Of a stretch of DNA of 52,994 nt, positions 1 to 52,994 are shown one piece after another; the first letter of the stretch is position 1, and the number at the start of each line of letters is the position of its first letter. This stretch comes from Oligoflexales bacterium (GTDB lineage: Bacteria; Bdellovibrionota_B; Oligoflexia; Oligoflexales; Bog-1112): contig JABSRF010000004.1 in assembly GCA_013215275.1 (NCBI GenBank), forward strand, positions 1-52,994. The letters run 5' to 3'. The position numbers were made by a program, and so were the translations under genes. Below the pieces are notes generated by a model that saw nothing but the letters and a program-made list of their open reading frames with translations, was not told the origin of the DNA and did no database searches.

Positions 1-89
1 TTACCTAATGATTGGAGAGCTAACATAATTTCTAGACACAAGGATAATTTTTATCTCGCTTGAAAACCAAGCCATTGTTTAACAAGTTT

Positions 90-114
90 CAACTGTCGGG
101 CTGCCCGACAGTTG
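90..114. promoter_or_regulatory. parS-like palindrome CAACTGTCGGGC-T-GCCCGACAGTTG
   Basis: Perfect 12-1-12 palindrome. An 18 bp stretch of it (93-110) recurs exactly inside parB at 51161-51178. It lies upstream of parA if the window is circular. Confidence 0.6.
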
Positions 115-227
115 GACTAATTGGATAATGAAATCGACTTTTTTATTCTTTATGCAAGGTACATAAAAAATTCTCTGCTATAATCCAATACAGACAACGA
201 TTTCGGAACATCTAAAGAAGGTACAAA

Positions 228-509
228 ATGAACAAGTCAGAATTCACCGAACATCTCGCGGAACAAATGGAAACTACAAAAGCTGAAGCTGGCCGCTGGT
301 TGGATGCAATAATAGAAGGCATTCATACCGGCATCAAAACTGAAGAGGGCGTCAAGCTTGCTGGCCTGGGTTCGTTCATTCGAAGCAAACGTTCAGCCAG
401 AATGGGCCGCAATCCACAAACAGGTGAAGAAATTAAAATCCCTGCTAAATGGGTGCCTACTTTCAAAGCAGCAAGTCAGCTCAAAGAAGTTGTTCAACAG
501 AAGAAATAG
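228..509 (+). CDS. hup: HU family histone-like DNA-binding protein
   Basis: MNKSEF start, GLGSF, R.GRNPQTGEEIKIPA..VPTFKA signature; 93 aa. Confidence 0.95.
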   Translation: MNKSEFTEHLAEQMETTKAEAGRWLDAIIEGIHTGIKTEEGVKLAGLGSFIRSKRSARMGRNPQTGEEIKIPAKWVPTFKAASQLKEVVQQKK

Positions 510-533
510 GCAGCCAGCCGCTGGAGAAGCAAC

Positions 534-887
534 TTGGATGACACTACACGCGAAGCAGCTATTGACTATATTAAGTCTTGGGCTTCTTCATCCTCCAGAC
601 CAACTAGGAATGGTGAGCAAGTTCGAAAGTATATCGATCGGGCAGACGACCATGATATTTTGGTAGCCTGCGCTTTCGTTCGCCGCTTCAAAGGATTTCC
701 TCATGAGACTAAGTTTCATCTTATTGAAGAAAAACTTGATGAAGAAGACTTGAAGGTTGCACAAGAATTCTTGCAGGGCCAAGACGATACGGAAGCGGAA
801 CTGATAGCACTTGGTTTGGAAGCTGAACTGGGTAGACAACTAACACCTGCAGGCCGCAGTGAAACAGGCAACCACCTGAACGAATAA
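534..887 (+). CDS. hypothetical protein
   Basis: 117 aa ORF directly after HU, GGAG RBS before a TTG start; no recognisable family. Confidence 0.55.
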   Translation: MDDTTREAAIDYIKSWASSSSRPTRNGEQVRKYIDRADDHDILVACAFVRRFKGFPHETKFHLIEEKLDEEDLKVAQEFLQGQDDTEAELIALGLEAELGRQLTPAGRSETGNHLNE

Positions 888-903
888 TATCAACAACATA
901 CAT

Positions 904-1154
904 CGAGCTTATGACAAATGTCATTACCTCCATATTTTAGAGGCTTAGAATGTATCTGACTTGTTATATACCTTTTTAGATATATATATCCCGACAGGTA
1001 TATCTCTTATCAAACATATATCTATCTGGATATATTTCTTGATGGGTATATTGGCGGCGAAAAAGACATATGTCTTTATGGAATGTTTTTAATTGCTTAG
1101 ATTTCAAACTACGACAACTATCGTAGTTACCGCCGAGGTTCAGACAAATGTCTT
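904..1154. repeat. cluster of GACA-N2-TGTC palindromes and TATAT-rich repeats
   Basis: atGACAAATGTCat (911), aaGACATATGTCtt (1063), acGACAACTATCgt variant (1111), caGACAAATGTCtt (1141), with GATATATC-like repeats at 965-1052. Confidence 0.65.
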
Positions 1155-1206
1155 AAGCTCATAATTTCTACTATTTGGCTCTCATAAGTATCAGGAATGA
1201 TACGTA

Positions 1207-1788
1207 TCAAATCTCATTCATAAAAGCCCGGTGAACATCATCTGCTTGCACTCCTAGGTAAGTGAGCGTTTGAAGCTGACTGGAGTGATTAAATGCCACC
1301 ATTAAGGTTGGAAGGTCTGTTTTAAACTGGGTGCGCTGCATGTACCCAAAAGTTTTCCTGAGACTATGGCTGCCAAAGCGCCCCTTTATAGAACATTCCT
1401 TTGCCCAAGCTTGCACCATGCGGTTAAGGTGACGCACGGTAATTGCATCGTGGCCACCTTTTCTTGATAAGAAAAGCGGAGCGTCATCTCTAGTTGAGCG
1501 CCTAGTTCCCAAGTACTTTTGCAGTGCATTATGGCTTGCTCTGTTTAGCGTTACCTGTCTGGCCTTACCAGTTTTCTTTTCCCGAATCACAAAATGCTCA
1601 CCTGGGCTTAGGTGCTTAACGTCTGAAAGTCTTATCCGAAGTAAGTCAGAAGCTCTCAGCGCCGTATTTATACCGATTGTGAAAATAGCGAGGTTTCTAG
1701 GCGAGTCTGTGAGAAGCCGTTTAATTGAGCTTACATGCTGGGGTAAACGTATAGGTTCAACTCTTGTGATGCGTCCTAGGTTGGCCAT
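1207..1788 (-). CDS. small catalytic-domain-only tyrosine recombinase (resolvase/invertase type)
   Basis: LRASDLL (R), EKKTGK (K), HSLRKTFG (HxxR), NHSS (H), TLTYL (Y); 193 aa with no arm-binding domain. Confidence 0.92.
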   Translation of the reverse strand: MANLGRITRVEPIRLPQHVSSIKRLLTDSPRNLAIFTIGINTALRASDLLRIRLSDVKHLSPGEHFVIREKKTGKARQVTLNRASHNALQKYLGTRRSTRDDAPLFLSRKGGHDAITVRHLNRMVQAWAKECSIKGRFGSHSLRKTFGYMQRTQFKTDLPTLMVAFNHSSQLQTLTYLGVQADDVHRAFMNEI

Positions 1789-1816
1789 GATCGCTCCAAA
1801 GAAAGGGGCCGGTTTT

Positions 1817-1852
1817 AGTTAACTTTGCCATTATATATTATTGGTGGGTTAC
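1817..1852. promoter_or_regulatory. imperfect palindrome overlapping the recombinase promoter; possible resolution site
   Basis: AACTTTGCCA-TTATATATTAT-TGGTGGGTT just upstream of the recombinase start; contains TATAAT on the minus strand. Confidence 0.35.
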
Positions 1853-1909
1853 AAGCCAATGCCACCTTTTGTTTAAAAGGTACCATTCAAACAAGGATCT
1901 GCCAAAGCC

Positions 1910-2083
1910 ATGTGTCGGATGTGTCGAGCATGTGTCAGAGTCTTTATCATTGTTATATTGGAAACTTAGGTTATGTGTCGATGTGTCGGGAGGAAAGGGG
2001 ATAACGTGTTATAATGTTACAAACGTGTTATAAGTAATAATCCAATGATATCAGCGTTTTACCAACATGTTATAATGTTATGG
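1910..2083. repeat. two tandem 3+2 direct-repeat modules (ATGTGTC x5; TGTTA(T/C) x5)
   Basis: ATGTGTC at 1910, 1919, 1930, 1973, 1981; TGTTATAA or variants at 2007, 2015, 2026, 2068, 2076. Confidence 0.8.
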
Positions 2084-2119
2084 ATTTTGAGGTGATGATT
2101 ACGATATATCGTTTACTCT

Positions 2120-2314
2120 TTAAAAACACCTCAGCACCCCATCTATTTTAACTATCCTTGACCCACCTGTTTTGTAACACCGAAGCAGTGAACGCTTATA
2201 CTGTGCTTCTTCTCCTTTGTTTATAGGCACTGAGCTTTCCCCTTTTTGCGAAACGCTACTACCTGCACATGAACTACAAAAAATGATAATAAGTGCTGCA
2301 AATAATTTTTTCAT
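2120..2314 (-). CDS. small lipoprotein (possible superinfection exclusion)
   Basis: MKKLFAALIIIFCSSC signal with lipobox-like Cys and two further C-terminal Cys; likely ATG at 2314 (track start 2326). Confidence 0.65.
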   Translation of the reverse strand: MKKLFAALIIIFCSSCAGSSVSQKGESSVPINKGEEAQYKRSLLRCYKTGGSRIVKIDGVLRCF

Positions 2315-2592
2315 TATCTGGTCCAAACTAACCCGTTACGCCCTCTTTAGGAGGGCTAACGAGAAGCAACTAACTTAGGAATTAAGAAGCAAATCATTAG
2401 GTGTGATCCAATGTTAGCAAATATGATGCAAGCCAGCTCCAGGCAAAGATTTCCTACCGCCTAAAATCTGAAAAACCCTCGTAAAACTCGGTCGTTTTTC
2501 CTTTGCTATAGTCCTTCTTTTCTTGGCAACTCCAAAGAAACCTCCCTCTAGGCTCTCAGGTCATTACGCCCCCAAAAAGTGATCAACTTCAC

Positions 2593-2657
2593 CCCGAGGG
2601 TTTTTACCCATGTTTTTTCATACGAAAAATAAGGTCTTGACACGCTAGTTTGATCAC
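2593..2657 (+). repeat. left arm of 65 bp inverted repeat
   Basis: 59/65 identical by manual alignment to the reverse complement of 4456-4520. Confidence 0.92.
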
Positions 2658-2776
2658 AATCAATCGACAGGGGCACTCAGTTTGTCAAGTACTATTTTAC
2701 ATACGATTTTTCGGATATAAAAATAACTAACTTTTCTAGTTATCGTACGATTTTTCGTTGCTTAAAAATAGTTTAA

Positions 2777-3163
2777 TTGACAGCGTTTTTTTATGTTCCT
2801 ACTCTGGATTTAGTTGCAAAGTTCAAAACAATTTCAAAGGAGTTTCGCATGATGACAGACGCCGAGATAGCTAAGGGTATAGCTTCAAAAATCAAAGACT
2901 ATCAGGAAGAGATGTGGTTTTTGGGCACTGACATTCTATTTGAGAGGGATTTAGATTTAATGAATGAGGGTAAAGGAACTGCATTTAATCGAGAAGAAGG
3001 TGCCATATATCTTGCTCAAAACGAGTCTTTTTTTGAGGAGGAAGGTTACTCGTATTTCTTTATAGAGATCATTAAAGAGGCTAGAGAAAGAGGTTATGTA
3101 TGGATTTTCTTCGATCGGGATATTCAAACCAACTACATTAAGACAGGAGTTAGCAATGCATAA
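2777..3163 (+). CDS. acidic hypothetical protein
   Basis: ORF coupled to the next gene; likely real start is MMTDAE at 2849 after AGGAG. Confidence 0.65.
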   Translation: MTAFFYVPTLDLVAKFKTISKEFRMMTDAEIAKGIASKIKDYQEEMWFLGTDILFERDLDLMNEGKGTAFNREEGAIYLAQNESFFEEEGYSYFFIEIIKEARERGYVWIFFDRDIQTNYIKTGVSNA

Positions 3164-3647
3164 GTACCAAGCAATGGACGTATTCGGAATCGACGAAAGC
3201 ATCGACAAAACAAGTCTAAAAGGGCTCTACCTTTCGTTAATCAAAAAGTATCACCCAGACGTTAACGCCTCGGGCCTTCACATGACACAGTTGATTAACC
3301 AAGCGTATGACGTGCTTAAAGACTTGGATTTTATCGACAGGGAAGGCAAAGCAAGCAATCTTGATTTATCAGAAGAACTTGAAAAAGCTATCAATCTAGC
3401 TTGTCAGCTTGTAGGGGTTGAAATCGAACTATGTGGTACATGGCTGTGGGTTCGAGGTGATACGAAGCAACATAAGGAAGCTTTAAAGGAAGGAGGTTTT
3501 ACATTCCATAGTAAAAAAGTTTGCTGGTACTGGACCAAGGCACCACGGAAAAGGAGGTACAACAAGCAGTTAGAAATGGATGATATTAGGGCTAAATATG
3601 GTTCTAAAGGGTTTAAGTCTGATCAACATCAATATTTAGGAGTTTAA
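3096..3647 (+). CDS. J-domain (DnaJ-like) protein of phage/plasmid type
   Basis: KKYHPDVN...INQAYDVL J-domain HPD motif followed by ELCGTWLWVRGDTK..KEALK domain; likely start MHKYQA at 3156. Confidence 0.85.
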   Translation: MYGFSSIGIFKPTTLRQELAMHKYQAMDVFGIDESIDKTSLKGLYLSLIKKYHPDVNASGLHMTQLINQAYDVLKDLDFIDREGKASNLDLSEELEKAINLACQLVGVEIELCGTWLWVRGDTKQHKEALKEGGFTFHSKKVCWYWTKAPRKRRYNKQLEMDDIRAKYGSKGFKSDQHQYLGV

Positions 3648-3648
3648 A

Positions 3649-4116
3649 ATGGATCTACTAGAACGCTTAGACAAGATTGCATACAAAAAATCTCAACCCT
3701 TCTGCTACTCCTGTTATGTCAGGGTTAAAGGCTCTCACTGTAGGCTTTGTGGTTCAGACGATCTAATGCGAGAAGACAAAAATGGTCTTGATTGGGGGAT
3801 CGATCATATTATCGAGACTATATTGGATGATGAGCCCGTAGAGCACGCATGTATCACTGATAGCTACGATTTAATGCTAGATGAATGCTACCCAGAGGTG
3901 CAAATGGGATACAATACCTGGACACCTTCAGACCTTCTAAAAAACATGTCACCGGGAGACTATGAATATGGCAAAGGGGAACACTTAGACCATCTCATAG
4001 AAAGCGAACAAGTCATTGAAATCAACGGTAACTACTACTGGGAAGCTGAAATAAGTGAACTAGTAGAAGGTCTTGAAAATGAATTAGAGGAAGAGAATGG
4101 TGATTCAGCGGCTTAA
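3649..4116 (+). CDS. hypothetical protein with N-terminal CxxC...CxxC zinc ribbon and acidic C-terminus
   Basis: CYSC...CRLC; AGGAG RBS; followed by a terminator. Confidence 0.7.
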   Translation: MDLLERLDKIAYKKSQPFCYSCYVRVKGSHCRLCGSDDLMREDKNGLDWGIDHIIETILDDEPVEHACITDSYDLMLDECYPEVQMGYNTWTPSDLLKNMSPGDYEYGKGEHLDHLIESEQVIEINGNYYWEAEISELVEGLENELEEENGDSAA

Positions 4117-4176
4117 GTTTGAGCGCCTACGCTCGCTGAATCATCTATAAACTAACAACCCCATACTTAATTGTCT

Positions 4177-4201
4177 AGCCCGCCTTTGAGCGGGCTTTTT
4201 T
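4177..4201 (+). terminator. rho-independent terminator
   Basis: AGCCCGC-CTTTGA-GCGGGCT stem followed by a T run, after the three-gene cassette. Confidence 0.8.
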
Positions 4202-4455
4202 AGTTTCAGCCTCGCCAGCACCACCGGACTTTTTTACCGCCCGTTATCACAAAAATAATTCCATTTTTTCTTTTTTTCCTTAAATCCATTTTTAATAATC
4301 TCGCCTCTTATATGCTCTATTTTTGGGCTATTATTGGGTTTTAGGTCGTGACCGCCGAAACCGTTTGCGACATTTAGTTTTTAACATTTTTTTGTGATAC
4401 TAAATTTCGTTATGTCGTTTTTTCTTGACAAAAAACGTGATCATTTGAGGCCCTG

Positions 4456-4520
4456 GTGATCAAACTAGCGTGTCAAGTGCTAATTTTTTGTTCGAAAAAA
4501 CATGGGTAAAAACCCTCGGG
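4456..4520 (-). repeat. right arm of 65 bp inverted repeat
   Basis: Reverse complement matches 2593-2657 at 59/65. Confidence 0.92.
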
Positions 4521-4796
4521 TTCAACTGAGGTAACACCCCCATATCGCCGAACGGCGAAAGCTCTGAGACTCGATTTAACCCATGTCGCCGAGGGTTCCG
4601 GGTACTATAGCCCATCCAAAAACCTTCGGGTCTATGCGGTTTTCATTGGTTCAGCGGGCCGAACCAATGAGAGCAATTTTAAGCCATTGGCCAGTGGGGA
4701 AAATTGTGTACAGACCTCTTAGGGGTGTGATTCGGGGCGGTCGTGTGTGAGGGCTTAGAAGGGTTTTTTTAGGGCTTCGCTCCTATTTTGAGTACC

Positions 4797-5351
4797 TTAA
4801 CAAGCCTCTCCAGCCTTCTTCCTAAGCAAGCGCTTTTTCAGTTCCTGCTTTAAGGTACATTCATCATTGTAACTTCCCTCGATACAATGATGCCAATCTC
4901 GACCAATAAGCAATTCAACTACTTCTATTTTGTCGTTAGCCATATATACCCGTAGAGCAAAATAGCCGGGAAAGCGGGAATAGTAATCATATGATCTTGA
5001 GTTTTTGTTTCTTAGGCAATCTTTCTCTGGCCCATCATCTTCACTTAAGGTGTGATGAAATCGATCGTGCCTTTTTAGAGTGAAATTCCTAAGAGTTAAT
5101 TCTGCATCAAGAATATCGGTATCAATATCTTCATTAGTCTTAGATTTCTCTGCATAACATGTGAATTCGAACTCCTCATTTATCCCTAAAAAGCTGCCCT
5201 CGTTATCTGGGTAAAGTTTTTCACATACCCTCCCCAAGATAATTTCTTTCCCTGATACAACCTCGGTTCCACACCTGTTGTTGCAAGTAGCTGTATAGGT
5301 GCCATCATCATTCATTTCTAGTTTCGTTAAGTTCTCAATTCCCATTTTCAA
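4797..5351 (-). CDS. hypothetical protein
   Basis: 184 aa ORF coupled to the end of the late operon. Confidence 0.65.
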   Translation of the reverse strand: MKMGIENLTKLEMNDDGTYTATCNNRCGTEVVSGKEIILGRVCEKLYPDNEGSFLGINEEFEFTCYAEKSKTNEDIDTDILDAELTLRNFTLKRHDRFHHTLSEDDGPEKDCLRNKNSRSYDYYSRFPGYFALRVYMANDKIEVVELLIGRDWHHCIEGSYNDECTLKQELKKRLLRKKAGEAC

Positions 5352-5749
5352 ATCCTTCTATAACCTAATAATTTTTCTTTGCTGTACTTCAAAATCTGCA
5401 CCTTTCCCTTTTGGTTCCCGCCTAAGCAGTAAATCCCGTTCTTATCTTCTCGAATGTAAATACTCACATGCCCGCGCCAGTCAGTAGGCGCAACCCTCCA
5501 AAAGACGACAATATCCCCGATTGCTGGTTCATCCACAGGTCCGCCTATCTTTAGATAAGATCGGGCAACTTGCGGTTTTGGTGGTAACTCATAACCAAGC
5601 TTTGCAAGCAATGATCCGACAAAAACCCCGCACCAATTGGAGTTTAGAGGTATGACTACATCACATTGATTGGCAAAGTCGGGGTTGTAGGTGGAGCCAT
5701 AGGCAGCTAGGGCAAGCATGAGGACTTGATTACTCATTAGCCCAACCAA
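5348..5749 (-). CDS. TIGR02594-like CHAP/NlpC-P60 cysteine peptidase (putative endolysin)
   Basis: WCGVFVG...ARSYL...GDIVVFWR...GHV...LGGNQ motifs. Confidence 0.85.
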   Translation of the reverse strand: MVGLMSNQVLMLALAAYGSTYNPDFANQCDVVIPLNSNWCGVFVGSLLAKLGYELPPKPQVARSYLKIGGPVDEPAIGDIVVFWRVAPTDWRGHVSIYIREDKNGIYCLGGNQKGKVQILKYSKEKLLGYRRI

Positions 5750-6440
5750 TTATGCGAATGGTCACTTTGTGCGGGAAAGTTCCTTCAGCCGGACCATATT
5801 GATAAAGTTTAATAGTGTTACCATCGAGTTTGCACCAAGCGTTAAACCCTTTATGAATTGGGGTTAGCTGTTCTTTCAACTCGATTGTTCTTAGGTAGTC
5901 CCAGTTTCTAGGTGATGGTCCTAATCTGCATTTAAAATCGTACTCCATGTACTGCTTTCCATGGGTATCGCTTACCATGCAGATATAGATTTTACCGCTA
6001 CAAGACTCTGACTCTGAAACTAAAGTAACCTCCCCTGGTTCATGGAAAGTATGGTTAATAACTTTCATGGAAAGATTGTCATATAGAGCTTCGTTTTTGC
6101 TTTCCAAACCTTGAATTGCCTTGTTGATTTCACTTAGATCATTGCTTATCAGAAACCCTGATGTGTCGGGTATTTCATCTTTTGTAGCGTACGTTTTTGC
6201 TGCATCCGAAGCAGTTTGCATATCACTGATAGCTTCCTGCGTTGCATAAGTGCTTGCTGCATCCTTACTCTTTAAAAATTCTGATAAGTCAGTACGAACA
6301 ACTTGACTGTCCTCAAGGCTTTGAACTCTGGCAGCTAGTTTTCTAATATCCCCTCTTAAATCTAGGAGGCTAATTTCTGGTGGATTATTCTCGTTCTTCA
6401 TAAGTTCCTCTTCTATTATTTTTCCATTCTTCACTATCAC
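5730..6440 (-). CDS. putative short tail fibre / receptor-binding protein
   Basis: Position after the baseplate genes; coiled-coil with DAASTYATQE/DAAKTYATKD repeat and a beta-rich C-terminus; likely start 6401. Confidence 0.55.
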   Translation of the reverse strand: MIVKNGKIIEEELMKNENNPPEISLLDLRGDIRKLAARVQSLEDSQVVRTDLSEFLKSKDAASTYATQEAISDMQTASDAAKTYATKDEIPDTSGFLISNDLSEINKAIQGLESKNEALYDNLSMKVINHTFHEPGEVTLVSESESCSGKIYICMVSDTHGKQYMEYDFKCRLGPSPRNWDYLRTIELKEQLTPIHKGFNAWCKLDGNTIKLYQYGPAEGTFPHKVTIRIIGWANE

Positions 6441-6726
6441 CCATTCGACCTATTGAATCGATGTCGTAAATATAGTTTTTCATTAGCTCTGCTACTGATT
6501 TTGTGACTAAGGAGTTAATTGCTAATGCCAACTGGTTTTGTTTCTTATGATCTAATTCGATCTTCTGGCTTTCAATAAAGCTGCATAATTCCTCCTGTAC
6601 TCCGTTAAGGAACTGAGCGTTAATTTGGGTTCCTTTGCTGTCGTTATCCTCTGAATACGGATCACCGTCTGAAAACATACGTTTGCCATCGATAATGACC
6701 GTATCTTCTGATTCGATTCTATTCAT
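6385..6726 (-). CDS. tail fibre N-terminal (baseplate-attachment) domain protein
   Basis: FSDGDP...GTQINAQFLNGVQEEL...NQLALAI, typical of Mu-type fibre N-termini. Confidence 0.75.
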   Translation of the reverse strand: MNRIESEDTVIIDGKRMFSDGDPYSEDNDSKGTQINAQFLNGVQEELCSFIESQKIELDHKKQNQLALAINSLVTKSVAELMKNYIYDIDSIGRMGDSEEWKNNRRGTYEERE

Positions 6727-7225
6727 AGTATCTTGCCTCTACTTCTGCGTGTCTGATCTCACGACACCGATTAATAACTTCGTTGTTTCTCTTATATGTG
6801 CAAAGACTAGCCCCACACCTAAGACCGGATCTAAGTTTTTTAACCTTGTTGATTCCATAAACATGGATTTTAAGGTCTTCTGGGTAAGCTTCTATACTTA
6901 GCTGCTCACCAGCTTTGAGGTACGCCCTTAGCTGCGTCTCCAGGTATTCAAGGCTTTGGCCACCTTGGGCTGTTAGTCTGGCAATAATCTGTTGATTCAA
7001 TCCCTTATGATTGTTTGGATCGTAAGGAATCTGGAAAAACTTGCACCATGCTTGGAGGGTTGCATCAAATTTGCCTGGAGTTTCCTTGAATAGCTTTTCA
7101 ATCAAGGCTTTTGAATCATCAAACACAAGGGAGACTTGTTTTATTAGCTTGTGAAAAGGTTCATTCTCAGAGCTAAATGCCTGACCAGGGGGTAAAAGCT
7201 GTTTCATTACATCGTACTGGCTCAT
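6719..7225 (-). CDS. baseplate protein, Mu gp48/DUF2313-like
   Basis: QLLPPGQAF...L..W...GGQSLEY motif and position after baseplate J. Confidence 0.8.
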   Translation of the reverse strand: MSQYDVMKQLLPPGQAFSSENEPFHKLIKQVSLVFDDSKALIEKLFKETPGKFDATLQAWCKFFQIPYDPNNHKGLNQQIIARLTAQGGQSLEYLETQLRAYLKAGEQLSIEAYPEDLKIHVYGINKVKKLRSGLRCGASLCTYKRNNEVINRCREIRHAEVEARYYE

Positions 7226-8295
7226 AGCTTAACCTCTCCAAGCACAATGATTGCCCCTGTTTTACTAGGCTCGACGTGATCCAATGGGCTTTTAATCCGG
7301 TGGTTTGTAACTTCTGGGATTAGTGAAATAGCCCTGGAAATATCAGACAAGTAGACTGTGCCCGATTCCTTTTCCAGATTCTTATTCAAGTAGCCTTTAG
7401 GTGCAGCTACCCGGTTTAGCATGAAGCTGATTTCTTTTGTTATCCTAGCTTTTAGCTGATCTGTGGATAAGCTTTGGTCATGCTCAAGTTCTAGATCCAG
7501 GTTCAAAGGCTCTGTACTAATTGCCACAACATGAGGGATTGCAGAAACAGGGCACTTGCTTTTAATATCATCCTGCAGATCAATGTTTTCTTGGCCTGTG
7601 GGCTGGCCGGACTCTTTGAGAAAAGCTATGCACACATGGCCATTTTTTTTGCTTCCGTTTTCATCATGCCTTGGGAGTACCCATGCTCTAGTAGCGGCGG
7701 GATATTCAAGAGCCCAATTGATATAGTCATTAGGAGCCCCACCTTGAGGCGGGCGTCTCATTCGTTCTCTAAGCCTTGATCTGAGCTTAGGTAATGGCTC
7801 GGTATCAAAACCTTCTACAATAAGTTCTTTGACCGTTGCAGCGCTTTTAAGTGGTGGGAGCGTAGAAGAGACGGTCATAGTATCGCCAGCTTCAACATTA
7901 CCGACCTTACCAGCTTTCTTGCTGACCATTACAAGATCATCTGCTCCATTGATTGTTGCTGACTCTTTGAGAATGAATATGGTCCCAGCTTCATGGGTCC
8001 AAGTTGTGCCCGCTGGAATGAAAACTGTATCAGTTGATTCAACAGTTACGATTACTTCAGCTTGGCTTGCTGGTGTCTGCTCGATGCCATAAAGATTGCA
8101 CCAAGCAAGTAAAATATTTTCATCTTCACTGTCAGGAATAGCAAGGCTTGCTAAATGCTCAGCGTACCCATTAAGCATATGAGCTGTGCCGGTGATTGCA
8201 TGAGACAGCACCCGCTTGACGCTGTAGCGTAGGTCTAGGCTGCTTAAATCACCTTTCACGCGCTGGTATATGGTTTGTATGCTTTGTCTATCCAC
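7222..8295 (-). CDS. baseplate J / Mu gp47-like wedge protein
   Basis: G.DTE....LR.RL.ER.R.PPQGGA..DY..WALE motif. Confidence 0.92.
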   Translation of the reverse strand: MDRQSIQTIYQRVKGDLSSLDLRYSVKRVLSHAITGTAHMLNGYAEHLASLAIPDSEDENILLAWCNLYGIEQTPASQAEVIVTVESTDTVFIPAGTTWTHEAGTIFILKESATINGADDLVMVSKKAGKVGNVEAGDTMTVSSTLPPLKSAATVKELIVEGFDTEPLPKLRSRLRERMRRPPQGGAPNDYINWALEYPAATRAWVLPRHDENGSKKNGHVCIAFLKESGQPTGQENIDLQDDIKSKCPVSAIPHVVAISTEPLNLDLELEHDQSLSTDQLKARITKEISFMLNRVAAPKGYLNKNLEKESGTVYLSDISRAISLIPEVTNHRIKSPLDHVEPSKTGAIIVLGEVKL

Positions 8296-8692
8296 GATAT
8301 AACACCTGTATTAATGTACCGTTTAAGCTGATAGTTATGAGTAGGTCTTCCTGCTCATAACTTGTTTCCACATTCAATGACTGAGCAATATTGTCTTGAA
8401 CTAACCACATGAGAGCATCTTGTGTGTATGACTGGGCTCGCTCCAATGTGTCTTGATCCTTGGGTGCTCGTTTTAAAAGCCAGAGTTTAGAACCAGTGCT
8501 TACACCGTCTAGCTGGTCGGCCCAATAACCACGCTTGGATAATTCCCAGTCCTTAACTTGCTCTAATTCCTCTTCAGTAGCCCTTGCATCTGTGAAAAGG
8601 CTTATTAGAATTGCGCTTACAAGCTCATCATGTTTGCTATCTGCTTTGGGATCTAAGCGAACCGTTCCATTTTCATAAGTGATAAGGTTCAT
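8288..8692 (-). CDS. Mu gp46-like baseplate protein
   Basis: AILISLFTDARA...RGYWAD...GSKLWLL.R...AL.WL motif. Confidence 0.92.
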   Translation of the reverse strand: MNLITYENGTVRLDPKADSKHDELVSAILISLFTDARATEEELEQVKDWELSKRGYWADQLDGVSTGSKLWLLKRAPKDQDTLERAQSYTQDALMWLVQDNIAQSLNVETSYEQEDLLITISLNGTLIQVLYRG

Positions 8693-8973
8693 TGAATCTG
8701 ACCTTTGCCTGTAGTAGCACCCGTCTTATCACCTGCTTGCAATTCGATTCCCGGCATAACATCAGCGTTTTTCTTGAGGTAGGAGCAAACAGCTTCACCG
8801 ACTGCTTCCCACAAGAGTTCGGTCGGGTCTGGCTTTGGCTCCTCGTCATTTTTCTCCGGAGCGTGTTTTTCCTCTATATTCAGCTTTTCTTTAATCTTGG
8901 ACCAAATTGCTTTGCCCAATTCTTTTCCATCAAGCATTTTTAAACTTCTTAATTTTGGTTTTGGCCTCGGCAA
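8689..8973 (-). CDS. small baseplate-region protein (possible spike tip)
   Basis: Lies between gp45 and gp46 and ends GATTGKGQIQ; likely start MLDGKE at 8937. Confidence 0.55.
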   Translation of the reverse strand: MPRPKPKLRSLKMLDGKELGKAIWSKIKEKLNIEEKHAPEKNDEEPKPDPTELLWEAVGEAVCSYLKKNADVMPGIELQAGDKTGATTGKGQIQ

Positions 8974-9469
8974 ATACCGCTTTAGTTGATAAAGGTTGAG
9001 GGCCTATCATTGTGGATGTCATTGCCATGTCAAGAGCATCAACAACATCATAAAGCACCGATACTAAGTCTATTTTTTCTGGTTCATTCTTATCTTTAGC
9101 GTTGTGAACAATGGAAAGTTTATTTGACTTGATTTCTAGCTTGTTGCCCCGTTTAAAGTGAATGCTATCACCTTCGTCTGTGTATAGAGCAACTTCACCA
9201 TTTTTTAACTTGATTCGGTAACGCTTGTCATCTGTAGCAAGGATTACAAGGGATTGCCTGTTACCAGGACAAACCCCGTATGCTTCAGCATCCTGCAAAG
9301 GCTTTGAGGTGAACCCATAGTGTTGAGCAATGTATGTTTTATCTTTAGGTTCATCAGCTAAAAATGATGCCTGGGCATTGTAATCATCATCAACACTATG
9401 GATTTTTCCGATAGCTAAGACATTTTTAATTCTCCGTATTAAGTTTTCAATTTGTCTTTTCACAAGCAA
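8930..9469 (-). CDS. baseplate spike, Mu gp45-like
   Basis: QHYGFTSKP...DDKRYR...GEVALYTDEG motif. Confidence 0.9.
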   Translation of the reverse strand: MLVKRQIENLIRRIKNVLAIGKIHSVDDDYNAQASFLADEPKDKTYIAQHYGFTSKPLQDAEAYGVCPGNRQSLVILATDDKRYRIKLKNGEVALYTDEGDSIHFKRGNKLEIKSNKLSIVHNAKDKNEPEKIDLVSVLYDVVDALDMAMTSTMIGPQPLSTKAVFAEAKTKIKKFKNA

Positions 9470-9515
9470 GTATCTCCAAAAGTCACTTGCTTAATTTAAA
9501 CCTTAAAACAAAGGA

Positions 9516-9575
9516 TGAAAAGGGGGGTAGGTGCACTTTTTGGCACGTTTGGCACAAACCGGACAGTTTCTTAAA
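9516..9575 (-). promoter_or_regulatory. repeated late-operon upstream element, copy 1
   Basis: 60 bp, 57/60 identical to 21079-21138; contains TTTTTGGCACGTTTGGCACA; lies upstream of gp45. Confidence 0.75.
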
Positions 9576-10653
9576 TTCCGTATCCAAATTTCGTTACATC
9601 AACACCAGATTTACCTTCTTTTTTAATCGGATCAGGTGCGTATGCATCTTGTCTCGTAAAGGAAAGGTTAGTTGTTGTGCCACCTGAATCAAAGTAATAG
9701 TCAATGGATCTTAAAAGAAGAGGTATGTCATACAAGGCAAGCCTGGGTGAGTTGATGTTATAGATTTTATTTGGAAGCCATGGCTTACCATCATAGGTCC
9801 AACCTAGAACAGTAGCGCTAACATCCAATGCTCTGGCTGCTCTTATGTTTACTTCCCAGTTGATTTTTTTCTGTGCTTCTGGCTTTTCTAGCTGAATATC
9901 ACTAACAATTTCTAATGGACGGTAGCGCTTAATACCAGGATCTTTAGCCTTGGCAACAAAGTATTTATTGTCCTTGTCTTGTGCCTTCAGTATGTAGTCG
10001 CTAAAGCGCTCTTCGTCATTGTAGGTGGCAAAGCAGTCTAGGAAGTCATAACCCTCTCTTAGCAGTGGGCCTTTTTTGTCCTTGGTGATTTTAGTCAGAA
10101 GTAGCTTGCCATCTCCCGATGGCTGCAGGATGATTCCAAGCTGCCTCGTTGCTTTTTCTATGGACTCGAAAAGGGTTTCACCTGGGTCGATCTTAAGGGT
10201 TTTGATCCTTGGGCTTTCTCCAAGCTGGTTAACGACCTCGATGCCAAATGGTTTAACAAGTTCGCTAATGATAGCGATAATGCTTTGATTGCCCGTAAAC
10301 TCACGCTTTGAGCCGCTATGAGTGCAGTCTATAAGGTCGCAGGTGTTATCGCGGCCAACTACCTGAATGCTCCTATCATTGGATCTTAGGTCCGGGGCGA
10401 TATAGTCAATGTAGCCGTGGATGAGTGGAGTATTATCTATAAATATCTCTACCTTATCACCTGCTCCAATCGTAAGGGCCTTGGAGGTTTGGACTGCGTT
10501 AAACTCAAAGTTACCCGCTATGGCCTCAAGTTCTTTCCTAACCGTTAGTTCGTTCCAATCTCGGAATATATAACCATTTACCTTGATTATGATTTCACCC
10601 ATAACTTGCAACCTCATCGGAGCGGCTAATATCTTCGAAAAGGTCATAGGCAA
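9571..10653 (-). CDS. baseplate hub, Mu gp44 (gpP)-like
   Basis: GYID...GRDNTCDLIDC...GETLF...ERFSDY...RYRPL...WLPN motifs; likely start MGEII at 10602. Confidence 0.9.
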   Translation of the reverse strand: MPMTFSKILAAPMRLQVMGEIIIKVNGYIFRDWNELTVRKELEAIAGNFEFNAVQTSKALTIGAGDKVEIFIDNTPLIHGYIDYIAPDLRSNDRSIQVVGRDNTCDLIDCTHSGSKREFTGNQSIIAIISELVKPFGIEVVNQLGESPRIKTLKIDPGETLFESIEKATRQLGIILQPSGDGKLLLTKITKDKKGPLLREGYDFLDCFATYNDEERFSDYILKAQDKDNKYFVAKAKDPGIKRYRPLEIVSDIQLEKPEAQKKINWEVNIRAARALDVSATVLGWTYDGKPWLPNKIYNINSPRLALYDIPLLLRSIDYYFDSGGTTTNLSFTRQDAYAPDPIKKEGKSGVDVTKFGYGI

Positions 10654-11692
10654 GGACTAGGCTTGGTACACCTGGTCTTTGTGTTGGCTTCTGTTCTTTG
10701 GTTTTGCCTGCCGCAAGCTGGGAAACCATTGATTGCAGGATTCGAAGTTCATCAGCAAGCTTGGGATCAGCGTTTGGAATTGCATCGGTTGCAGCATTAT
10801 TTATAGCTAATTGATATATCAAATAGCTATACTCTTGGTCGTCCATCCTCTTAGCAAACTGCTTAATCATCAGGATTACAAATACCGATTGTACGAAGTT
10901 TGCCACAGCATTGGAGGCTTTAAGCTCCGTCTGTGCAGCCAGCGGCATTTCAGGTTTTGGCTGGGATACTTCATTTCTAAATGGGTTCTCATAAGGAGCT
11001 TCAAATCCAAACATGTAATCAAGAGCTGAGACTATGTTGTCAGAAAGCTCCTTCGGTGAATTAAGCAGCCTTCCGCCTTCTTCTTTGAGAGCATCCACAG
11101 CATCCCTAACATCCTTGCCAGTGCTGGCAATTCTGCCTAGACCATTCTCGGAAGTGACCATATTAGACACTTTGTTTAGGATCTTTGCGGCTTTTGCCAT
11201 TGCATAAGCTGGCATATCGAGGATGCTTAAGGCTTCCGTAAGCTGCAATGCTGCTGTATTTAAGGCTTCATCAACTTTTTTGAGTACATCAAGAACATCG
11301 AGGCCCGGTATCAGAGATTTATCTTCGACCTCGACCTCTACAAATTCCATAGAAAATTGGATTTTTCCAACCTTGTTTAGGGTTTCTCTGATCCGAAACG
11401 ACTTGCACTTGGCATTGATATAACCGATCTGAGGGTGGAGAAGCTTGCCAGGAGTGCGTTTTCTGCAAGCAGCAATGAGTAAATCCTTGGTGTAGGATGC
11501 ATCAGGGCCAATTAAGAAAGCCTCAACAGGGAGGATCTCGGGTTCCTCGGAAAGCTCCTCAGCGTAGGCCTTTCGCTTGGTTCCTGGGAATACATGCATC
11601 TTATAGTTAAAGCCGACTTTGCGTTCAACTGATTCAACATGGAATTTAATTCCCCGAAACGAGGCTCTTTGTAACAAATCTTTAAAGCTCAT
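10595..11692 (-). CDS. Mu gpN-like DNA circularization protein
   Basis: LQRASFRGIKF...G.L.HP..G...F.MEFVE N-terminus and PSLVLAYDLFED C-terminus. Confidence 0.9.
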   Translation of the reverse strand: MSFKDLLQRASFRGIKFHVESVERKVGFNYKMHVFPGTKRKAYAEELSEEPEILPVEAFLIGPDASYTKDLLIAACRKRTPGKLLHPQIGYINAKCKSFRIRETLNKVGKIQFSMEFVEVEVEDKSLIPGLDVLDVLKKVDEALNTAALQLTEALSILDMPAYAMAKAAKILNKVSNMVTSENGLGRIASTGKDVRDAVDALKEEGGRLLNSPKELSDNIVSALDYMFGFEAPYENPFRNEVSQPKPEMPLAAQTELKASNAVANFVQSVFVILMIKQFAKRMDDQEYSYLIYQLAINNAATDAIPNADPKLADELRILQSMVSQLAAGKTKEQKPTQRPGVPSLVLAYDLFEDISRSDEVASYG

Positions 11693-13842
11693 CCATTCAC
11701 CATAATTCTGCCTGTATCGACGGTAGCCGTTGACCTAGAGCGGTTTCGAACCTCTACCCTGGTATTCCTATCTGCTCCATCAAGCTTGATATTTACGTCT
11801 AGCTGTTGTTTCTCATTAATCGTCGTTTTCTGGATTAACTCTTGTTTAAACGATGCAAAGTCGAATCCTTCCCTTAAAACTTTAGGATCAAACTCCTCAT
11901 CGTCTTCTAGGATTGGATCAAAAACATCCTTAAAACCTCTGGTAATTGCATCAGGAGTCCATTTAATAGGAGGCAATCCACCAGTCTGTTGGCTCCAATC
12001 TAAGAACTTGATAGGCTCCCACATGGGTACATTTTGCAAGGGACTAAGCTGCTTTTCTGGCTGCGAAGCCTCAATGACATTTGAGATCCAGGTAACATTG
12101 TTTGCTTCATCAGCCCCAAAGCTTAAGCGCTGATTGTCTTTGTACTGCTGGTAAGCATCAAGCTTCCTTTGGTGCTGAGCGCTAGGTAAGTCGGGAGCTT
12201 CAATTTTTATCGTTGGTATCTTTAGTGGTTTAGTTCCAAGTAAGAAACCAAAGCCACTGTTTTGAATCACATTGATAACTTCATTCACTACCTCGATGGC
12301 AACATTTAGCAAGGAATACAAGCCTTTTTTGACATTGTATGGGATCAGGTATGCAAAATCGGCTGCTGCAAGCATAAGCCAATCCAAACCTTTTTTAAAA
12401 CGCTCGGTATTGTTGAAAGCCCACCAGATACCATAAGCAAGGCCCGCTACAGCTAGGGTTCCAAGAACAATCAAAGAGCCTGTGGTCAATAATGCAAGGT
12501 TCGTTAGCCCTAACATGACGGTGAATTTTTTTAGCATATGGAACATGACGCCTAGGCCATAGGCAACTGGACCAAACACCATAGCAACGCCGCCTAGAGC
12601 AAGTGTAAAGGTTAGGGTTGAGTTGCTTGCACTTGTGATGTCAGACAAGAAGTATCCTAAAGACCTCATCGAGGCGTTGATGACCTTTAAAAATCCAGTA
12701 TCCCCAAGCTTGACCATTAAGCCTTCAAGGGCACTGATTAGTAGCTTAAAAGCTCCACCCGTTCCAGACATATACATTTTAGCTATGATTTTTGTTAGGC
12801 CATCTGCGTTGTACTTAATACCTTCTAAGTACCCGTTAAGCTTTTCAAAATTGTCACTCAGGCCTACGATATACTTGCCTGCATCTTGTCCGAATATCTT
12901 TTGATAATCTGATAACTGGGCACCATGCTCATCGAGGAGCTTGATGAAATCTTGGAATTTTACCTTGAACCTTCCTGTAGATTTATCAAGAAACTCATCG
13001 TGATAGATTCCAAGCTTTGCGAGGGTTTTGGTTACTTCATTGGCTTTATCAGCTGAGGTGAATTTGGTTATACGGGACAAAGCACCAGCTAAGGCTACAC
13101 CTGCAGTTTCCCCTTTGTGGCCCGCATCTGCTAAGGCCATCATGCTTGCGGTGATATCCTCAAAGCTCACGCCTGCTTTAACTGCTACGCCCCCAACTTT
13201 TGCTAATCCGTTGTGTAGCTCCGTTAGGGTGGTGTTTGAGTTAGTGAAGGCATAGGTCAGCTTGTCGGATACCTCGGACATTTGACCTGCCTTTTTTCCA
13301 AAAGCAGTTAGGATGTTAGATGCATAGTCGGAAGCCTCTCCGAGCTCCAATTGGCTAGCGGCTGCTAGGTCCATAACACCTGGAATTGCCTTGATAATTT
13401 CCTTAGACTTAAAACCCGCCATGCCTAGAAAGCTCATTCCCTCTGCTGCTTCTTTGGCTGAAAACTGAGTCGTAGCACCAAGGGATTTAGCAAGGTTTCG
13501 CATTCGAAGGAATTCTTCAGAGGTGGAGCCGGTTAGGGCTTTTACCTTAATCATCCCCGTTTCAAAGTCGGTGGCAACCTTTGCGGTTGCTGCACCTGCA
13601 AGTGTCAGTGGAGCTGTAATGCCTAGGGTGGCGTTTTCTCCAAGCTTTTTGTACTTGTTTCCAATTCGATTCAACCTTGAAACAATAGGTTTTAATGCTC
13701 GTTCGTTAGCTCTTAGCTTATTATTAAGCCTATCAATAGGCTGCATAAGTTTCTGAAAACGAGCTGACAGCCTACGCAAAGAAGCAGTTGCCTCCTTTTC
13801 GCGGGCTGATATTTGGAAAACTATTTTCTTACGTCTTGGCAT
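11689..13842 (-). CDS. tail tape measure protein (TP901 family)
   Basis: A.DFE..M.KV.A...A..LG.TTQFSA.EAA..M..L..AGF core; Ala/Gly-rich; 717 aa. Confidence 0.95.
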   Translation of the reverse strand: MPRRKKIVFQISAREKEATASLRRLSARFQKLMQPIDRLNNKLRANERALKPIVSRLNRIGNKYKKLGENATLGITAPLTLAGAATAKVATDFETGMIKVKALTGSTSEEFLRMRNLAKSLGATTQFSAKEAAEGMSFLGMAGFKSKEIIKAIPGVMDLAAASQLELGEASDYASNILTAFGKKAGQMSEVSDKLTYAFTNSNTTLTELHNGLAKVGGVAVKAGVSFEDITASMMALADAGHKGETAGVALAGALSRITKFTSADKANEVTKTLAKLGIYHDEFLDKSTGRFKVKFQDFIKLLDEHGAQLSDYQKIFGQDAGKYIVGLSDNFEKLNGYLEGIKYNADGLTKIIAKMYMSGTGGAFKLLISALEGLMVKLGDTGFLKVINASMRSLGYFLSDITSASNSTLTFTLALGGVAMVFGPVAYGLGVMFHMLKKFTVMLGLTNLALLTTGSLIVLGTLAVAGLAYGIWWAFNNTERFKKGLDWLMLAAADFAYLIPYNVKKGLYSLLNVAIEVVNEVINVIQNSGFGFLLGTKPLKIPTIKIEAPDLPSAQHQRKLDAYQQYKDNQRLSFGADEANNVTWISNVIEASQPEKQLSPLQNVPMWEPIKFLDWSQQTGGLPPIKWTPDAITRGFKDVFDPILEDDEEFDPKVLREGFDFASFKQELIQKTTINEKQQLDVNIKLDGADRNTRVEVRNRSRSTATVDTGRIMVNG

Positions 13843-13987
13843 TGAAAAACTCGTTTGCTTGTTTTGCTCGATCTAACCAGTATTCTAGCTCGACTTGACT
13901 CATATTCATGAGCTTGTCAGGGTCAACATGGAATAAATAGGCTATGATGGCATGAGCCGATTCATAGTCTAAATTCCATCTTCGAGC
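13829..13987 (-). CDS. -1 frameshift extension of the tail assembly chaperone (P2 gpE'-like)
   Basis: TTTTTTG slippery site at 13987-13993 (minus strand). The -1 frame reads ARRWNLDYESAHAIIAYLFHVDPDKLMNMSQVELEYWLDRAKQANEFFNAKT*, matching the gpE' pattern IA..FH..P..L..M...EL..W..RA. Confidence 0.85.
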   Translation of the reverse strand, partial: ARRWNLDYESAHAIIAYLFHVDPDKLMNMSQVELEYWLDRAKQANEFFNAKT

Positions 13988-14271
13988 AAAAAACTTACTC
14001 GGTTCACCAGCTCGACCGCATCCTTCTTGGATAAGCAGTCAATCACTCTTCTTGGTTGCTCCACAAGCTTTTGGCCTATATCAAGGAAATCACCGAAAGT
14101 CATTTCACCACCAAGCTTGATAGTTCTCATTTCCTTACAGGTTAGATCCCTTAGCTTGAATGACTCGATATAGTCTTTGCCAAACTTGATTGGCTTCTCT
14201 AGCTCCATGAAATAAGGGTCAAACTCAATTTCCATTTCTTCGTCTACTTGTACTTTAACTTGGTTTGTCAT
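13969..14271 (-). CDS. tail assembly chaperone (Mu gp41 / P2 gpE-like)
   Basis: Lies between tube and tape measure; L.KPI.....I....LR motif; likely start MTNQV at 14271 (track start 14298). Confidence 0.8.
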   Translation of the reverse strand: MTNQVKVQVDEEMEIEFDPYFMELEKPIKFGKDYIESFKLRDLTCKEMRTIKLGGEMTFGDFLDIGQKLVEQPRRVIDCLSKKDAVELVNRVSFLLEDGI

Positions 14272-14626
14272 TTTTAATGTCAGCTCCCATTCCTTCAAAT
14301 CGGACTTTTAAGCGTCCTTTAGTTGTATTTTCACCCTCCCCACAGAAGTAGGCAGAATATAAGAAAAATGTTTTACCGTTGTATAACTCTAGTGTGATGG
14401 TTGCATCTTCAGTATCAAGCAATTCTTCAACATCTAGGCTTTCAATGTCGTAGATCTCACCATCCACATAAGGGACCTGGGCCTCTGCTGAAAAGCCAGC
14501 TACCCCAAGGGCTCCGTTTTTTTCGGCTTGGCGCTTAGGTTTCCCTAGATTAAATGTGAACTCCCCCTCTGTTGTTACCAGGGGTTTGTTATCTTTTTTT
14601 AAATAAAATATGCCTCCAATTTTCAT
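14255..14626 (-). CDS. tail tube protein (Mu gpM-like)
   Basis: TFNLG.PKR...G...PYVDG...T.TLEL.NGK...G.LKVRFEG; follows the sheath gene. Confidence 0.88.
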   Translation of the reverse strand: MKIGGIFYLKKDNKPLVTTEGEFTFNLGKPKRQAEKNGALGVAGFSAEAQVPYVDGEIYDIESLDVEELLDTEDATITLELYNGKTFFLYSAYFCGEGENTTKGRLKVRFEGMGADIKNDKPS

Positions 14627-14636
14627 TGATCACCTC

Positions 14637-16115
14637 TTATGGAGTAAATGCTATGGTTGTTATAGTTCGCCTGAGTTGCCCCATAAGCTGAACGGGAAGG
14701 AAAAACCTCAAGGATTCACCATCGTTTTCATCCACCCGGACATTGATTAGATTTTTAAAGCTTCCGTCTGGGTCTTGGACGTACTTTTCTTGTTTCCAAC
14801 GGTTATGCCTAGCAATAGCAAGGTCCCTAGCTGACTTGGGCGTAACAATATCGCCATCTGCCTGGGTGTTATCCCTTGATAATCCGCTGCGTGGGAACAT
14901 GGTTTTAAGGAACTTCACAAAATCATAACGAAGATAGCTTAGGATCTGCTTTTTGTTTAAATCCCTGTAGGACTTGTCCTTTGAATGCATTGTGACCAAG
15001 CGATCAATCTTTGCTTTGCCGCTTTCGACAATGTGAGTGCTAATTCCGGCTGCTAAAAGCTGGTTTCGCTCGCTAAGCTTGTACTCTGCTTTTGGCAAAG
15101 CATCGGGAACGTCCAATGGCAAAGGGATTTCCAAGGATGAGTAGGGAAGGTATGGCTTACTCACATACTTGGCATTTACAGCTGCAAGGCTTGCAGCCCA
15201 TACCGCCGGGTCAAGCTGGGAATCACCAATGGCCAGGACCGTAACATGGGGTAACTCATTGAGATTGCTATATGTAGTTTTGATTCCGGTCACCTTTCCA
15301 GATACAGCCGTGAAGTAATGACCATCCATCTGAAGGGTTGGGCCCCAACGCTTTTCAAGCTCTTTGTTGATCTTCTTTAGGTCAGCTACGCTGTTAAATT
15401 CTGCTGCTATCTGGGTGAACTGCATCTCTGGCAATTCATCGATGGCTTGCTGAATGCTTTTGGTGGAGATATGACCTCTTCTAAATGCCGTTCTTTCTAC
15501 CTTAAAACCTGGTACTTTTAACTCAATTCCTAGCGAAAGCTGGTTTGAATTATGAACAATATTTTTGTGTGTTAAGGTTAAAGTAGCCCCTCTTAAATTG
15601 ACATCATAGTGAAGGTCCTGGTTAGCATCGAGCGCTTCCTTTAACCTCTGGCTTAGTATCTCTAGGGTCTTTTCATGGTAGTTACCATCTTCTGACTTAA
15701 ACTCGGACTCCTCGTACTTAACAATGATTGGATCTAGGCCACAAATGCCTAGTACTAGCTCACCTTTCCCTGGGTTTTCCTCAGATTTAGAAAAAGTAAA
15801 TTCCCATGAAGGCTTGGTAGAATCCATGTCAGTGATCGCTAAAGCGTAGCATTCCACCATCGGATTAGCTTCAAAGACAGCCTCTAGCATTTTTACTATT
15901 TGCGATTCGCTGTTAGGATAAATATCAGCAATTCTTGATAAAGACGTCACTTGTTGGAGTCCCTCTTTTGGGACTTCATTTTTGTTGGGCTTGTATCTTC
16001 CTATGACAAGCAACCTCTGTGCTTGCTTGTTTAGTGCGCCCTTGGATGGATTGTAAACCATTCCTGCAAAGTGATAAGGCGCTAGTCCATCTTGGACTGT
16101 GATTTCGCTAGGCAT
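14637..16115 (-). CDS. contractile tail sheath protein (Mu gpL-like)
   Basis: L.KRWGP..Q.DG, ERNQLL.AGIST, LSYLRYDF, IVTP motifs; 492 aa. Confidence 0.88.
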   Translation of the reverse strand: MPSEITVQDGLAPYHFAGMVYNPSKGALNKQAQRLLVIGRYKPNKNEVPKEGLQQVTSLSRIADIYPNSESQIVKMLEAVFEANPMVECYALAITDMDSTKPSWEFTFSKSEENPGKGELVLGICGLDPIIVKYEESEFKSEDGNYHEKTLEILSQRLKEALDANQDLHYDVNLRGATLTLTHKNIVHNSNQLSLGIELKVPGFKVERTAFRRGHISTKSIQQAIDELPEMQFTQIAAEFNSVADLKKINKELEKRWGPTLQMDGHYFTAVSGKVTGIKTTYSNLNELPHVTVLAIGDSQLDPAVWAASLAAVNAKYVSKPYLPYSSLEIPLPLDVPDALPKAEYKLSERNQLLAAGISTHIVESGKAKIDRLVTMHSKDKSYRDLNKKQILSYLRYDFVKFLKTMFPRSGLSRDNTQADGDIVTPKSARDLAIARHNRWKQEKYVQDPDGSFKNLINVRVDENDGESLRFFLPVQLMGQLRRTITTIAFTP

Positions 16116-16584
16116 CCATGCCTCCTATCTGAATTCCTTTAAATTTTGGTAAATTTGGATCTGCTTTCGGGGTTTTTTGTTTGATATAGGTTCCTTCATA
16201 AGTAAGCCTGATAAAGCCTATGGTGCGCTTGGACTCATAAACAGCATCAGACTCAGTTTTCATAAGAACCAATGAGCTAGTAAGGTTTCCAAAGGTTTCA
16301 TCTTTTTCCACCTGGGTTTCGATCTCTTCTGCTAGGTCATCCAAGGCATCATAGATATCTTCTTTGTCTGCCTGGGTTGCAGCATCGATAATGACCTGCA
16401 GGTTATGACCTGTGGACCTGATGGAATTAGAAAGCAATTCACTATCATCTACAGGCGTAATCACCTCGATAAATGGGTACTGCTGCCCGTATTGCAAGGG
16501 ATTGACATTGATTTTTTCCCCTGCACTGGTCTGGTTAAGCAGGCGTTCTTTTATTCTTTTTCTAAGCTCTTTTCTAAGCTGCAT
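16108..16584 (-). CDS. putative tail terminator / tail completion protein
   Basis: Position before the sheath; D.LDDLAEEIE..V motif. Confidence 0.65.
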   Translation of the reverse strand: MQLRKELRKRIKERLLNQTSAGEKINVNPLQYGQQYPFIEVITPVDDSELLSNSIRSTGHNLQVIIDAATQADKEDIYDALDDLAEEIETQVEKDETFGNLTSSLVLMKTESDAVYESKRTIGFIRLTYEGTYIKQKTPKADPNLPKFKGIQIGGMDA

Positions 16585-16895
16585 TATCCTTCCTTTTGAA
16601 GCTCAAACACGAAACCACCGAAACCATCTGGAATAGCCTCCTCTGTTCGGTAAAGCTCACCCCTGATTCTGACCTGATCCCCAACCTTGATTTTTCTGTC
16701 TTGGGGCCGGTATTTGAAATGGGGCTGGGTAGTGTTAACCCTCGACCGGCTAAAGTCGGGGCCAACTTCCATGCTTTCATCTCTGAAGATGGCTTCAACA
16801 GGGAAGCCCTCACCCTCGCGGGGTAAGACTTCGATGGTTTCACCAAAGACCGAAAGCAGGCTATTCCAAGAGATGTCAACAAGGTGCTGCTGCAA
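16584..16895 (-). CDS. head-tail joining protein (lambda gpFII-like)
   Basis: FGE...V.AIF...GDQVRIRG..Y...PDG.G...LQ pattern. Confidence 0.7.
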   Translation of the reverse strand: MQQHLVDISWNSLLSVFGETIEVLPREGEGFPVEAIFRDESMEVGPDFSRSRVNTTQPHFKYRPQDRKIKVGDQVRIRGELYRTEEAIPDGFGGFVFELQKEG

Positions 16896-17271
16896 GTTTC
16901 ACCTGTGCTTTCTTGTCACCTGTTGCAGCATCCTTTACAAAGACACCGACTAAAGGATGATTCACGGTTTGAGTGTTAGTCGTTGGATTTCCATCACCAT
17001 CAGGCTGGCCCTCAACCACCACATCGTGGCTTTGATTGGTTGTTAAAAGCCCCGCCTCTTCGTGGTAATAAGCCTTAGAGCCTGTGGGCACTTCCAGTGC
17101 TTCTTTTGCAAGTTCAAAGACTCCCTGAGTATCAATGGTTACTTCTTCACCTTGCAAGGCATCCACAATAGCTACTCCAAATAAGCTCTTTAAGACCACC
17201 AGTTGCCCTGAAACCACATTATATGGAGCACTTATAGTTAGTTTGTTTCCGGCTTGTACGTAATTTTTCAT
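16876..17271 (-). CDS. DUF2190 capsid cement / decoration protein
   Basis: MKNYVQAG..LT...V.SG..V....FGVA...GVFELAK signature right after the capsid gene. Confidence 0.9.
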   Translation of the reverse strand: MKNYVQAGNKLTISAPYNVVSGQLVVLKSLFGVAIVDALQGEEVTIDTQGVFELAKEALEVPTGSKAYYHEEAGLLTTNQSHDVVVEGQPDGDGNPTTNTQTVNHPLVGVFVKDAATGDKKAQVKLAAAPC

Positions 17272-17275
17272 CTGT

Positions 17276-19384
17276 TTAAGCTCCTTCTGAGGCTCTATCT
17301 AGTCCTTGCGGGACAATGAATTTGTTAGCTGCTCTTTGATCTTCTAGGCTGACACCTTCGTTTTTGTGGACCGCTCTCCACTCGCCATGAGTTACACCAA
17401 AGTTAAGGTCTGCTCTGATCTTGATACTTAGGGTGTCAAAGTCAGTCTGGTACATGGTTCTAGGTTCTTGCTCTCCATTTAAGTAGGCCATCCATAGGAC
17501 AGGCAATACATTTGGATCACATGTCATATACCAGGAGTACGGCTCCCCTTCTTTTGGGTTCAAACGGGCTTCGGATATCACATCAAAGGCATTTTGGTAG
17601 ATGTTTACATCCTGAACTTGGGTTGGGTTGTACTGGCTGTACAGCAAGCGCCTAGCTGTATTTTTAAGCCTGGAAGGTACAATTAAGAATCTCGGTTCAA
17701 TGTTAAGCTCATCTCCTTCTCGCTTGTCGTTCCCCTTTTGGATTGACATCATGTACTCAGCTTCTTCGAGTGAGTCATGGCTTAATGGTGATGGGCCTGA
17801 AATGTTTTTATGCTTTGCTGAATCAAACCACCTTGCGTCAGCTACATTTTCGCGTTTTGCGTTCATCTTGTAGCACATTGGGTTTTCTTTGAAGATTCCC
17901 CAAACTAGGTTTGATTCCATTCGGGCCGCTGCTGCACCGTAGGCTGTCATGCCTCCGAAAACCAAGTTTCTTTGGTCATTGACCATCATTTCATAAGTAG
18001 CAGCAAAGGCTTTACCATACTTACCGATGGCCCACTGCTCAGCGTTTTCAGAGATAGAGCCATAGGTGACTTCCGCACCTTCTGGAATCCGCTCTAGGCT
18101 TGGGATTTCGCCCATCTGTAGCTTACGCATTGGAAGGAAGTTTTTAGCTGACTCATAGCGCACAAGAGGCCTAAAGGTCTGAGCTTTAACTAGGTTTAAG
18201 TAGCTTTGCTTGATCGCAGCTTCACCAGCAAGGCCGATGATAATGGGAAAATCACTGGTAGAGTGGAATGAGCGTTTAACCAGTTCCTCTTCAGATAGGT
18301 GGGCTACTCGCTCACCTTTTCTCTCGAGCTCCATTCCGATGATCTGAGGAATTGAGCGCTTAGAAAGGTTTTTTACGTTCTCGTTTAACTCTTCGCTTCT
18401 AACTAACTTGCGATCGAAACCGAATAGGAGGCCGTTTTTAACTGCGTCTCGTCTGGTTTCCAACTCATCAAAGTCACCAGCTTGGATATTCGGGGTGCGG
18501 CCTTGGTTCTGCACCATGTTATCCAAGGATCGTTTGGTTAGCTCATCGAGGATAGCTTGGTTTGCCTGAGTCTCGCTTAATCCATCGTCAATTAGCTTGC
18601 GAGTAAACTCCGCCGACATGGAATGAGTTTGGCAGCGGTCTTCTATGGCACGAATTCGCAATCGTTCCTGAGAGACGATTTCCGTCACCTTGTCGTTTGG
18701 TAATGCTCTAGTACTCCGAGACTCCTTATCGGCCTCGGGCGGTGTGTTTTTGGGCTCCGTTTTCTTGTCAGGTTCACCCTGTTTAAACGCTCCCTCTTTT
18801 GGTTTGTCTTCGCCGGTCTTCTTTTTAGGCATCGGCATGTCTTCGCTCCTTGTAATTATTTCTTGGCTGTATGTTTCTGCTTCTGCTCGGACCTGGGCAC
18901 CGGCTTCGGCGTTAATGGGTACTAGTGAGATTTCAAAGAATTCCGTATCCACGGATCTAAGAATGGGATGATCGTTTTCTTGCTCGATCTCGATTGCTTT
19001 GTAGGGCTTGTATCCAACGCTCACATTGCGAAAGATCCCATCGGATATGTCATCGAAAATGGGATCCACATCCTTGCGTTGTGAAAATTTTAGAGTTGCG
19101 CCCCCAACTCCTTCTTTGATCCAAGCTCTTTCCACCACTCCGATTTGGTCAAAAACGCTATTATCGTTGTGGTTGTTTAGGACCGGAGCTCCGTTTTCGA
19201 GTCTACTCATTCTTACGTGGTTTGGCTCAAGGCTGATTTCCTCATAAAACAGACCGTATTCGGGGTCGCGTCTGAGAACTAGACCACCCATGGACCAAGT
19301 AACATCAACGGTTCTAGCTTCTGGGTTAATGGAGCTTGGAACAAAGTTTCCAGTTATTTTTTCTTTGGTACGCTTAAGCGGCAT
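17276..19384 (-). CDS. prohead protease - major capsid protein fusion
   Basis: N-terminal HK97-type protease (PVLNNH, RNVSVGY, EISLVP), scaffold-like linker, then capsid domain (HSTSDFP, EG.E..YG, P.FLIVP, YLNG.QEP). Confidence 0.92.
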   Translation of the reverse strand: MPLKRTKEKITGNFVPSSINPEARTVDVTWSMGGLVLRRDPEYGLFYEEISLEPNHVRMSRLENGAPVLNNHNDNSVFDQIGVVERAWIKEGVGGATLKFSQRKDVDPIFDDISDGIFRNVSVGYKPYKAIEIEQENDHPILRSVDTEFFEISLVPINAEAGAQVRAEAETYSQEIITRSEDMPMPKKKTGEDKPKEGAFKQGEPDKKTEPKNTPPEADKESRSTRALPNDKVTEIVSQERLRIRAIEDRCQTHSMSAEFTRKLIDDGLSETQANQAILDELTKRSLDNMVQNQGRTPNIQAGDFDELETRRDAVKNGLLFGFDRKLVRSEELNENVKNLSKRSIPQIIGMELERKGERVAHLSEEELVKRSFHSTSDFPIIIGLAGEAAIKQSYLNLVKAQTFRPLVRYESAKNFLPMRKLQMGEIPSLERIPEGAEVTYGSISENAEQWAIGKYGKAFAATYEMMVNDQRNLVFGGMTAYGAAAARMESNLVWGIFKENPMCYKMNAKRENVADARWFDSAKHKNISGPSPLSHDSLEEAEYMMSIQKGNDKREGDELNIEPRFLIVPSRLKNTARRLLYSQYNPTQVQDVNIYQNAFDVISEARLNPKEGEPYSWYMTCDPNVLPVLWMAYLNGEQEPRTMYQTDFDTLSIKIRADLNFGVTHGEWRAVHKNEGVSLEDQRAANKFIVPQGLDRASEGA

Positions 19385-20807
19385 TCCTATTCATTTCCTT
19401 TTCTATTTGCTTTGACAATATTGGGATTAAGGCTCCAACTGCATCTTTTGAGGCTTGAATCGACTTAGCTACATCGTCAGGATCGTTGCCCATCTCACGG
19501 ACGACCATTTCCCAAGACATGAACCCATTAGCCACTGCAATAGCGAAGGCTTTCATATCCTTTTCTGGGTCCACAAATTCCTTGCGTGGGTATACCCACA
19601 AAAGCTTGGTATTAAAGGTGTTCACACCCTTAAGCTGGGCAGCTTCCATAATCCACTGTCCAATTTTGTAGTTAAGCTGTGGGTGGAACACATGCTGCTG
19701 GTAGCTTTCAATGGACCTTGCAAAGTCAAGTAAGGTCATTCGTGACTGGGTATAGTTCGAGTCTGAGAAGTCAGAGCTTACGATCATATAAGGCACTTCT
19801 AGGCCGCTAGCTATGCCAAGGTGCTGGATCTTGCTATACTCATAAATGCCCTCAACTTGTGGAGGTTGAGAGAATTCTACCGTCTTCCCCTCTGGAGCCA
19901 TCATCCAGGTTCCAGGGGTAATTTTCCCTTCCATGGGTTTGGCACCGTTTTCACTTCCGCCTTCTAGGTCATGAATTAGACCAACAAAGCATTGGCTTAC
20001 CTTTTGTTTCACCAACTGGGCGTCCATGTAATCATCAAAGTCTTTAGCCTTGATAATGATTGGAGAGCCCCAAGTCACACCATGGACTTGTCCCGCTACT
20101 GTTGTGCGGAAAGGGTGGCAAAAATCCTCCATTTTGTAGCGTTTGGATTTAACCGAAGCACTTACATGTTGATTTGGTAAGTAATCATTAATCCATAAGG
20201 CAACTCGCTCACCTCTACGGTTATATTCGACACCTTGGACAATCCGGTTGCCATAATTGCCAACCTGAGACTTGCTTTTATCAATATGGTCTTGGGTTAG
20301 GCTCTTAAGTTTAAATGGGAGGGGTGAATTTTTATCATTCACCCACACCCTTTGGATGAGGAAAGCACCATCTCTAGGAACGTGAATTCCAGCTTGGTTT
20401 TGCTTGGTATATAAGGTTTCCCTGCCCTCGATGTCGCAAGCAGGGGTATCTACAAAATCTTTAAGGATTCCCTCTAGTTTGTCGTGCTTCTTACCATCTG
20501 CTTTCACGGCATGAGGGACGCAACCAGGGCCAAACACATAGTTAGAAATGGCATTTATGCCGCGTTTAACCGGTGCGCTATTATCATAAAGGTAAGCAAC
20601 TCTGGAGGCCATCAAGTCTATGGCTCCACTGTCAGGATATTGCCCTGGCTTATTTATAGGAACCCAGCCTTTAAGCCTTTCTGAGTTAGACGCACCGTCA
20701 TATTGCCTTTTCACACGGTCAAATTGCTCAAGTCTGAGCTGAGCTTTTCGGCGTTCATAACCCCAAGCTGGGCTTATAGTATCAATCATTTTCTCAAAGA
20801 TTTTCAT
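19374..20807 (-). CDS. portal protein, lambda family
   Basis: YDGAS, GQ.HG..W, IASGL.VPY..D.S..NY..SR, VDPEKD motifs. Confidence 0.93.
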   Translation of the reverse strand: MKIFEKMIDTISPAWGYERRKAQLRLEQFDRVKRQYDGASNSERLKGWVPINKPGQYPDSGAIDLMASRVAYLYDNSAPVKRGINAISNYVFGPGCVPHAVKADGKKHDKLEGILKDFVDTPACDIEGRETLYTKQNQAGIHVPRDGAFLIQRVWVNDKNSPLPFKLKSLTQDHIDKSKSQVGNYGNRIVQGVEYNRRGERVALWINDYLPNQHVSASVKSKRYKMEDFCHPFRTTVAGQVHGVTWGSPIIIKAKDFDDYMDAQLVKQKVSQCFVGLIHDLEGGSENGAKPMEGKITPGTWMMAPEGKTVEFSQPPQVEGIYEYSKIQHLGIASGLEVPYMIVSSDFSDSNYTQSRMTLLDFARSIESYQQHVFHPQLNYKIGQWIMEAAQLKGVNTFNTKLLWVYPRKEFVDPEKDMKAFAIAVANGFMSWEMVVREMGNDPDDVAKSIQASKDAVGALIPILSKQIEKEMNRNAA

Positions 20808-21013
20808 AAGCCCTTGTCATACCCCATAGTAAAAAAGGTAATCTTACCTGAGTTATGACCAAGCTCCTTTTCGAGCCTATTTATAGCTTTTTTCATCTCT
20901 GTCATAGATTGATAGGTAACATCAGTATCACCGTATCGAACCCTTAAGACGCCAGAGGCATAAGCAGCCTTAAGTTGCTTTAACTGTTTTTCGGTTGTTT
21001 TCCTGTCCTGCAT
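20804..21013 (-). CDS. gpW-like head completion protein
   Basis: LK.AYASGVLRVRY.D..VTY.S..EM..AI pattern, before the portal. Confidence 0.88.
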   Translation of the reverse strand: MQDRKTTEKQLKQLKAAYASGVLRVRYGDTDVTYQSMTEMKKAINRLEKELGHNSGKITFFTMGYDKGL

Positions 21014-21078
21014 TTATGCCTCTGACTTAGGAGAAAATTATGTTATGCAGGTAACAATTTAATACTTTAAATAAAGCT

Positions 21079-21138
21079 TGAAAAGGGGGGTAGGTGCAGT
21101 TTTTGGCACGTTTGGCACAAACCGGACAAATTCTTAAA
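21079..21138 (-). promoter_or_regulatory. repeated late-operon upstream element, copy 2
   Basis: 57/60 identical to 9516-9575; lies upstream of gpW. Confidence 0.75.
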
Positions 21139-21237
21139 CCCCCTTTTTTTTAAGCCTTGTGTGAGCCTCGGTGATAGCTATATAAAGGAGGGGAAAGCTA
21201 CTGAAGATGAACTTAGCTACAGAAAGGAAAAATCATC

Positions 21238-21765
21238 ATGGCTTCAATGAATCGTGTAACTTTAGTTGGAAATCTCGGACAAGCACCTGAGATGAGATAC
21301 ACTCAAAATCAAATTCCAGTTTGCAACTTTTCGCTAGCAACCACCGAAACAAGAACAGACGCCCAAGGCAATAAGCAAGACCAAACGGAATGGCATCGAG
21401 TCATCGTATGGAATAAGCAGGCCGAGAATGTGAATAAGTATCTGACTAAAGGCAGTTCGGTACTCGTAGAGGGCAAGATTACTTATCGAAAATGGCAGGA
21501 TAAAAACGGCCAAGATCGCTACACCACTGATATTGTTGCTCAGAGGGTGCTATTCCTGGGCAAGAGTCAGGGACAAGGGCAGGCTGCAGGTCAATATGGT
21601 GAACCAGCACAGCAATATGGAGCTCCGCAGCAACAGCCTATGGCCGCTGATCCATTTGCCAGTCCACAGGCCAATCAAATGGGGGCACCAAGCTTTCCAC
21701 AGAACACGCCATCACCAGCGCCACAGGCTCCAGGTGGGGTGAGTTTGGATGATATTCCGTTTTGA
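21238..21765 (+). CDS. ssb: single-stranded DNA-binding protein
   Basis: NRVTLVGNLG..PE.R, TEWHRV, Gly/Gln-rich tail, C-terminal DDIPF. Confidence 0.97.
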   Translation: MASMNRVTLVGNLGQAPEMRYTQNQIPVCNFSLATTETRTDAQGNKQDQTEWHRVIVWNKQAENVNKYLTKGSSVLVEGKITYRKWQDKNGQDRYTTDIVAQRVLFLGKSQGQGQAAGQYGEPAQQYGAPQQQPMAADPFASPQANQMGAPSFPQNTPSPAPQAPGGVSLDDIPF

Positions 21766-21775
21766 GGGATGAAAA

Positions 21776-21979
21776 ATGAGGCTTAAATATCTCAACTACA
21801 TTGCTGAGATTGAATTACAAAACAATGGTTTTTATTTTGGCCGAGTGATTAACCGAAAGGATCAAATCACTTTCCAATCTAAAAACCCATCAATGCTTAT
21901 GGAAGAGTTTAGACTCTCAGTCGAGGACTATCATGATTTTTGTAGATCTAAAGGTGAAAAGCCTGAGCCGGAGAAATAA
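21776..21979 (+). CDS. HicB-like antitoxin (N-terminal domain only)
   Basis: KY..Y.A.I......F.GRVI...D.ITFQ......EFR.SVEDY..FC...G..PE signature; lacks the C-terminal RHH domain. Confidence 0.8.
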   Translation: MRLKYLNYIAEIELQNNGFYFGRVINRKDQITFQSKNPSMLMEEFRLSVEDYHDFCRSKGEKPEPEK

Positions 21980-22218
21980 TGTCAAGCTTTCAAGAGCATT
22001 TGTTGCAAGAGCTAAAAGATCCTAAAATGGCTTTGGAATACATTGTGGAAGCACTGCTTGAACCTGGGGCCGATAATTCATACCTTTTTCAGGCTTCTAA
22101 GCAAGTCGCAAAGGCTCATGACGTTTTTCCGCCTAAAGAATCTATAGTCAGAAAGTATGCCAAACCTTGCAGACAAAGCGCTCGAAAGATCCTTCGTTCG
22201 ATGGGTATTCACGCTTAA
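21979..22218 (+). CDS. addiction-module antidote-like protein (truncated or divergent)
   Basis: F...L.Q.LKDP..A.EY..EAL.....L..A...VAKA resembles the N-terminus of HigA-type antidote proteins. Confidence 0.55.
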   Translation: MSSFQEHLLQELKDPKMALEYIVEALLEPGADNSYLFQASKQVAKAHDVFPPKESIVRKYAKPCRQSARKILRSMGIHA

Positions 22219-22412
22219 TTTCTCACCAAAAATGATATCAATCCAACGACAATTGGTAGTAGTGCTAGGAAAATTATCAGTGCTATGCCAAATTTGTTTG
22301 TCTCGTTCTTAAGACTCTTAGGCATGAGATTTGTGCTTTGGAGTGATTTTCTTATGGAAAAGCCTGGAGTACTTTCTTGCTTACTTTGATGTTTCTTATT
22401 GGCTTCGCCCAT
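22215..22412 (-). CDS. small membrane protein
   Basis: C-terminal hydrophobic helix; AGGA RBS directly after the terminase gene. Confidence 0.55.
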   Translation of the reverse strand: MGEANKKHQSKQESTPGFSIRKSLQSTNLMPKSLKNETNKFGIALIIFLALLPIVVGLISFLVRN

Positions 22413-22424
22413 TCTTATTTCCTG

Positions 22425-25400
22425 TCAAAGAAAACTAGCTTGTTGAGGATATGCATCTTCAACAATATTATCACCTCCAAACTCAAAAGCGTTCCACTTT
22501 TCATCAGACCATTTATGCATATTCAAAATAGTATGCAATCCTAGGATGTAGACAAGACAGTCTAAACCCTCAACATCAGGATATTTTTTGATCCATTTGT
22601 ATTTAGCACGGCCTTCTGAATCTTCTGTTAGCTCACAAACTTCACCACAGACTTGCTTGTAATACTCATCTGACATTCCATCAGGAAAGCTTATATACTC
22701 GGATGGGATCCCGTCATCGGTCTTGAGGTTTAAGCGTCCATAAAGATCCATTTTGATGAGGTTTACACCGAGGGGGTACCGATGCTTACCAAGTCTCATG
22801 ATTTTGCCATTAACTTTGATCTCGAACTTCTTAGCAGGGAGAACTTTGTCAGTCCATATGCCGGTACCTGTGACTGGTACCACTTTCTTACGGGTCCTGG
22901 CAAAGCGGCCTACTGCATTAGAATTGTGCCTAGAGTCGATCGACATCTTGTGAATCTTAAGCTGGGTACCATCGGGCTTGTCCCAAGTTGACTTATGAAT
23001 CAAGTCGTCAAGGTCCTGCCATACCTGATCGTCTGCATTGTGGGTATTGCCTGGTATCACATGGTGGTCAATCACAAAAAACTGGTTCTTAATCACTCCT
23101 GCAACCGTAACCTCTACGCGGTCATGCTGAACGTCGCAGCCTGCGAGTAGAACCATGGCTTGCTTTGGAACGGTGCCACGATGGTATTGCTTCTCTTTGT
23201 CCTGTAATCCCTGCCAGTCGGGGGTTTGGAGGGCTTCAAAATTGTAAGGAAGGCCCAAGGTGGTGTTCCACCAAACCATAAGTTTTGCCTGGTTTTGGCC
23301 TGCATCGAGGTATTTAGTAAAGTTTTCTTGCCAAGAGTTAGTGTAGAAGGCATTGATATGGAACCCTGGAAATTCTCCATCGGCTTTTTGAGGTACCCAA
23401 CGTGTCTTTGGGGGGAATTCTTCAAAGTCTTCCTCCCATATTTTTTTCGCGCAACCTTTGCATACAAAATGGAAGCTCTTGGCCATTTCCTGCTTGCTCA
23501 AGGTGCAGTGTTTGTCTCCTTTGCCATCCCAAAAGAAGTTTTCCCAGTCAAGGAATTGTTCATGCTCACAATGAGGACATGCGACATATGGCAATCTTTG
23601 ATCGGACTTGAGCCAATATTCATAGATCTGAGAGGTATCTTTGACTGAAGGGGTAGAAGTCATAAGGGTAAATGTTCTTGGTGCAAAGCGCTTCATACGC
23701 TCAAAAAGGAGCAATAAACTGTTGCCCTCGATCACTCCTGCAGAGTTCCTTGCAACCACTTCGCAGCGGTCGAGTTCATCGATAACTAGCCATGGAGTTG
23801 GGAATGAGCAAAGCTTGTCGGCATTACCACTTCCGACAAATCGTAAATAGCCTGTGGGCCATTGTTTATAGAGGATTGTGTTTCCATTTGTCTTGCCTGG
23901 GGGGATCAAGTCAGCAAGTTTTTTGCAGTCTCTTAGCATGGGAGTGAAACGAGCTTTCGAGTAATCCCTTGCTATAACTTCTGAAGGAAGCATGAAAGTG
24001 ATACCACCAGTTCGAGCACAGACCATATACATCAGCATGTTGAATAGGATCGTTGTGTTATGGGTTGGTATCATCGACTTTCCAGCAAGGAACAAATGAC
24101 TTGGTGAGTCCACTTGAATGCAACGTACTGGTACCGAGTCAACTTTTTCAATGTTTACAATCTTCCGATTCTTGACTTCAGACACTCTACGGCCTGCCAT
24201 AAAAGGCTGGCGTTCCAGCTTTCTATGAGCTCTAAAAACCTCAAAATCGTCTCTATAAGCCATGAAGGTGAAGAGATAGGAGGGCTTGCCGGGTGTTCTA
24301 ACCCCATTCTTCACAGCAAAAGGGTGCTCCACAACATACTTCGCCTTGAACCCAAGGGAAGTAATCAGTTCGAAGAATCCATCAGCAAGCTCTTTGTCAG
24401 AGGTTGAGAATTCACACCTGCCTTTTTTACCGCATGTTCCATCTGTATCCATTAGGCCTTGCAACAAGGAAAGACGCTGTTTAAACGATGATCTTAGATA
24501 CTCCTGTGGGATATGTTTACCACCTCCAAACTTTTTCAGAAAATGATTTTCTTTCAATTTTTCATATAGACTAAATTCAATTTTGTCATCCTGCTTATAA
24601 CCTCTCTGGTAGTGTTGAGAAGATTGAACAGCACATTTTTTGCAATAGCCTCTATTATTAAGACCAACCTCCTTAAGGTTGTGCCCACGTTTACATGTCT
24701 TGCGTTCACGCATGGGAGATCCAGGATCGATGGAGAATGTAACTCCACCATAGCCTTCAGCCATATATATGGGCCTAACTCGATGCCCTGCGTTTACTAT
24801 GCAATCTATAATGACTAGATCTTCAGAATTTAGGGTAACCTTATTTGAATTATTATGGCCATCACCTAGCCAAACTCCCAATACATACGGGTCTATTGGC
24901 AATTCTTTTTCTGGCAATTCTAAAGGCTTCGCAACAGGAATGCTAAAGTGATTTCTTATCTTGCCTCCAGGCTTCTCGGATCTAAATCGTGGAAGCATCT
25001 CTTCTGTAGTAAGAGTTAACTTTTTGTCTGTTCTACCCCATTTAGCATAACCTACCTGCCATAGGTGATCTGCATCAGCAACAACAGAAGAATCGTCTGA
25101 AAAGGTTACTCTGTAGCAATCCCTATGAAGCATCACTGGAGAAACATAAGTCACCTCGCAGGCATTGCCCTTTTCATCAAAGATTTTATCGCCGACCTTT
25201 AGCTCTCCCATGGTCGTCCATCCATCGGGAGTGGCTATAAGTGTATTAATATCAAGTGCTTTGCCTATCTGAGCACTGGTCATATATACGGCCATCCTGT
25301 TGCCTTGCCGATTAAATGAGTCGAGCATTTCTCTTTGAAATGGCCAGCACTTAAACTTTCCAGGTTCCGGTGAATCCTCTACTGATAATATGCGGTAAGC

Positions 25401-25529
25401 CTCTGCAAATTCACTCACCGTCAGAGTAGGGGGTGGAAGAAAGCTTTGGGTAGCAACCTTGGCTTTCATTCGCGTTTTGCTCTTAATCTTCTCCATCAAC
25501 ATCTTCTTCAACTCCTGAGCCGATTTCAA
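22425..25529 (-). CDS. terminase large subunit (lambda GpA family) with intein
   Basis: AQIGK|T Walker A split by an intein; IDELDR Walker B; STPS; CPHC...CKGC; GCDVQ.DR nuclease motif. Confidence 0.95.
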   Translation of the reverse strand: MKSAQELKKMLMEKIKSKTRMKAKVATQSFLPPPTLTVSEFAEAYRILSVEDSPEPGKFKCWPFQREMLDSFNRQGNRMAVYMTSAQIGKALDINTLIATPDGWTTMGELKVGDKIFDEKGNACEVTYVSPVMLHRDCYRVTFSDDSSVVADADHLWQVGYAKWGRTDKKLTLTTEEMLPRFRSEKPGGKIRNHFSIPVAKPLELPEKELPIDPYVLGVWLGDGHNNSNKVTLNSEDLVIIDCIVNAGHRVRPIYMAEGYGGVTFSIDPGSPMRERKTCKRGHNLKEVGLNNRGYCKKCAVQSSQHYQRGYKQDDKIEFSLYEKLKENHFLKKFGGGKHIPQEYLRSSFKQRLSLLQGLMDTDGTCGKKGRCEFSTSDKELADGFFELITSLGFKAKYVVEHPFAVKNGVRTPGKPSYLFTFMAYRDDFEVFRAHRKLERQPFMAGRRVSEVKNRKIVNIEKVDSVPVRCIQVDSPSHLFLAGKSMIPTHNTTILFNMLMYMVCARTGGITFMLPSEVIARDYSKARFTPMLRDCKKLADLIPPGKTNGNTILYKQWPTGYLRFVGSGNADKLCSFPTPWLVIDELDRCEVVARNSAGVIEGNSLLLLFERMKRFAPRTFTLMTSTPSVKDTSQIYEYWLKSDQRLPYVACPHCEHEQFLDWENFFWDGKGDKHCTLSKQEMAKSFHFVCKGCAKKIWEEDFEEFPPKTRWVPQKADGEFPGFHINAFYTNSWQENFTKYLDAGQNQAKLMVWWNTTLGLPYNFEALQTPDWQGLQDKEKQYHRGTVPKQAMVLLAGCDVQHDRVEVTVAGVIKNQFFVIDHHVIPGNTHNADDQVWQDLDDLIHKSTWDKPDGTQLKIHKMSIDSRHNSNAVGRFARTRKKVVPVTGTGIWTDKVLPAKKFEIKVNGKIMRLGKHRYPLGVNLIKMDLYGRLNLKTDDGIPSEYISFPDGMSDEYYKQVCGEVCELTEDSEGRAKYKWIKKYPDVEGLDCLVYILGLHTILNMHKWSDEKWNAFEFGGDNIVEDAYPQQASFL
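24057..25259 (-). mobile_element. class 3 intein with LAGLIDADG homing endonuclease (401 aa)
   Basis: Starts Ala (ALDINTLIATPDG); block B DHLW, block F VRCIQV, block G IPTHN with Thr at +1 (WCT triplet); YVLGVWLGDG and LLQGLMDTDG endonuclease motifs. Confidence 0.92.
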
Positions 25530-25974
25530 GCAACACCTCTTTATGACAGGTTTCTAGCAGCTCAATAATAGCTTCAACTTTTTTCATTTTTGATAGTCTT
25601 GGCCCAAGCTTTACAGCAAGGTTTAACAGTTTTTCTTTAAATGCTAGGTATACCTTGGTTTGCTGGATCATCATTTCCTCAGCATCCAAAAGGTTGTCGG
25701 CTAGCTTCTCCTTCTCAATCCTGACTTTCTCGGTAAGCTCTCTGTAGTACCAAGCCTTCTCTTGAGTGAGGTTTAGGTCTGACTTTTCATCGTCGTTCGC
25801 CTTGATGTATATGTTCTTGATTACATCCAAGGTCTTGTAGAAGTTATTAGTACCCATTGTGTGGTGTACTTGAAGGTTTTCGATTCTTTTCTTAATTGTT
25901 CTAGGCTGCATTCCTGTGAACCTAGAAGCCTCTGAGAGGGTAGTAAATTCTGGAATCTTTTCTGCTTGTTTCAT
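25483..25974 (-). CDS. terminase small subunit (Nu1-like)
   Basis: N-terminal winged HTH then coiled coil; overlaps the large subunit start. Confidence 0.8.
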   Translation of the reverse strand: MKQAEKIPEFTTLSEASRFTGMQPRTIKKRIENLQVHHTMGTNNFYKTLDVIKNIYIKANDDEKSDLNLTQEKAWYYRELTEKVRIEKEKLADNLLDAEEMMIQQTKVYLAFKEKLLNLAVKLGPRLSKMKKVEAIIELLETCHKEVLLEIGSGVEEDVDGED

Positions 25975-26069
25975 TGCTTTTCATTACCTTTCATCTTAAT
26001 ATTTTTCTTCATCTTTTCAACCTCTTACACCTTGTGCGGCAAGCCCCTATAGAGCCCTGGATTTTTGAA

Positions 26070-26120
26070 TCACCGGCAGACGAGGCGCCAATTTCCGCCA
26101 AAGCCAGTAAGGACCCGTTA
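26070..26120 (-). other. putative cos site (cosQ + cosN)
   Basis: Lambda cosQ heptamer GGGTCCT on the minus strand at 26110-26116, followed 23 nt later by a GC-rich 12-mer (26075-26086), upstream of the small terminase. Confidence 0.6.
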
Positions 26121-26218
26121 TCATTGGCTATATCGCCGTTAACCAGCCGGCCAGTTAAAGACGAAATTTCGTTTAAAATAACATGGTATTAGGGAATTGC
26201 TATAAATAATGTAGCTTT

Positions 26219-26914
26219 TTACCATCGTCTTCCAAGCCCTTTTTGCTCCTTCATCGTGAGTGGTTCAGCGTTCAATTTTTGCAACCTTCTCTCGATAGAT
26301 TTGTAGAAACTTTTCCTTGCTTCATCCGTGGCCTTCTTCTCCATCTCTTCCTGTGTTTTATCTCTGCTTAAGAATGTATGAGCATCATCAATAGTCTGCC
26401 TGAACAGGCGCTTTTTACCTTTGAAATATCCATAAGAAAAAACTTGTGGATCACCTCTGTACTTGCCTGACCTGCCCTTGCCTAGCCTTGGCTCTGCAAT
26501 AAAACTCTTCTTATGGTGGTATGTACCTGCTAGTCTAACGTATAGCTTTCGTCTTAACCTCATTGCAACACCACCGATATGCTGTTGCCTCTTCTTTCCA
26601 AGAACATAGTGTATAAGGCTGGTCTTCTCACCTGATAAAGCCCGTAGCCTAGCATTCTTCAGGTTGCGAACGTCCTTAAGCCTAACCTTTTCGGGCTCCA
26701 CAAACTCTTCAATGTTTGGCATCGTTGTCTTACCAATGCCTCTTTTCTCTTTAAATTCTCTCTCTGCAATTTCATTAGCAACCTTAAGCGCTCTATTCAT
26801 TGCAAATCGGAAGGAATAATCTATGCCTTTTTCATCGAGTATTCTAAGGTAGGAATCAAACTGTCTGGAATCAAAACCTATTTCAATCACTGGTAAACTG
26901 TACCTCGCAATCAT
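26219..26914 (-). CDS. basic phage protein, lambda gpZ-like tail completion protein
   Basis: AMNRAL N-terminal motif, very basic, SFIA motif; lies next to cos. Confidence 0.5.
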   Translation of the reverse strand: MIARYSLPVIEIGFDSRQFDSYLRILDEKGIDYSFRFAMNRALKVANEIAEREFKEKRGIGKTTMPNIEEFVEPEKVRLKDVRNLKNARLRALSGEKTSLIHYVLGKKRQQHIGGVAMRLRRKLYVRLAGTYHHKKSFIAEPRLGKGRSGKYRGDPQVFSYGYFKGKKRLFRQTIDDAHTFLSRDKTQEEMEKKATDEARKSFYKSIERRLQKLNAEPLTMKEQKGLGRRW

Positions 26915-27062
26915 TATCGTTGTGGTAAGTGATATGCTGATCTAACCTACGTTCTAAGCTTTTTATCTGGAGTCTTAGGTCACGGATCTCAAAATAAAGC
27001 ACGACCAGCAACACCGTTACCGATCCACCAAATAGCTTTTTTTCTAATCCGTTTGTCATCAT
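26883..27062 (-). CDS. small membrane protein (holin candidate), not in the ORF track
   Basis: Manual translation MMTNGLEKKLFGGSVTVLLVVLYFEIRDLRLQIKSLERRLDQH... (59 aa); AGGAG RBS; one TM helix plus coiled coil. Confidence 0.55.
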   Translation of the reverse strand: MMTNGLEKKLFGGSVTVLLVVLYFEIRDLRLQIKSLERRLDQHITYHNDNDCEVQFTSD

Positions 27063-27116
27063 GCAACTCCTATCTCAATGCTGCGAGAAAGAGTTTACAA
27101 TATTAGGAAATGTCGG

Positions 27117-27147
27117 GAAAGGGGGTGTGTGCCAAACGTGCCAAAAA
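27117..27147 (-). promoter_or_regulatory. repeated late-operon upstream element, copy 3 (core inverted)
   Basis: 27128-27147 is the exact reverse complement of TTTTTGGCACGTTTGGCACA, next to the same-orientation GAAAGGGGG tract. Confidence 0.7.
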
Positions 27148-27180
27148 TTTAGTTGAGGTGAATTTTTTGGTTATGGTTAG

Positions 27181-27510
27181 TTAGAATAATAGGGTTTTCA
27201 GCTTTTCTCTGACCTCTGCTAAGACTTCATCAGGAACACTGCCTGTTATTACTGCATTCCTAGCTGATATATCTAAGCATTTAATTTGGTCAGTTAATAC
27301 TACACCCGTAATTTTTCGGTTCCTTGGTAGTTCAACCTCAAATGGATACCCCTTTTTCTTCGAGGTAACGGGACACATTATTGCAAGTTTGGTTATCTTA
27401 GTATAAGAGGATGGAGAAAGAACTAATGCAGGTCGTCGGCCTGCTTGCTCGTGACCTGCCTGTGGATTAAAGTCAACATAGATCAAATCACCGGCATTTG
27501 GATATTGCAC
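27181..27510 (-). CDS. mazF: MazF/PemK endoribonuclease toxin
   Basis: GDLIYVDFNPQAGHEQAGRRPALVLSP...CP.TS..KGYPFEV...DQIK.LD. Confidence 0.96.
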   Translation of the reverse strand: MQYPNAGDLIYVDFNPQAGHEQAGRRPALVLSPSSYTKITKLAIMCPVTSKKKGYPFEVELPRNRKITGVVLTDQIKCLDISARNAVITGSVPDEVLAEVREKLKTLLF

Positions 27511-27791
27511 TACCAGACCTCATTTCCTTGTGGGTTTTCTTCATTTAGCCACTCTTCATCATTGTGCATATTTTCTGGAGTTATCTTTGCTAATAGCTGT
27601 TCAAGCCCTTGCTTGGGTTTGATTACAATAGCCCCATCAATAACTTCCAAGGTTACTTCACTATTTTCTTTTAGGTTTACTTCTTCGAGTACATTCTTGG
27701 GAACACGTAGCCCTAAGCTATTGCCCCAAGTTTTGAGTGTTGCCGTTGTCATATAATACCTCCTGACTATGTTTATACATAGTATATACAT
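27510..27791 (-). CDS. mazE: MazE/AbrB antitoxin
   Basis: WGNSLGLRVPK...LE.LLA.ITPEN.H...G.EVW; coupled to mazF. Confidence 0.95.
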   Translation of the reverse strand: MYILCINIVRRYYMTTATLKTWGNSLGLRVPKNVLEEVNLKENSEVTLEVIDGAIVIKPKQGLEQLLAKITPENMHNDEEWLNEENPQGNEVW

Positions 27792-27817
27792 ACTAACGGC
27801 ATTTCAAGCGGTTTACT

Positions 27818-28045
27818 TTAGTTTTGATGTATCATGTTGTTAATACATATTTTTATTTTCACCCGACTACTCCTCCTAGGGCTTCTCTTCTGATTGATCC
27901 ACCGACTGAAGGTGGATTCTGACATCCCCGCATTTCTCTTGAGTTCGGACAGGTCAAGCTTGAAGGTTCTGGCAAGGCGCTCTAGGCCCTCAACTAAATT
28001 TGGTCCAGTTGCTTTGTCGATGAATGTTAAGTCTAATGTTTGCAT
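27818..28045 (-). CDS. XRE-family HTH regulator
   Basis: SEL.RNAGMSESTFSRWINQKRSP HTH. Confidence 0.75.
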   Translation of the reverse strand: MQTLDLTFIDKATGPNLVEGLERLARTFKLDLSELKRNAGMSESTFSRWINQKRSPRRSSRVKIKICINNMIHQN

Positions 28046-28065
28046 ACTCTTCCTCCTGAAATTAT

Positions 28066-28296
28066 TTAAGCGGGCTCAAACCAAGCGCCCCATCTATCCT
28101 CACCTTTAAACCGGCAGCGAAAAGCTTTACATCTTTTGCAGGTCTCTCTTTCAACCCAATGAGAACCAGTTGAATCTACTTCTAAATGTTTGCAGGTTAC
28201 GTAGTTGCAATCTTTACAGCGATAGTATTCTCTATAGTGGGTCACATTTTCTGAGCTACAACCAAAGTTTTGGCATTCTATGGGTTGATTTTTCAT
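28066..28296 (-). CDS. Cys-rich zinc-finger hypothetical protein
   Basis: Several Cys pairs (CKDC, CKRC). Confidence 0.55.
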   Translation of the reverse strand: MKNQPIECQNFGCSSENVTHYREYYRCKDCNYVTCKHLEVDSTGSHWVERETCKRCKAFRCRFKGEDRWGAWFEPA

Positions 28297-28304
28297 TTTC
28301 TTTC

Positions 28305-28829
28305 CTAGCTATATTTAAGCGGACAATAGCTCCAATGCCATGGCTTAAACTCATGAGAATACGGTGCCTCGCGAAAAAATGTTTCTCTTTCACCAATCAC
28401 AAACAGCCTGCAATACTTACCTTCGAGAACTTTAGTGATTATTGCAGGATATATTTCTGTTGAGTTATCTTCTTTATTCCTGGTTTGATACAGAACCATT
28501 TGGCCAATTACCGCTTTCACTTTTTTTTCTTCCTCACCCTTATCTAAACAACTCTTAGAGCAAAAGAATAGGCTGTCCATAAACTTGTTTTTGCTTGGAA
28601 TGATAAAGGCTTGGTCAGAATTCCGGGCTATCCTTCCCATGCAATGATCGCAACGTATTGCTCTTTTTATGCTTTCTCGTGCCGCATCAAAAAACCGGCC
28701 TCTATTTAGTTCAAAATAATCATCAAACCTGATTGGCTTGTCTCGTAGGGCATAAGCTCTTGTTGGTCCCATGCTTGTTCCATCAGTCATAATTACTGAT
28801 ACCTTTTGTTGATCTTCTTTACCCAACAA
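28305..28829 (-). CDS. hypothetical phage protein with CDHC...FCS..C zinc finger
   Basis: Motifs in translation; coupled with neighbouring genes. Confidence 0.6.
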   Translation of the reverse strand: MLGKEDQQKVSVIMTDGTSMGPTRAYALRDKPIRFDDYFELNRGRFFDAARESIKRAIRCDHCMGRIARNSDQAFIIPSKNKFMDSLFFCSKSCLDKGEEEKKVKAVIGQMVLYQTRNKEDNSTEIYPAIITKVLEGKYCRLFVIGERETFFREAPYSHEFKPWHWSYCPLKYS

Positions 28830-29049
28830 CGCTAACTCCCCAACTTCTGGTTACTTCCACTTGGCGGGTCAGTAACTCAACACCATCTTCTGATATCGTT
28901 ACTTCATACTTGCCTTCTAATTCGCTTTGCATATCAACATTTTCAATCATGATAGCCTCATCAACTGCCTCATCTGGGCTTTCGGCGTCGATGTCTCCTA
29001 CGTACTCTGAACCTCTTTCATTTCTTATTTGATATTCGTATCTATACAT
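28819..29049 (-). CDS. small acidic hypothetical protein
   Basis: 76 aa, rich in D/E; GAGG RBS; coupled. Confidence 0.6.
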   Translation of the reverse strand: MYRYEYQIRNERGSEYVGDIDAESPDEAVDEAIMIENVDMQSELEGKYEVTISEDGVELLTRQVEVTRSWGVSVVG

Positions 29050-29525
29050 TATTTATTTATCCTCAAAACATTTGCGACTAGTTCACCCCTGAAGGACTGA
29101 ACAATCTCCGACAATTCAGACTGAATAAAGCTAAGCTGCTGCGTCCACGAAAGTCTTGTTTCTTTATCCATTGAGCACCAATCAGCATAGGCGTTGCCAA
29201 TCACAAAACTGAGAATCTTGGTAACACTGATTGGATTTTTTGTTTTAACTGCAGCTATTAACGCCAAATCATACTCTTGCTTCTCAAGTTCATCTTCTAT
29301 TACAAGATCTTTCCTGAGTTTTTCAGCGAATTTATATGAACAATAAGGTTCCACAACTCCCATTTCCATCTTTGTATGATAATAGGGGTCATAGCCAAAT
29401 TTTTCACAGAATTCTTTGCGTGAATAACCAAGCTTCAGCCGTTTTTCTTTAACATACCTTCCAAACACATCGGGAAAGCCTCTGTTTTCTGTACTCTTCA
29501 TAAATCCTCTCCTTAACCAACGCAC
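29049..29525 (-). CDS. XRE-like HTH protein
   Basis: FG.YVKEKRLKLGYS.KEF......Y..KME.G pattern; likely start MKSTE. Confidence 0.65.
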   Translation of the reverse strand: MRWLRRGFMKSTENRGFPDVFGRYVKEKRLKLGYSRKEFCEKFGYDPYYHTKMEMGVVEPYCSYKFAEKLRKDLVIEDELEKQEYDLALIAAVKTKNPISVTKILSFVIGNAYADWCSMDKETRLSWTQQLSFIQSELSEIVQSFRGELVANVLRINK

Positions 29526-29620
29526 CTAGCGATCATCATCAGCACCATTCCGATGAGTATTCCAAGGCAAAAGAAAGCAATGATTGTTTGTTTAATAAAT
29601 TCCCATAGGCTGTTACCCAT
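29513..29620 (-). CDS. 35 aa membrane peptide, not in the ORF track
   Basis: MGNSLWEFIKQTIIAFFCLGILIGMVLMMIARCVG*; GGGAGG RBS; overlaps both neighbours. Confidence 0.5.
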   Translation of the reverse strand: MGNSLWEFIKQTIIAFFCLGILIGMVLMMIARCVG

Positions 29621-30047
29621 ATAACCTCCCGTACTCTGCAATTAAACAGGCATCAACAATTCCATCGTTTGGTTTCTTGCAACCAACTGGAACAAATGTT
29701 TCCGTAGGCCAAAGCTGTTTAGCCTTGTTTAATGCAGCCTTTTTACTCTCACCTTTGTTGAATTTGCCAATTATCTTAGCCTGCCATCGTCTTGGATTAA
29801 TAAGAACGTGGGGTATTTTATGGGCAGCAAGTAGACCAAGGATTTCACCGAAGTGAACCCCATAGTTGAACATTGACTGGATGCTTTGCCCTGGCCTCGA
29901 TTGACATTTCTCTATAAAGCATTTCTTGATACTCGAAAGGTCTGGAAAGTCATGTATAGCAACCATTCTGGCGTAGCTGATAAGCTCTCCTGATTCGCTT
30001 AAGACTGCCAATCCTCCCTTCGATCCTGGGTCAATCCCTAGTATCAT
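29613..30047 (-). CDS. RuvC-like Holliday junction resolvase
   Basis: ILGIDPG..GGLA, FIEK, P..WQ, DG..DA.LIA motifs. Confidence 0.88.
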   Translation of the reverse strand: MILGIDPGSKGGLAVLSESGELISYARMVAIHDFPDLSSIKKCFIEKCQSRPGQSIQSMFNYGVHFGEILGLLAAHKIPHVLINPRRWQAKIIGKFNKGESKKAALNKAKQLWPTETFVPVGCKKPNDGIVDACLIAEYGRLYG

Positions 30048-30733
30048 TCCCTTTCCCTCTCAATCTGCTTAACCAAGCTGTTATATTCATCTTCGTCTTC
30101 TGGATTAATGAGGGTGTTAACGTCATCACTGAATCGTGAAAGTTGGTCCATTCTCTTATTCAAGACTTCCCGATTGCAGTTAAGCCTATCTAGTGCCGAT
30201 AACATGGAATCAATATTTCCTTTGGTGATTCTTGCTAGTTTTTGCAGGTAATATTCTTGATAAACCTCATCATCCTTTTTGGGCTGCTTGATAAGCTCTC
30301 TTTTGACTTTGTAGGTTGTATCGTGAAATAGACTGCTTTTTTCTGCTACGATTTCCTTAAAGACAATATTATTTCGCCTGGTGATCTTTGGTTGGGTGAG
30401 GATATCAATTTTTTGTTTAGCCTCGCCTAGATCCTCTTGGGCCTTCTTCAAAGTAGATTCAGTTTTTTGAAGCACTTCTAAGGAGACTTTCAAGCTATCT
30501 TTGCATTTGATAAGAAAGTCTCGGTAAAGCCACGCTGCCCAATTGTTGTAGGCGCTAACCACGTGGTTTGCCGCAGCAATACTCATTAGGTAACTCTCGA
30601 CTTCTTTATTATCCCGCGAGGTTATGACAAATGTCATTACCTTATGATTTAAGGTGGTTAGATAGTCATTTGAACCTGATCTTTCAAACTTCCTTCTTAA
30701 TTCAGCATGGCGAACCCCAAGGCAATGAGCCAT
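30044..30733 (-). CDS. Rha/antirepressor-like regulatory protein
   Basis: A..LG..HA.L.R...ESY.M...A...V...N.....Y..FLI N-terminal domain plus coiled coil; the frame stays open upstream to ~30950. Confidence 0.55.
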   Translation of the reverse strand: MAHCLGVRHAELRRKFERSGSNDYLTTLNHKVMTFVITSRDNKEVESYLMSIAAANHVVSAYNNWAAWLYRDFLIKCKDSLKVSLEVLQKTESTLKKAQEDLGEAKQKIDILTQPKITRRNNIVFKEIVAEKSSLFHDTTYKVKRELIKQPKKDDEVYQEYYLQKLARITKGNIDSMLSALDRLNCNREVLNKRMDQLSRFSDDVNTLINPEDEDEYNSLVKQIERERE

Positions 30734-30936
30734 ATCATAAAGAGTTACACCCAGTTCTCCACCAAGCTCTTTATAGGGTTTAGGCTGAATAAACCTAGCC
30801 TCAACTTCTTCAATTCTTTGCTTGAGTTCTGAAGCTGAAATTTTAGGAGCCTTTTTCTTCTGCCTCTTTTTAATGGGGACAACGGGGGTAATAGCTTGAG
30901 TGTGGTTGTAATGACTTGGATCAAATGTTTGGATTT

Positions 30937-31161
30937 TTATTTCCTTCTGTTTTTAAAACGGTTCTTAGATTTATTTTTTTTGACTGCCTGCAACTTGTCA
31001 TCGATAGCTCGTAGGCGGCTCCAAAATTGAGTTGTTGTTTCTGCGTTTTCTATATGAATGAGTTCACCCATTGTCGTTATCCTCCTTGCACATGGCCACT
31101 TTAGATCCAAAACCGGAAGGGTAATAAAAGGTGTCTGGTATGTGCTCATGCAACTTGGCAT
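30937..31161 (-). CDS. small hypothetical protein (likely start MGELIH near 31071)
   Basis: GGAGG RBS precedes the MTT/MGE codons; fills the operon gap. Confidence 0.4.
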   Translation of the reverse strand: MPSCMSTYQTPFITLPVLDLKWPCARRITTMGELIHIENAETTTQFWSRLRAIDDKLQAVKKNKSKNRFKNRRK

Positions 31162-31246
31162 TGCACACGGCTTGTAAAAACATTAATCCGATTGCCGATA
31201 ATACGAGCAATATTCCTATAATAATCATCATTCTATCCTTCCACAT
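31064..31246 (-). CDS. small membrane protein
   Basis: N-terminal TM helix; overlaps the ERF-like gene end. Confidence 0.5.
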   Translation of the reverse strand: MWKDRMMIIIGILLVLSAIGLMFLQAVCNAKLHEHIPDTFYYPSGFGSKVAMCKEDNDNG

Positions 31247-31835
31247 CCCGGGCCTCTATTTTCTTCTGGGCTTCGACTTGAGCTTTTACTTGGGCATTGA
31301 TCGAGCCAATCTTGTGCTGATCTGAGACAGTTTGCTTGGTTGCCTGTAGGTCTGAGCGAGAAAGGCGCGGAACCATTAAAAGACCTTGGATAAAGGATTT
31401 CAGGGTTCTGGTCTTTGCTCCTTCGAGTGCATCTGCTTCAGAATTTGATTGGTCAGCAACCCCATTTGCTTCATGGATTGAGCCGATTGCTTCACCTGAT
31501 TCGATATGGACTACAACGAAGGAGCTCCGAGCTTTGCAAGCTTTCACGCTCTTCTTGCTTGGTGTGCCTCGATATTCTGCGTGGAGGGTTTCAAATTCTT
31601 TGTCTGTAGCTTCAGACTTGAGCCACAAGACCTTAAGCCCCTGCTCCATGAAAGGCTTTTGAACTGAGGCAAGAACTTTATCGCTTGAAGTGTATTCCTT
31701 GCCTTTATCCCTTTGGTCATCCTTGAATAGCAGTGGGTTGCTTGAGGTGACATTTGCAAGTGCGTTCATAAGGTTTTTCTTCTTTCCAATTTCCTCAGCC
31801 ATTTTCATTAAGTTAAAAAATTCTAGGTTTTCCAT
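31233..31835 (-). CDS. ERF-like single-strand annealing protein
   Basis: NP....Y.S.D.VL..V..P....GL...H.ESGE...GA.T pattern; adjacent to the exonuclease. Confidence 0.6.
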   Translation of the reverse strand: MENLEFFNLMKMAEEIGKKKNLMNALANVTSSNPLLFKDDQRDKGKEYTSSDKVLASVQKPFMEQGLKVLWLKSEATDKEFETLHAEYRGTPSKKSVKACKARSSFVVVHIESGEAIGSIHEANGVADQSNSEADALEGAKTRTLKSFIQGLLMVPRLSRSDLQATKQTVSDQHKIGSINAQVKAQVEAQKKIEARDVEG

Positions 31836-32638
31836 CAGCTAACCTCCTCGATATATGGGCTATACCCTGGCCAGTTGTTTTTCTTTGCAAAAATGTATTT
31901 ATTTAGCGCTATTCTCCACTCCTTTTTAAACTCTTCTATTTTATTAGCGCTGTAGCTGATTGCATGGGTCAGAAATGGGTAAGCGTTTTCCACTGCAATG
32001 AAGGTCCATGTAGGCTCATGGCCTGTAATTTCTTTGTATCCGTTGGTATAGTGAGCCAATTGCCAAGAGTACTTCAGCTTGAAGCGAACAATAGAATCAA
32101 AGCCTCCATATCTAAGCGAAGCATCGAAGGTGGTCTTAAAATCCACAAGGTGGTGATCCGGCCTAAGCCAGTCTATAAGCGCCTTACAGCGCTCCCCTGA
32201 AATGGGATCCACCCAAAACATGGGTACCTCTGCTTGTCCTTCCGATAGGAGGATTGAGCTTGCAGGATGGGACAGTACACTTGCGGCCATCTGGTGAACG
32301 TCATCCCACTCTTTTGGGGTAAGCACGATTTTTAGAGGATTTTCTTTGATAGTATGAAGGTATGGCTTCGTGCGTTTATCCGAAACTGGAGCTTGCACAT
32401 AAAGAGTATCAAACTTGTCTTTCTGAGCAATTAGCACATGAGTCGCATTGCCTTTTATCAGGGAATCGTCTTTTTTCTCCTTTTTGGCAGGCTTATCCGG
32501 GTCTAACTCATAGGCATAGTAGTGAGCTGTGGTTGGATACTCATGAAGCGCTTTTTTAACTGTGGAGTAGTTAATAGCATCCTCAGACCTGTATTCTTTC
32601 TCGCTAACACTCGGCTCAATGCTCGGGTATAAAATCAT
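31835..32638 (-). CDS. PD-(D/E)xK RecE/exonuclease VIII-like nuclease (DUF3799)
   Basis: G.ATH, AEV.MFW.D..G..CK..ID, VDFKTT, Y..Q.AHY..G, F.AVE..P motifs. Confidence 0.9.
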   Translation of the reverse strand: MILYPSIEPSVSEKEYRSEDAINYSTVKKALHEYPTTAHYYAYELDPDKPAKKEKKDDSLIKGNATHVLIAQKDKFDTLYVQAPVSDKRTKPYLHTIKENPLKIVLTPKEWDDVHQMAASVLSHPASSILLSEGQAEVPMFWVDPISGERCKALIDWLRPDHHLVDFKTTFDASLRYGGFDSIVRFKLKYSWQLAHYTNGYKEITGHEPTWTFIAVENAYPFLTHAISYSANKIEEFKKEWRIALNKYIFAKKNNWPGYSPYIEEVS

Positions 32639-32691
32639 GAAAACCTCCTATCTACCTCTAATAAAGGAGGGAGGGCAAAAAGCCCTCACCG

Positions 32692-32970
32692 TTAACGAAT
32701 GGCCTTTTCTGCCCTCTTCCGCTTAGATTCCGGCAATTTTATTGAGCCGATGTAGTCGAAAAGGAAGAAAATAGCTCTCATAATCTTGCTCTGTTCAACA
32801 AACTGGAGAAACTTTTCTAAGGCGTTCCAGTCTGTCTTCTCAGCTACATCTGCAAGGAAAATAAAGAGCGGTTTAGCCACTAAGCGGAACGAGCCTATTA
32901 CTAGAAGTAAGCTAGCAATATGGGGGCTCGTAGCTGCTAGGTGTTGGACAAGTTGGGTTAATGCTTCCAT
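32692..32970 (-). CDS. small membrane protein (holin candidate)
   Basis: Hydrophobic helices and basic C-terminus; GGAGG RBS; GAGGGC/GCCCTC hairpin downstream. Confidence 0.55.
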   Translation of the reverse strand: MEALTQLVQHLAATSPHIASLLLVIGSFRLVAKPLFIFLADVAEKTDWNALEKFLQFVEQSKIMRAIFFLFDYIGSIKLPESKRKRAEKAIR

Positions 32971-33046
32971 TATCTACCTCCTTTTGGACGTGCTGTAATC
33001 AGCACAAGATCGCTAAAATCTGGGTAAAGTGATTCCATAGTCCCTC

Positions 33047-33565
33047 TTAGATTTGATAGCCGAATGAAAGCTCTGCCGTTGGTGTAACTCCCTTGGCTCG
33101 TCCAGAGCCCAAGAGCTCATGATTTTTGACATGTACCTGCGCGAGCCCGCCTGTGAGGCTAGTATTAAAGCCGGAATCCCACACCCAGCGATAGCCCATT
33201 GATACCTCACCTTTGAGGGCATTCGTGTGGGATTTTGAATCACCTTTGATGTCTAGTCTTGAGGCGTGGACTCCAACCAAGGAGATAAAGGAGTCTTCAT
33301 GAAATCCGCCTGGGACATGGCTTAGGCGTAAACCAACACCTTTTGCGCTGCCCTTAACCCCGGTCAATACTGATAGGTCATGGACATAGCCGACGTCAGC
33401 GCCAACCGAAACTGTATCTGAGACGCCCACATCAAACCCGGCTTCTAAGCCATTAAAGACTGCAGCTAAGGGATTTACGCGGAGATTGGTTATAGTATCC
33501 AGAGCATAAACTGATGATGATGTTAAAGCGAAAAGAGATAGTAAAAAAAAGTAAAGATTTTTCAT
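33047..33565 (-). CDS. outer-membrane beta-barrel protein (DUF3575-like)
   Basis: Sec signal ending VYA; alternating beta strands; GYRWVW and C-terminal FGYQI. Confidence 0.8.
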   Translation of the reverse strand: MKNLYFFLLSLFALTSSSVYALDTITNLRVNPLAAVFNGLEAGFDVGVSDTVSVGADVGYVHDLSVLTGVKGSAKGVGLRLSHVPGGFHEDSFISLVGVHASRLDIKGDSKSHTNALKGEVSMGYRWVWDSGFNTSLTGGLAQVHVKNHELLGSGRAKGVTPTAELSFGYQI

Positions 33566-33700
33566 TTAAGTAATTCCATAAGTAAAAAGGTTCAAAAAAG
33601 GTTAAAGGTCGTTTGGTTATTTAGTAGCTATTTCATGACTCTCTCCTTATTGAGTGCGTTTAAACAGTCTGGAGTGAGAGCGTTTAAACGTTGTGAGTTA

Positions 33701-34312
33701 TTAACCAAGCACCATTTCCTGGTGGCAAAGACCACACAAAGGTGCTGCAATATCTAGGGTTTTCTTGGAAATTCTTGCTATATATTCGGGATGGTCATTT
33801 CTGCAAACCATCTTTAGTTGCCTAGTGCTCTGCTTTTTTTCTTCCTCTGGTTTAGATAATGAAGCATGGGGGTACTCACCTATTACCTGGGCGTACTCTT
33901 TGATGTAGTTGGTTAAATCCTCTCCAGCGTAGGTTGCAGTTAATTTCCCCTCTAAGCCTATTGCTCGGGCACATTTTCCAAAGGTAGCGTTATGACCGTT
34001 TTCAATGCCTACAATTACATGAACAAGCTCATGAGCAAGCACATCTGCTGCACGAACTGACTCAGAGACTACGTGGCTTATCATGATTTCAAAGGTGCAA
34101 TCGTCGGAAGCATCACAAGACCAACATTCACCTAGCACCTGATTTTTCGCAAAGGCACCTTTAGATGGTAATGAGCAGGAGAATCTTATTTTCTCGGGGA
34201 TATCCTCATACCCACTGCTTTTAAAGCGTTTGTAAAGATGTTGAGCCATCTCGTTTAACCACTTCTCTCGATTCATTAACTGCTCCTTTAATTGGGTGGG
34301 CACAAGGCCCAC
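33701..34312 (-). CDS. SprT-like zinc metalloprotease
   Basis: LAHELVH (HExxH), GH...F, C-terminal Cys cluster; likely start MNREKW. Confidence 0.82.
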   Translation of the reverse strand: MGLVPTQLKEQLMNREKWLNEMAQHLYKRFKSSGYEDIPEKIRFSCSLPSKGAFAKNQVLGECWSCDASDDCTFEIMISHVVSESVRAADVLAHELVHVIVGIENGHNATFGKCARAIGLEGKLTATYAGEDLTNYIKEYAQVIGEYPHASLSKPEEEKKQSTRQLKMVCRNDHPEYIARISKKTLDIAAPLCGLCHQEMVLG

Positions 34313-34433
34313 CGCTTAGGACGACACACAAATAAAGGCAATGCTATGAAGCAAGTCTCTTACTGGTGTGGTGAAGATAGCTAGGGGAGTTGCGGCGGGA
34401 TATGAAAAGCCGGAAATTCCGGCTCTAAATTTG

Positions 34434-34817
34434 TAAGCTGTTGATATAATGGAATGTACCCAGTGTACCCAACGAAATATAGGATGGGCACACTTTTTGG
34501 GTACACTTTTTTATCAGTTTAATTAGTTAGTTAGATACTCTAAATTCTATTTGTACCCAGTGTACCCAAGAAATAAAAAGATATAGATATATAGAGATAT
34601 AAATAAAAATAAAAAAATATATCTGACTGTGGATGTATTTTATTTTTTTTATTTTCCCCTATCCCTATATATATTTCTTTTTCAGAAAAAGTGGGTACAT
34701 TGGGTACACTTCGAGATTTAAGCTTTAAGCACCTATAATATTGGAAAATATTTGTACCCAAAAAGTGTGCCCAACCCAAAATCAGGGTGGGTACAGTGGG
34801 TACATTTTTGGGTACAC
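34434..34817. repeat. iteron-type lytic replication origin
   Basis: About 11 TGTACCCA copies (direct and inverted) plus 2 TGTGCCCA variants around a central AT-rich block (34570-34690); IHF-like TAAGCTGTTGATA at 34434; immediately downstream of the primase-helicase. Confidence 0.82.
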
Positions 34818-34826
34818 TTGGAGAAA

Positions 34827-37586
34827 TTAGCTAGATATGGGGATTAGTTTGAGGCATTCAGCTTCAATTGTGCGGAATTTGCCATCGAGGACAATGACTT
34901 TCAGGTTGGGGTTGGACTTTAATTGCTTGCTGATACCAACGATAGCATCACGCTCAATCTTATCTTTGTGCTGGAAAATGTTATTTATAACTTCAACTTG
35001 AGTACCTGCAGGGAACACATCGGTGCCATATTGAGCTTCATCCTTAAGCGACCAAACTTTTGGCGGCTCACATTCTTCACGGTTTAAGATTAAATCAACT
35101 GGAATATACACGCTCTTGTCCAGTATTCCTGAGATCCTAATGGATTGCCGCTTTAAGGCCCCTTTGAGTCTTCCAAGGGAGTGATTCCAGTTTTTCCAAT
35201 GGGATTTTTCAAAAATTTTTGCAAGCTCCACATGCTTGCTGAATACAGCTAGGTACTCCTTCCCTTCTTTTTGATGGACCTTCATACCATACTTCTCCAG
35301 CTCCTTTTTGTGTGGTCCTTGCAGGATATTGACAATTGTATCCTCAAGGTGGCTAACTTGATCGCCAAAATCGCGTGTGTACCTTATCTTAGTGGTTAAT
35401 AGATGGTTTAAACATAATTCTTCATCCCGCTCAGTCTTGGAGAGATCCTTATCTGTAAGGCATTTCATCATCAAACATAGGTTTCTGGCAGCATCTTCCG
35501 TTGGAGGTTGATCCGATGTAAGACTAAAGTAGCTAGCTAATAACATTCCGGTTTGGTCTGCATAGCGTGAGGTATGCCCCATCTGTAAGATAACTTTCTT
35601 AAAGACTCTGTATCCCTCATTAATATTGTCAATTTGCTGGATAGCTCTTGCAAAAAGCCTAAGACCAAACTCGGGAGTGATTTTTTCGCAGGCAGCTAAA
35701 AGGTTAGCTTCATGAATTGGATCTGAGTTGTGACGTGCAAGTTCAAGTATGGAAAAGCGGCCCTTATCCTGAGCGCTTTTGAGGTGAACCTTGATCGAGC
35801 ATACTAAAGCAGTGACTTGGGGATCATAGTTTAATGCTGTACCACTTGTGGTTCCTTTATACATACGGGCGCTTGTAGGGCTCCATGATTGCCTCAGAAA
35901 CTCTATAATGCCTTGCTGGATATAGTTGTTAGATTCCGTCTCAAATTCATCGTATATGACCGGCAAAGAGTCACCTTGTAGGGTTTGCCTGATACCAGCA
36001 GCAGTGGTATCTTGTCCTGCTTTCATGAACCCATCTTCACCACCTAATGCGGGGGTCAATACATCGTTAAACAAAAGCGATTTTCCACACCCCTCACTGG
36101 CTGTAACCCATAGCCTGGGTCTTATAGGTAGCGCTCCTGATACTCTTGCAGTTGCAACCCATCCTAAGAACAAGGGGATTGAGTCGTAACACTCCCAAGA
36201 AAAGTGTTTGATAGCCATGATGAGAAGCTTGCATTCCTCCACTGTTAACGGTGTTGGTGGCTCTGGAAACGAAAACTGTGAAGCTGTGTAGGTGTAAGTT
36301 GAGTGGATGTCTGACATATCCTTCATGGTCCCATCCACTATGAGTTTTGAGCCTGTGTTCACTACCGTTGCTTTTTTATCCTTCCAGACACCAACACCTC
36401 TGACTTTGTGGGGTGAAAAGATCCCAGCATCCATAGACTCAGAAATGATCTGTGCTTTTGCTTGGTCCCAATAGACGCCACCGTCTGGTTTAGGGAACAT
36501 GACTTCTAGCTCATCAAGGGGAAAGGGTATTAATTCACATACGTTGCTGTTACTTACAGAGCGAGTTTTTTGTATTGTGTGATTCTTATAGCTATAGAAA
36601 TAATGGTAAGGACCATTTTGCCCAAGAGCCCTGTATGTGATTTTCTCGCCATCTTCTAAGCAAAGCTGGTCCTTTACCTCATCGAGCCCTTCTCTAACAT
36701 GAAGGTCGTTAAAATCGGTGGTAGCTTTTCCATCGTATTCCATAAATACGGGAAAAACCGGCTTGTTCATAAAGAGCTTAGATGCTTTTATAGCCTCGGT
36801 TTTGCCTGGGTTTCCTTCTGTAGCATGGTCATCATCACCAGCGACAACGAAGTTGACCTTGGGATACTCTTTCTTAAGAAGCTTTGAGACTTCCACAAGG
36901 TTATGTTTGGTGAAGGTCGCAACCACCACATTGCCTGTAGCTAGTCTAAGGCTTGCGCCCGTAGCCCATCCTTCGCAAATATAAACAACCTTTGATGGGT
37001 TAGTTAAATGACCGAATGTGTATATGCTACCAGTAAGCACAGTACCTAGGATCTGGTACTTACCGCCATCGGCAGAGATCCTTTGGCCACCCATGATTGA
37101 GCCTTTTATGGATCGGAACGGGATAAATAGCTTGTCACCGTCCATACAAAGGTCGAACGGCTCGATTAACTTTCGCTTTAAATAAGGATGGTCAGCGTTA
37201 GCCTTAGTCCCACGATCCAAGATCTTTTTAGCAGTCATCCTTGCTTCTTCGTTCAGCTTTTTCTTAGATTCATCGGCAACTTTCTTCGCTTTTTTCTGAG
37301 CGAACTTAATGTCTTCTTTCTCATTCCGGGAAAGCTTAACCTCTGGAGTAAAGGTATACTTTTCTTCATCACTGCTAGCCCAATCACCGAAGGTAACACA
37401 AAGGTATAACAAGCCTTTGGAGGTGGTTAGGTAGCTACCAATATACCAAGCTGAATTTCTGGACAAACCCTCACAACGTCTCAATTTTCCGTCCAAAATT
37501 GGATCATAGATGCTTACATCCCTAGAGGCTGCAAAGCGGATAAACTCTTCACGGAGGTCGTATTCGGTTCTCATATCTTCGCTCAT
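34827..37586 (-). CDS. TOPRIM primase - helicase fusion (TraC/P4 alpha-like)
   Basis: HPYL.RK, ICEGWATG, AGDDD, DFNDL primase motifs; GCGKS Walker A and IYDEFE Walker B. Confidence 0.92.
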   Translation of the reverse strand: MSEDMRTEYDLREEFIRFAASRDVSIYDPILDGKLRRCEGLSRNSAWYIGSYLTTSKGLLYLCVTFGDWASSDEEKYTFTPEVKLSRNEKEDIKFAQKKAKKVADESKKKLNEEARMTAKKILDRGTKANADHPYLKRKLIEPFDLCMDGDKLFIPFRSIKGSIMGGQRISADGGKYQILGTVLTGSIYTFGHLTNPSKVVYICEGWATGASLRLATGNVVVATFTKHNLVEVSKLLKKEYPKVNFVVAGDDDHATEGNPGKTEAIKASKLFMNKPVFPVFMEYDGKATTDFNDLHVREGLDEVKDQLCLEDGEKITYRALGQNGPYHYFYSYKNHTIQKTRSVSNSNVCELIPFPLDELEVMFPKPDGGVYWDQAKAQIISESMDAGIFSPHKVRGVGVWKDKKATVVNTGSKLIVDGTMKDMSDIHSTYTYTASQFSFPEPPTPLTVEECKLLIMAIKHFSWECYDSIPLFLGWVATARVSGALPIRPRLWVTASEGCGKSLLFNDVLTPALGGEDGFMKAGQDTTAAGIRQTLQGDSLPVIYDEFETESNNYIQQGIIEFLRQSWSPTSARMYKGTTSGTALNYDPQVTALVCSIKVHLKSAQDKGRFSILELARHNSDPIHEANLLAACEKITPEFGLRLFARAIQQIDNINEGYRVFKKVILQMGHTSRYADQTGMLLASYFSLTSDQPPTEDAARNLCLMMKCLTDKDLSKTERDEELCLNHLLTTKIRYTRDFGDQVSHLEDTIVNILQGPHKKELEKYGMKVHQKEGKEYLAVFSKHVELAKIFEKSHWKNWNHSLGRLKGALKRQSIRISGILDKSVYIPVDLILNREECEPPKVWSLKDEAQYGTDVFPAGTQVEVINNIFQHKDKIERDAIVGISKQLKSNPNLKVIVLDGKFRTIEAECLKLIPISS

Positions 37587-39094
37587 AGTGGACTTACCTC
37601 CGGTGCATAAATCTCATAAATATTGGATAGGTTTTTGTACGGGCAATAACGCTTGGCAATGGACTTGCCATACTCTTCTTCAAGTTTCCTAAAGACGAAT
37701 CCGGTTTTATAGTTTCTCATTTTGCCGATCTTAGCCCATTTGCGGCATGATGCTAGAACGAGATTGGAATTAATTTCCATCATCTCGGACTCTTCTTTTT
37801 CCTCTTCAGGATCATCCTTTGGTGGAACTGGGTCTGGCTCGGGGAATTCATGACCACAGCCAGGACAAGTGCGATCTCTAGACATACGGAAACAGAGGTT
37901 GCAGGAGGGGCATTCGGTCAAACCAAACTCATCATCCTTTTCCTCTTTAGGGGTGGGTTCGAAGTAAGCCTCTGGTGCGTCTTCCACCAGACCGTGTTCT
38001 TTAAGGCATTGAGCGAAGTCTAACACCTTGCAGTGCTTCTTTTCGTAGCCATCTTTAGAATATGGTCTAGTCCCTCGGCCAACCATTTGATGAAATAAAA
38101 TCAATGATTTAGTAGGCCTACAGAGTAAAATCATTTCAATTGCTGGACGATCGAGGCCGGTGGTGCAGGTATCCACATTAAAGACAACTCGGAGCTCACC
38201 GCTCATAAGGCGGTCGAGGATTTTGTTTCGCTCCTTCATGGACTTGGTGTGATCGATGTAATCTGCAGGGATGTCATTATCGGTGAAAAATGCTGCCATA
38301 GCTTTGGCATGAGCTATAGAAACACAAAAAGCCAGAGCGGGCTTGCCTTCATCATGTTTGTGAAAGTCTTCTAGTATCTCACTAAAAATTTCCTTCTTAT
38401 TTATGGCAAGCTCAACATCCTCGGCAACATAGTCATCACTTTTTTTATCCACCCTCAGCTTTGAGGTATCAATCTTAACCAGCACATAATAGCGAGGATG
38501 GATAAGGAAGCCCAACTGGGCTAGTTGGTCAAACTTGATAGGCCATTCGACGCGATCAAAAACATCATCAAAGCCCCTCTTTAAATAAGGGGTAGCTGTG
38601 AAACCGGCTTTTGGGCAGTCATAGCTATTGTATAGCTCGACGCAATTGTCGCTCATGATCCGATGGATTTCATCCATGATAATGAGATCAGCTTTAGGCT
38701 TATGCTTGCGTCTAACAAGGGTATCTATGGAGCATAATTGGACCTTAGCCTTACGATTTGTCAGCTTATGCTTCGCCTGGATGACTCCAAATTTAATATC
38801 AAACCTTTGCAAGTGCTCCGCAAATTGCTCGATTAGTTGGATACCGTGGATGACAATCATCACACGAAGGCCAAGAACCTCAGCAACAAACTTAACAAGG
38901 TAAGCCATAATGATGGACTTGCCTCCGCCCGTAGCGAGGTGAATAAGGGTGGAGTTCCATTGCCTCAAGAAATTTAGGATGAGCTCCGTTTGGTAAGGTC
39001 GAGGCTTAGCAAAAGGTAGCTCAATAGCTCTGAGTTTATCCCGATTGGGATCTTGCCTAACTAGCTGCATTAATATCCTCCCATCCCAGAGCAA
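37583..39094 (-). CDS. SF2 DEAD/DEAH-box helicase (YejH/RadD-like)
   Basis: RPYQ, ATGGGKS, DEIH, TATP, QMVGRGTR motifs; C-terminal CPSC...CPGC. Confidence 0.94.
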   Translation of the reverse strand: MLWDGRILMQLVRQDPNRDKLRAIELPFAKPRPYQTELILNFLRQWNSTLIHLATGGGKSIIMAYLVKFVAEVLGLRVMIVIHGIQLIEQFAEHLQRFDIKFGVIQAKHKLTNRKAKVQLCSIDTLVRRKHKPKADLIIMDEIHRIMSDNCVELYNSYDCPKAGFTATPYLKRGFDDVFDRVEWPIKFDQLAQLGFLIHPRYYVLVKIDTSKLRVDKKSDDYVAEDVELAINKKEIFSEILEDFHKHDEGKPALAFCVSIAHAKAMAAFFTDNDIPADYIDHTKSMKERNKILDRLMSGELRVVFNVDTCTTGLDRPAIEMILLCRPTKSLILFHQMVGRGTRPYSKDGYEKKHCKVLDFAQCLKEHGLVEDAPEAYFEPTPKEEKDDEFGLTECPSCNLCFRMSRDRTCPGCGHEFPEPDPVPPKDDPEEEKEESEMMEINSNLVLASCRKWAKIGKMRNYKTGFVFRKLEEEYGKSIAKRYCPYKNLSNIYEIYAPEVSPL

Positions 39095-39332
39095 CCAATG
39101 TGCTAATTATTTTTTTCCTGGTTTTAGGTTGAGGGTTCGCTACTAAAGGAAGATCTTTGCGAGTTGAGGCAGGAATCCCAGCTTTTTTACATACCGTATT
39201 GGCATCTTTGCCAACCTGACTTGCTGCAACCTGGAGTTGTTCCCAAAAAGTTACATTTGAAAGCATAAAAGCAATCCTTTCCGTGTGAGGTTCTGCTAAA
39301 AGTGTGGTCCTGCTTTTTATGTAGCCCTGCAA
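39057..39332 (-). CDS. small Cro-like HTH protein
   Basis: VCKKAGIPAST helix-turn-helix-like segment; overlaps the helicase start. Confidence 0.45.
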   Translation of the reverse strand: MQGYIKSRTTLLAEPHTERIAFMLSNVTFWEQLQVAASQVGKDANTVCKKAGIPASTRKDLPLVANPQPKTRKKIISTLVALGWEDINAAS

Positions 39333-39420
39333 GTGTGTGAAACCTGCGGTTATAAGGTAAAGCGGTAGCTAGGCACTGTTTAAACAGGCTCATTTGTGGT
39401 GCTAACGCTTAGGGATTAAA

Positions 39421-39858
39421 CTAGAGTTTCATTAGTTTTCTAGCGGTACTATCAAGATCCCACCTAATATTCATAGGGCCCTGATGAACCTTTCCTTTAA
39501 CTTCAGTGGTCATGAAGTTTACTTTAGATAGCAACTTCCCATCTTTCGTCGGCTCCCACCCCTTGCTGGATTTAGTCTGCAAGCCATGAGCAGCTAGGAG
39601 CTTATTTACATCCCTTGCAGCAAGACTAGATGTTGAATACCCTTTCTGTTGCAAGGTAATACCCAATTGAGTGGGAGTTCCAAATTCTTCTTCTTTTTTA
39701 TTAGTAGTATCGATATTATGTGATGGTTGTACTGAAACGTCTGTGTGACTTTTTATATATGCCATTGCAAGAGCATCGGCTTTGTCCTCAGAGAACCCTA
39801 CTCTTAAAGCGTCACTCTTGATCCCGATTGCTTGTTGAGCTATTGAGCTAAACTTCAT
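39421..39858 (-). CDS. antirepressor C-terminal (KilAC-like) domain protein
   Basis: TPTQLG...A..VNKLL...GLQ.K...WEPT..GK motif; first gene of the leftward early operon. Confidence 0.7.
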   Translation of the reverse strand: MKFSSIAQQAIGIKSDALRVGFSEDKADALAMAYIKSHTDVSVQPSHNIDTTNKKEEEFGTPTQLGITLQQKGYSTSSLAARDVNKLLAAHGLQTKSSKGWEPTKDGKLLSKVNFMTTEVKGKVHQGPMNIRWDLDSTARKLMKL

Positions 39859-40044
39859 TTTTTACCCTCTCGTCCTAAGTCGTTAAAAAAATCCTTTAGA
39901 TCTCGATATGGTAAAAAAATGTATGAAATACTTTCTTGCAAAACAAGTCAAAAAATATACATAAAAATGTGTCAAAGCCTTGGTGAGGGTACTATTTGTA
40001 TAAAACACCCAACTTTCATACAGAAAAAATGAGGGCGTTAAAAA

Positions 40045-40518
40045 ATGAACCAGGAATACAAAAAAATTGTACAAAATCAATTGAGACAATTCTTAAGAGC
40101 CTACCGTCATGCTGAAAACATCAGCGCAGAAGATGCAGCTTGCAAACTTGACCTGGAAATAACTAGTTATCGAAAGCTAGAAGGTCTCAAGCCTGAAAAT
40201 AGAGTAATAAGCAGCATCAGCTACCTAGAAAAGATTGCAAAACTAAGGGCTAAATCTCTCGTTGATTTCATCTCTTTCTTAACCCCTCAAGATTTGGTGA
40301 ATGGTTTAGGTAGAGGCTTATACCTATGGGAAAAAAATATTATTTCTGGCTTTGAAAAAATGAGTGTATCTAAGCGGAATAAATTTCTTAACTATCTCAG
40401 CAAGCTAGAGGAAGATGAGCTAGCTGATTTTTATGACCACTTAGTTGAAATGTCTAAAAAGCGATCTTCAAAAATTTCTTTCACAACTCGCATATTAAGG
40501 GAGCTAAAGGATGACTAG
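40045..40518 (+). CDS. XRE-family HTH regulator in repressor position
   Basis: LR.YR....IS.EDAA.KL......YRKLE HTH; divergent from the early lytic operon. Confidence 0.75.
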   Translation: MNQEYKKIVQNQLRQFLRAYRHAENISAEDAACKLDLEITSYRKLEGLKPENRVISSISYLEKIAKLRAKSLVDFISFLTPQDLVNGLGRGLYLWEKNIISGFEKMSVSKRNKFLNYLSKLEEDELADFYDHLVEMSKKRSSKISFTTRILRELKDD

Positions 40519-40873
40519 AGTATTGGTAATCGAAGATGATCCACATTTTGGTGACACTCTTAAAATGAAATTGGAGATGGATGAAGGTGTAAAGGTTGAC
40601 GTTTACAGAGATTTCGAAACGTTCGCGGAAAAAGTCACATCACCACATCAAGTAAAAGAATACTCATGTGCTCTAGTCGACTACCAATTTGGTCGCTACA
40701 ACGCTTATCATAAAGGGTCAGCAATCTATCTACGAGAAGACCTTCAGTTTAAAGGAAAAATTTACCTGTGGACGCTAGAAAAACTTGAAGATGTAAAAGG
40801 AAAAGAGGACTACGACGCAATACTTCCCAAAAAATTCTATTCATTTTCCGCTCTTGAGAGGTTTGACAGTTAA
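40511..40873 (+). CDS. stand-alone response regulator receiver
   Basis: VLVIEDD, LVD phosphoacceptor, LWT, LPK; overlaps the HTH gene by 8 nt. Confidence 0.85.
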   Translation: MTRVLVIEDDPHFGDTLKMKLEMDEGVKVDVYRDFETFAEKVTSPHQVKEYSCALVDYQFGRYNAYHKGSAIYLREDLQFKGKIYLWTLEKLEDVKGKEDYDAILPKKFYSFSALERFDS

Positions 40874-40875
40874 AA

Positions 40876-42678
40876 ATGAAATTCCTGCTTGTGCTCATTT
40901 TTTTGATTTTCTCTACTAGTAGCTTTGGCGTAACAATCACCCAAAAAACGGAGGATTTAAAGCTATCCGATGATCTTAAGATTCATTTAACCTCGGATAA
41001 ATTAGAAATTGAGGATGTTGTAAAACTAAACCCTGGAGAGTTTTCTAAGTACGCGAGTGGTAAGAGCTTAGGGTTCACCCAAAAAGTTCTCTGGGGTAAA
41101 GTGCCAATTAAAAATCGATCAGGTATCGAAGACTGGTTTGTTTCACTTTATGTCAGCCATATCGGGAGTTTCAGACTATATAAAGTGCAAGGCAAAAACA
41201 TAGAACTTGTCGAGCATGTAGGAAGGGATATTGACGCTCGTACTAGAGCTGTTAATCTAAAATATCCTACTATTCCAGTTGCAATTTCTAAAGACTTTGA
41301 TGGGTACTTTTATATACGAGCGGAGTCCGAAAATAACTTGACCATTGACCTTGATTTAAGGCGGATAAATTCTCTAATCACACATATGCATAAGGACGTA
41401 ATTTTCCAAGGAATCTACTATGGCTTTCTTATTGGTCTAATGCTTTATGTTTTGAGTTTATGGATTTTTGCATCCGAGTCACTTTATGGAAGATATGGTC
41501 TCTATCTTTTCGCAATGGCTTTACTACAACTTGCTGTTACCCATGATGGTTCTACCTATTTATGGCCAGGAAAAATTACTTTTGATAAAACTCTTGAGAC
41601 TTTCTCGGGAGGTTTAATTTTCGTCACCATGGGCAACTTTTTAAGAGAGTTTTTTAAGGACTATTTACAAAAAATGCCCTCAGCTATCCCAACTAATGCA
41701 ATCAAAGCTGGTGGAATTGTTTGTCTGATTTCAATACTCTCATCAAATTATGTACTCAACATTGTTGGAACAATAATATTGGTTGCCTGCTTTTTCCCTG
41801 CAGTAACCTGGTTCCTCTTTAAGGCATGGAGATCAGGTATTAAACCAGCACTTTTTATGTGGATCGGCTGGGGTGCAATGTCTCTTGGAATGTACTACCA
41901 GATAGTCATGAAGTCGGGATTTTTTTCTCTTCCATACATATATAATTTCTTCCAAGTTACTTGCATCATTGATTTCATTTTGTTTACCGCATCTATTTCC
42001 CTAAGGATAAGAGACATAAATATAGAATTAGCAGAAAAAAAAAGCTCTTTGCAGCTATCCAAGGGGTTATCAGCTATAAGCGCCGGGATAGCACACGAAG
42101 CTAAAAAACCATTACAGGCCGTTTCCAACGTGCTAGATGAATTATTAGAAATATCTGATACTTCCAACGCCTACCTCAAAAGATTGTTGGATAGTTCTCG
42201 CAATAAACTAAATCATTCTGGAGCTATTTTTGATGATATTCTAAAAATTGGCAAGCCTGACATGAAATTTCAAGAATTGGAGATAAGAAGACTCATTGAG
42301 GATGCTATCAACCTGTCTAAAATTTCGTACACTCCAAAGCTTGAAATAGAAGATTTTTCTTTAAAATGCGACAAAGAAAAAACGATTCGAGCCTTCACCA
42401 TTTTGATCGATAATGCCTTCGAGCATGGTGCCAAAGATGGTGAACCTGTTTTGATTCGAACTTGTGCCAAGAACAAGAAAACTTTAGAGGTAATCAACTA
42501 TGGTGTTTATCTCGAAAAAGATGAAATAAGAACCATTTTTGAACCCTGGGTAACTAAAGGAGGTAATGGCCTAGGTCTTTACCTCTTTAGCTCAATTGTG
42601 AAATCCCATAATTGGGAAAACCGTTGCCATTCGAGTAAAAAGGACAACTTCGTGGCTATGATTTTGACATTCAATTAA
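40876..42678 (+). CDS. 7TM-DISM sensor histidine kinase
   Basis: Signal peptide; DISMED2-like domain (SLGFT..VLW); 7TM region (GIYYG); H-box AHE.KKPL, N-box DNA, F-box IFEPW.TK, G2 GNGLGL. Confidence 0.9.
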   Translation: MKFLLVLIFLIFSTSSFGVTITQKTEDLKLSDDLKIHLTSDKLEIEDVVKLNPGEFSKYASGKSLGFTQKVLWGKVPIKNRSGIEDWFVSLYVSHIGSFRLYKVQGKNIELVEHVGRDIDARTRAVNLKYPTIPVAISKDFDGYFYIRAESENNLTIDLDLRRINSLITHMHKDVIFQGIYYGFLIGLMLYVLSLWIFASESLYGRYGLYLFAMALLQLAVTHDGSTYLWPGKITFDKTLETFSGGLIFVTMGNFLREFFKDYLQKMPSAIPTNAIKAGGIVCLISILSSNYVLNIVGTIILVACFFPAVTWFLFKAWRSGIKPALFMWIGWGAMSLGMYYQIVMKSGFFSLPYIYNFFQVTCIIDFILFTASISLRIRDINIELAEKKSSLQLSKGLSAISAGIAHEAKKPLQAVSNVLDELLEISDTSNAYLKRLLDSSRNKLNHSGAIFDDILKIGKPDMKFQELEIRRLIEDAINLSKISYTPKLEIEDFSLKCDKEKTIRAFTILIDNAFEHGAKDGEPVLIRTCAKNKKTLEVINYGVYLEKDEIRTIFEPWVTKGGNGLGLYLFSSIVKSHNWENRCHSSKKDNFVAMILTFN

Positions 42679-42697
42679 CGATTTTTAGGATATACAG

Positions 42698-43423
42698 ATG
42701 AAAAATAAAACTTTATTTGCTATCTTCTTTACTTTTGTGTTTATTTTCATTGGGGGCTTTTCTTACATGTTTACGGGACGCACATCGACTAATCAAAAGT
42801 TTGTAATTTTAGATTTTGATGGGGTAATTGCCGATTCCTGGCAAATTGCTTTTGAGACTATGAATTCTTATTCTGAGGAGTTTGGTTTTTTGCCAATGTC
42901 ATTCGACGCGGCATCAGACCTAACAACAAAAGAGATATTTAAGGCTTATAATTTGGGTTTTTTCGCTCAGTTTAGGCTAGCTAGTAAAGTAAAGAGTGCT
43001 TTACATGAGAACATGAATAAGATCGATGTTTTCCCAGAATTTTTAGCTATCTGTAAAAGGCTTTCAGAACAGGGTATAGAGGTTGCCATTATAACATCTA
43101 ACTCCAAAGAGAATGTCGATAAGTTTTTTAGTCATAATAAGATTGATTTTATAAAAATAGTTCATAGTACCACATCAATTTTTGGTAAGGATTCCGCGAT
43201 AAAGTCATTTTTAAAAGAGTATGGAGTAAAAAAAGAGAACGCTATTTATGTTGGTGATGAAGTAAGAGACGTCACAGGCGCAAAGAAAGCTGGCATCCCC
43301 GTGATGGCAGTTACTTGGGGGTTCGATCCCCGCGCGAAGCTATTACAAGAGGGGCCAGATTATTTGGTGCATGATTCAAAACACGCGCAAATGATTTTAG
43401 AAAAATACTTTCAACTGAATTAA
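42698..43423 (+). CDS. HAD-superfamily phosphatase with N-terminal membrane anchor
   Basis: DFDGVIAD (I), TSN (II), GK (III), GDEVRD (IV); hydrophobic N-terminus. Confidence 0.92.
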   Translation: MKNKTLFAIFFTFVFIFIGGFSYMFTGRTSTNQKFVILDFDGVIADSWQIAFETMNSYSEEFGFLPMSFDAASDLTTKEIFKAYNLGFFAQFRLASKVKSALHENMNKIDVFPEFLAICKRLSEQGIEVAIITSNSKENVDKFFSHNKIDFIKIVHSTTSIFGKDSAIKSFLKEYGVKKENAIYVGDEVRDVTGAKKAGIPVMAVTWGFDPRAKLLQEGPDYLVHDSKHAQMILEKYFQLN

Positions 43424-43451
43424 AAATACCGTTTATACTGAGAGGATATTT

Positions 43452-44534
43452 ATGTTTAAAATTTTTATTAAATCGTTCACTGCATTTTTTATTTTCTTCT
43501 GTCTTTATACTTCTGCTGATGCGGTTGAGTTTGAGCAAGCTAATAAGTTCATACAGGAATCAATTGATTCAAGTCATGAATTCGGCATCCAATCTTATGC
43601 ATCAGGTGATATTCTGTTCACTAAGCAAATAGAGCTTTCAAAGCTCAGAAATTTTGTTATCAAAGCTACTGGTAAAGACCTTATCAAGTACGATCTAGGT
43701 CCAGAGTCATTTTCATCTCTGATAGCCCTTCGTGTTTTGCATGATGTAGAGCACAAAGAACTGAATGATAAGCTGATAAAGCTTGGTTATACGCTTGCCA
43801 CGGCTGAATCTTTAGAATTGCCCAACAGAATTCATTTCTTTCACAATAACACCGATTTTGCTGCAGACATTGATGCAACATCAATTACTGCAGTTGCCCT
43901 TTATAAATCAGGTTTGATCTCTGATGATGAACTTATTCAATATGCTAAAGAAGTATTGAAAAGCAGACCAGAGGATGGTGATTATAAAGACCTTCTCCAG
44001 GTTTACTGGGAAGATGGAGCCGAGCCCAACCGAGGAATTAAGTTTGATCCGGTAGTAACGGCTAATGCTCTTTATCTTATCAAAACGGCTCAATCACTGG
44101 GGCTTGGTGTAGACGATCGAGTCATTGAAAAAAATATTAATTTCATAGTGAGCCATCTTCAGAGTGGAGAATACAAAAATGGGACAAGGTATTATCCACT
44201 GCCCGAGATATTTCTATATTTTTCATCACTGCTCTGTGATTTTAAGGAATTTTCAAAAGTCTTAAAACCTATGATTTTTGAAGCTATGTCTAGCTACCTT
44301 ACTTCAGAAGTCAGCCCTTTAGAAGCATCCCTCAGAATTTTAGTAGCTAAACAAGTAGATTTGGACGTTGATCTAAAACCACTTTCCCTGAGCCTACGTT
44401 CTTCTTTAACAAATCAAGGGTGGCAAGCTGGGCCATTTTTTAAGCTTGGTAAGAGTTCCATATTTTTTGGATCAAACACAATTACTTCAATATTTGGCCT
44501 TAAGGCAATTTACCTCTTAGATGAAAGAATTTGA
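43452..44534 (+). CDS. class II terpene cyclase beta-domain protein (HAD-like drimane synthase cyclase type) with signal peptide
   Basis: FF...F.ADIDATS (43866-43883; DxDxT variant of DxDD), L.VYW, DPVV.ANAL, Y.NGTRYY..PE.FLY (44181), W....FF..G....FGS...T pattern. Confidence 0.72.
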   Translation: MFKIFIKSFTAFFIFFCLYTSADAVEFEQANKFIQESIDSSHEFGIQSYASGDILFTKQIELSKLRNFVIKATGKDLIKYDLGPESFSSLIALRVLHDVEHKELNDKLIKLGYTLATAESLELPNRIHFFHNNTDFAADIDATSITAVALYKSGLISDDELIQYAKEVLKSRPEDGDYKDLLQVYWEDGAEPNRGIKFDPVVTANALYLIKTAQSLGLGVDDRVIEKNINFIVSHLQSGEYKNGTRYYPLPEIFLYFSSLLCDFKEFSKVLKPMIFEAMSSYLTSEVSPLEASLRILVAKQVDLDVDLKPLSLSLRSSLTNQGWQAGPFFKLGKSSIFFGSNTITSIFGLKAIYLLDERI

Positions 44535-45357
44535 AATGAGACACATTATAATAATAATTTCATTGTTGTTTTCTTCTGCCTCTTTTGCAGATTATCCGCT
44601 AAGTTTTAACAAAGCAGCCCCTCTACTACCTAAGCCTCATGGGAATGGTTATGCAAGTCATAGTTTTGATGATTCAACTAGTATATATGAAATTTCATCA
44701 ACTCATGCTGGCCCACAAGGAAGAATCTTAGATCTAGCATATCGAAACACAAGATTAAATAACGAAGGCCTAGACAAATTTGGTTTAACTCTTGGAGGAG
44801 TTATTCCTAATTCAAACGACGATTTGATAGCTTTTAAATCAATTATAGGTTTTGTTCATAGTAGAGGCTACTACGATCATACAGGGGAAATATTGGCAAC
44901 CTGGGTTAAAAATATAGGATCATATGACATTATTATACTAGGTGGCGGTTACAAATTCGTCTCAACTAAATTCAGTGATGCCTACCCTCTTATCGGTTAT
45001 AGAAGATATGTCAAAGGTAGATATAGTTTTGAAGCCATCCTTCCATCTCATGTTAAAGCAAGTCACGATCTCAATGACACCTTAGAAATTGGAGTTTTTT
45101 CTAATTTAGGTAGTGAACTAGTCTGTGTTGGTGAAAAAGAGATCTCGGACGGTGAATTACCCGATTCGGTTCTGGGCAAGTACCAAACTGTCAGAGTTGG
45201 TATTGAGTCAACTATTAAAGTTGCTGAAAACATAGAGTTTACTGCTAAATTTGGTCAATCCCTAGCTAGAAAGATAACTAAGGACGACAATAAGGTATCA
45301 AAGCTGGATGGTAATCAGAATTTCGCAGAAGTGGCTTTGAACGTATCTAAGTTTTAA
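44521..45357 (+). CDS. outer-membrane beta-barrel protein (DUF6268-like)
   Basis: Signal MRHIII...SFA (likely start 44536); GGGY, YPLIGY, EAILPS strands; terminal Phe. Confidence 0.7.
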   Translation: MKEFEMRHIIIIISLLFSSASFADYPLSFNKAAPLLPKPHGNGYASHSFDDSTSIYEISSTHAGPQGRILDLAYRNTRLNNEGLDKFGLTLGGVIPNSNDDLIAFKSIIGFVHSRGYYDHTGEILATWVKNIGSYDIIILGGGYKFVSTKFSDAYPLIGYRRYVKGRYSFEAILPSHVKASHDLNDTLEIGVFSNLGSELVCVGEKEISDGELPDSVLGKYQTVRVGIESTIKVAENIEFTAKFGQSLARKITKDDNKVSKLDGNQNFAEVALNVSKF

Positions 45358-45412
45358 GCTTCAGATAAACTCAAAGCCCCTTTCTTCCATTGGAGAAGTA
45401 AGTAAAAATTCA

Positions 45413-45970
45413 CTAAACCACATCAATCCCAAACAAAGTGGTAACTCGATCCTTTAGGCAGCCACAGGTTCTATCTCCAATAGATTCGAATAGAGCCTTG
45501 CAAATTATGCACTTGCGAATCTTAACTTCTATCGAATTTAGACCTGCTGCAGCCCTTGCTTCTTGAGTTTCACGAAGGGCAGCCTTATCTGGTTTGGATA
45601 GCTTTTTTATTGGCTGATGTTTTCCCTCTACATGGCTATACTCAGGCATATGAGAGCAAACATACTCCAAGATTCTTCTGCTAATAGCAGTCGCATATGC
45701 GTTTGATTCGTGTGTCTTAAATTCCTTCAAATTTGAGTATTTTTCGGCTGTTTCCTTGAGCTTTTCATCTGTCCATATTCGTTGTTTTGGCCTCACCATA
45801 TGAGAACAAACACTATCTAGAATATTAAGACGACTCGCATATTTATACGCCCCACTTGCCTTATTTTTGAACTCACCTATAGTTGAATACTTCAATGCTT
45901 CGATAGAAACAGCTTCTTTTGTCCATAGAAATTTCTGTTTATGTTGTTTGTTAGTTTCCATTTGCATCAC
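45413..45970 (-). CDS. tandem WT.E-repeat putative DNA-binding protein with C-terminal zinc ribbon (paralog 1)
   Basis: Two WT.E....A.KY...EF....AY..A....L..VCSHM repeats plus KIRKCIIC...TCGC. Confidence 0.75.
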   Translation of the reverse strand: MMQMETNKQHKQKFLWTKEAVSIEALKYSTIGEFKNKASGAYKYASRLNILDSVCSHMVRPKQRIWTDEKLKETAEKYSNLKEFKTHESNAYATAISRRILEYVCSHMPEYSHVEGKHQPIKKLSKPDKAALRETQEARAAAGLNSIEVKIRKCIICKALFESIGDRTCGCLKDRVTTLFGIDVV

Positions 45971-46045
45971 CGAGTCTTATAGGTTTCTAAATTACATTAA
46001 CTCTATAAACAGGTATATTAATCTGATTTTCAGTGATTTTTATGA

Positions 46046-46408
46046 TTAAATATGCTTCTTGACCACTTTCAAAAAATTTTCACTCGTAAACGGTTTCAAG
46101 ATAATCTCTAAAACATTAGTTCCATCTATTGCATCCCGCTTATCAGGGGGAACACCAGTGATTAAAATTAGCTTTGGAGTAATATTTTTTTCATTGAGAA
46201 TATTGAGGAACTTATACCCATCGATATAAGGCATTACAAGATCTAATATTACAAGGTCTGGCTTGTGAAGAAGAAGCAAAGACATTCCATCTTTTCCGTT
46301 ATCCGCAGACATTACGTCATATTCATTTTCCAATAATCCATTCAAAAAATTTAGCATTAATTTGTCGTCATCTATAACTAAAACTGATTTTTTCATACCG
46401 ACTCGCAA
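46046..46408 (-). CDS. stand-alone response regulator receiver (CheY-like)
   Basis: VLVIDDD, PDLVILDLVMP..DG, ITG, KPF. Confidence 0.92.
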   Translation of the reverse strand: MRVGMKKSVLVIDDDKLMLNFLNGLLENEYDVMSADNGKDGMSLLLLHKPDLVILDLVMPYIDGYKFLNILNEKNITPKLILITGVPPDKRDAIDGTNVLEIILKPFTSENFLKVVKKHI

Positions 46409-46568
46409 AAGTTTGAAAGGAGTTGCTAGTCTTCATTATAGAACTTGTTGATTTTTAAGACCAGAGCGATCCAAGAGGCAATTGCGATCAAATCAAACTT
46501 CGGCGGAATTTCCAGTCACACTGATAAAGCAGCCAAACGTTATGAATCGCCGGACTTTGCATCAAAAC

Positions 46569-47135
46569 TCAGATCACATCGAACCCAGTAAGCCTTGCCG
46601 TCGCAACTGATCCGCGAAAACAACCACATGACCTATCGCCAGTTGATTCAAACTCAATTTTGCAGTGCATACATTTTCTTATTTTAATTTCGATAGGCTT
46701 AGCCCCGATATTAATCCTGCTTCTATTAACAGCCTCTAACTCAGTACGAGACAATTTTGATAGCTTCTTAAATGGCTTCTTTCTTGGGTTTTGAAAGGTA
46801 TCCATATGCGAGCAAACTAACTCCAGCATCCCCTTTCTTTTTGCTGCATTATAGGCGTTAGAATCATTTTTTAAGAATTCTTGAGGGGTGCTAAATTGCT
46901 GTGCTACTTCTCTTAACGTATTTTCGTTCCACCTTCGATCTGGTAAAGGTGTTTTATCCATATGCGAGCATATTTTCTCCAGCATTTTATGCTTAGATGC
47001 ATAAGAATAAGCTCCAGAAGAGGATTCTCTAAAATGCCTTTTATGCTGATATTTTTGTGCTTCTTGTGTAACGGTATCTTCAGTCCATGATATTCTTTTT
47101 CTAGGGTGAGTATCCTTTTGCATATTTAAAACCAC
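46569..47135 (-). CDS. tandem WT.E-repeat putative DNA-binding protein with C-terminal zinc ribbon (paralog 2)
   Basis: Same architecture as 45413..45970: two repeats ending CSHM, then KIRKCMHC...SCGC, G.DV end. Confidence 0.75.
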   Translation of the reverse strand: MVLNMQKDTHPRKRISWTEDTVTQEAQKYQHKRHFRESSSGAYSYASKHKMLEKICSHMDKTPLPDRRWNENTLREVAQQFSTPQEFLKNDSNAYNAAKRKGMLELVCSHMDTFQNPRKKPFKKLSKLSRTELEAVNRSRINIGAKPIEIKIRKCMHCKIEFESTGDRSCGCFRGSVATARLTGFDVI

Positions 47136-47218
47136 ATTATTCTATTCGCAATTAATCCCATTAGTTCTGTAATTAGCAATAAATCAAGGCTCACTCAAGA
47201 GCCCAAAAAATGTATCGG

Positions 47219-48577
47219 TTAATCTGGAAAAGCATGTTTCCTTGGGGTTGTATTCCAGAAAGACAAAGCCCCCACCCCTCTTTTCATAGTCTCTTTTGCA
47301 AGCAACATGACAAGAGCTACGGCACTGAGCCTATAGAGAGCTTTTAAAACAAGGTGCATCCAATTTGTCTGGTATCTTTCCCCGAGCTCCGATTCAACCG
47401 CTGCTAACTTTGCACCTGCCTCATCCAAACTTTTCTTGGCTGGATCAAGGTGCTTAATCTTGTACCAGTTGTTGTGATAAACGTCAGAATTTTTATCTTC
47501 GTAACGAGCCTTCCTTTGCTCGTAATCGACCTTGGCAATATCGTAGGCTTCCGAAGCTGAGAAATGGATAGGATTTGCTCTCAGAGCCTCAGAAGCTAAA
47601 TCCCGCTGATTTGCTTGTGAGCCTGCCCATACGATAAGCACCTCGTAAGCAATTATTAACGCCGCGAATAATTTAGCCGAGCTCGACTTTGAAATCACGC
47701 TTAACGCCGAAAAGCCGATTGCCAGGCCGATTGCGCCGTAAGATGCTAACTCAGGGTTTGGGAACTTAAGTGATTGGTAGAGTGGTAGTGTTTGCTCCAC
47801 AACAAAGCAGCAAGCCAAGTATGCACAGTAGCCCAGGGCAAGGGCTGCTGGGAAGTTAGTTATAAATGCACCACCGTCTAACTGGGAGAGCTTTTGAAAA
47901 ATTCCTGTTAAAAAATCAGACTTACCTACAGTTACATTATCATCAACAGCGTCATTACTGCAAACCTTGGCTTGATTTCCTGCCGTATCCTTTGCTAGAT
48001 TATCGCCGTTAGCATTCGCGATCTCGCTAACGCTAGCCTGCTGCTCCAAGATCTTGGGTGCTGGAGCGGTGGGCTTAATACTTTCCCTTAAATCAACAAG
48101 ACAATCTCTTATCTCTAAAAGCAATTCGGCTTGATTTTGAATATTGTGGTTTTCGTTTACCTGATTGATACTTTCTTTGGAAGTATCCACAGACATTGGT
48201 TGCTCCAGGCAGTGGCTTTGGCTACTGCCGTTTGACTCATCACTTGCCACAGCGCCTGGGTTTGGTAAGCTTGGACTGTCGGATCTACTTAGCGTTTTTT
48301 CGATGGTCTGCTGCTCAGCTTTCGACGGTAGGGCAGCAGATTCGAACATAGAACTAACATTCCCAAACTGACTTTCTTTCTTCAATTGTCTTCTCCTCTT
48401 CTTTTGAGAATTGATACGATCCTTGTTTTGAGGATTGCTGCGATATGCACGATGATACTTCGCTTTTTTGGTTTGAGATTGCCCAGATAAATCAGGGGCA
48501 AATAGTCCACTCGCTTCCTCATCCCCATTGAATAGTCCTCCTTGTGCCATTGTCATTCGACTCCAGCCTCCAAACAT
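47219..48577 (-). CDS. membrane protein with basic/disordered N-terminus and C-terminal TM helices plus coiled coil
   Basis: Composition of the translation; coupled to the rep gene. Confidence 0.7.
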   Translation of the reverse strand: MFGGWSRMTMAQGGLFNGDEEASGLFAPDLSGQSQTKKAKYHRAYRSNPQNKDRINSQKKRRRQLKKESQFGNVSSMFESAALPSKAEQQTIEKTLSRSDSPSLPNPGAVASDESNGSSQSHCLEQPMSVDTSKESINQVNENHNIQNQAELLLEIRDCLVDLRESIKPTAPAPKILEQQASVSEIANANGDNLAKDTAGNQAKVCSNDAVDDNVTVGKSDFLTGIFQKLSQLDGGAFITNFPAALALGYCAYLACCFVVEQTLPLYQSLKFPNPELASYGAIGLAIGFSALSVISKSSSAKLFAALIIAYEVLIVWAGSQANQRDLASEALRANPIHFSASEAYDIAKVDYEQRKARYEDKNSDVYHNNWYKIKHLDPAKKSLDEAGAKLAAVESELGERYQTNWMHLVLKALYRLSAVALVMLLAKETMKRGVGALSFWNTTPRKHAFPD

Positions 48578-50868
48578 GAAGTGAAAAATCTGTATGAATA
48601 ATTGCGCCTTCTAGCACAATACTTTGCGACTGCTTCTAGCTGCTCCCAAGGCCATGAATCCATCAGCCTCAAGAAACCAAATATGGATTTGGTATTGATT
48701 ATCCCTTGGCCCTTCTCGATTTGTGCCAATATCAACTGGTCAAATGCAGGTCCAACCTTTTGCGCCTTACGCCTGTAGGTAGAATTTAAGGACTTTGCTT
48801 TGTGCCACTGAGAGTTTGTGCCACCTTCAGTTTTTGTGCCTCTGCCCTTGAGTAGCTTGTACCCTCGGATGAATTGTGCCTTCTCGAAAAATTCTATGTT
48901 TGTGCCATCATCAACCACCTGGAGTTTGCGCCCAATCCATGAGTCTCCGAGCCAATAGAAGTTGTCCTGATAGTTTACGTAACCATCACAGCGGACTTTC
49001 TTCTCTACCATGTCTGGGAATTTAAATGAGCTGAGATTCTCATGTGTTGTCTGGACTTTACCTGAGCAATTACTGTGAGCACACTCAACTTCCGATCCAG
49101 TCATTAATTCCTGGTCAAAGGAATCATTTTGTACATTAGGGGAGGCTTTTTCTCTCCCCAATTCCCTCACTAAACCTAGCATCCAGTTTATATTTTTAAG
49201 GTTCTCTTCAACTAATCTTGATAAATTAGGATTGTCAGCAAGTGACATATGCTTTTGGAGATCCAGGGCACGGTCCCTGAACTCCTTAATTACACGCTTG
49301 TCATCTTTGCTACGCTCCTCAAACTCAAGCTCGAAACCATGATACTTAGCAAACTTATCCACCACAGGATTACCCTGGAGCATTGACCGGCCCTTAACAA
49401 TCAACTTGCTTGGCTTTTCATCAAGAACCTTCAAAACCTCCTGTATTGCTGCAAGCTGCAGTTTGTACCCAGTGCCTTTTACAGACTGACTTGCGATAAT
49501 CTGAGTAGATGCATTTCCTGTCTCCAAAACTAACAGGCTCTTCTCATTACCCCTGCGCGTAAATGCCAGGGAGTAGTGGGGCTTTCGAGACCCCCCCAGG
49601 GGGCCTTCTGTAATATTTTTCGCTTCGCTATTTTCCCTTAAAGCCAATGGAATTTCTTGGCCAGCTCTGATTCCAAAAAGCTGTGGCTGGTTCCTATATA
49701 TAGAGGCAACAATTTTTGCTATAGACCTGCAGCTTCTTGAATCTTCATGGCCAGGGATCAGCCTAGAGTGAGCGTTTAGGCCTATCATAGTCTGGTGCTT
49801 CGAGTAGCCATGCCACTTGTAATAAATCGCGGCACTGGATAGCCAGGCATTGCGCTCTCCATCAAGCACTTCTTCTGGAAGCTTTAGATCCTTGAGGAAG
49901 GTCGATGCATACTCGGGATTCTCGATTAGCTTTAGGGCTCGCTCGATATCCCCATACTCTGGATTGATCCATAGCTCATAGCCCTCAGTACGTCCGAGGT
50001 AATTGACATTGAGCCATTTAGGTCGTGACTGGGGGCGCTTTACTAGAATATTGCGAAGGGTATCTTTAGATATTTCTGTCAGCTTAACCAGCTCACCCAT
50101 GGTGTAGCACTTAGTCTGGCCGAGGTTTTCGAACAGCTCCACGTACAAATGAGCCAAGCGAGCTTCGGTGGTCTTGTGTGGGTGAAGAATCTCATCCTGA
50201 TCTCTTTTAGCTGGTGGTCTGCATTCTTTTAGCTTGTTCGTAATAGCTAGGATCTCAGTGATTACATTGCGGCCTTCTCTTTTGATGAATGCATGAACAT
50301 CTTTGTCATAATAAAGCTGCCGCGCTTTGCTAAACTGCGAAACCTCATGGCGTCTAAAGTTGGGTAAGTCTCTAACAATACCGAGGGCTGACATATCAGC
50401 GCCTAGCCCATGGTGTTTCAACAATCTGACTAATGCTTCCTGTGCTTGTTGGGCAAGAAAAATGGTCTTGTGTGAACCATCAGTGAAGTCGCGCACGATG
50501 GGACTGATCGCAATTCCAAGGTGAATTCCTTTGCCACCTGTGCTACGAACGACGAACTGCGTATATATGAAGATCTCTGGATACTTCTTTTGGAGAAAGG
50601 TTAAGACCTTCTCCCAGTTTATTTCACCCTTCCTATCGAGCCATTTAAACTTGGTGTCTTTAACATCGATGTCTAAAGGAATACAGAACGGGACTCTAGT
50701 GCCATCAGGGTTCAACCAAGCCGAGCTAATATAGTCTGACTTAAAATGACGCCAGCCAGTGTATTCGCGGCTTATTATTTTAGATCCGTCTTCCTCTAAC
50801 CGTAGGATCTTTTTAAAGGCATGGTAGCCGCCGGTGTAGCCTTCTTTTGCAAGCGCTGCTAATTGCAT
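48553..50868 (-). CDS. putative plasmid replication protein: AEP primase-like + PriCT + degenerate IS21 transposase-like C-terminus
   Basis: LDID and RSTGGKGIH AEP motifs; GERNAWL PriCT-like motif; C-terminal KV..DGYV....N.Y.....IG..L...A.KVGP...L.L...LE.......SY pattern of IstA; sits downstream of parAB. Confidence 0.68.
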   Translation of the reverse strand: MQLAALAKEGYTGGYHAFKKILRLEEDGSKIISREYTGWRHFKSDYISSAWLNPDGTRVPFCIPLDIDVKDTKFKWLDRKGEINWEKVLTFLQKKYPEIFIYTQFVVRSTGGKGIHLGIAISPIVRDFTDGSHKTIFLAQQAQEALVRLLKHHGLGADMSALGIVRDLPNFRRHEVSQFSKARQLYYDKDVHAFIKREGRNVITEILAITNKLKECRPPAKRDQDEILHPHKTTEARLAHLYVELFENLGQTKCYTMGELVKLTEISKDTLRNILVKRPQSRPKWLNVNYLGRTEGYELWINPEYGDIERALKLIENPEYASTFLKDLKLPEEVLDGERNAWLSSAAIYYKWHGYSKHQTMIGLNAHSRLIPGHEDSRSCRSIAKIVASIYRNQPQLFGIRAGQEIPLALRENSEAKNITEGPLGGSRKPHYSLAFTRRGNEKSLLVLETGNASTQIIASQSVKGTGYKLQLAAIQEVLKVLDEKPSKLIVKGRSMLQGNPVVDKFAKYHGFELEFEERSKDDKRVIKEFRDRALDLQKHMSLADNPNLSRLVEENLKNINWMLGLVRELGREKASPNVQNDSFDQELMTGSEVECAHSNCSGKVQTTHENLSSFKFPDMVEKKVRCDGYVNYQDNFYWLGDSWIGRKLQVVDDGTNIEFFEKAQFIRGYKLLKGRGTKTEGGTNSQWHKAKSLNSTYRRKAQKVGPAFDQLILAQIEKGQGIINTKSIFGFLRLMDSWPWEQLEAVAKYCARRRNYSYRFFTSCLEAGVE

Positions 50869-50999
50869 GGGCAGTCACCATGATTTAAAACTGATTTCCT
50901 CATATAAAAGTAGATTTTGGGCATAATGATTCCTTTCGAAATTATTTTTCGAAACAAAAAATGAAATTATAGACTTGTTTTAATAGGACAGATAAAAAG

Positions 51000-51893
51000 T
51001 CAGGTCTTTGTATCTGATGATTCAAATTTCACTAATTTAAGCTCGCTCAAAACGCTTGATATAAAGGAAATTTGGTCTTCATTAAACTTCTTGTTATTGC
51101 AATATTCATAAAACTTTTCAGTCCTTAAGGGGAATTTATTTTTCCGAACATCTTTTTTTTCTGTCGGGCTGCCCGACACATTAACTAGAGCCAATAATGC
51201 TTCAATAACTTCGGAGTCAGTCATTTTCTTTTTTGCTATATGACCAAGCTTTCGAATGTTTATATCATGCTCCTTAATTAATTGTTTTGCATCATTTGGC
51301 CATTTTGCAATTTTCAAAAGCTCGACGACATACCCTCGATGCTTATTCAATATTCGCGCAACACCTGTTGTCGTTTCATTCAACCTTTCCTTTAGGTTGA
51401 GAACTGACTCAGCAAGTTCTAGTGGCTTTAAGTTTTGCCTTACCAAATTTTCAGCTAAACGAGCCAAATGAATATCTTGCTCGTTTTCTGAATATATCAG
51501 CTCAGCAGGACAGGTTTCATAACCTAGTTCTTTTAGAGCCATTATTCTTCTGTGACCAGCTACACATAAAAAAGGTTTTGAAGTGGATAGACCCAACGTT
51601 AAAACAGGGCGCTGTAAAAGCCCCTGTTCCTTTATCGATTCTCTCAAACCAACAAAATCTGCCGTAGAAGTATCAATCTCTCGACTGTTTTGAGATAAAT
51701 CAATCTCGTCAATTCTTACACTAGGTAGAGAACCTTTCCCTTTTTGCTGAACCTTTTTAAAAACTTCTTTTACAGAAAGATACCATTCAGCTTGCGCATC
51801 CACTTTTTTATGATCTTTAAACTCTTTTTCTACCCCTTTTACAGTTGATGCAATTTTACTAGCTAATTTAGACTTTGCTTTGCTTTTTTTCAT
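51000..51893 (-). CDS. parB: ParB/Spo0J partition protein
   Basis: L.ESI.EQGLLQ, VAGHRR..A, AENL.RQNL.PLE.A, then HTH. Confidence 0.93.
   Translation of the reverse strand: MKKSKAKSKLASKIASTVKGVEKEFKDHKKVDAQAEWYLSVKEVFKKVQQKGKGSLPSVRIDEIDLSQNSREIDTSTADFVGLRESIKEQGLLQRPVLTLGLSTSKPFLCVAGHRRIMALKELGYETCPAELIYSENEQDIHLARLAENLVRQNLKPLELAESVLNLKERLNETTTGVARILNKHRGYVVELLKIAKWPNDAKQLIKEHDINIRKLGHIAKKKMTDSEVIEALLALVNVSGSPTEKKDVRKNKFPLRTEKFYEYCNNKKFNEDQISFISSVLSELKLVKFESSDTKT
51161..51178. promoter_or_regulatory. second copy of the parS-like palindrome, inside parB
   Basis: CTGTCGGGCTGCCCGACA, identical to 93-110. Confidence 0.6.
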
Positions 51894-52861
51894 AACCCAT
51901 GCATCTCCTCTTCAAGAACTAATGAGGGAACAGGCATTTTTTCTAAAGATGGTGTATCTCCGAGTTCTTTCCTAAATCTTTTCAAGGTATCCTTGTCCAA
52001 AGCTGGAGTATTTGGAGATCTTCCTCTTCTATTCAACTTAAGCTCTGGAAGAATAAGTTTGGCAAGCCTTGTATATGCTTCACTTATAGGGAGCTTCGAT
52101 TGCCCGTGTACAATTGGATTTTCCATCGCACAAGATGTTGGTACTGCCTTAGAAAAGGGTACGGTTCCTAATAAAGGCATACCGACCTGCTTTCCTAACT
52201 TTTCAATTGCTTCCAAAAACATTCTATGGACTGTTATTGACTTATCGTACTTGGTCACGAAGCAACCTAAAACATGGAGCGTTGGGTTTAGCTTGTCTTT
52301 TATCATTTTCACATTTTTGAACATAACGCGAAGTGCATCAAGACTATCCGCTTCAGCAAAGAGTGGAAGAACATAGTAGTCTGCAGCAACCATTACATTT
52401 GTAAAAGTTAAATCTAAGGAAGGGTGGGTATCGATCACGATAATATCAAACTCTTCCCTTGCCTTTATCAACCAGTCTCTCATAATCCCATGAGAACCGG
52501 GCTGAGCTAGAAAAGAGTTATTAAATTCACTAAAATCTTGATCAGCTCCAACAGCGTAAACATTGTCGAACTTGGTTTTCAACCAGATCGACTCTGCTGC
52601 TTTCTGCTCGAAAAACGCTACGGAGATTGTTTTCTCAAGATCTATAGCCTGTTGCTTTATTCCAATCTGAGCGCTTGAATTCCCTTGATAGTCAGCATCA
52701 ACAAGCAGGACTTTCAAACCAAGATTAGCAAACGCACAACAAAGATTTGTACTAGAAACAGATTTTCCAACACCACCCTTTTGATTAGCCAAGGCAAGAG
52801 TAACGCCTTTAATTTTTTTAGATCTCTTCATAATTCGATTCCTTAACGGCTTGGCATGCAA
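51890..52861 (-). CDS. parA: ParA/Soj partition ATPase
   Basis: ANQKGGVGKS, LLVDADYQGN, IVIDTHP motifs; likely start MKRSKK at 52831. Confidence 0.96.
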   Translation of the reverse strand: MHAKPLRNRIMKRSKKIKGVTLALANQKGGVGKSVSSTNLCCAFANLGLKVLLVDADYQGNSSAQIGIKQQAIDLEKTISVAFFEQKAAESIWLKTKFDNVYAVGADQDFSEFNNSFLAQPGSHGIMRDWLIKAREEFDIIVIDTHPSLDLTFTNVMVAADYYVLPLFAEADSLDALRVMFKNVKMIKDKLNPTLHVLGCFVTKYDKSITVHRMFLEAIEKLGKQVGMPLLGTVPFSKAVPTSCAMENPIVHGQSKLPISEAYTRLAKLILPELKLNRRGRSPNTPALDKDTLKRFRKELGDTPSLEKMPVPSLVLEEEMHGL

Positions 52862-52994
52862 GCATCAATTAACTATTATCGTATTACTTAAATCATATTT
52901 GGTAAAGTCGATTATATAATTAATCCTTGATAAACAAAGTCAGCTAAAACCCTCAAAATAAATTTCAACCATCTAACTTACTATAATTACCTAA

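What the first reader, a model, noticed from the sequence alone, without database searches (positions are those of the whole stretch)
40045..45357. Candidate phage terpenoid communication system wired into the repressor operon
Seen: six co-oriented genes with overlaps or gaps under 30 nt, in the order HTH, receiver, 7TM-DISM histidine kinase, HAD phosphatase, terpene-cyclase-like protein, OM barrel. The operon diverges from the antirepressor/Cro/replication operon, so it occupies the immunity position. Known: synthase plus cognate sensor kinase pairs underlie quorum sensing, and phages use peptides (arbitrium) or host autoinducers (VP882) to set lysis versus lysogeny. Inference: lysogens make a cyclised, dephosphorylated isoprenoid, pass it through the barrel and sense it with the kinase, and the output-less receiver then modulates the HTH protein. 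I know of no described phage terpene signalling system.
Basis: partly seen in the sequence, partly recalled or inferred. Interest (0 to 1): 0.92.

Follow-up and report, generated by a model that had tools for sequence, protein, structure and literature searches.

The report
Phage sensor-regulator cassette with terpene cyclase
A marine plasmid-like phage carries, beside its replication genes, a regulator, a receiver, a membrane sensor kinase, a phosphatase, a real terpene cyclase and an outer-membrane channel, a combination that may be a phage-borne small-molecule signalling unit, although the link between the terpene and the sensor is unproven.

Summary
Six co-oriented, tightly packed genes lie at 40045-45357 on a 53-kb phage contig that also carries ParA and ParB.

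- **Terpene-cyclase call:** correct. [quoted passage not shown] It matches the cyclase domain of bacterial drimenol synthase in sequence (E 8e-24) and fold (TM 0.75), and keeps the catalytic Asp and the diphosphate-binding residues.
- **Other calls:** the 7TMR-DISM histidine kinase and the HAD phosphatase are solid. The receiver is atypical but keeps the phospho-acceptor Asp. The HTH and barrel calls are weaker.
- **Conservation:** the six genes are not co-conserved. A distantly related phage has HTH-receiver-kinase-HAD at the same position but no cyclase or barrel. Its sensor domain is as conserved as its kinase core.
- **New point:** the HTH-receiver pair heads cassettes across this bacterial family. 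Three of the 11 lie in contigs with terminase homologues; five lie beside TraU and T2SSE genes.

Best reading: a mobile-element master-regulator cassette with a phosphorelay input, extended here by a terpenoid-making and exporting module. I put the full autoinducer loop at about 25%.

The parts
39859..40044 (.). 186-bp AT-rich divergent intergenic region between the cassette and the early/replication operon; presumed promoters and regulator target
   Evidence: Bounded by the ORF starts at 39858 (-) and 40045 (+). The repeat scan found only short, weak repeats and no clear operators. An RNA-library contig runs across it, 39803-40372.
40045..40518 (+). p1: XRE-like HTH protein with a helical C-terminal half; candidate master regulator (repressor-like)
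   Evidence: No Pfam hit. A homologue hits HTH_31 at 21.6 bits, below the cut-off. A 12-sequence family profile hits the pLS20 Rco 'immunity repressor' 8BNY at E 3e-4 over 129 positions. Homologues occur in 15 of 95 genomes of the order, counting G000. The AF2 model is poor (pLDDT 65.9) and all-helical.
40511..40873 (+). p2: atypical single-domain receiver, translationally coupled to p1 by an 8-nt overlap
   Evidence: Response_reg scores 16.9 bits, below the cut-off of 30.2. In the 13-sequence alignment D57 and K107 are invariant, D9 is nearly invariant, and an S/T lies in the LW[ST] motif. It is adjacent to a p1 homologue in 17 of 33 loci.
40876..42678 (+). p3: 7TMR-DISM sensor histidine kinase (signal peptide, periplasmic DISMED2, 7TM, DHp with His407, catalytic domain)
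   Evidence: Pfam hits. The H-box residues H407-E-x-K-K-P-L, the N-box D512-N-A and the G-box G563-x-G-L-G are invariant against the G011 homologue. It is the only 7TMR-DISM_7TM match in the host assembly.
42698..43423 (+). p4: HAD-IA phosphatase with an N-terminal transmembrane helix
   Evidence: HAD_2 at E 2.4e-30. Motifs D39-F-D41-G, S134-N-S, K164 and G186-D-E-V-R-D191 are invariant in a 3-sequence alignment. A hydrophobic segment spans residues 3-21. An AGGA Shine-Dalgarno sequence lies upstream of the ATG. It is 37-40% identical to the HAD of phage G011:C10.
43452..44534 (+). [quoted passage not shown]
   Evidence: It matches the PDB drimenol synthase cyclase domain at E 8.3e-24. The AF2 model has pLDDT 92.2; the best Foldseek hit is 9m7f at TM 0.75, rmsd 2.8 A, E 1.3e-16. 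D139, D141, Y185, D199, N205, Y247 and Y248 are invariant in 28 sequences. D141 aligns with the general acid D323. R194, K197, R246 and Y247 align with the phosphate ligands R368, R370, R415 and Y416. A GAGAGGA Shine-Dalgarno sequence precedes the ATG.
44521..45357 (+). p6: predicted outer-membrane beta-barrel (DUF6268), a possible channel for hydrophobic molecules
   Evidence: DUF6268 scores 23.5 bits against a cut-off of 22.8. It has an N-terminal hydrophobic signal-like segment and a C-terminal Phe. Its nearest Atlas clusters are DUF6268, outer-membrane protease, autotransporter-beta and Phenol_MetA_deg, at score 0.96-0.97. The fold was not modelled.
46046..46408 (-). Second, canonical single-domain receiver in the same low-GC island; an alternative phosphorylation partner of p3
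   Evidence: Response_reg at E 1.8e-19, 70.4 bits. An 88% identical copy lies on contig C411 of the same assembly. No homologue was found in G011:C10.
34827..39858 (-). Divergent early/replication operon: 145-aa and 91-aa proteins of unknown function, SF2 helicase, Toprim primase
   Evidence: Pfam: ResIII/Helicase_C and Toprim_3. PHROGs: DNA primase. The primase is 48% identical to that of G011:C10 and holds the same position relative to the cassette.
51000..52861 (-). ParB (51000-51893) and ParA (51890-52861): a partition system, indicating a plasmid-like prophage state
   Evidence: PHROGs: ParB-like. Pfam: AAA_31, CbiA and ParA.

Best explanation
The six genes are a mobile-element regulatory cassette with a small-molecule module attached.

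Core, inferred from conservation: p1 is an XRE-type, Rco-like DNA-binding protein that acts on the 186-bp divergent region. There it sets expression of the early/replication operon and of its own operon. The 7TMR-DISM kinase p3 reads a periplasmic or membrane cue, autophosphorylates on His407 and passes the phosphate to the output-less receiver p2 on Asp57. p2 then changes p1 activity. The HAD phosphatase p4 belongs to this conserved core.

Add-on, specific to this phage: p5 is a class II cyclase that protonates the terminal double bond of an isoprenoid diphosphate, most likely farnesyl diphosphate from the host, and makes a bicyclic drimenyl-type diphosphate. p4 removes the phosphates to give a sesquiterpene alcohol. 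The p6 barrel lets this hydrophobic product cross the outer membrane.

Because the genes sit in the regulator's own operon of a ParAB phage-plasmid, they would be expressed in the carrier state. Whether the terpenoid is the kinase's ligand is open (see rival 1).

Shown: gene order, domain identities, catalytic residues, and synteny in relatives.
Inferred: every interaction, the substrate, the product and the regulatory target.
For: - **Phage-plasmid.** The window carries terminase, portal, capsid-protease, sheath, tape measure and baseplate genes. It also carries primase and helicase, ParA and ParB, and a small tyrosine recombinase and SSB.
- **Cyclase.** It matches AsDMS in sequence and fold and keeps the DxDxT general acid and the phosphate ligands. 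A stand-alone mono-beta cyclase from Sorangium cyclises FPP without Mg2+ (preprint 10.1101/2025.09.20.677545, sections read).
- **Substrate supply.** The host assembly has two polyprenyl synthases.
- **Kinase, HAD and receiver.** All keep their catalytic residues.
- **Core conserved in a distant phage.** G011:C10 has homologues of terminase (33%), portal (37%), primase (48%) and ParA/ParB. It carries HTH-receiver-kinase (36%)-HAD (40%) at the same place, divergent from the primase operon. Both copies are of lower GC than their phage: 36.5% against 41.8%, and 37.5-37.9% against 44.9%.
- **Recurring cassette.** 11 cassettes were typed as HTH-receiver plus a histidine kinase plus an enzyme. They are the window, L050, L059, L097, L053, L086 and L054 by Pfam, with two parts of L050 typed otherwise: its HAD by NCBIfam and its kinase by 36% full-length identity to p3. 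L049, L051, L052 and L055 were typed by 41-63% identity to L054. In four of them the enzyme gene lies between receiver and kinase, so it is not a 3'-end passenger.
- **Regulator.** The p1 family profile weakly matches Rco, the master repressor of plasmid pLS20.
- **Occurrence.** The operon turns up in other studies. A marine plankton metagenome holds identical pieces that include p5 and p6. A biofilm metagenome holds 97-99% alike pieces of p2/p3, p3/p4 and p6.
Against: - The cyclase and barrel are absent from the only distant relative of the cassette, so they are not needed for the core to work.
- p4 is not specifically related to the HAD domain of drimenol synthase. No AsDMS chain appears among its PDB hits at E <= 1e-5. 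Its pairing with p5 therefore rests on adjacency alone.
- p5 starts with a canonical-looking export signal: two Lys, a 12-residue hydrophobic core, then A-D-A. If it is cleaved and exported, cytoplasmic FPP is out of reach.
- p4's membrane orientation is ambiguous. Its G011 homologue looks cytoplasm-facing, by my reading of the flanking charges.
- p1 has no significant Pfam HTH hit, and its model is poor.
- No operator-like repeats were found.
- No other candidate repressor was excluded systematically, because many small ORFs were not scanned.
Confidence: 0.5

Rival explanations
1. Full autoinducer loop. Carrier cells make the cyclic sesquiterpenoid alcohol with p5 and p4 and release it through p6. 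The DISMED2/7TM part of p3 binds it, and phospho-p2 sets p1. The phage would then measure the density of its own carriers when deciding between maintenance and lytic growth.
For: - Enzyme, sensor kinase and receiver in one operon is the layout of known synthase/sensor systems: agrBDCA, comQXPA, cqsA/cqsS, lqs and phcBSR (recalled, not tested here). Phage phiCDHM1 carries agrB, agrD and agrC (abstract).
- In this bacterial family the enzyme type changes together with the kinase across 11 cassettes, and it is embedded between receiver and kinase in four of them.
- The predicted sensor domain, the cyclase signal peptide and the barrel all point to the cell envelope.
- Three of the 11 cassettes lie in contigs with terminase homologues and five lie beside TraU/T2SSE genes. 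That is where element-specific communication systems such as arbitrium and Rap-Phr are known (passages).
Against: - The G011:C10 phage has a kinase whose sensor is as conserved as the rest (DISMED2 38.6%, 7TM 43.1%, DHp 25.6%, CA 35.5%) but has no cyclase or barrel. No cyclase homologue was found in that genome, which is only 59% complete. A common ligand not made by p5 fits this better.
- There is no sign of sensor/synthase hypervariability.
- DISMED2 is thought to be a carbohydrate-binding-like module (recalled), not an obvious terpenoid pocket.
- No binding or activity data exist.
Confidence: 0.25
2. Passenger cargo. The block, or at least p4-p6, is an acquired accessory unit with no role in phage decisions. 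It would give the carrier cell a bioactive drimane-type terpenoid (antimicrobial or anti-grazer), regulated by its own two-component system in response to an environmental cue.
For: - The island has low GC: 36.5% against 41.8% for the window and 42.5% for the genome.
- Cyclase homologues are foreign to the host lineage. Matches were found in 0 of 15 other family genomes and 1 of 130 other phylum genomes, that one at 25% identity. The nearest relatives, at 27-35% identity, lie in Polyangiaceae and actinomycetes.
- Drimenol-type products are described as bioactive (abstracts listed).
- The cyclase and barrel sit at the 3' end of the operon, a typical place for added genes.
Against: - HTH-receiver-kinase-HAD is kept at the same backbone position in two phages that share only 26-48% protein identity. 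A third contig with a terminase homologue carries a variant cassette divergent from a replication-initiator-like gene. This argues for a backbone function of the core.
- The kinase is not a host-lineage gene. At E <= 1e-20 only 3 of 95 genomes of the order match, counting G000, though at most 13 candidates per genome were scored.
Confidence: 0.17
3. Envelope-acting enzyme set. p5 is truly exported and, with membrane-anchored p4, acts on an isoprenoid diphosphate exposed on the periplasmic face, for example a polyprenyl diphosphate carrier. This would remodel the envelope for superinfection exclusion or receptor masking. p3 would monitor envelope state.
For: - p5 has a signal-peptide-like N-terminus that ends exactly where the conserved domain begins; none of the 27 aligned homologues shows such a segment.
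- This enzyme type needs no Mg2+ for class II cyclisation (passages; section), so it could work outside the cytoplasm.
- p3, p4 and p6 are all envelope proteins.
Against: - I know of no precedent for an exported terpene cyclase or for cyclisation of carrier lipids (recalled; not searched specifically).
- The active-site residues match a C15 drimenyl-type enzyme.
- The G011 HAD homologue looks cytoplasm-facing.
Confidence: 0.07

Closest known systems
Drimenol synthase AsDMS of Aquimarina spongiae (HAD-TCbeta bifunctional class II cyclase-phosphatase; PDB 9MHS, 9M7D-F)
   Same: p5 shares the beta-domain fold (TM 0.75) and the DxDxT general-acid motif. It also shares the Arg/Lys/Tyr phosphate ligands and the GTRYYP segment. 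A HAD phosphatase is encoded next to it.
   Different: - Cyclase and phosphatase are separate genes here.
- p4 is a generic HAD-IA enzyme, not detectably closer to the AsDMS HAD domain.
- Both proteins carry N-terminal hydrophobic segments.
- Sequence identity is only about 21-22% in the Foldseek alignment.
- The product is unknown.
Sorangium cellulosum stand-alone mono-beta-domain sesquiterpene cyclase (preprint 10.1101/2025.09.20.677545)
   Same: It has the same architecture: a single beta domain with a DxDVT motif, separate from any HAD. It cyclises FPP and then needs a phosphatase to release the alcohol. The nearest genome relatives of p5 include Polyangiaceae.
   Different: - In Sorangium the HAD gene is far away and was inactive on the product, whereas here the HAD is adjacent.
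- p5 is phage-borne.
- p5 carries an export-like signal.
- p5 sits in a two-component operon.
Phage phiCDHM1 agr3 genes (agrD, agrB, agrC) of Clostridium difficile (PMC3901668, abstract)
   Same: It is a phage that carries signal-making genes together with a sensor histidine kinase.
   Different: - It is a peptide system captured from the host, without a receiver or regulator.
- The present cassette has a receiver and an HTH.
- The present cassette uses small-molecule enzymes.
- It has no counterpart in the host lineage outside mobile elements.
Arbitrium (AimP/AimR/AimX) and VP882 VqmA-Qtip (review PMC7790227, passages)
   Same: These are phage-encoded sensing that sets lysis against lysogeny. 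VP882 is, as I recall, also a plasmid-like prophage.
   Different: They use cytoplasmic one-component receptors for a peptide or for host DPO. Here there is a membrane kinase, a phosphorelay and a separate HTH, with possibly its own enzyme-made signal.
pLS20 Rco repressor with the Rap/Phr input (PDB 8BNY; PMC9986798, listing only)
   Same: The p1 family profile aligns with Rco over about 129 residues at E 3e-4. Both sit at a divergent promoter region that controls the main operon of a mobile element, and both take a signalling input through a partner protein.
   Different: The similarity is weak. The input here would be a phosphorylated receiver rather than a Rap protein and a peptide. No tetramerisation domain was shown.
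7TMR-DISM sensors such as RetS and LadS of Pseudomonas (recalled)
   Same: They have the same sensor architecture: DISMED2 plus 7TM, fused to a histidine kinase.
   Different: Those are chromosomal hybrid kinases in the Gac network. p3 is a plain kinase on a phage, and it is the only 7TMR-DISM_7TM match in the host assembly.

Membership tests
Class II terpene cyclase, HAD-TCbeta / drimenyl-diphosphate type beta domain | alpha/alpha-barrel beta-domain fold | tested here: met
   The AF2 model has pLDDT 92.2. Foldseek ranks 1-10 are all AsDMS chains, at TM 0.73-0.75 and E about 1e-16. Squalene-hopene cyclases, MstE and SsDMS follow.
Class II terpene cyclase, HAD-TCbeta / drimenyl-diphosphate type beta domain | DxD(D/T)T motif with the middle Asp as general acid | tested here: met
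   D139-I-D141-A-T aligns with D321-L-D323-T-T of AsDMS. D139 and D141 are invariant in 28 sequences. D323 is named as the general acid.
Class II terpene cyclase, HAD-TCbeta / drimenyl-diphosphate type beta domain | basic and Tyr residues that hold the substrate diphosphate (R368, R370, R415, Y416 in AsDMS) | tested here: met
   They align with R194, K197, R246 and Y247. All four are invariant in the 8-sequence alignment.
Class II terpene cyclase, HAD-TCbeta / drimenyl-diphosphate type beta domain | HAD phosphatase domain fused in the same polypeptide | tested here: not met
   p5 is 360 aa and holds the beta domain only. The HAD is the separate upstream gene p4, which shows no specific hit to the AsDMS HAD. 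p5 is therefore a mono-beta relative, not a bifunctional drimenol synthase.
Class II terpene cyclase, HAD-TCbeta / drimenyl-diphosphate type beta domain | cyclises FPP to a drimenyl product | not testable with these tools
   This needs an enzyme assay with GC-MS.
Two-component sensor histidine kinase (7TMR-DISM class) | DISMED2 and 7TM sensor, DHp with phospho-His, HATPase_c with N and G boxes | tested here: met
   Pfam hits are above cut-off except HisKA, at 20.2 against 26.9. H407, D512-N-A and G563-x-G-L-G are conserved against the homologue.
Response-regulator receiver domain | Pfam Response_reg match above the gathering score | tested here: not met
   The score is 16.9 bits against 30.2, and only the first half of the profile is matched. 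Homologue L054 scores 17.2 bits.
Response-regulator receiver domain | acidic pocket Asp, phospho-acceptor Asp, conserved Ser/Thr and Lys | tested here: met
   D57 and K107 are invariant and D9 is nearly invariant. S/T lies in LW[ST] in 12 family members, aligned with a canonical receiver.
XRE/Cro-CI-type phage or plasmid repressor | helix-turn-helix DNA-binding domain | tested here: inconclusive
   There is no Pfam hit for p1. HTH_31 scores 21.6 bits, below 27, in a homologue. The profile hits Rco at E 3e-4 and SinR at E 0.07-0.2. The poor model shows five N-terminal helices.
XRE/Cro-CI-type phage or plasmid repressor | binds operators in the divergent region and represses the lytic/early operon | not testable with these tools
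   Position is the only evidence: the gene is divergent from the early operon in three elements. No operator repeats were found.
Quorum-sensing synthase/receptor pair | synthase and cognate receptor are inherited together | tested here: not met
   This holds for cyclase and kinase: G011:C10 has the kinase but not the cyclase or barrel. For HAD and kinase the feature is met, in 2 of 2 elements. Across the family an enzyme of varying type accompanies the kinase in 11 cassettes.
Quorum-sensing synthase/receptor pair | the receptor binds the product of the synthase, and the response depends on density | not testable with these tools
   This needs biochemistry and genetics.
Outer-membrane beta-barrel (DUF6268) | family match, export signal, C-terminal aromatic residue | tested here: met
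   DUF6268 scores 23.5 bits against a cut-off of 22.8. There is a hydrophobic N-terminal segment and the protein ends in Phe. Atlas neighbours are DUF6268 and autotransporter-beta clusters. The barrel fold itself was not modelled.

The most novel reading that the evidence does not exclude
The window's operon would be one member of a previously unrecognised family of communication cassettes on mobile elements of a little-studied Gram-negative lineage. Each cassette would pair a master regulator (HTH), an output-less receiver and a sensor kinase with its own signal-making enzyme: HAD with or without a terpene cyclase, AMP-ligase, nucleosidase, amidinotransferase-fold enzyme, or alpha/beta-hydrolase. 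Each phage-plasmid or conjugative element would then speak its own small-molecule dialect. In this phage the dialect would be a cyclic sesquiterpenoid alcohol. That would be the first terpenoid autoinducer, and the first lysis-lysogeny or maintenance decision driven by a phosphorelay.
Probability: 0.2. Interest if true: 0.92.

Novelty: new variant of a known kind. Interest (0 to 1): 0.7.

Why it matters
Known phage sensing systems use cytoplasmic one-component receptors for peptides or for host autoinducers. A phage-plasmid that carries a complete membrane kinase, receiver and HTH chain at its regulatory hub would add a new wiring type for phage decisions.

My literature searches found no report of a phage-encoded class II terpene cyclase. 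Only two viral examples turned up here. Terpenoid synthesis as a phage-conferred trait would therefore be new, whatever its role.

The wider observation gives a concrete and testable set of candidates. HTH-receiver-kinase cassettes with interchangeable enzymes sit in phage-like contigs and beside TraU/T2SSE genes of one bacterial family. They are candidates for small-molecule communication between mobile elements in Gram-negative bacteria, and all of their parts can be expressed in E. coli.

Tried and rejected
**Searches for close relatives (none found)**
- DNA searches of the operon and of the structural region against 50,697 phage records found no match.
- tblastn of p5 and of p1 against the same records found no match.
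- tblastn of the kinase found 4 weak records, the best at 20.5% identity.
- IMG/VR scans with p5, with p3 and with the two-kinase alignment confirmed no relatives.
- Both metagenome-contig scans gave nothing useful. p5 gave none. The kinase alignment gave one 24% partial hit, which I did not follow.
- The word-based search of 5.8 billion proteins returned only near-identical copies of p5 and of p6.

**Structure and complex jobs**
- Complex prediction on p1 with p2 gave no verdict (score 0.15 against a mark of 0.32, controls not run). I use it neither for nor against binding.
- The p1 model was too poor (pLDDT 65.9, pTM 0.38) for a fold search, so none was run.

**Regulatory signals**
- The operator and promoter hunt was uninformative. 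Only short, weak repeats lie in 39800-40100. The scan found 15 promoter-like sites against 24.9 expected, and 5 terminator-like sites against 5.2 expected.

**Expression**
- An RNA-library run from the source study holds identical contigs over parts of the region, with depth in 28 of 30 bins. One contig bridges the p4/p5 junction (43072-43566) and one runs from the intergenic region into p1 (39803-40372).
- The cover is low and even, it also includes replication and partition genes, and DNA carry-over cannot be excluded. I do not count it as evidence of transcription or of a carrier-state pattern.
- Parts without cover in any run, for example p5 in run X9, say nothing.

**Other negative or weak results**
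- A p4 paralogue lies next to a polyprenyl synthase on host contig C701. This adjacency recurs only in the same-genus genome, that is in 2 of the 9 genomes with a HAD match. It is too weak to assign a substrate.
- The host taxon was not determined. The best capsid hit, at 30% identity, is a phage-like replicon of Silvanigrella aquatica. That is a lead only.
- Literature searches found no phage terpene cyclase or terpenoid quorum-sensing system. The library is partial and supplements were closed, so this is not proof of absence.
- I considered the 'split drimenol synthase' label and dropped it, because p4 is not specifically related to the AsDMS HAD domain.

Full report
**What the window is.** The window is a whole contig (C334, 52,994 bp) of a 4.55-Mb, 710-contig assembly.
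- It encodes a tailed phage: large terminase, portal, capsid-protease fusion, tail sheath, tape measure and baseplate.
- It also encodes a Toprim primase and an SF2 helicase, SSB and a small tyrosine recombinase, and ParB and ParA.
- It has no terminal overlap.
- An identical copy of gene 6 is on record on 7 contigs, the longest of 53,087 bp, so the contig is probably close to complete.
- A partition system without a large integrase suggests a plasmid-like prophage; that is my inference.
- Window GC is 41.8% and genome GC is 42.5%, but the operon is at 36.5%. The low-GC stretch runs from about 40 to 47 kb.

**The observation.** All six ORFs exist at the stated coordinates. Their junctions are -8, +2, +19, +28 and -14 nt. 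Good Shine-Dalgarno sequences precede genes 4 and 5. Four of the six have family- or structure-level support, so these are real genes, not chance ORFs.

**Gene by gene.**
- **p3** is a 7TMR-DISM histidine kinase with conserved H, N and G boxes. It is the only 7TMR-DISM_7TM match in the host assembly.
- **p4** is a HAD-IA phosphatase with all four motifs and an N-terminal hydrophobic helix.
- **p5** has no Pfam or NCBIfam family.
  - It matches the C-terminal cyclase domain of drimenol synthase AsDMS at E 8.3e-24, and fungal AstC at about 1e-7.
  - A confident model (pLDDT 92.2) superposes on AsDMS at TM 0.75 and 2.8 A. Other class II cyclases follow.
  - D141 aligns with the general acid D323. 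R194, K197, R246 and Y247 align with the phosphate ligands R368, R370, R415 and Y416 (roles from passages of PMC12232559).
  - D139, D141, Y185, D199, N205, Y247 and Y248 are invariant in 28 relatives.
  - The family is small: 296 representatives at E <= 1e-3 among 1.84 billion proteins, the nearest non-identical one at 38% identity.
  - A preprint shows that a stand-alone mono-beta cyclase of Sorangium cyclises FPP without Mg2+ and needs a phosphatase to release the alcohol (sections read).
  - Unlike the 27 aligned relatives, p5 begins with about 24 signal-peptide-like residues that end just where the conserved domain starts.
- **p6** passes the DUF6268 cut-off narrowly. It has an export-like N-terminus and a C-terminal Phe. 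Its feature-space neighbours are outer-membrane barrel clusters.
- **p2** is far below the Pfam receiver cut-off, but its family keeps the phospho-acceptor Asp, the Lys, an acidic-pocket Asp and the Ser/Thr.
- **p1** has no Pfam hit. A homologue weakly hits HTH_31. A family profile hits the pLS20 repressor Rco at E 3e-4 and SinR more weakly.

**Relatives of the cassette.**
- p1 homologues occur in 15 of 95 genomes of the host's order, counting G000. That includes 10 of the 15 other genomes of its family, with up to 8 places in one genome.
- I examined 33 loci: the window, 13, and 19. In 17 of them a p2-like receiver gene directly follows the HTH gene.
- The closest relative is contig G011:C10 (39 kb).
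  - It carries homologues of terminase (33%), portal (37%), primase (48%), ParA (31%) and ParB (26%).
  - At the same position, divergent from the primase operon, it carries HTH (39-43%), receiver (28-29%), 7TMR-DISM kinase (36%) and a membrane-anchored HAD (37-40%).
  - It has no cyclase and no barrel.
  - This block also has lower GC than its phage.
- The kinase is otherwise rare. At E <= 1e-20, 3 of 95 genomes of the order match, counting G000. At most 13 candidates per genome were scored.
- Two further contigs carry HTH-receiver-AMP-binding ligase-7TMR-DISM kinase. One is G003:C8, which has terminase, primase and ParA homologues and whose cassette diverges from a replication-initiator-like gene. 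The other is G001:C389.
- G005:C241 has HTH-receiver-(weak PNP_UDP_1)-7TMR-DISM hybrid kinase-PNP_UDP_1 enzyme.
- G004:C34 has HTH-receiver-amidinotransferase-fold enzyme-unknown-hybrid kinase.
- Five loci carry HTH-receiver-377-aa protein-kinase-alpha/beta-hydrolase next to two sigma-70 region-4 proteins, a TraU-like protein and a T2SSE ATPase. One was typed by Pfam and four by 41-63% identity to it. Own contig C143 shows the same neighbours but ends after the receiver.
- The remaining pairs end at contig edges or have other neighbours: an SSF-type protein, a 2OG oxygenase, or a DAO enzyme on the other strand.
- In sum, an HTH-receiver head followed by a sensor kinase and one small-molecule enzyme of varying type recurs in this bacterial family. 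Three such cassettes lie in phage-like contigs and five beside TraU/T2SSE genes.

**Origin and spread of the cyclase.**
- No p5 homologue was found in the 15 other family genomes. Only one weak homologue (25% identity, E 1.7e-9) was found in 130 other genomes of the phylum.
- The nearest genome hits, at 27-35% identity, are in Polyangiaceae and actinomycetes.
- One 94-kb IMG/VR contig encodes a 339-aa homologue (30% identity, DTDCT motif, no signal segment). It lies among RNA-repair genes, with no kinase among its neighbours.
- The window's operon recurs in other data. Identical pieces that include p5 and p6 occur in a marine plankton metagenome of another study. Pieces 97-99% alike, from p2/p3, p3/p4 and p6, occur in a biofilm metagenome.
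- The six-gene form is therefore stable at shallow divergence, but I could not find it at intermediate divergence.

**How it most likely works.**
- Shown: the gene order, the domain identities, the intact catalytic residues, and conservation of the HTH-receiver-kinase-HAD core at the regulatory position of two distant phages.
- Inferred: p3 senses an extracytoplasmic cue and phosphorylates p2. p2 modulates p1. p1 controls the 186-bp divergent region. p5 and p4 turn host FPP into a cyclic sesquiterpene alcohol; the host has two polyprenyl synthases. That product would leave through p6.
- I give this composite 0.5.
  - For it: the synthase/sensor-like layout, the embedding of enzyme genes between receiver and kinase in four cassettes, and the envelope location of all parts.
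  - Against it: the sibling phage lacks the cyclase, yet its sensor domain is as conserved as, or more conserved than, its catalytic domains. There is no hypervariability of sensor or enzyme.
- A ligand made by the shared HAD, or an external ligand, fits the pair of phages better.
- The predicted export of p5 conflicts with a cytoplasmic substrate and needs a topology test.

**Comparison with what is known.**
- p5 works like the cyclase half of drimenol synthase, but it fails the defining fusion feature. It is best filed with the stand-alone mono-beta cyclases.
- The regulatory part resembles the pLS20 Rco/Rap-Phr logic and phage sensing systems (arbitrium, VP882, phiCDHM1 agr). It differs in using a membrane kinase, an output-less receiver and a separate HTH.
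- I found no report of a phage-encoded terpene cyclase or of a terpenoid autoinducer in bacteria. The library searched is partial.

**Verdict.** The finding is a new variant of known kinds, namely mobile-element regulatory and communication modules and mono-beta class II cyclases, with an unusual and testable combination.

Noticed in passing
L003:9953-10972 (IMG/VR contig, 94 kb): A second viral contig encodes a mono-beta class II cyclase homologue: 339 aa, 30% identical to p5, DTDCT motif, no signal segment. It lies among RNA-repair genes (two PNKP-like kinases/phosphatases, two RNA ligases, RlaP) with no kinase nearby. Phage-borne terpene cyclases may be an overlooked class.
   Followed up: partly
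L054, L049, L051, L052, L055 (host-family genomes) and own contig C143 (L025): A multi-copy conserved locus: HTH-receiver-377-aa protein-histidine kinase-alpha/beta-hydrolase. It lies divergent from two sigma-70 region-4 proteins, a TraU-like protein and a T2SSE ATPase. It looks like a conjugative or pilus-type element with the same regulatory head as the phage cassette.
   Followed up: partly
window 45413-47135 (- strand): A canonical single-domain receiver (46046-46408) sits between two paralogous 185-aa and 188-aa genes (40% identical, phrog_20046) inside the same low-GC island. An 88% identical copy of the receiver lies on contig C411. Repeated fragments of the paralogues lie on contigs C97 and C1.
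   Followed up: partly
window 48553-50868 and contigs C97, C411, C1 of the same assembly: Fragments of related elements occur in the same assembly. One example is an 82% identical copy of the 771-aa protein on C97. This suggests that several related phage-plasmids co-occur in the binned population.
   Followed up: no
G000:C701:5929-7756 (L067): A host paralogue of the phage HAD (29% identity, no membrane anchor) lies directly downstream of a long-chain polyprenyl diphosphate synthase. The adjacency recurs only in the same-genus genome, where the HAD looks frameshifted.
   Followed up: yes
window 22425-25529 (- strand): The large terminase ORF is unusually long at 1034 aa. Its N-terminal third (about residues 58-349) also matches DnaC-like loader and primase P-loop families in PHROGs.
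   Followed up: no
L060:7934-10174 (G011:C28): A truncated p1-like ORF lies next to a PT-HINT/Ntox21 polymorphic-toxin gene and a DUF3885 gene, which is a likely immunity partner.
   Followed up: no
window about 34600-34622: A simple AT-rich repeat upstream of the primase operon attracts very high contig depth and AT-repeat loose ends in several runs. The depth spike at 34334-35000 is an artefact of low complexity, not expression.
   Followed up: no

What the first reader, a model, noticed from the sequence alone, without database searches (positions are those of the whole stretch)
42698..44534. Split drimenol-synthase-like pair: stand-alone class II cyclase beta domain next to a stand-alone HAD phosphatase
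The 360 aa protein shows, in order, ADIDATS, DPVV.ANAL, GTRYY..PE.FLY and a terminal G..FGS motif. I recognise these from the cyclase domain of HAD-fused drimane sesquiterpene synthases (fungal AstC type, marine bacterial drimenol synthases). In the drimenol synthases a DxDTT-type acid cyclises farnesyl diphosphate and the HAD domain removes phosphate. Here the two activities are separate adjacent genes on a phage, so this could be a minimal single-domain class II cyclase and a phage-borne terpene pathway.
Basis: partly seen in the sequence, partly recalled or inferred. Interest (0 to 1): 0.85.

Follow-up and report, generated by a model that had tools for sequence, protein, structure and literature searches.

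The report
Phage-borne terpene cyclase with phosphatase partner
A marine tailed phage carries a gene for a single-domain terpene cyclase closely modelled on bacterial drimenol synthase, next to a phosphatase gene, and both proteins unusually carry membrane or export signals, so the phage may let its host make a cyclic terpenoid.

Summary
ORFs 42698-43423 (241 aa) and 43452-44534 (360 aa) exist and all four motifs are present. The 360-aa protein has no Pfam, NCBIfam or PHROG family. It matches the cyclase (TC-beta) domain of drimenol synthase AsDMS (E 8e-24) and AstC (E 1e-7). Its AlphaFold model (pLDDT 92.9) matches AsDMS best (VIA Z 36.1; glycosidases at most 20). The acid Asp pair, its Tyr partner, the diphosphate binders and the aromatic pocket of AsDMS are conserved. 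The neighbour is an intact HAD-IA phosphatase. The contig is a tailed temperate phage, perhaps a phage-plasmid.

Corrections: most relatives are stand-alone, and a mono-beta sesquiterpene cyclase is already published. The best trees put the phage protein with stand-alone forms, though an AU test does not exclude the fused clade. The HAD is not specifically related to the AsDMS HAD.

New points: no homologue was found in the phage collections searched. The HAD is directly adjacent, unlike in 54 other non-fused loci. Both enzymes have N-terminal hydrophobic export or anchor segments. The operon also holds a 7TMR-DISM sensor kinase and an outer-membrane barrel protein. Activity is untested.

The parts
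40045..40518 (+). 157-aa protein with a weak helix-turn-helix signal; first gene of the cassette
   Evidence: ORF. Pfam HTH_31 E 0.023, below cut-off. It overlaps the next gene by 8 nt.
40511..40873 (+). 120-aa receiver-like single-domain protein
   Evidence: Pfam Response_reg E 0.0074, below cut-off. The acidic pair and the 'ALVDY' Asp were seen by eye in the translation.
40876..42678 (+). 600-aa 7TMR-DISM sensor histidine kinase
   Evidence: Pfam 7TMR-DISM_7TM 1.9e-22, 7TMR-DISMED2 4.5e-11, HATPase_c 1.1e-9, HisKA 6.3e-4.
42698..43423 (+). 241-aa HAD-IA phosphatase with an N-terminal hydrophobic anchor
   Evidence: Pfam HAD_2 2.4e-30 over 1-178/178. NCBIfam HAD-SF-IA-v1 scores 30.4 bits against a cut-off of 23.3. 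D39, D41, N135, K164, D187, E188 and D191 are invariant in 30 homologues. AF2 pLDDT 89.4; best fold match 3mc1_B, Z 22.9.
42713..42775 (+). Hydrophobic N-terminal segment of the HAD (about residues 6-26), outside the HAD fold
   Evidence: Kyte-Doolittle 15-aa window 2.57 starting at residue 6. pLDDT is under 50 for residues 1-22 and fold matches start at residue 31-33. The 52%-identical homologue P0153 has the same kind of segment, whereas the other two homologue sequences read (P0154, P0155) start straight at the catalytic motif and the remaining hits are 193-231 aa covering 77-85% of the query.
42812..42820 (+). HAD motif I, D39-F-D41 (nucleophile and Asp+2)
   Evidence: Both Asp are invariant in alignment A3.
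43452..44534 (+). 360-aa stand-alone class II terpene cyclase beta domain (TC-beta)
   Evidence: phmmer against PDB: AsDMS 8.3e-24, AstC 1.1e-7. AF2 pLDDT 92.9. Foldseek top 10 are all AsDMS, E about 2e-17. VIA Z 36.1, rmsd 2.2 over 295 residues, model 21-357 against AsDMS 227-526.
43452..43523 (+). Signal-peptide-like N-terminus (residues 1-24, ending SADA before VE)
   Evidence: Read from the sequence: Lys at 3 and 7, a 13-residue hydrophobic core, then A-D-A. Hydropathy 2.2. It lies outside the fold match. Codon 1 is the only ATG/GTG/TTG in the first 70 codons and follows GAGAGGA. No signal-peptide predictor was available.
43866..43880 (+). DIDAT motif (D139-T143); D141 is the predicted general acid
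   Evidence: Aligns with D331-x-D333-T-T of AsDMS. D331A/N and D333N abolish AsDMS activity (Chem Sci paper, section 7).
44181..44195 (+). GTRYY (G244-Y248): diphosphate binders R246/Y247 and acid partner Y248
   Evidence: Equivalent to R425, Y426 and Y427 of AsDMS. Y426A and Y427F are inactive.
44521..45357 (+). 278-aa DUF6268 protein with a signal-peptide-like N-terminus; probable outer-membrane beta-barrel
   Evidence: Pfam DUF6268 E 3.2e-5, 23.5 bits against a cut-off of 22.8. It overlaps the cyclase gene by 14 nt. ESM Atlas look-alikes are outer-membrane barrel clusters, which is a lead only.

Best explanation
A temperate tailed phage, perhaps a phage-plasmid, of a marine bacterium carries a low-GC accessory operon. 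Its genes, in order, encode an HTH-like protein, a receiver-like protein, a 7TMR-DISM sensor kinase, a HAD phosphatase, a TC-beta cyclase and an outer-membrane barrel protein. [quoted passage not shown] The inferred mechanism is as follows. A host-made all-trans prenyl diphosphate, most likely FPP, is held by Y185, R194, K197, R246, Y247 and K334. D141, supported by D139 and Y248, protonates the terminal double bond. The aromatic pocket (F87, F129, F130, F136, F330, F339) then guides cyclisation to a bicyclic drimenyl-type diphosphate without Mg2+. The adjacent HAD-IA phosphatase (nucleophile D39) then removes the phosphates in trans to give a sesquiterpene alcohol, as AstI and AstK do for AstC and as the fused HAD domain does in AsDMS. 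Both enzymes have N-terminal hydrophobic segments, so co-localisation at or beyond the inner membrane may stand in for fusion. The barrel protein may help the hydrophobic product leave. What is shown here: homology, fold, conserved catalytic residues, operon layout and phage context. What is inferred: substrate, product, coupling to the HAD, localisation and regulation.
For: Homology: AsDMS E 8.3e-24 and AstC E 1.1e-7. There are 296 representative relatives at E<=1e-3.

Fold: AF2 pLDDT 92.9. The Foldseek top 10 are all AsDMS. VIA gives Z 36.1 for AsDMS, against 27.2 for MstE and 20 or less for glycosidases.

Active site (with for R194): D331=D139, D333=D141, Y427=Y248, Y373=Y185, Y426=Y247, R378=R194, R380=K197, R425=R246, R513=K334, S514=S335, F281=F87, F318=F129, Y319=F130, F328=F136, F509=F330, F518=F339. 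The AsDMS mutants D331A/N, D333N, Y427F, Y373A, Y426A and Y319A are inactive.

The family is terpenoid by context. Polyprenyl synthase is a neighbour in 15 of 70 loci. Six of 8 long relatives carry a class I Terpene_syn_C_2 domain, and P0024 is a HAD_2 fusion inside the stand-alone clade.

Precedents: a Sorangium mono-beta enzyme cyclises FPP without Mg2+. Discrete HADs AstI and AstK dephosphorylate the AstC product. Physically uncoupled AsDMS cyclase and phosphatase still work, about 2.5-fold slower.

HAD: intact motifs and a HAD-IA fold. Its weaker family matches include the pyrophosphatases PpaX and BT2127.

Operon: gaps of 19 and 28 nt and overlaps of 8 and 14 nt, with AGGA-type ribosome sites.

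Substrate supply: two polyprenyl synthases occur elsewhere in the bin and none on the phage contig.

Phage context.
Against: No enzyme assay exists.

If the N-terminal segments direct export, as the positive-inside rule and an A-D-A site suggest, both enzymes would sit outside the cytoplasm, away from FPP.

The HAD is a generic HAD-IA. It has no significant BLASTP match to the HAD part of a fused relative and E 0.014 to the HAD of P0024. AsDMS is absent from the PDB sequence hits at E<=1e-3.

In 54 non-fused loci elsewhere no HAD was adjacent, and only 3 had one 1.2-1.4 kb away. That search used six HAD queries and partial 8-kb views.

The Sorangium HAD did not dephosphorylate its cyclase's product.

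Ala at motif position 4 is rare: 'AT' occurs about 3 times in about 200 relatives.

The protein sits on a long branch (1.2-1.5 changes per column).

Promoter-like and terminator-like sites are no more frequent than in shuffles.

RNA-library contigs cover the cassette, but at the same flat low depth as everything else, so transcription is not shown.
Confidence: 0.6

Rival explanations
1. The cyclase is real, but the HAD is not its partner. The HAD would be a general envelope phosphatase acting on sugar phosphates, nucleotides or pyrophosphate. The cyclic diphosphate would then be used as such or be dephosphorylated by host enzymes.
For: The HAD is a generic COG0546/HAD-IA type. It has no specific similarity to HAD domains fused to cyclases. 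No HAD is adjacent in 54 other non-fused loci. The Sorangium HAD was inactive on the cyclase product. The closest HAD relative, P0153 (52% identity), exists although no cyclase relative above 38% identity exists anywhere in the representative library.
Against: The two genes are 28 nt apart in a tight operon. HAD-cyclase association recurs independently in bacterial DMS, fungal AstC with AstI/AstK, and P0024. Both proteins acquired N-terminal hydrophobic segments that are rare in their families.
Confidence: 0.2
2. The exported cyclase-like protein and the HAD act on an envelope isoprenoid or another anionic lipid reachable from the periplasmic face, not on cytoplasmic FPP. Candidates are a polyprenyl (di)phosphate carrier or a prenylated quinone-type head group, as for MstE. 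This would remodel the envelope of the lysogen.
For: Hydrophobic N-termini occur on all three downstream proteins, and the cyclase gene has no alternative start. The positive-inside pattern was read from the sequence. MstE, a mono-beta relative by fold (Z 27.2), takes a non-diphosphate head group. The upstream kinase has an extracytoplasmic DISMED2 sensor domain. The last gene looks like an outer-membrane barrel.
Against: The pocket and diphosphate-binding residues match the C15-specific AsDMS almost one for one. No exported class II cyclase is known to me (recalled; no search was run for this). Localisation is an inference without a predictor or an experiment.
Confidence: 0.1
3. The protein is a non-catalytic or differently catalytic relative, such as a binding protein or hydrolase, that merely keeps the fold.
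For: Such relatives exist. The homologue in a same-order genome (P0151) has His in place of the general acid and Leu in place of R425. The protein lies on a long branch.
Against: Every residue whose mutation kills AsDMS is kept, apart from a conservative Y319 to F130 change. The model is confident (pLDDT 92.9) and matches AsDMS far better than other barrels.
Confidence: 0.07
4. The cassette is not really phage-borne. The contig would be a chimera, or a host island next to a prophage.
For: The contig comes from a 710-contig bin. The cassette GC (0.365) is lower than that of both arms (0.427 and 0.407). No terminal repeat closes the contig.
Against: Phage or plasmid genes lie on both sides: helicase and primase to the left, phrog_20046 paralogues and ParB/ParA to the right. 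One assembled DNA contig spans 33000-46412 without a mismatch, although it may come from the source sample. Identical or 97-99% identical pieces of the cassette turn up in two other studies. A 53,087-bp contig carries the identical DUF6268 protein.
Confidence: 0.03

Closest known systems
AsDMS, drimenol synthase of Aquimarina spongiae (PDB 9mhs, 9m7d-f); HAD-TC-beta bifunctional class II cyclase-phosphatase
   Same: The TC-beta domain is homologous (E 8.3e-24, 31% identity to the relative P0099 over 225 residues). The fold matches (Z 36.1, rmsd 2.2 over 295 residues). The DxD acid pair, the Tyr partner, the diphosphate binders and the aromatic pocket are conserved. A HAD-IA phosphatase is associated with the cyclase.
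   Different: There is no fusion: the HAD is a separate upstream gene. That HAD has the canonical DxD motif I, whereas AsDMS has DxG (PNAS paper), and shows no specific similarity to the AsDMS HAD. The motif is DIDAT rather than DLDTT. An N-terminal signal-like segment is present. The best trees place the protein outside the fused clade, though this is not significant by AU test. The gene is phage-encoded.
Sorangium cellulosum mono-beta-domain terpene synthase (DxDVT), Vo et al., bioRxiv 10.1101/2025.09.20.677545 (abstract and sections 10-11 read)
   Same: It is a stand-alone single beta domain of the same family, with a variable fourth motif position. It was shown to cyclise FPP without Mg2+ and to release a diphosphate product that needs a phosphatase.
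   Different: Its HAD lies far away in the genome and was inactive on the product; here the HAD is 28 nt upstream. That paper describes no export signal and no phage context in the sections read. I did not fetch or align that sequence.
AstC with AstI and AstK of the Aspergillus oryzae astellolide cluster (PMC5024094; abstract and passages read)
   Same: A class II DxDTT cyclase makes a drimanyl diphosphate, which separate clustered HAD phosphatases dephosphorylate in trans. AstC is a sequence relative (E 1.1e-7).
   Different: The system is fungal. AstC itself still carries a HAD-like domain. Two phosphatases act in turn. The similarity is much weaker than to the bacterial relatives.
MstE, merosterolic acid synthase (PDB 6sbb), a monodomain class II cyclase
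   Same: It has a single beta-domain architecture and a DxD acid, and is the second-best fold match (Z 27.2).
   Different: Sequence identity is 9% in the structural alignment. Its substrate is a prenylated dihydroxybenzoate, not a diphosphate.
Stand-alone DxDCT clade of Actinomycetota and Myxococcota (uncharacterised as far as my searches show)
   Same: These are the closest sequence relatives (33-38% identity, full-length alignment). They share the RGxK loop and are of similar length. They form a clade with support 99-100.
   Different: They have Cys at motif position 4, no N-terminal hydrophobic segment and no adjacent HAD in the loci seen. They are chromosomal or plasmid-borne in cellular genomes.

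Membership tests
DMS-1 / HAD-like TC-beta class II terpene cyclase family (AsDMS, AstC) | Significant sequence similarity to the cyclase domain of characterised members | tested here: met
   phmmer against PDB: 9mhs_B 8.3e-24, 9m7d_A 4e-23, AstC 22ty_A 1.1e-7.
DMS-1 / HAD-like TC-beta class II terpene cyclase family (AsDMS, AstC) | Alpha-helical beta-domain barrel best matched by family members | tested here: met
   AF2 pLDDT 92.9. Foldseek ranks 1-10 are all AsDMS. VIA Z 36.1 against 27.2 or less for the others.
DMS-1 / HAD-like TC-beta class II terpene cyclase family (AsDMS, AstC) | DxD(T/x)T general-acid motif with both Asp, plus the Tyr that hydrogen-bonds the acid | tested here: met
   D139, D141 and Y248 correspond to D331, D333 and Y427. 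Position 4 is Ala; Thr, Val and Asp variants are reported and Cys is the commonest in relatives.
DMS-1 / HAD-like TC-beta class II terpene cyclase family (AsDMS, AstC) | Mg-independent diphosphate site (Y373, R378, R380, R425, Y426, R513) | tested here: met
   The counterparts are Y185, R194, K197, R246, Y247 and K334. The R378 equivalence depends on the alignment: phmmer pairs it with R194, hmmalign with G195.
DMS-1 / HAD-like TC-beta class II terpene cyclase family (AsDMS, AstC) | Cyclisation of FPP to a drimenyl-type diphosphate | not testable with these tools
   Needs an enzyme assay.
Bifunctional drimenol synthase (HAD fused to TC-beta) | HAD domain and cyclase in one polypeptide | tested here: not met
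   The protein has 360 aa and the fold match spans residues 21-357. The HAD is a separate ORF ending 28 nt upstream.
Fission product of a fused drimenol synthase ('split' in the historical sense) | The cyclase nests within the fused clade | tested here: inconclusive
   The FastTree and IQ-TREE trees place it in the stand-alone clade with support 99 and 100. The AU test of a join with the fused clade gives p 0.209.
Fission product of a fused drimenol synthase ('split' in the historical sense) | The HAD is specifically related to the HAD domain of fused enzymes | tested here: not met
   BLASTP to P0099 gives no significant HAD alignment. The match to P0024 has E 0.014 over motif I only. The PDB sequence list at E<=1e-3 lacks AsDMS.
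Mono-beta-domain class II cyclases (MstE, Sorangium TS-beta) | A single beta domain with no gamma or alpha domain | tested here: met
   One domain covers residues 21-357 and no other Pfam domain is found.
HAD superfamily, subfamily IA phosphatase | The four HAD motifs, a C1-cap fold and a Pfam/NCBIfam score over cut-off | tested here: met
   HAD_2 106 bits against 23.8. HAD-SF-IA-v1 30.4 against 23.3. D39, D41, T133/S134, K164, D187 and D191 are conserved. Fold Z 22.9 to 3mc1_B.
Tailed phage (Caudoviricetes), temperate or phage-plasmid | Terminase, portal, major head/protease, sheath, tape measure and baseplate; plus integrase and ParA/ParB | tested here: met
   PHROG hits from 1e-39 to 1e-184. 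ParB and ParA. Phage_integrase 8.3e-19.
Sec-exported or signal-anchored proteins | An n-h-c signal with an AxA site (cyclase); an N-terminal signal anchor (HAD) | tested here: inconclusive
   Only hydropathy and reading by eye were possible. No predictor and no topology experiment were available.

The most novel reading that the evidence does not exclude
This would be the first bacteriophage-encoded terpenoid pathway and the first class II terpene cyclase targeted to the cell envelope. A temperate marine phage would bring its own two-component sensor, an exported or membrane-tethered mono-beta cyclase, a tethered HAD phosphatase and an outer-membrane channel. The lysogen would then make and release a drimane-type sesquiterpenoid, acting as an antimicrobial or a signal, on an external cue. 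This would be lysogenic conversion by a terpene. Alternatively, the module would cyclise an envelope isoprenoid lipid.
Probability: 0.3. Interest if true: 0.8.

Novelty: new variant of a known kind. Interest (0 to 1): 0.6.

Why it matters
Class II cyclases built from a single beta domain were recognised only recently: MstE in 2020, AsDMS structures in 2025 and a Sorangium enzyme in a 2025 preprint. How they work without a capping gamma domain, and why they so often team up with HAD phosphatases, are open questions. This locus offers a natural unfused cyclase and HAD pair in one operon, which could be compared directly with the fused enzyme for substrate hand-over.

It would also extend phage auxiliary metabolism to terpenoids. 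I found no relative in PHROGs, in 50,697 phage records or in IMG/VR by two pattern scans. Two literature searches turned up no phage-encoded terpene cyclase.

If the predicted export signals are real, a class II cyclase outside the cytoplasm would raise a new question about where its isoprenoid substrate comes from. At 336 mature residues, with no metal requirement expected, it is also a compact candidate biocatalyst.

Tried and rejected
Family libraries gave nothing for the cyclase: Pfam (only AAA_assoc, E 0.15), NCBIfam and PHROGs. The word-indexed homologue search found only its own 99% cluster. The same search for the DUF6268 protein also found only itself.

Close-relative scans found nothing. 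This covers IMG/VR and JGI metagenomes with the cyclase and IMG/VR with the helicase. The best helicase match in 60 related genomes was 33% identical. I therefore could not compare the cassette site in sister phages.

Complex prediction on the mature cyclase plus the HAD scored 0.00 against a mark of 0.32, giving no verdict. I make no claim that they bind.

The promoter and terminator scan found no more sites than in shuffles. No tRNA and no Rfam family was found.

RNA-library contigs of run X4 cover 27 of 30 bins, including a 495-nt contig across the HAD/cyclase junction. Their depth is flat and low everywhere, so I do not count this as proof of expression. Bins without cover (3 of 30 in X4) mean nothing.

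I rejected a glycoside hydrolase or other barrel enzyme, because those rows score Z 20 or less against 36.1 for AsDMS. I rejected a downstream start that would skip the signal segment of the cyclase, because none exists in the first 70 codons. For the HAD, an internal ATG at codon 24 without a clear ribosome site remains possible.

In the VIA search with the HAD model, AsDMS was not among the 50 rows shown. This does not exclude similarity.

The host lineage was not named. The best major-head match in known phages is a Silvanigrella aquatica phage at 30% identity, which is only a hint.

Supplementary files of the papers were closed. The supplementary alignments of drimenol synthases (Chem Sci Figs S8-S9; preprint Fig. 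S10) may bear on residue conservation.
Full report
THE OBSERVATION. The two ORFs are as described: a 241-aa ORF at 42698-43423 and a 360-aa ORF at 43452-44534, both on the + strand and 28 nt apart. The 360-aa protein matches no Pfam, NCBIfam or PHROG model. A sequence search of the PDB nevertheless gives drimenol synthase AsDMS at E 8.3e-24 (query 134-356 against chain 316-525) and fungal AstC at E 1.1e-7.

THE FAMILY. An exhaustive HMMER search of 1.84 billion representative proteins found 296 relatives at E<=1e-3 and 137 at E<=1e-10. Apart from the protein's own cluster (99%), the best is 38% identical. Most of the 150 best hits are 280-460 aa, that is, stand-alone. A minority are 510-570 aa HAD fusions with DxDTT, and some are 630-1029 aa. 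Of 8 long ones scanned, 6 carry a class I terpene synthase domain (Terpene_syn_C_2). P0024 is a HAD_2 fusion.

I then scanned 185,579 species genomes for a back-translated GTRYYPxPxxFL pattern, which gave 72 loci. Of these, 70 contain a family member. Sixteen are AsDMS-type HAD fusions, found in Flavobacteriaceae, Cyclobacteriaceae, Flammeovirgaceae and Paracoccaceae. The other 54 are not fused in that way and come mostly from Actinomycetota and Myxococcota. A polyprenyl synthase gene is a neighbour in 15 of the 70 partial 8-kb views, and a P450 gene in 4. By fusion partners and by neighbours, the family is a terpenoid family.

STRUCTURE AND ACTIVE SITE. With a 39-sequence alignment, AlphaFold2 gives mean pLDDT 92.9 and pTM 0.90. 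Foldseek ranks ten AsDMS chains first (E about 2e-17, TM 0.73-0.75). Other class II cyclases follow. An exhaustive VIA-align search of 48,161 chains gives:
- AsDMS: Z 36.1, rmsd 2.2 over 295 residues, model 21-357 against chain 227-526.
- MstE: Z 27.2.
- Other class II cyclases: Z 21-27.
- Glycoside hydrolases: Z 20 or less.

I mapped the residues that the Chem Sci 2025 paper (section 7 read) tested by mutagenesis. In full-length AsDMS numbering the map is as follows (with for R194):
- Acid pair and partner: D331=D139, D333=D141, Y427=Y248.
- Diphosphate site: Y373=Y185, Y426=Y247, R378=R194, R380=K197, R425=R246, R513=K334, S514=S335.
- Aromatic pocket: F281=F87, F318=F129, Y319=F130, F328=F136, F509=F330, F518=F339.
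Every residue whose mutation abolishes AsDMS activity is kept, apart from the conservative Y319 to F130 change. By contrast, the only strong relative in 60 related genomes (P0151, 25% identical) has His at the acid position and Leu at R425.

THE HAD. The upstream protein matches Pfam HAD_2 over the whole model (E 2.4e-30). It keeps D39, D41, T133/S134, K164, D187 and D191, which are invariant or nearly so in 30 homologues. Its model (pLDDT 89.4) resembles ordinary HAD-IA phosphatases: 3mc1_B at Z 22.9, 2ah5, the alnumycin P phosphatase, and the BT2127 pyrophosphatase at Z 19.3. It shows no specific similarity to the HAD part of a fused relative. The similarity to the HAD of P0024 is marginal (E 0.014). 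AsDMS is not among its PDB sequence hits. So this is an independent recruitment of a HAD, not the other half of a broken drimenol synthase.

PLACE IN THE TREE. A FastTree of 202 domain sequences puts the phage protein on a long branch. Its sister is P0012 (support 98), inside a 78-row clade (support 99) of mostly stand-alone DxDCT proteins. The fused enzymes lie outside. An IQ-TREE of 57 rows gives the same split, with SH-aLRT 100 on both sides. However, an AU test does not reject forcing the phage protein together with the fused clade (log-likelihood difference 20.2, p 0.209). The placement is therefore preferred, not proven.

CONTEXT. The window is an entire 52,994-bp contig of a 710-contig bin. 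It encodes the following:
- Structural genes: baseplate, tape measure, sheath, head protease/major head, portal and a large terminase.
- Replication genes: primase and helicase.
- Maintenance genes: a small tyrosine recombinase and ParB/ParA.
This makes it a temperate myovirus-like element, possibly a phage-plasmid.

The finding lies in a six-gene + strand block at 40045-45357. Intergenic gaps range from -14 to +28 nt, and GC is 0.365 against 0.427 and 0.407 in the two arms. The genes encode an HTH-like protein, a receiver-like protein, a 7TMR-DISM histidine kinase, the HAD, the cyclase and a DUF6268 protein. ESM Atlas look-alikes of the DUF6268 protein are outer-membrane barrels. Phage-type genes (phrog_20046) follow on the right.

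The family is rare in the host's lineage. It was found in 1 of 60 relatives and in 2 of 130 other genomes of the phylum. The bin has two polyprenyl synthases elsewhere and none on the phage contig, so the substrate would be host-made.

Pieces of the cassette occur in other studies. They are identical in a marine plankton metagenome and 1-3% different in a biofilm metagenome. An RNA library from the source study also holds them, but at flat low depth, so transcription is not shown.

N-TERMINAL SEGMENTS. The cyclase begins with Lys-flanked hydrophobic residues that end in A-D-A before the fold starts at about residue 21. The only possible start codon in the first 70 codons is codon 1, which sits behind GAGAGGA. 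The HAD has a 20-residue hydrophobic segment before its fold. This segment is conserved in its 52% relative P0153. The other two homologue sequences I read (P0154, P0155) lack it, and the remaining hits are 193-231 aa covering only 77-85% of the query. Only 5 of 221 family cyclases have such a segment ahead of the domain, and the other four lie in a different part of the tree. By the positive-inside rule (established knowledge, applied by eye) both catalytic domains would face the periplasm. This is an inference, because no predictor was available.

MECHANISM. The most likely mechanism is a D141-initiated, Mg-independent class II cyclisation of FPP to a drimenyl-type diphosphate, followed by HAD-catalysed dephosphorylation in trans. 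Three precedents support this. The Sorangium mono-beta enzyme cyclises FPP alone (preprint section 11). AstI and AstK dephosphorylate the AstC product. Uncoupled AsDMS mutants still cooperate, about 2.5-fold slower (passages read). The unresolved tension is localisation: an exported cyclase would be separated from cytoplasmic FPP. That tension is what keeps the envelope-lipid rival and the novel reading alive.

NOVELTY. Stand-alone beta-domain cyclases and clustered HAD partners are both in print. Three things are not in print as far as my searches reach:
- A relative on a phage. None is in PHROGs, in 50,697 phage records or in IMG/VR by two scans, and none appeared in the listings of two literature searches.
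- A directly adjacent HAD for a non-fused member (0 of 54 loci).
- Export or anchor signals on both enzymes, inside an operon with a sensor kinase and an outer-membrane protein.
I rate this a new variant of a known kind, with interest 0.6.

LIMITS. No assay was done and there is no localisation predictor. Neighbourhoods were seen only in partial 8-kb views.

Noticed in passing
window 34440-34830: The intergenic region upstream of the primase gene is packed with repeats of GGGTACA/TGTACCC and holds an AT-rich low-complexity tract. It looks like an iteron-type replication origin. The low-complexity tract probably explains the depth spike in all runs in the 34334-35000 bin.
   Followed up: partly
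window 9493-9575 and 21056-21138: An 83-nt direct repeat (89% identical) contains TGGCACG...TTGGCACA, which resembles a sigma-54 type -24/-12 element. One copy lies between baseplate genes and the other between the portal gene and a + strand ORF.
   Followed up: no
window 904-949, 1134-1179, 30617-30662: Three copies of a 46-nt repeat centred on the palindrome ATGACAAATGTCAT. Two of them lie just beside the small tyrosine recombinase gene (1207-1788), so they are candidate recombinase or operator sites.
   Followed up: no
window 22425-25529 (-): The terminase large subunit is unusually long (1034 aa). Its PHROG matches split into residues 58-245 and 492-1014, leaving about 250 unmatched residues in between. 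This could be an inserted domain or an intein.
   Followed up: no
window 45413-47135 (-): Two paralogous 185-aa and 188-aa proteins (phrog_20046, unknown function, Cys-rich C-termini) flank a bona fide single-domain response regulator (46046-46408, Response_reg E 1.8e-19). This is a second signalling element next to the cassette.
   Followed up: partly
L079 (G056:C13) 8194-9219 and neighbours: A same-order genome has a 341-aa cyclase-like relative lacking the general acid (DIH instead of DxD) and the GTRYY Arg. It lies next to two 7TMR-DISM proteins. The same sensor family sits beside a TC-beta-like gene in both places, although the sensors are not similar in sequence.
   Followed up: partly
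proteins P0054, P0057, P0061, P0065, P0067, P0112: Bacterial proteins of 629-1029 aa fuse this TC-beta domain to a class I terpene synthase domain, in either order. They are beta-alpha and alpha-beta bifunctional candidates without a gamma domain.
   Followed up: no
P0074 (311 aa) in the tree: A stand-alone 311-aa DLDTT protein nests inside the HAD-fused drimenol synthase clade (support 96). It is either a true fission product or a truncated gene call.
   Followed up: no
window 17276-19384 (-): The head maturation protease and the major head protein are encoded as one 702-aa fusion (phrog_4523). The nearest known phage match is a Silvanigrella aquatica phage at 30% identity.
   Followed up: partly
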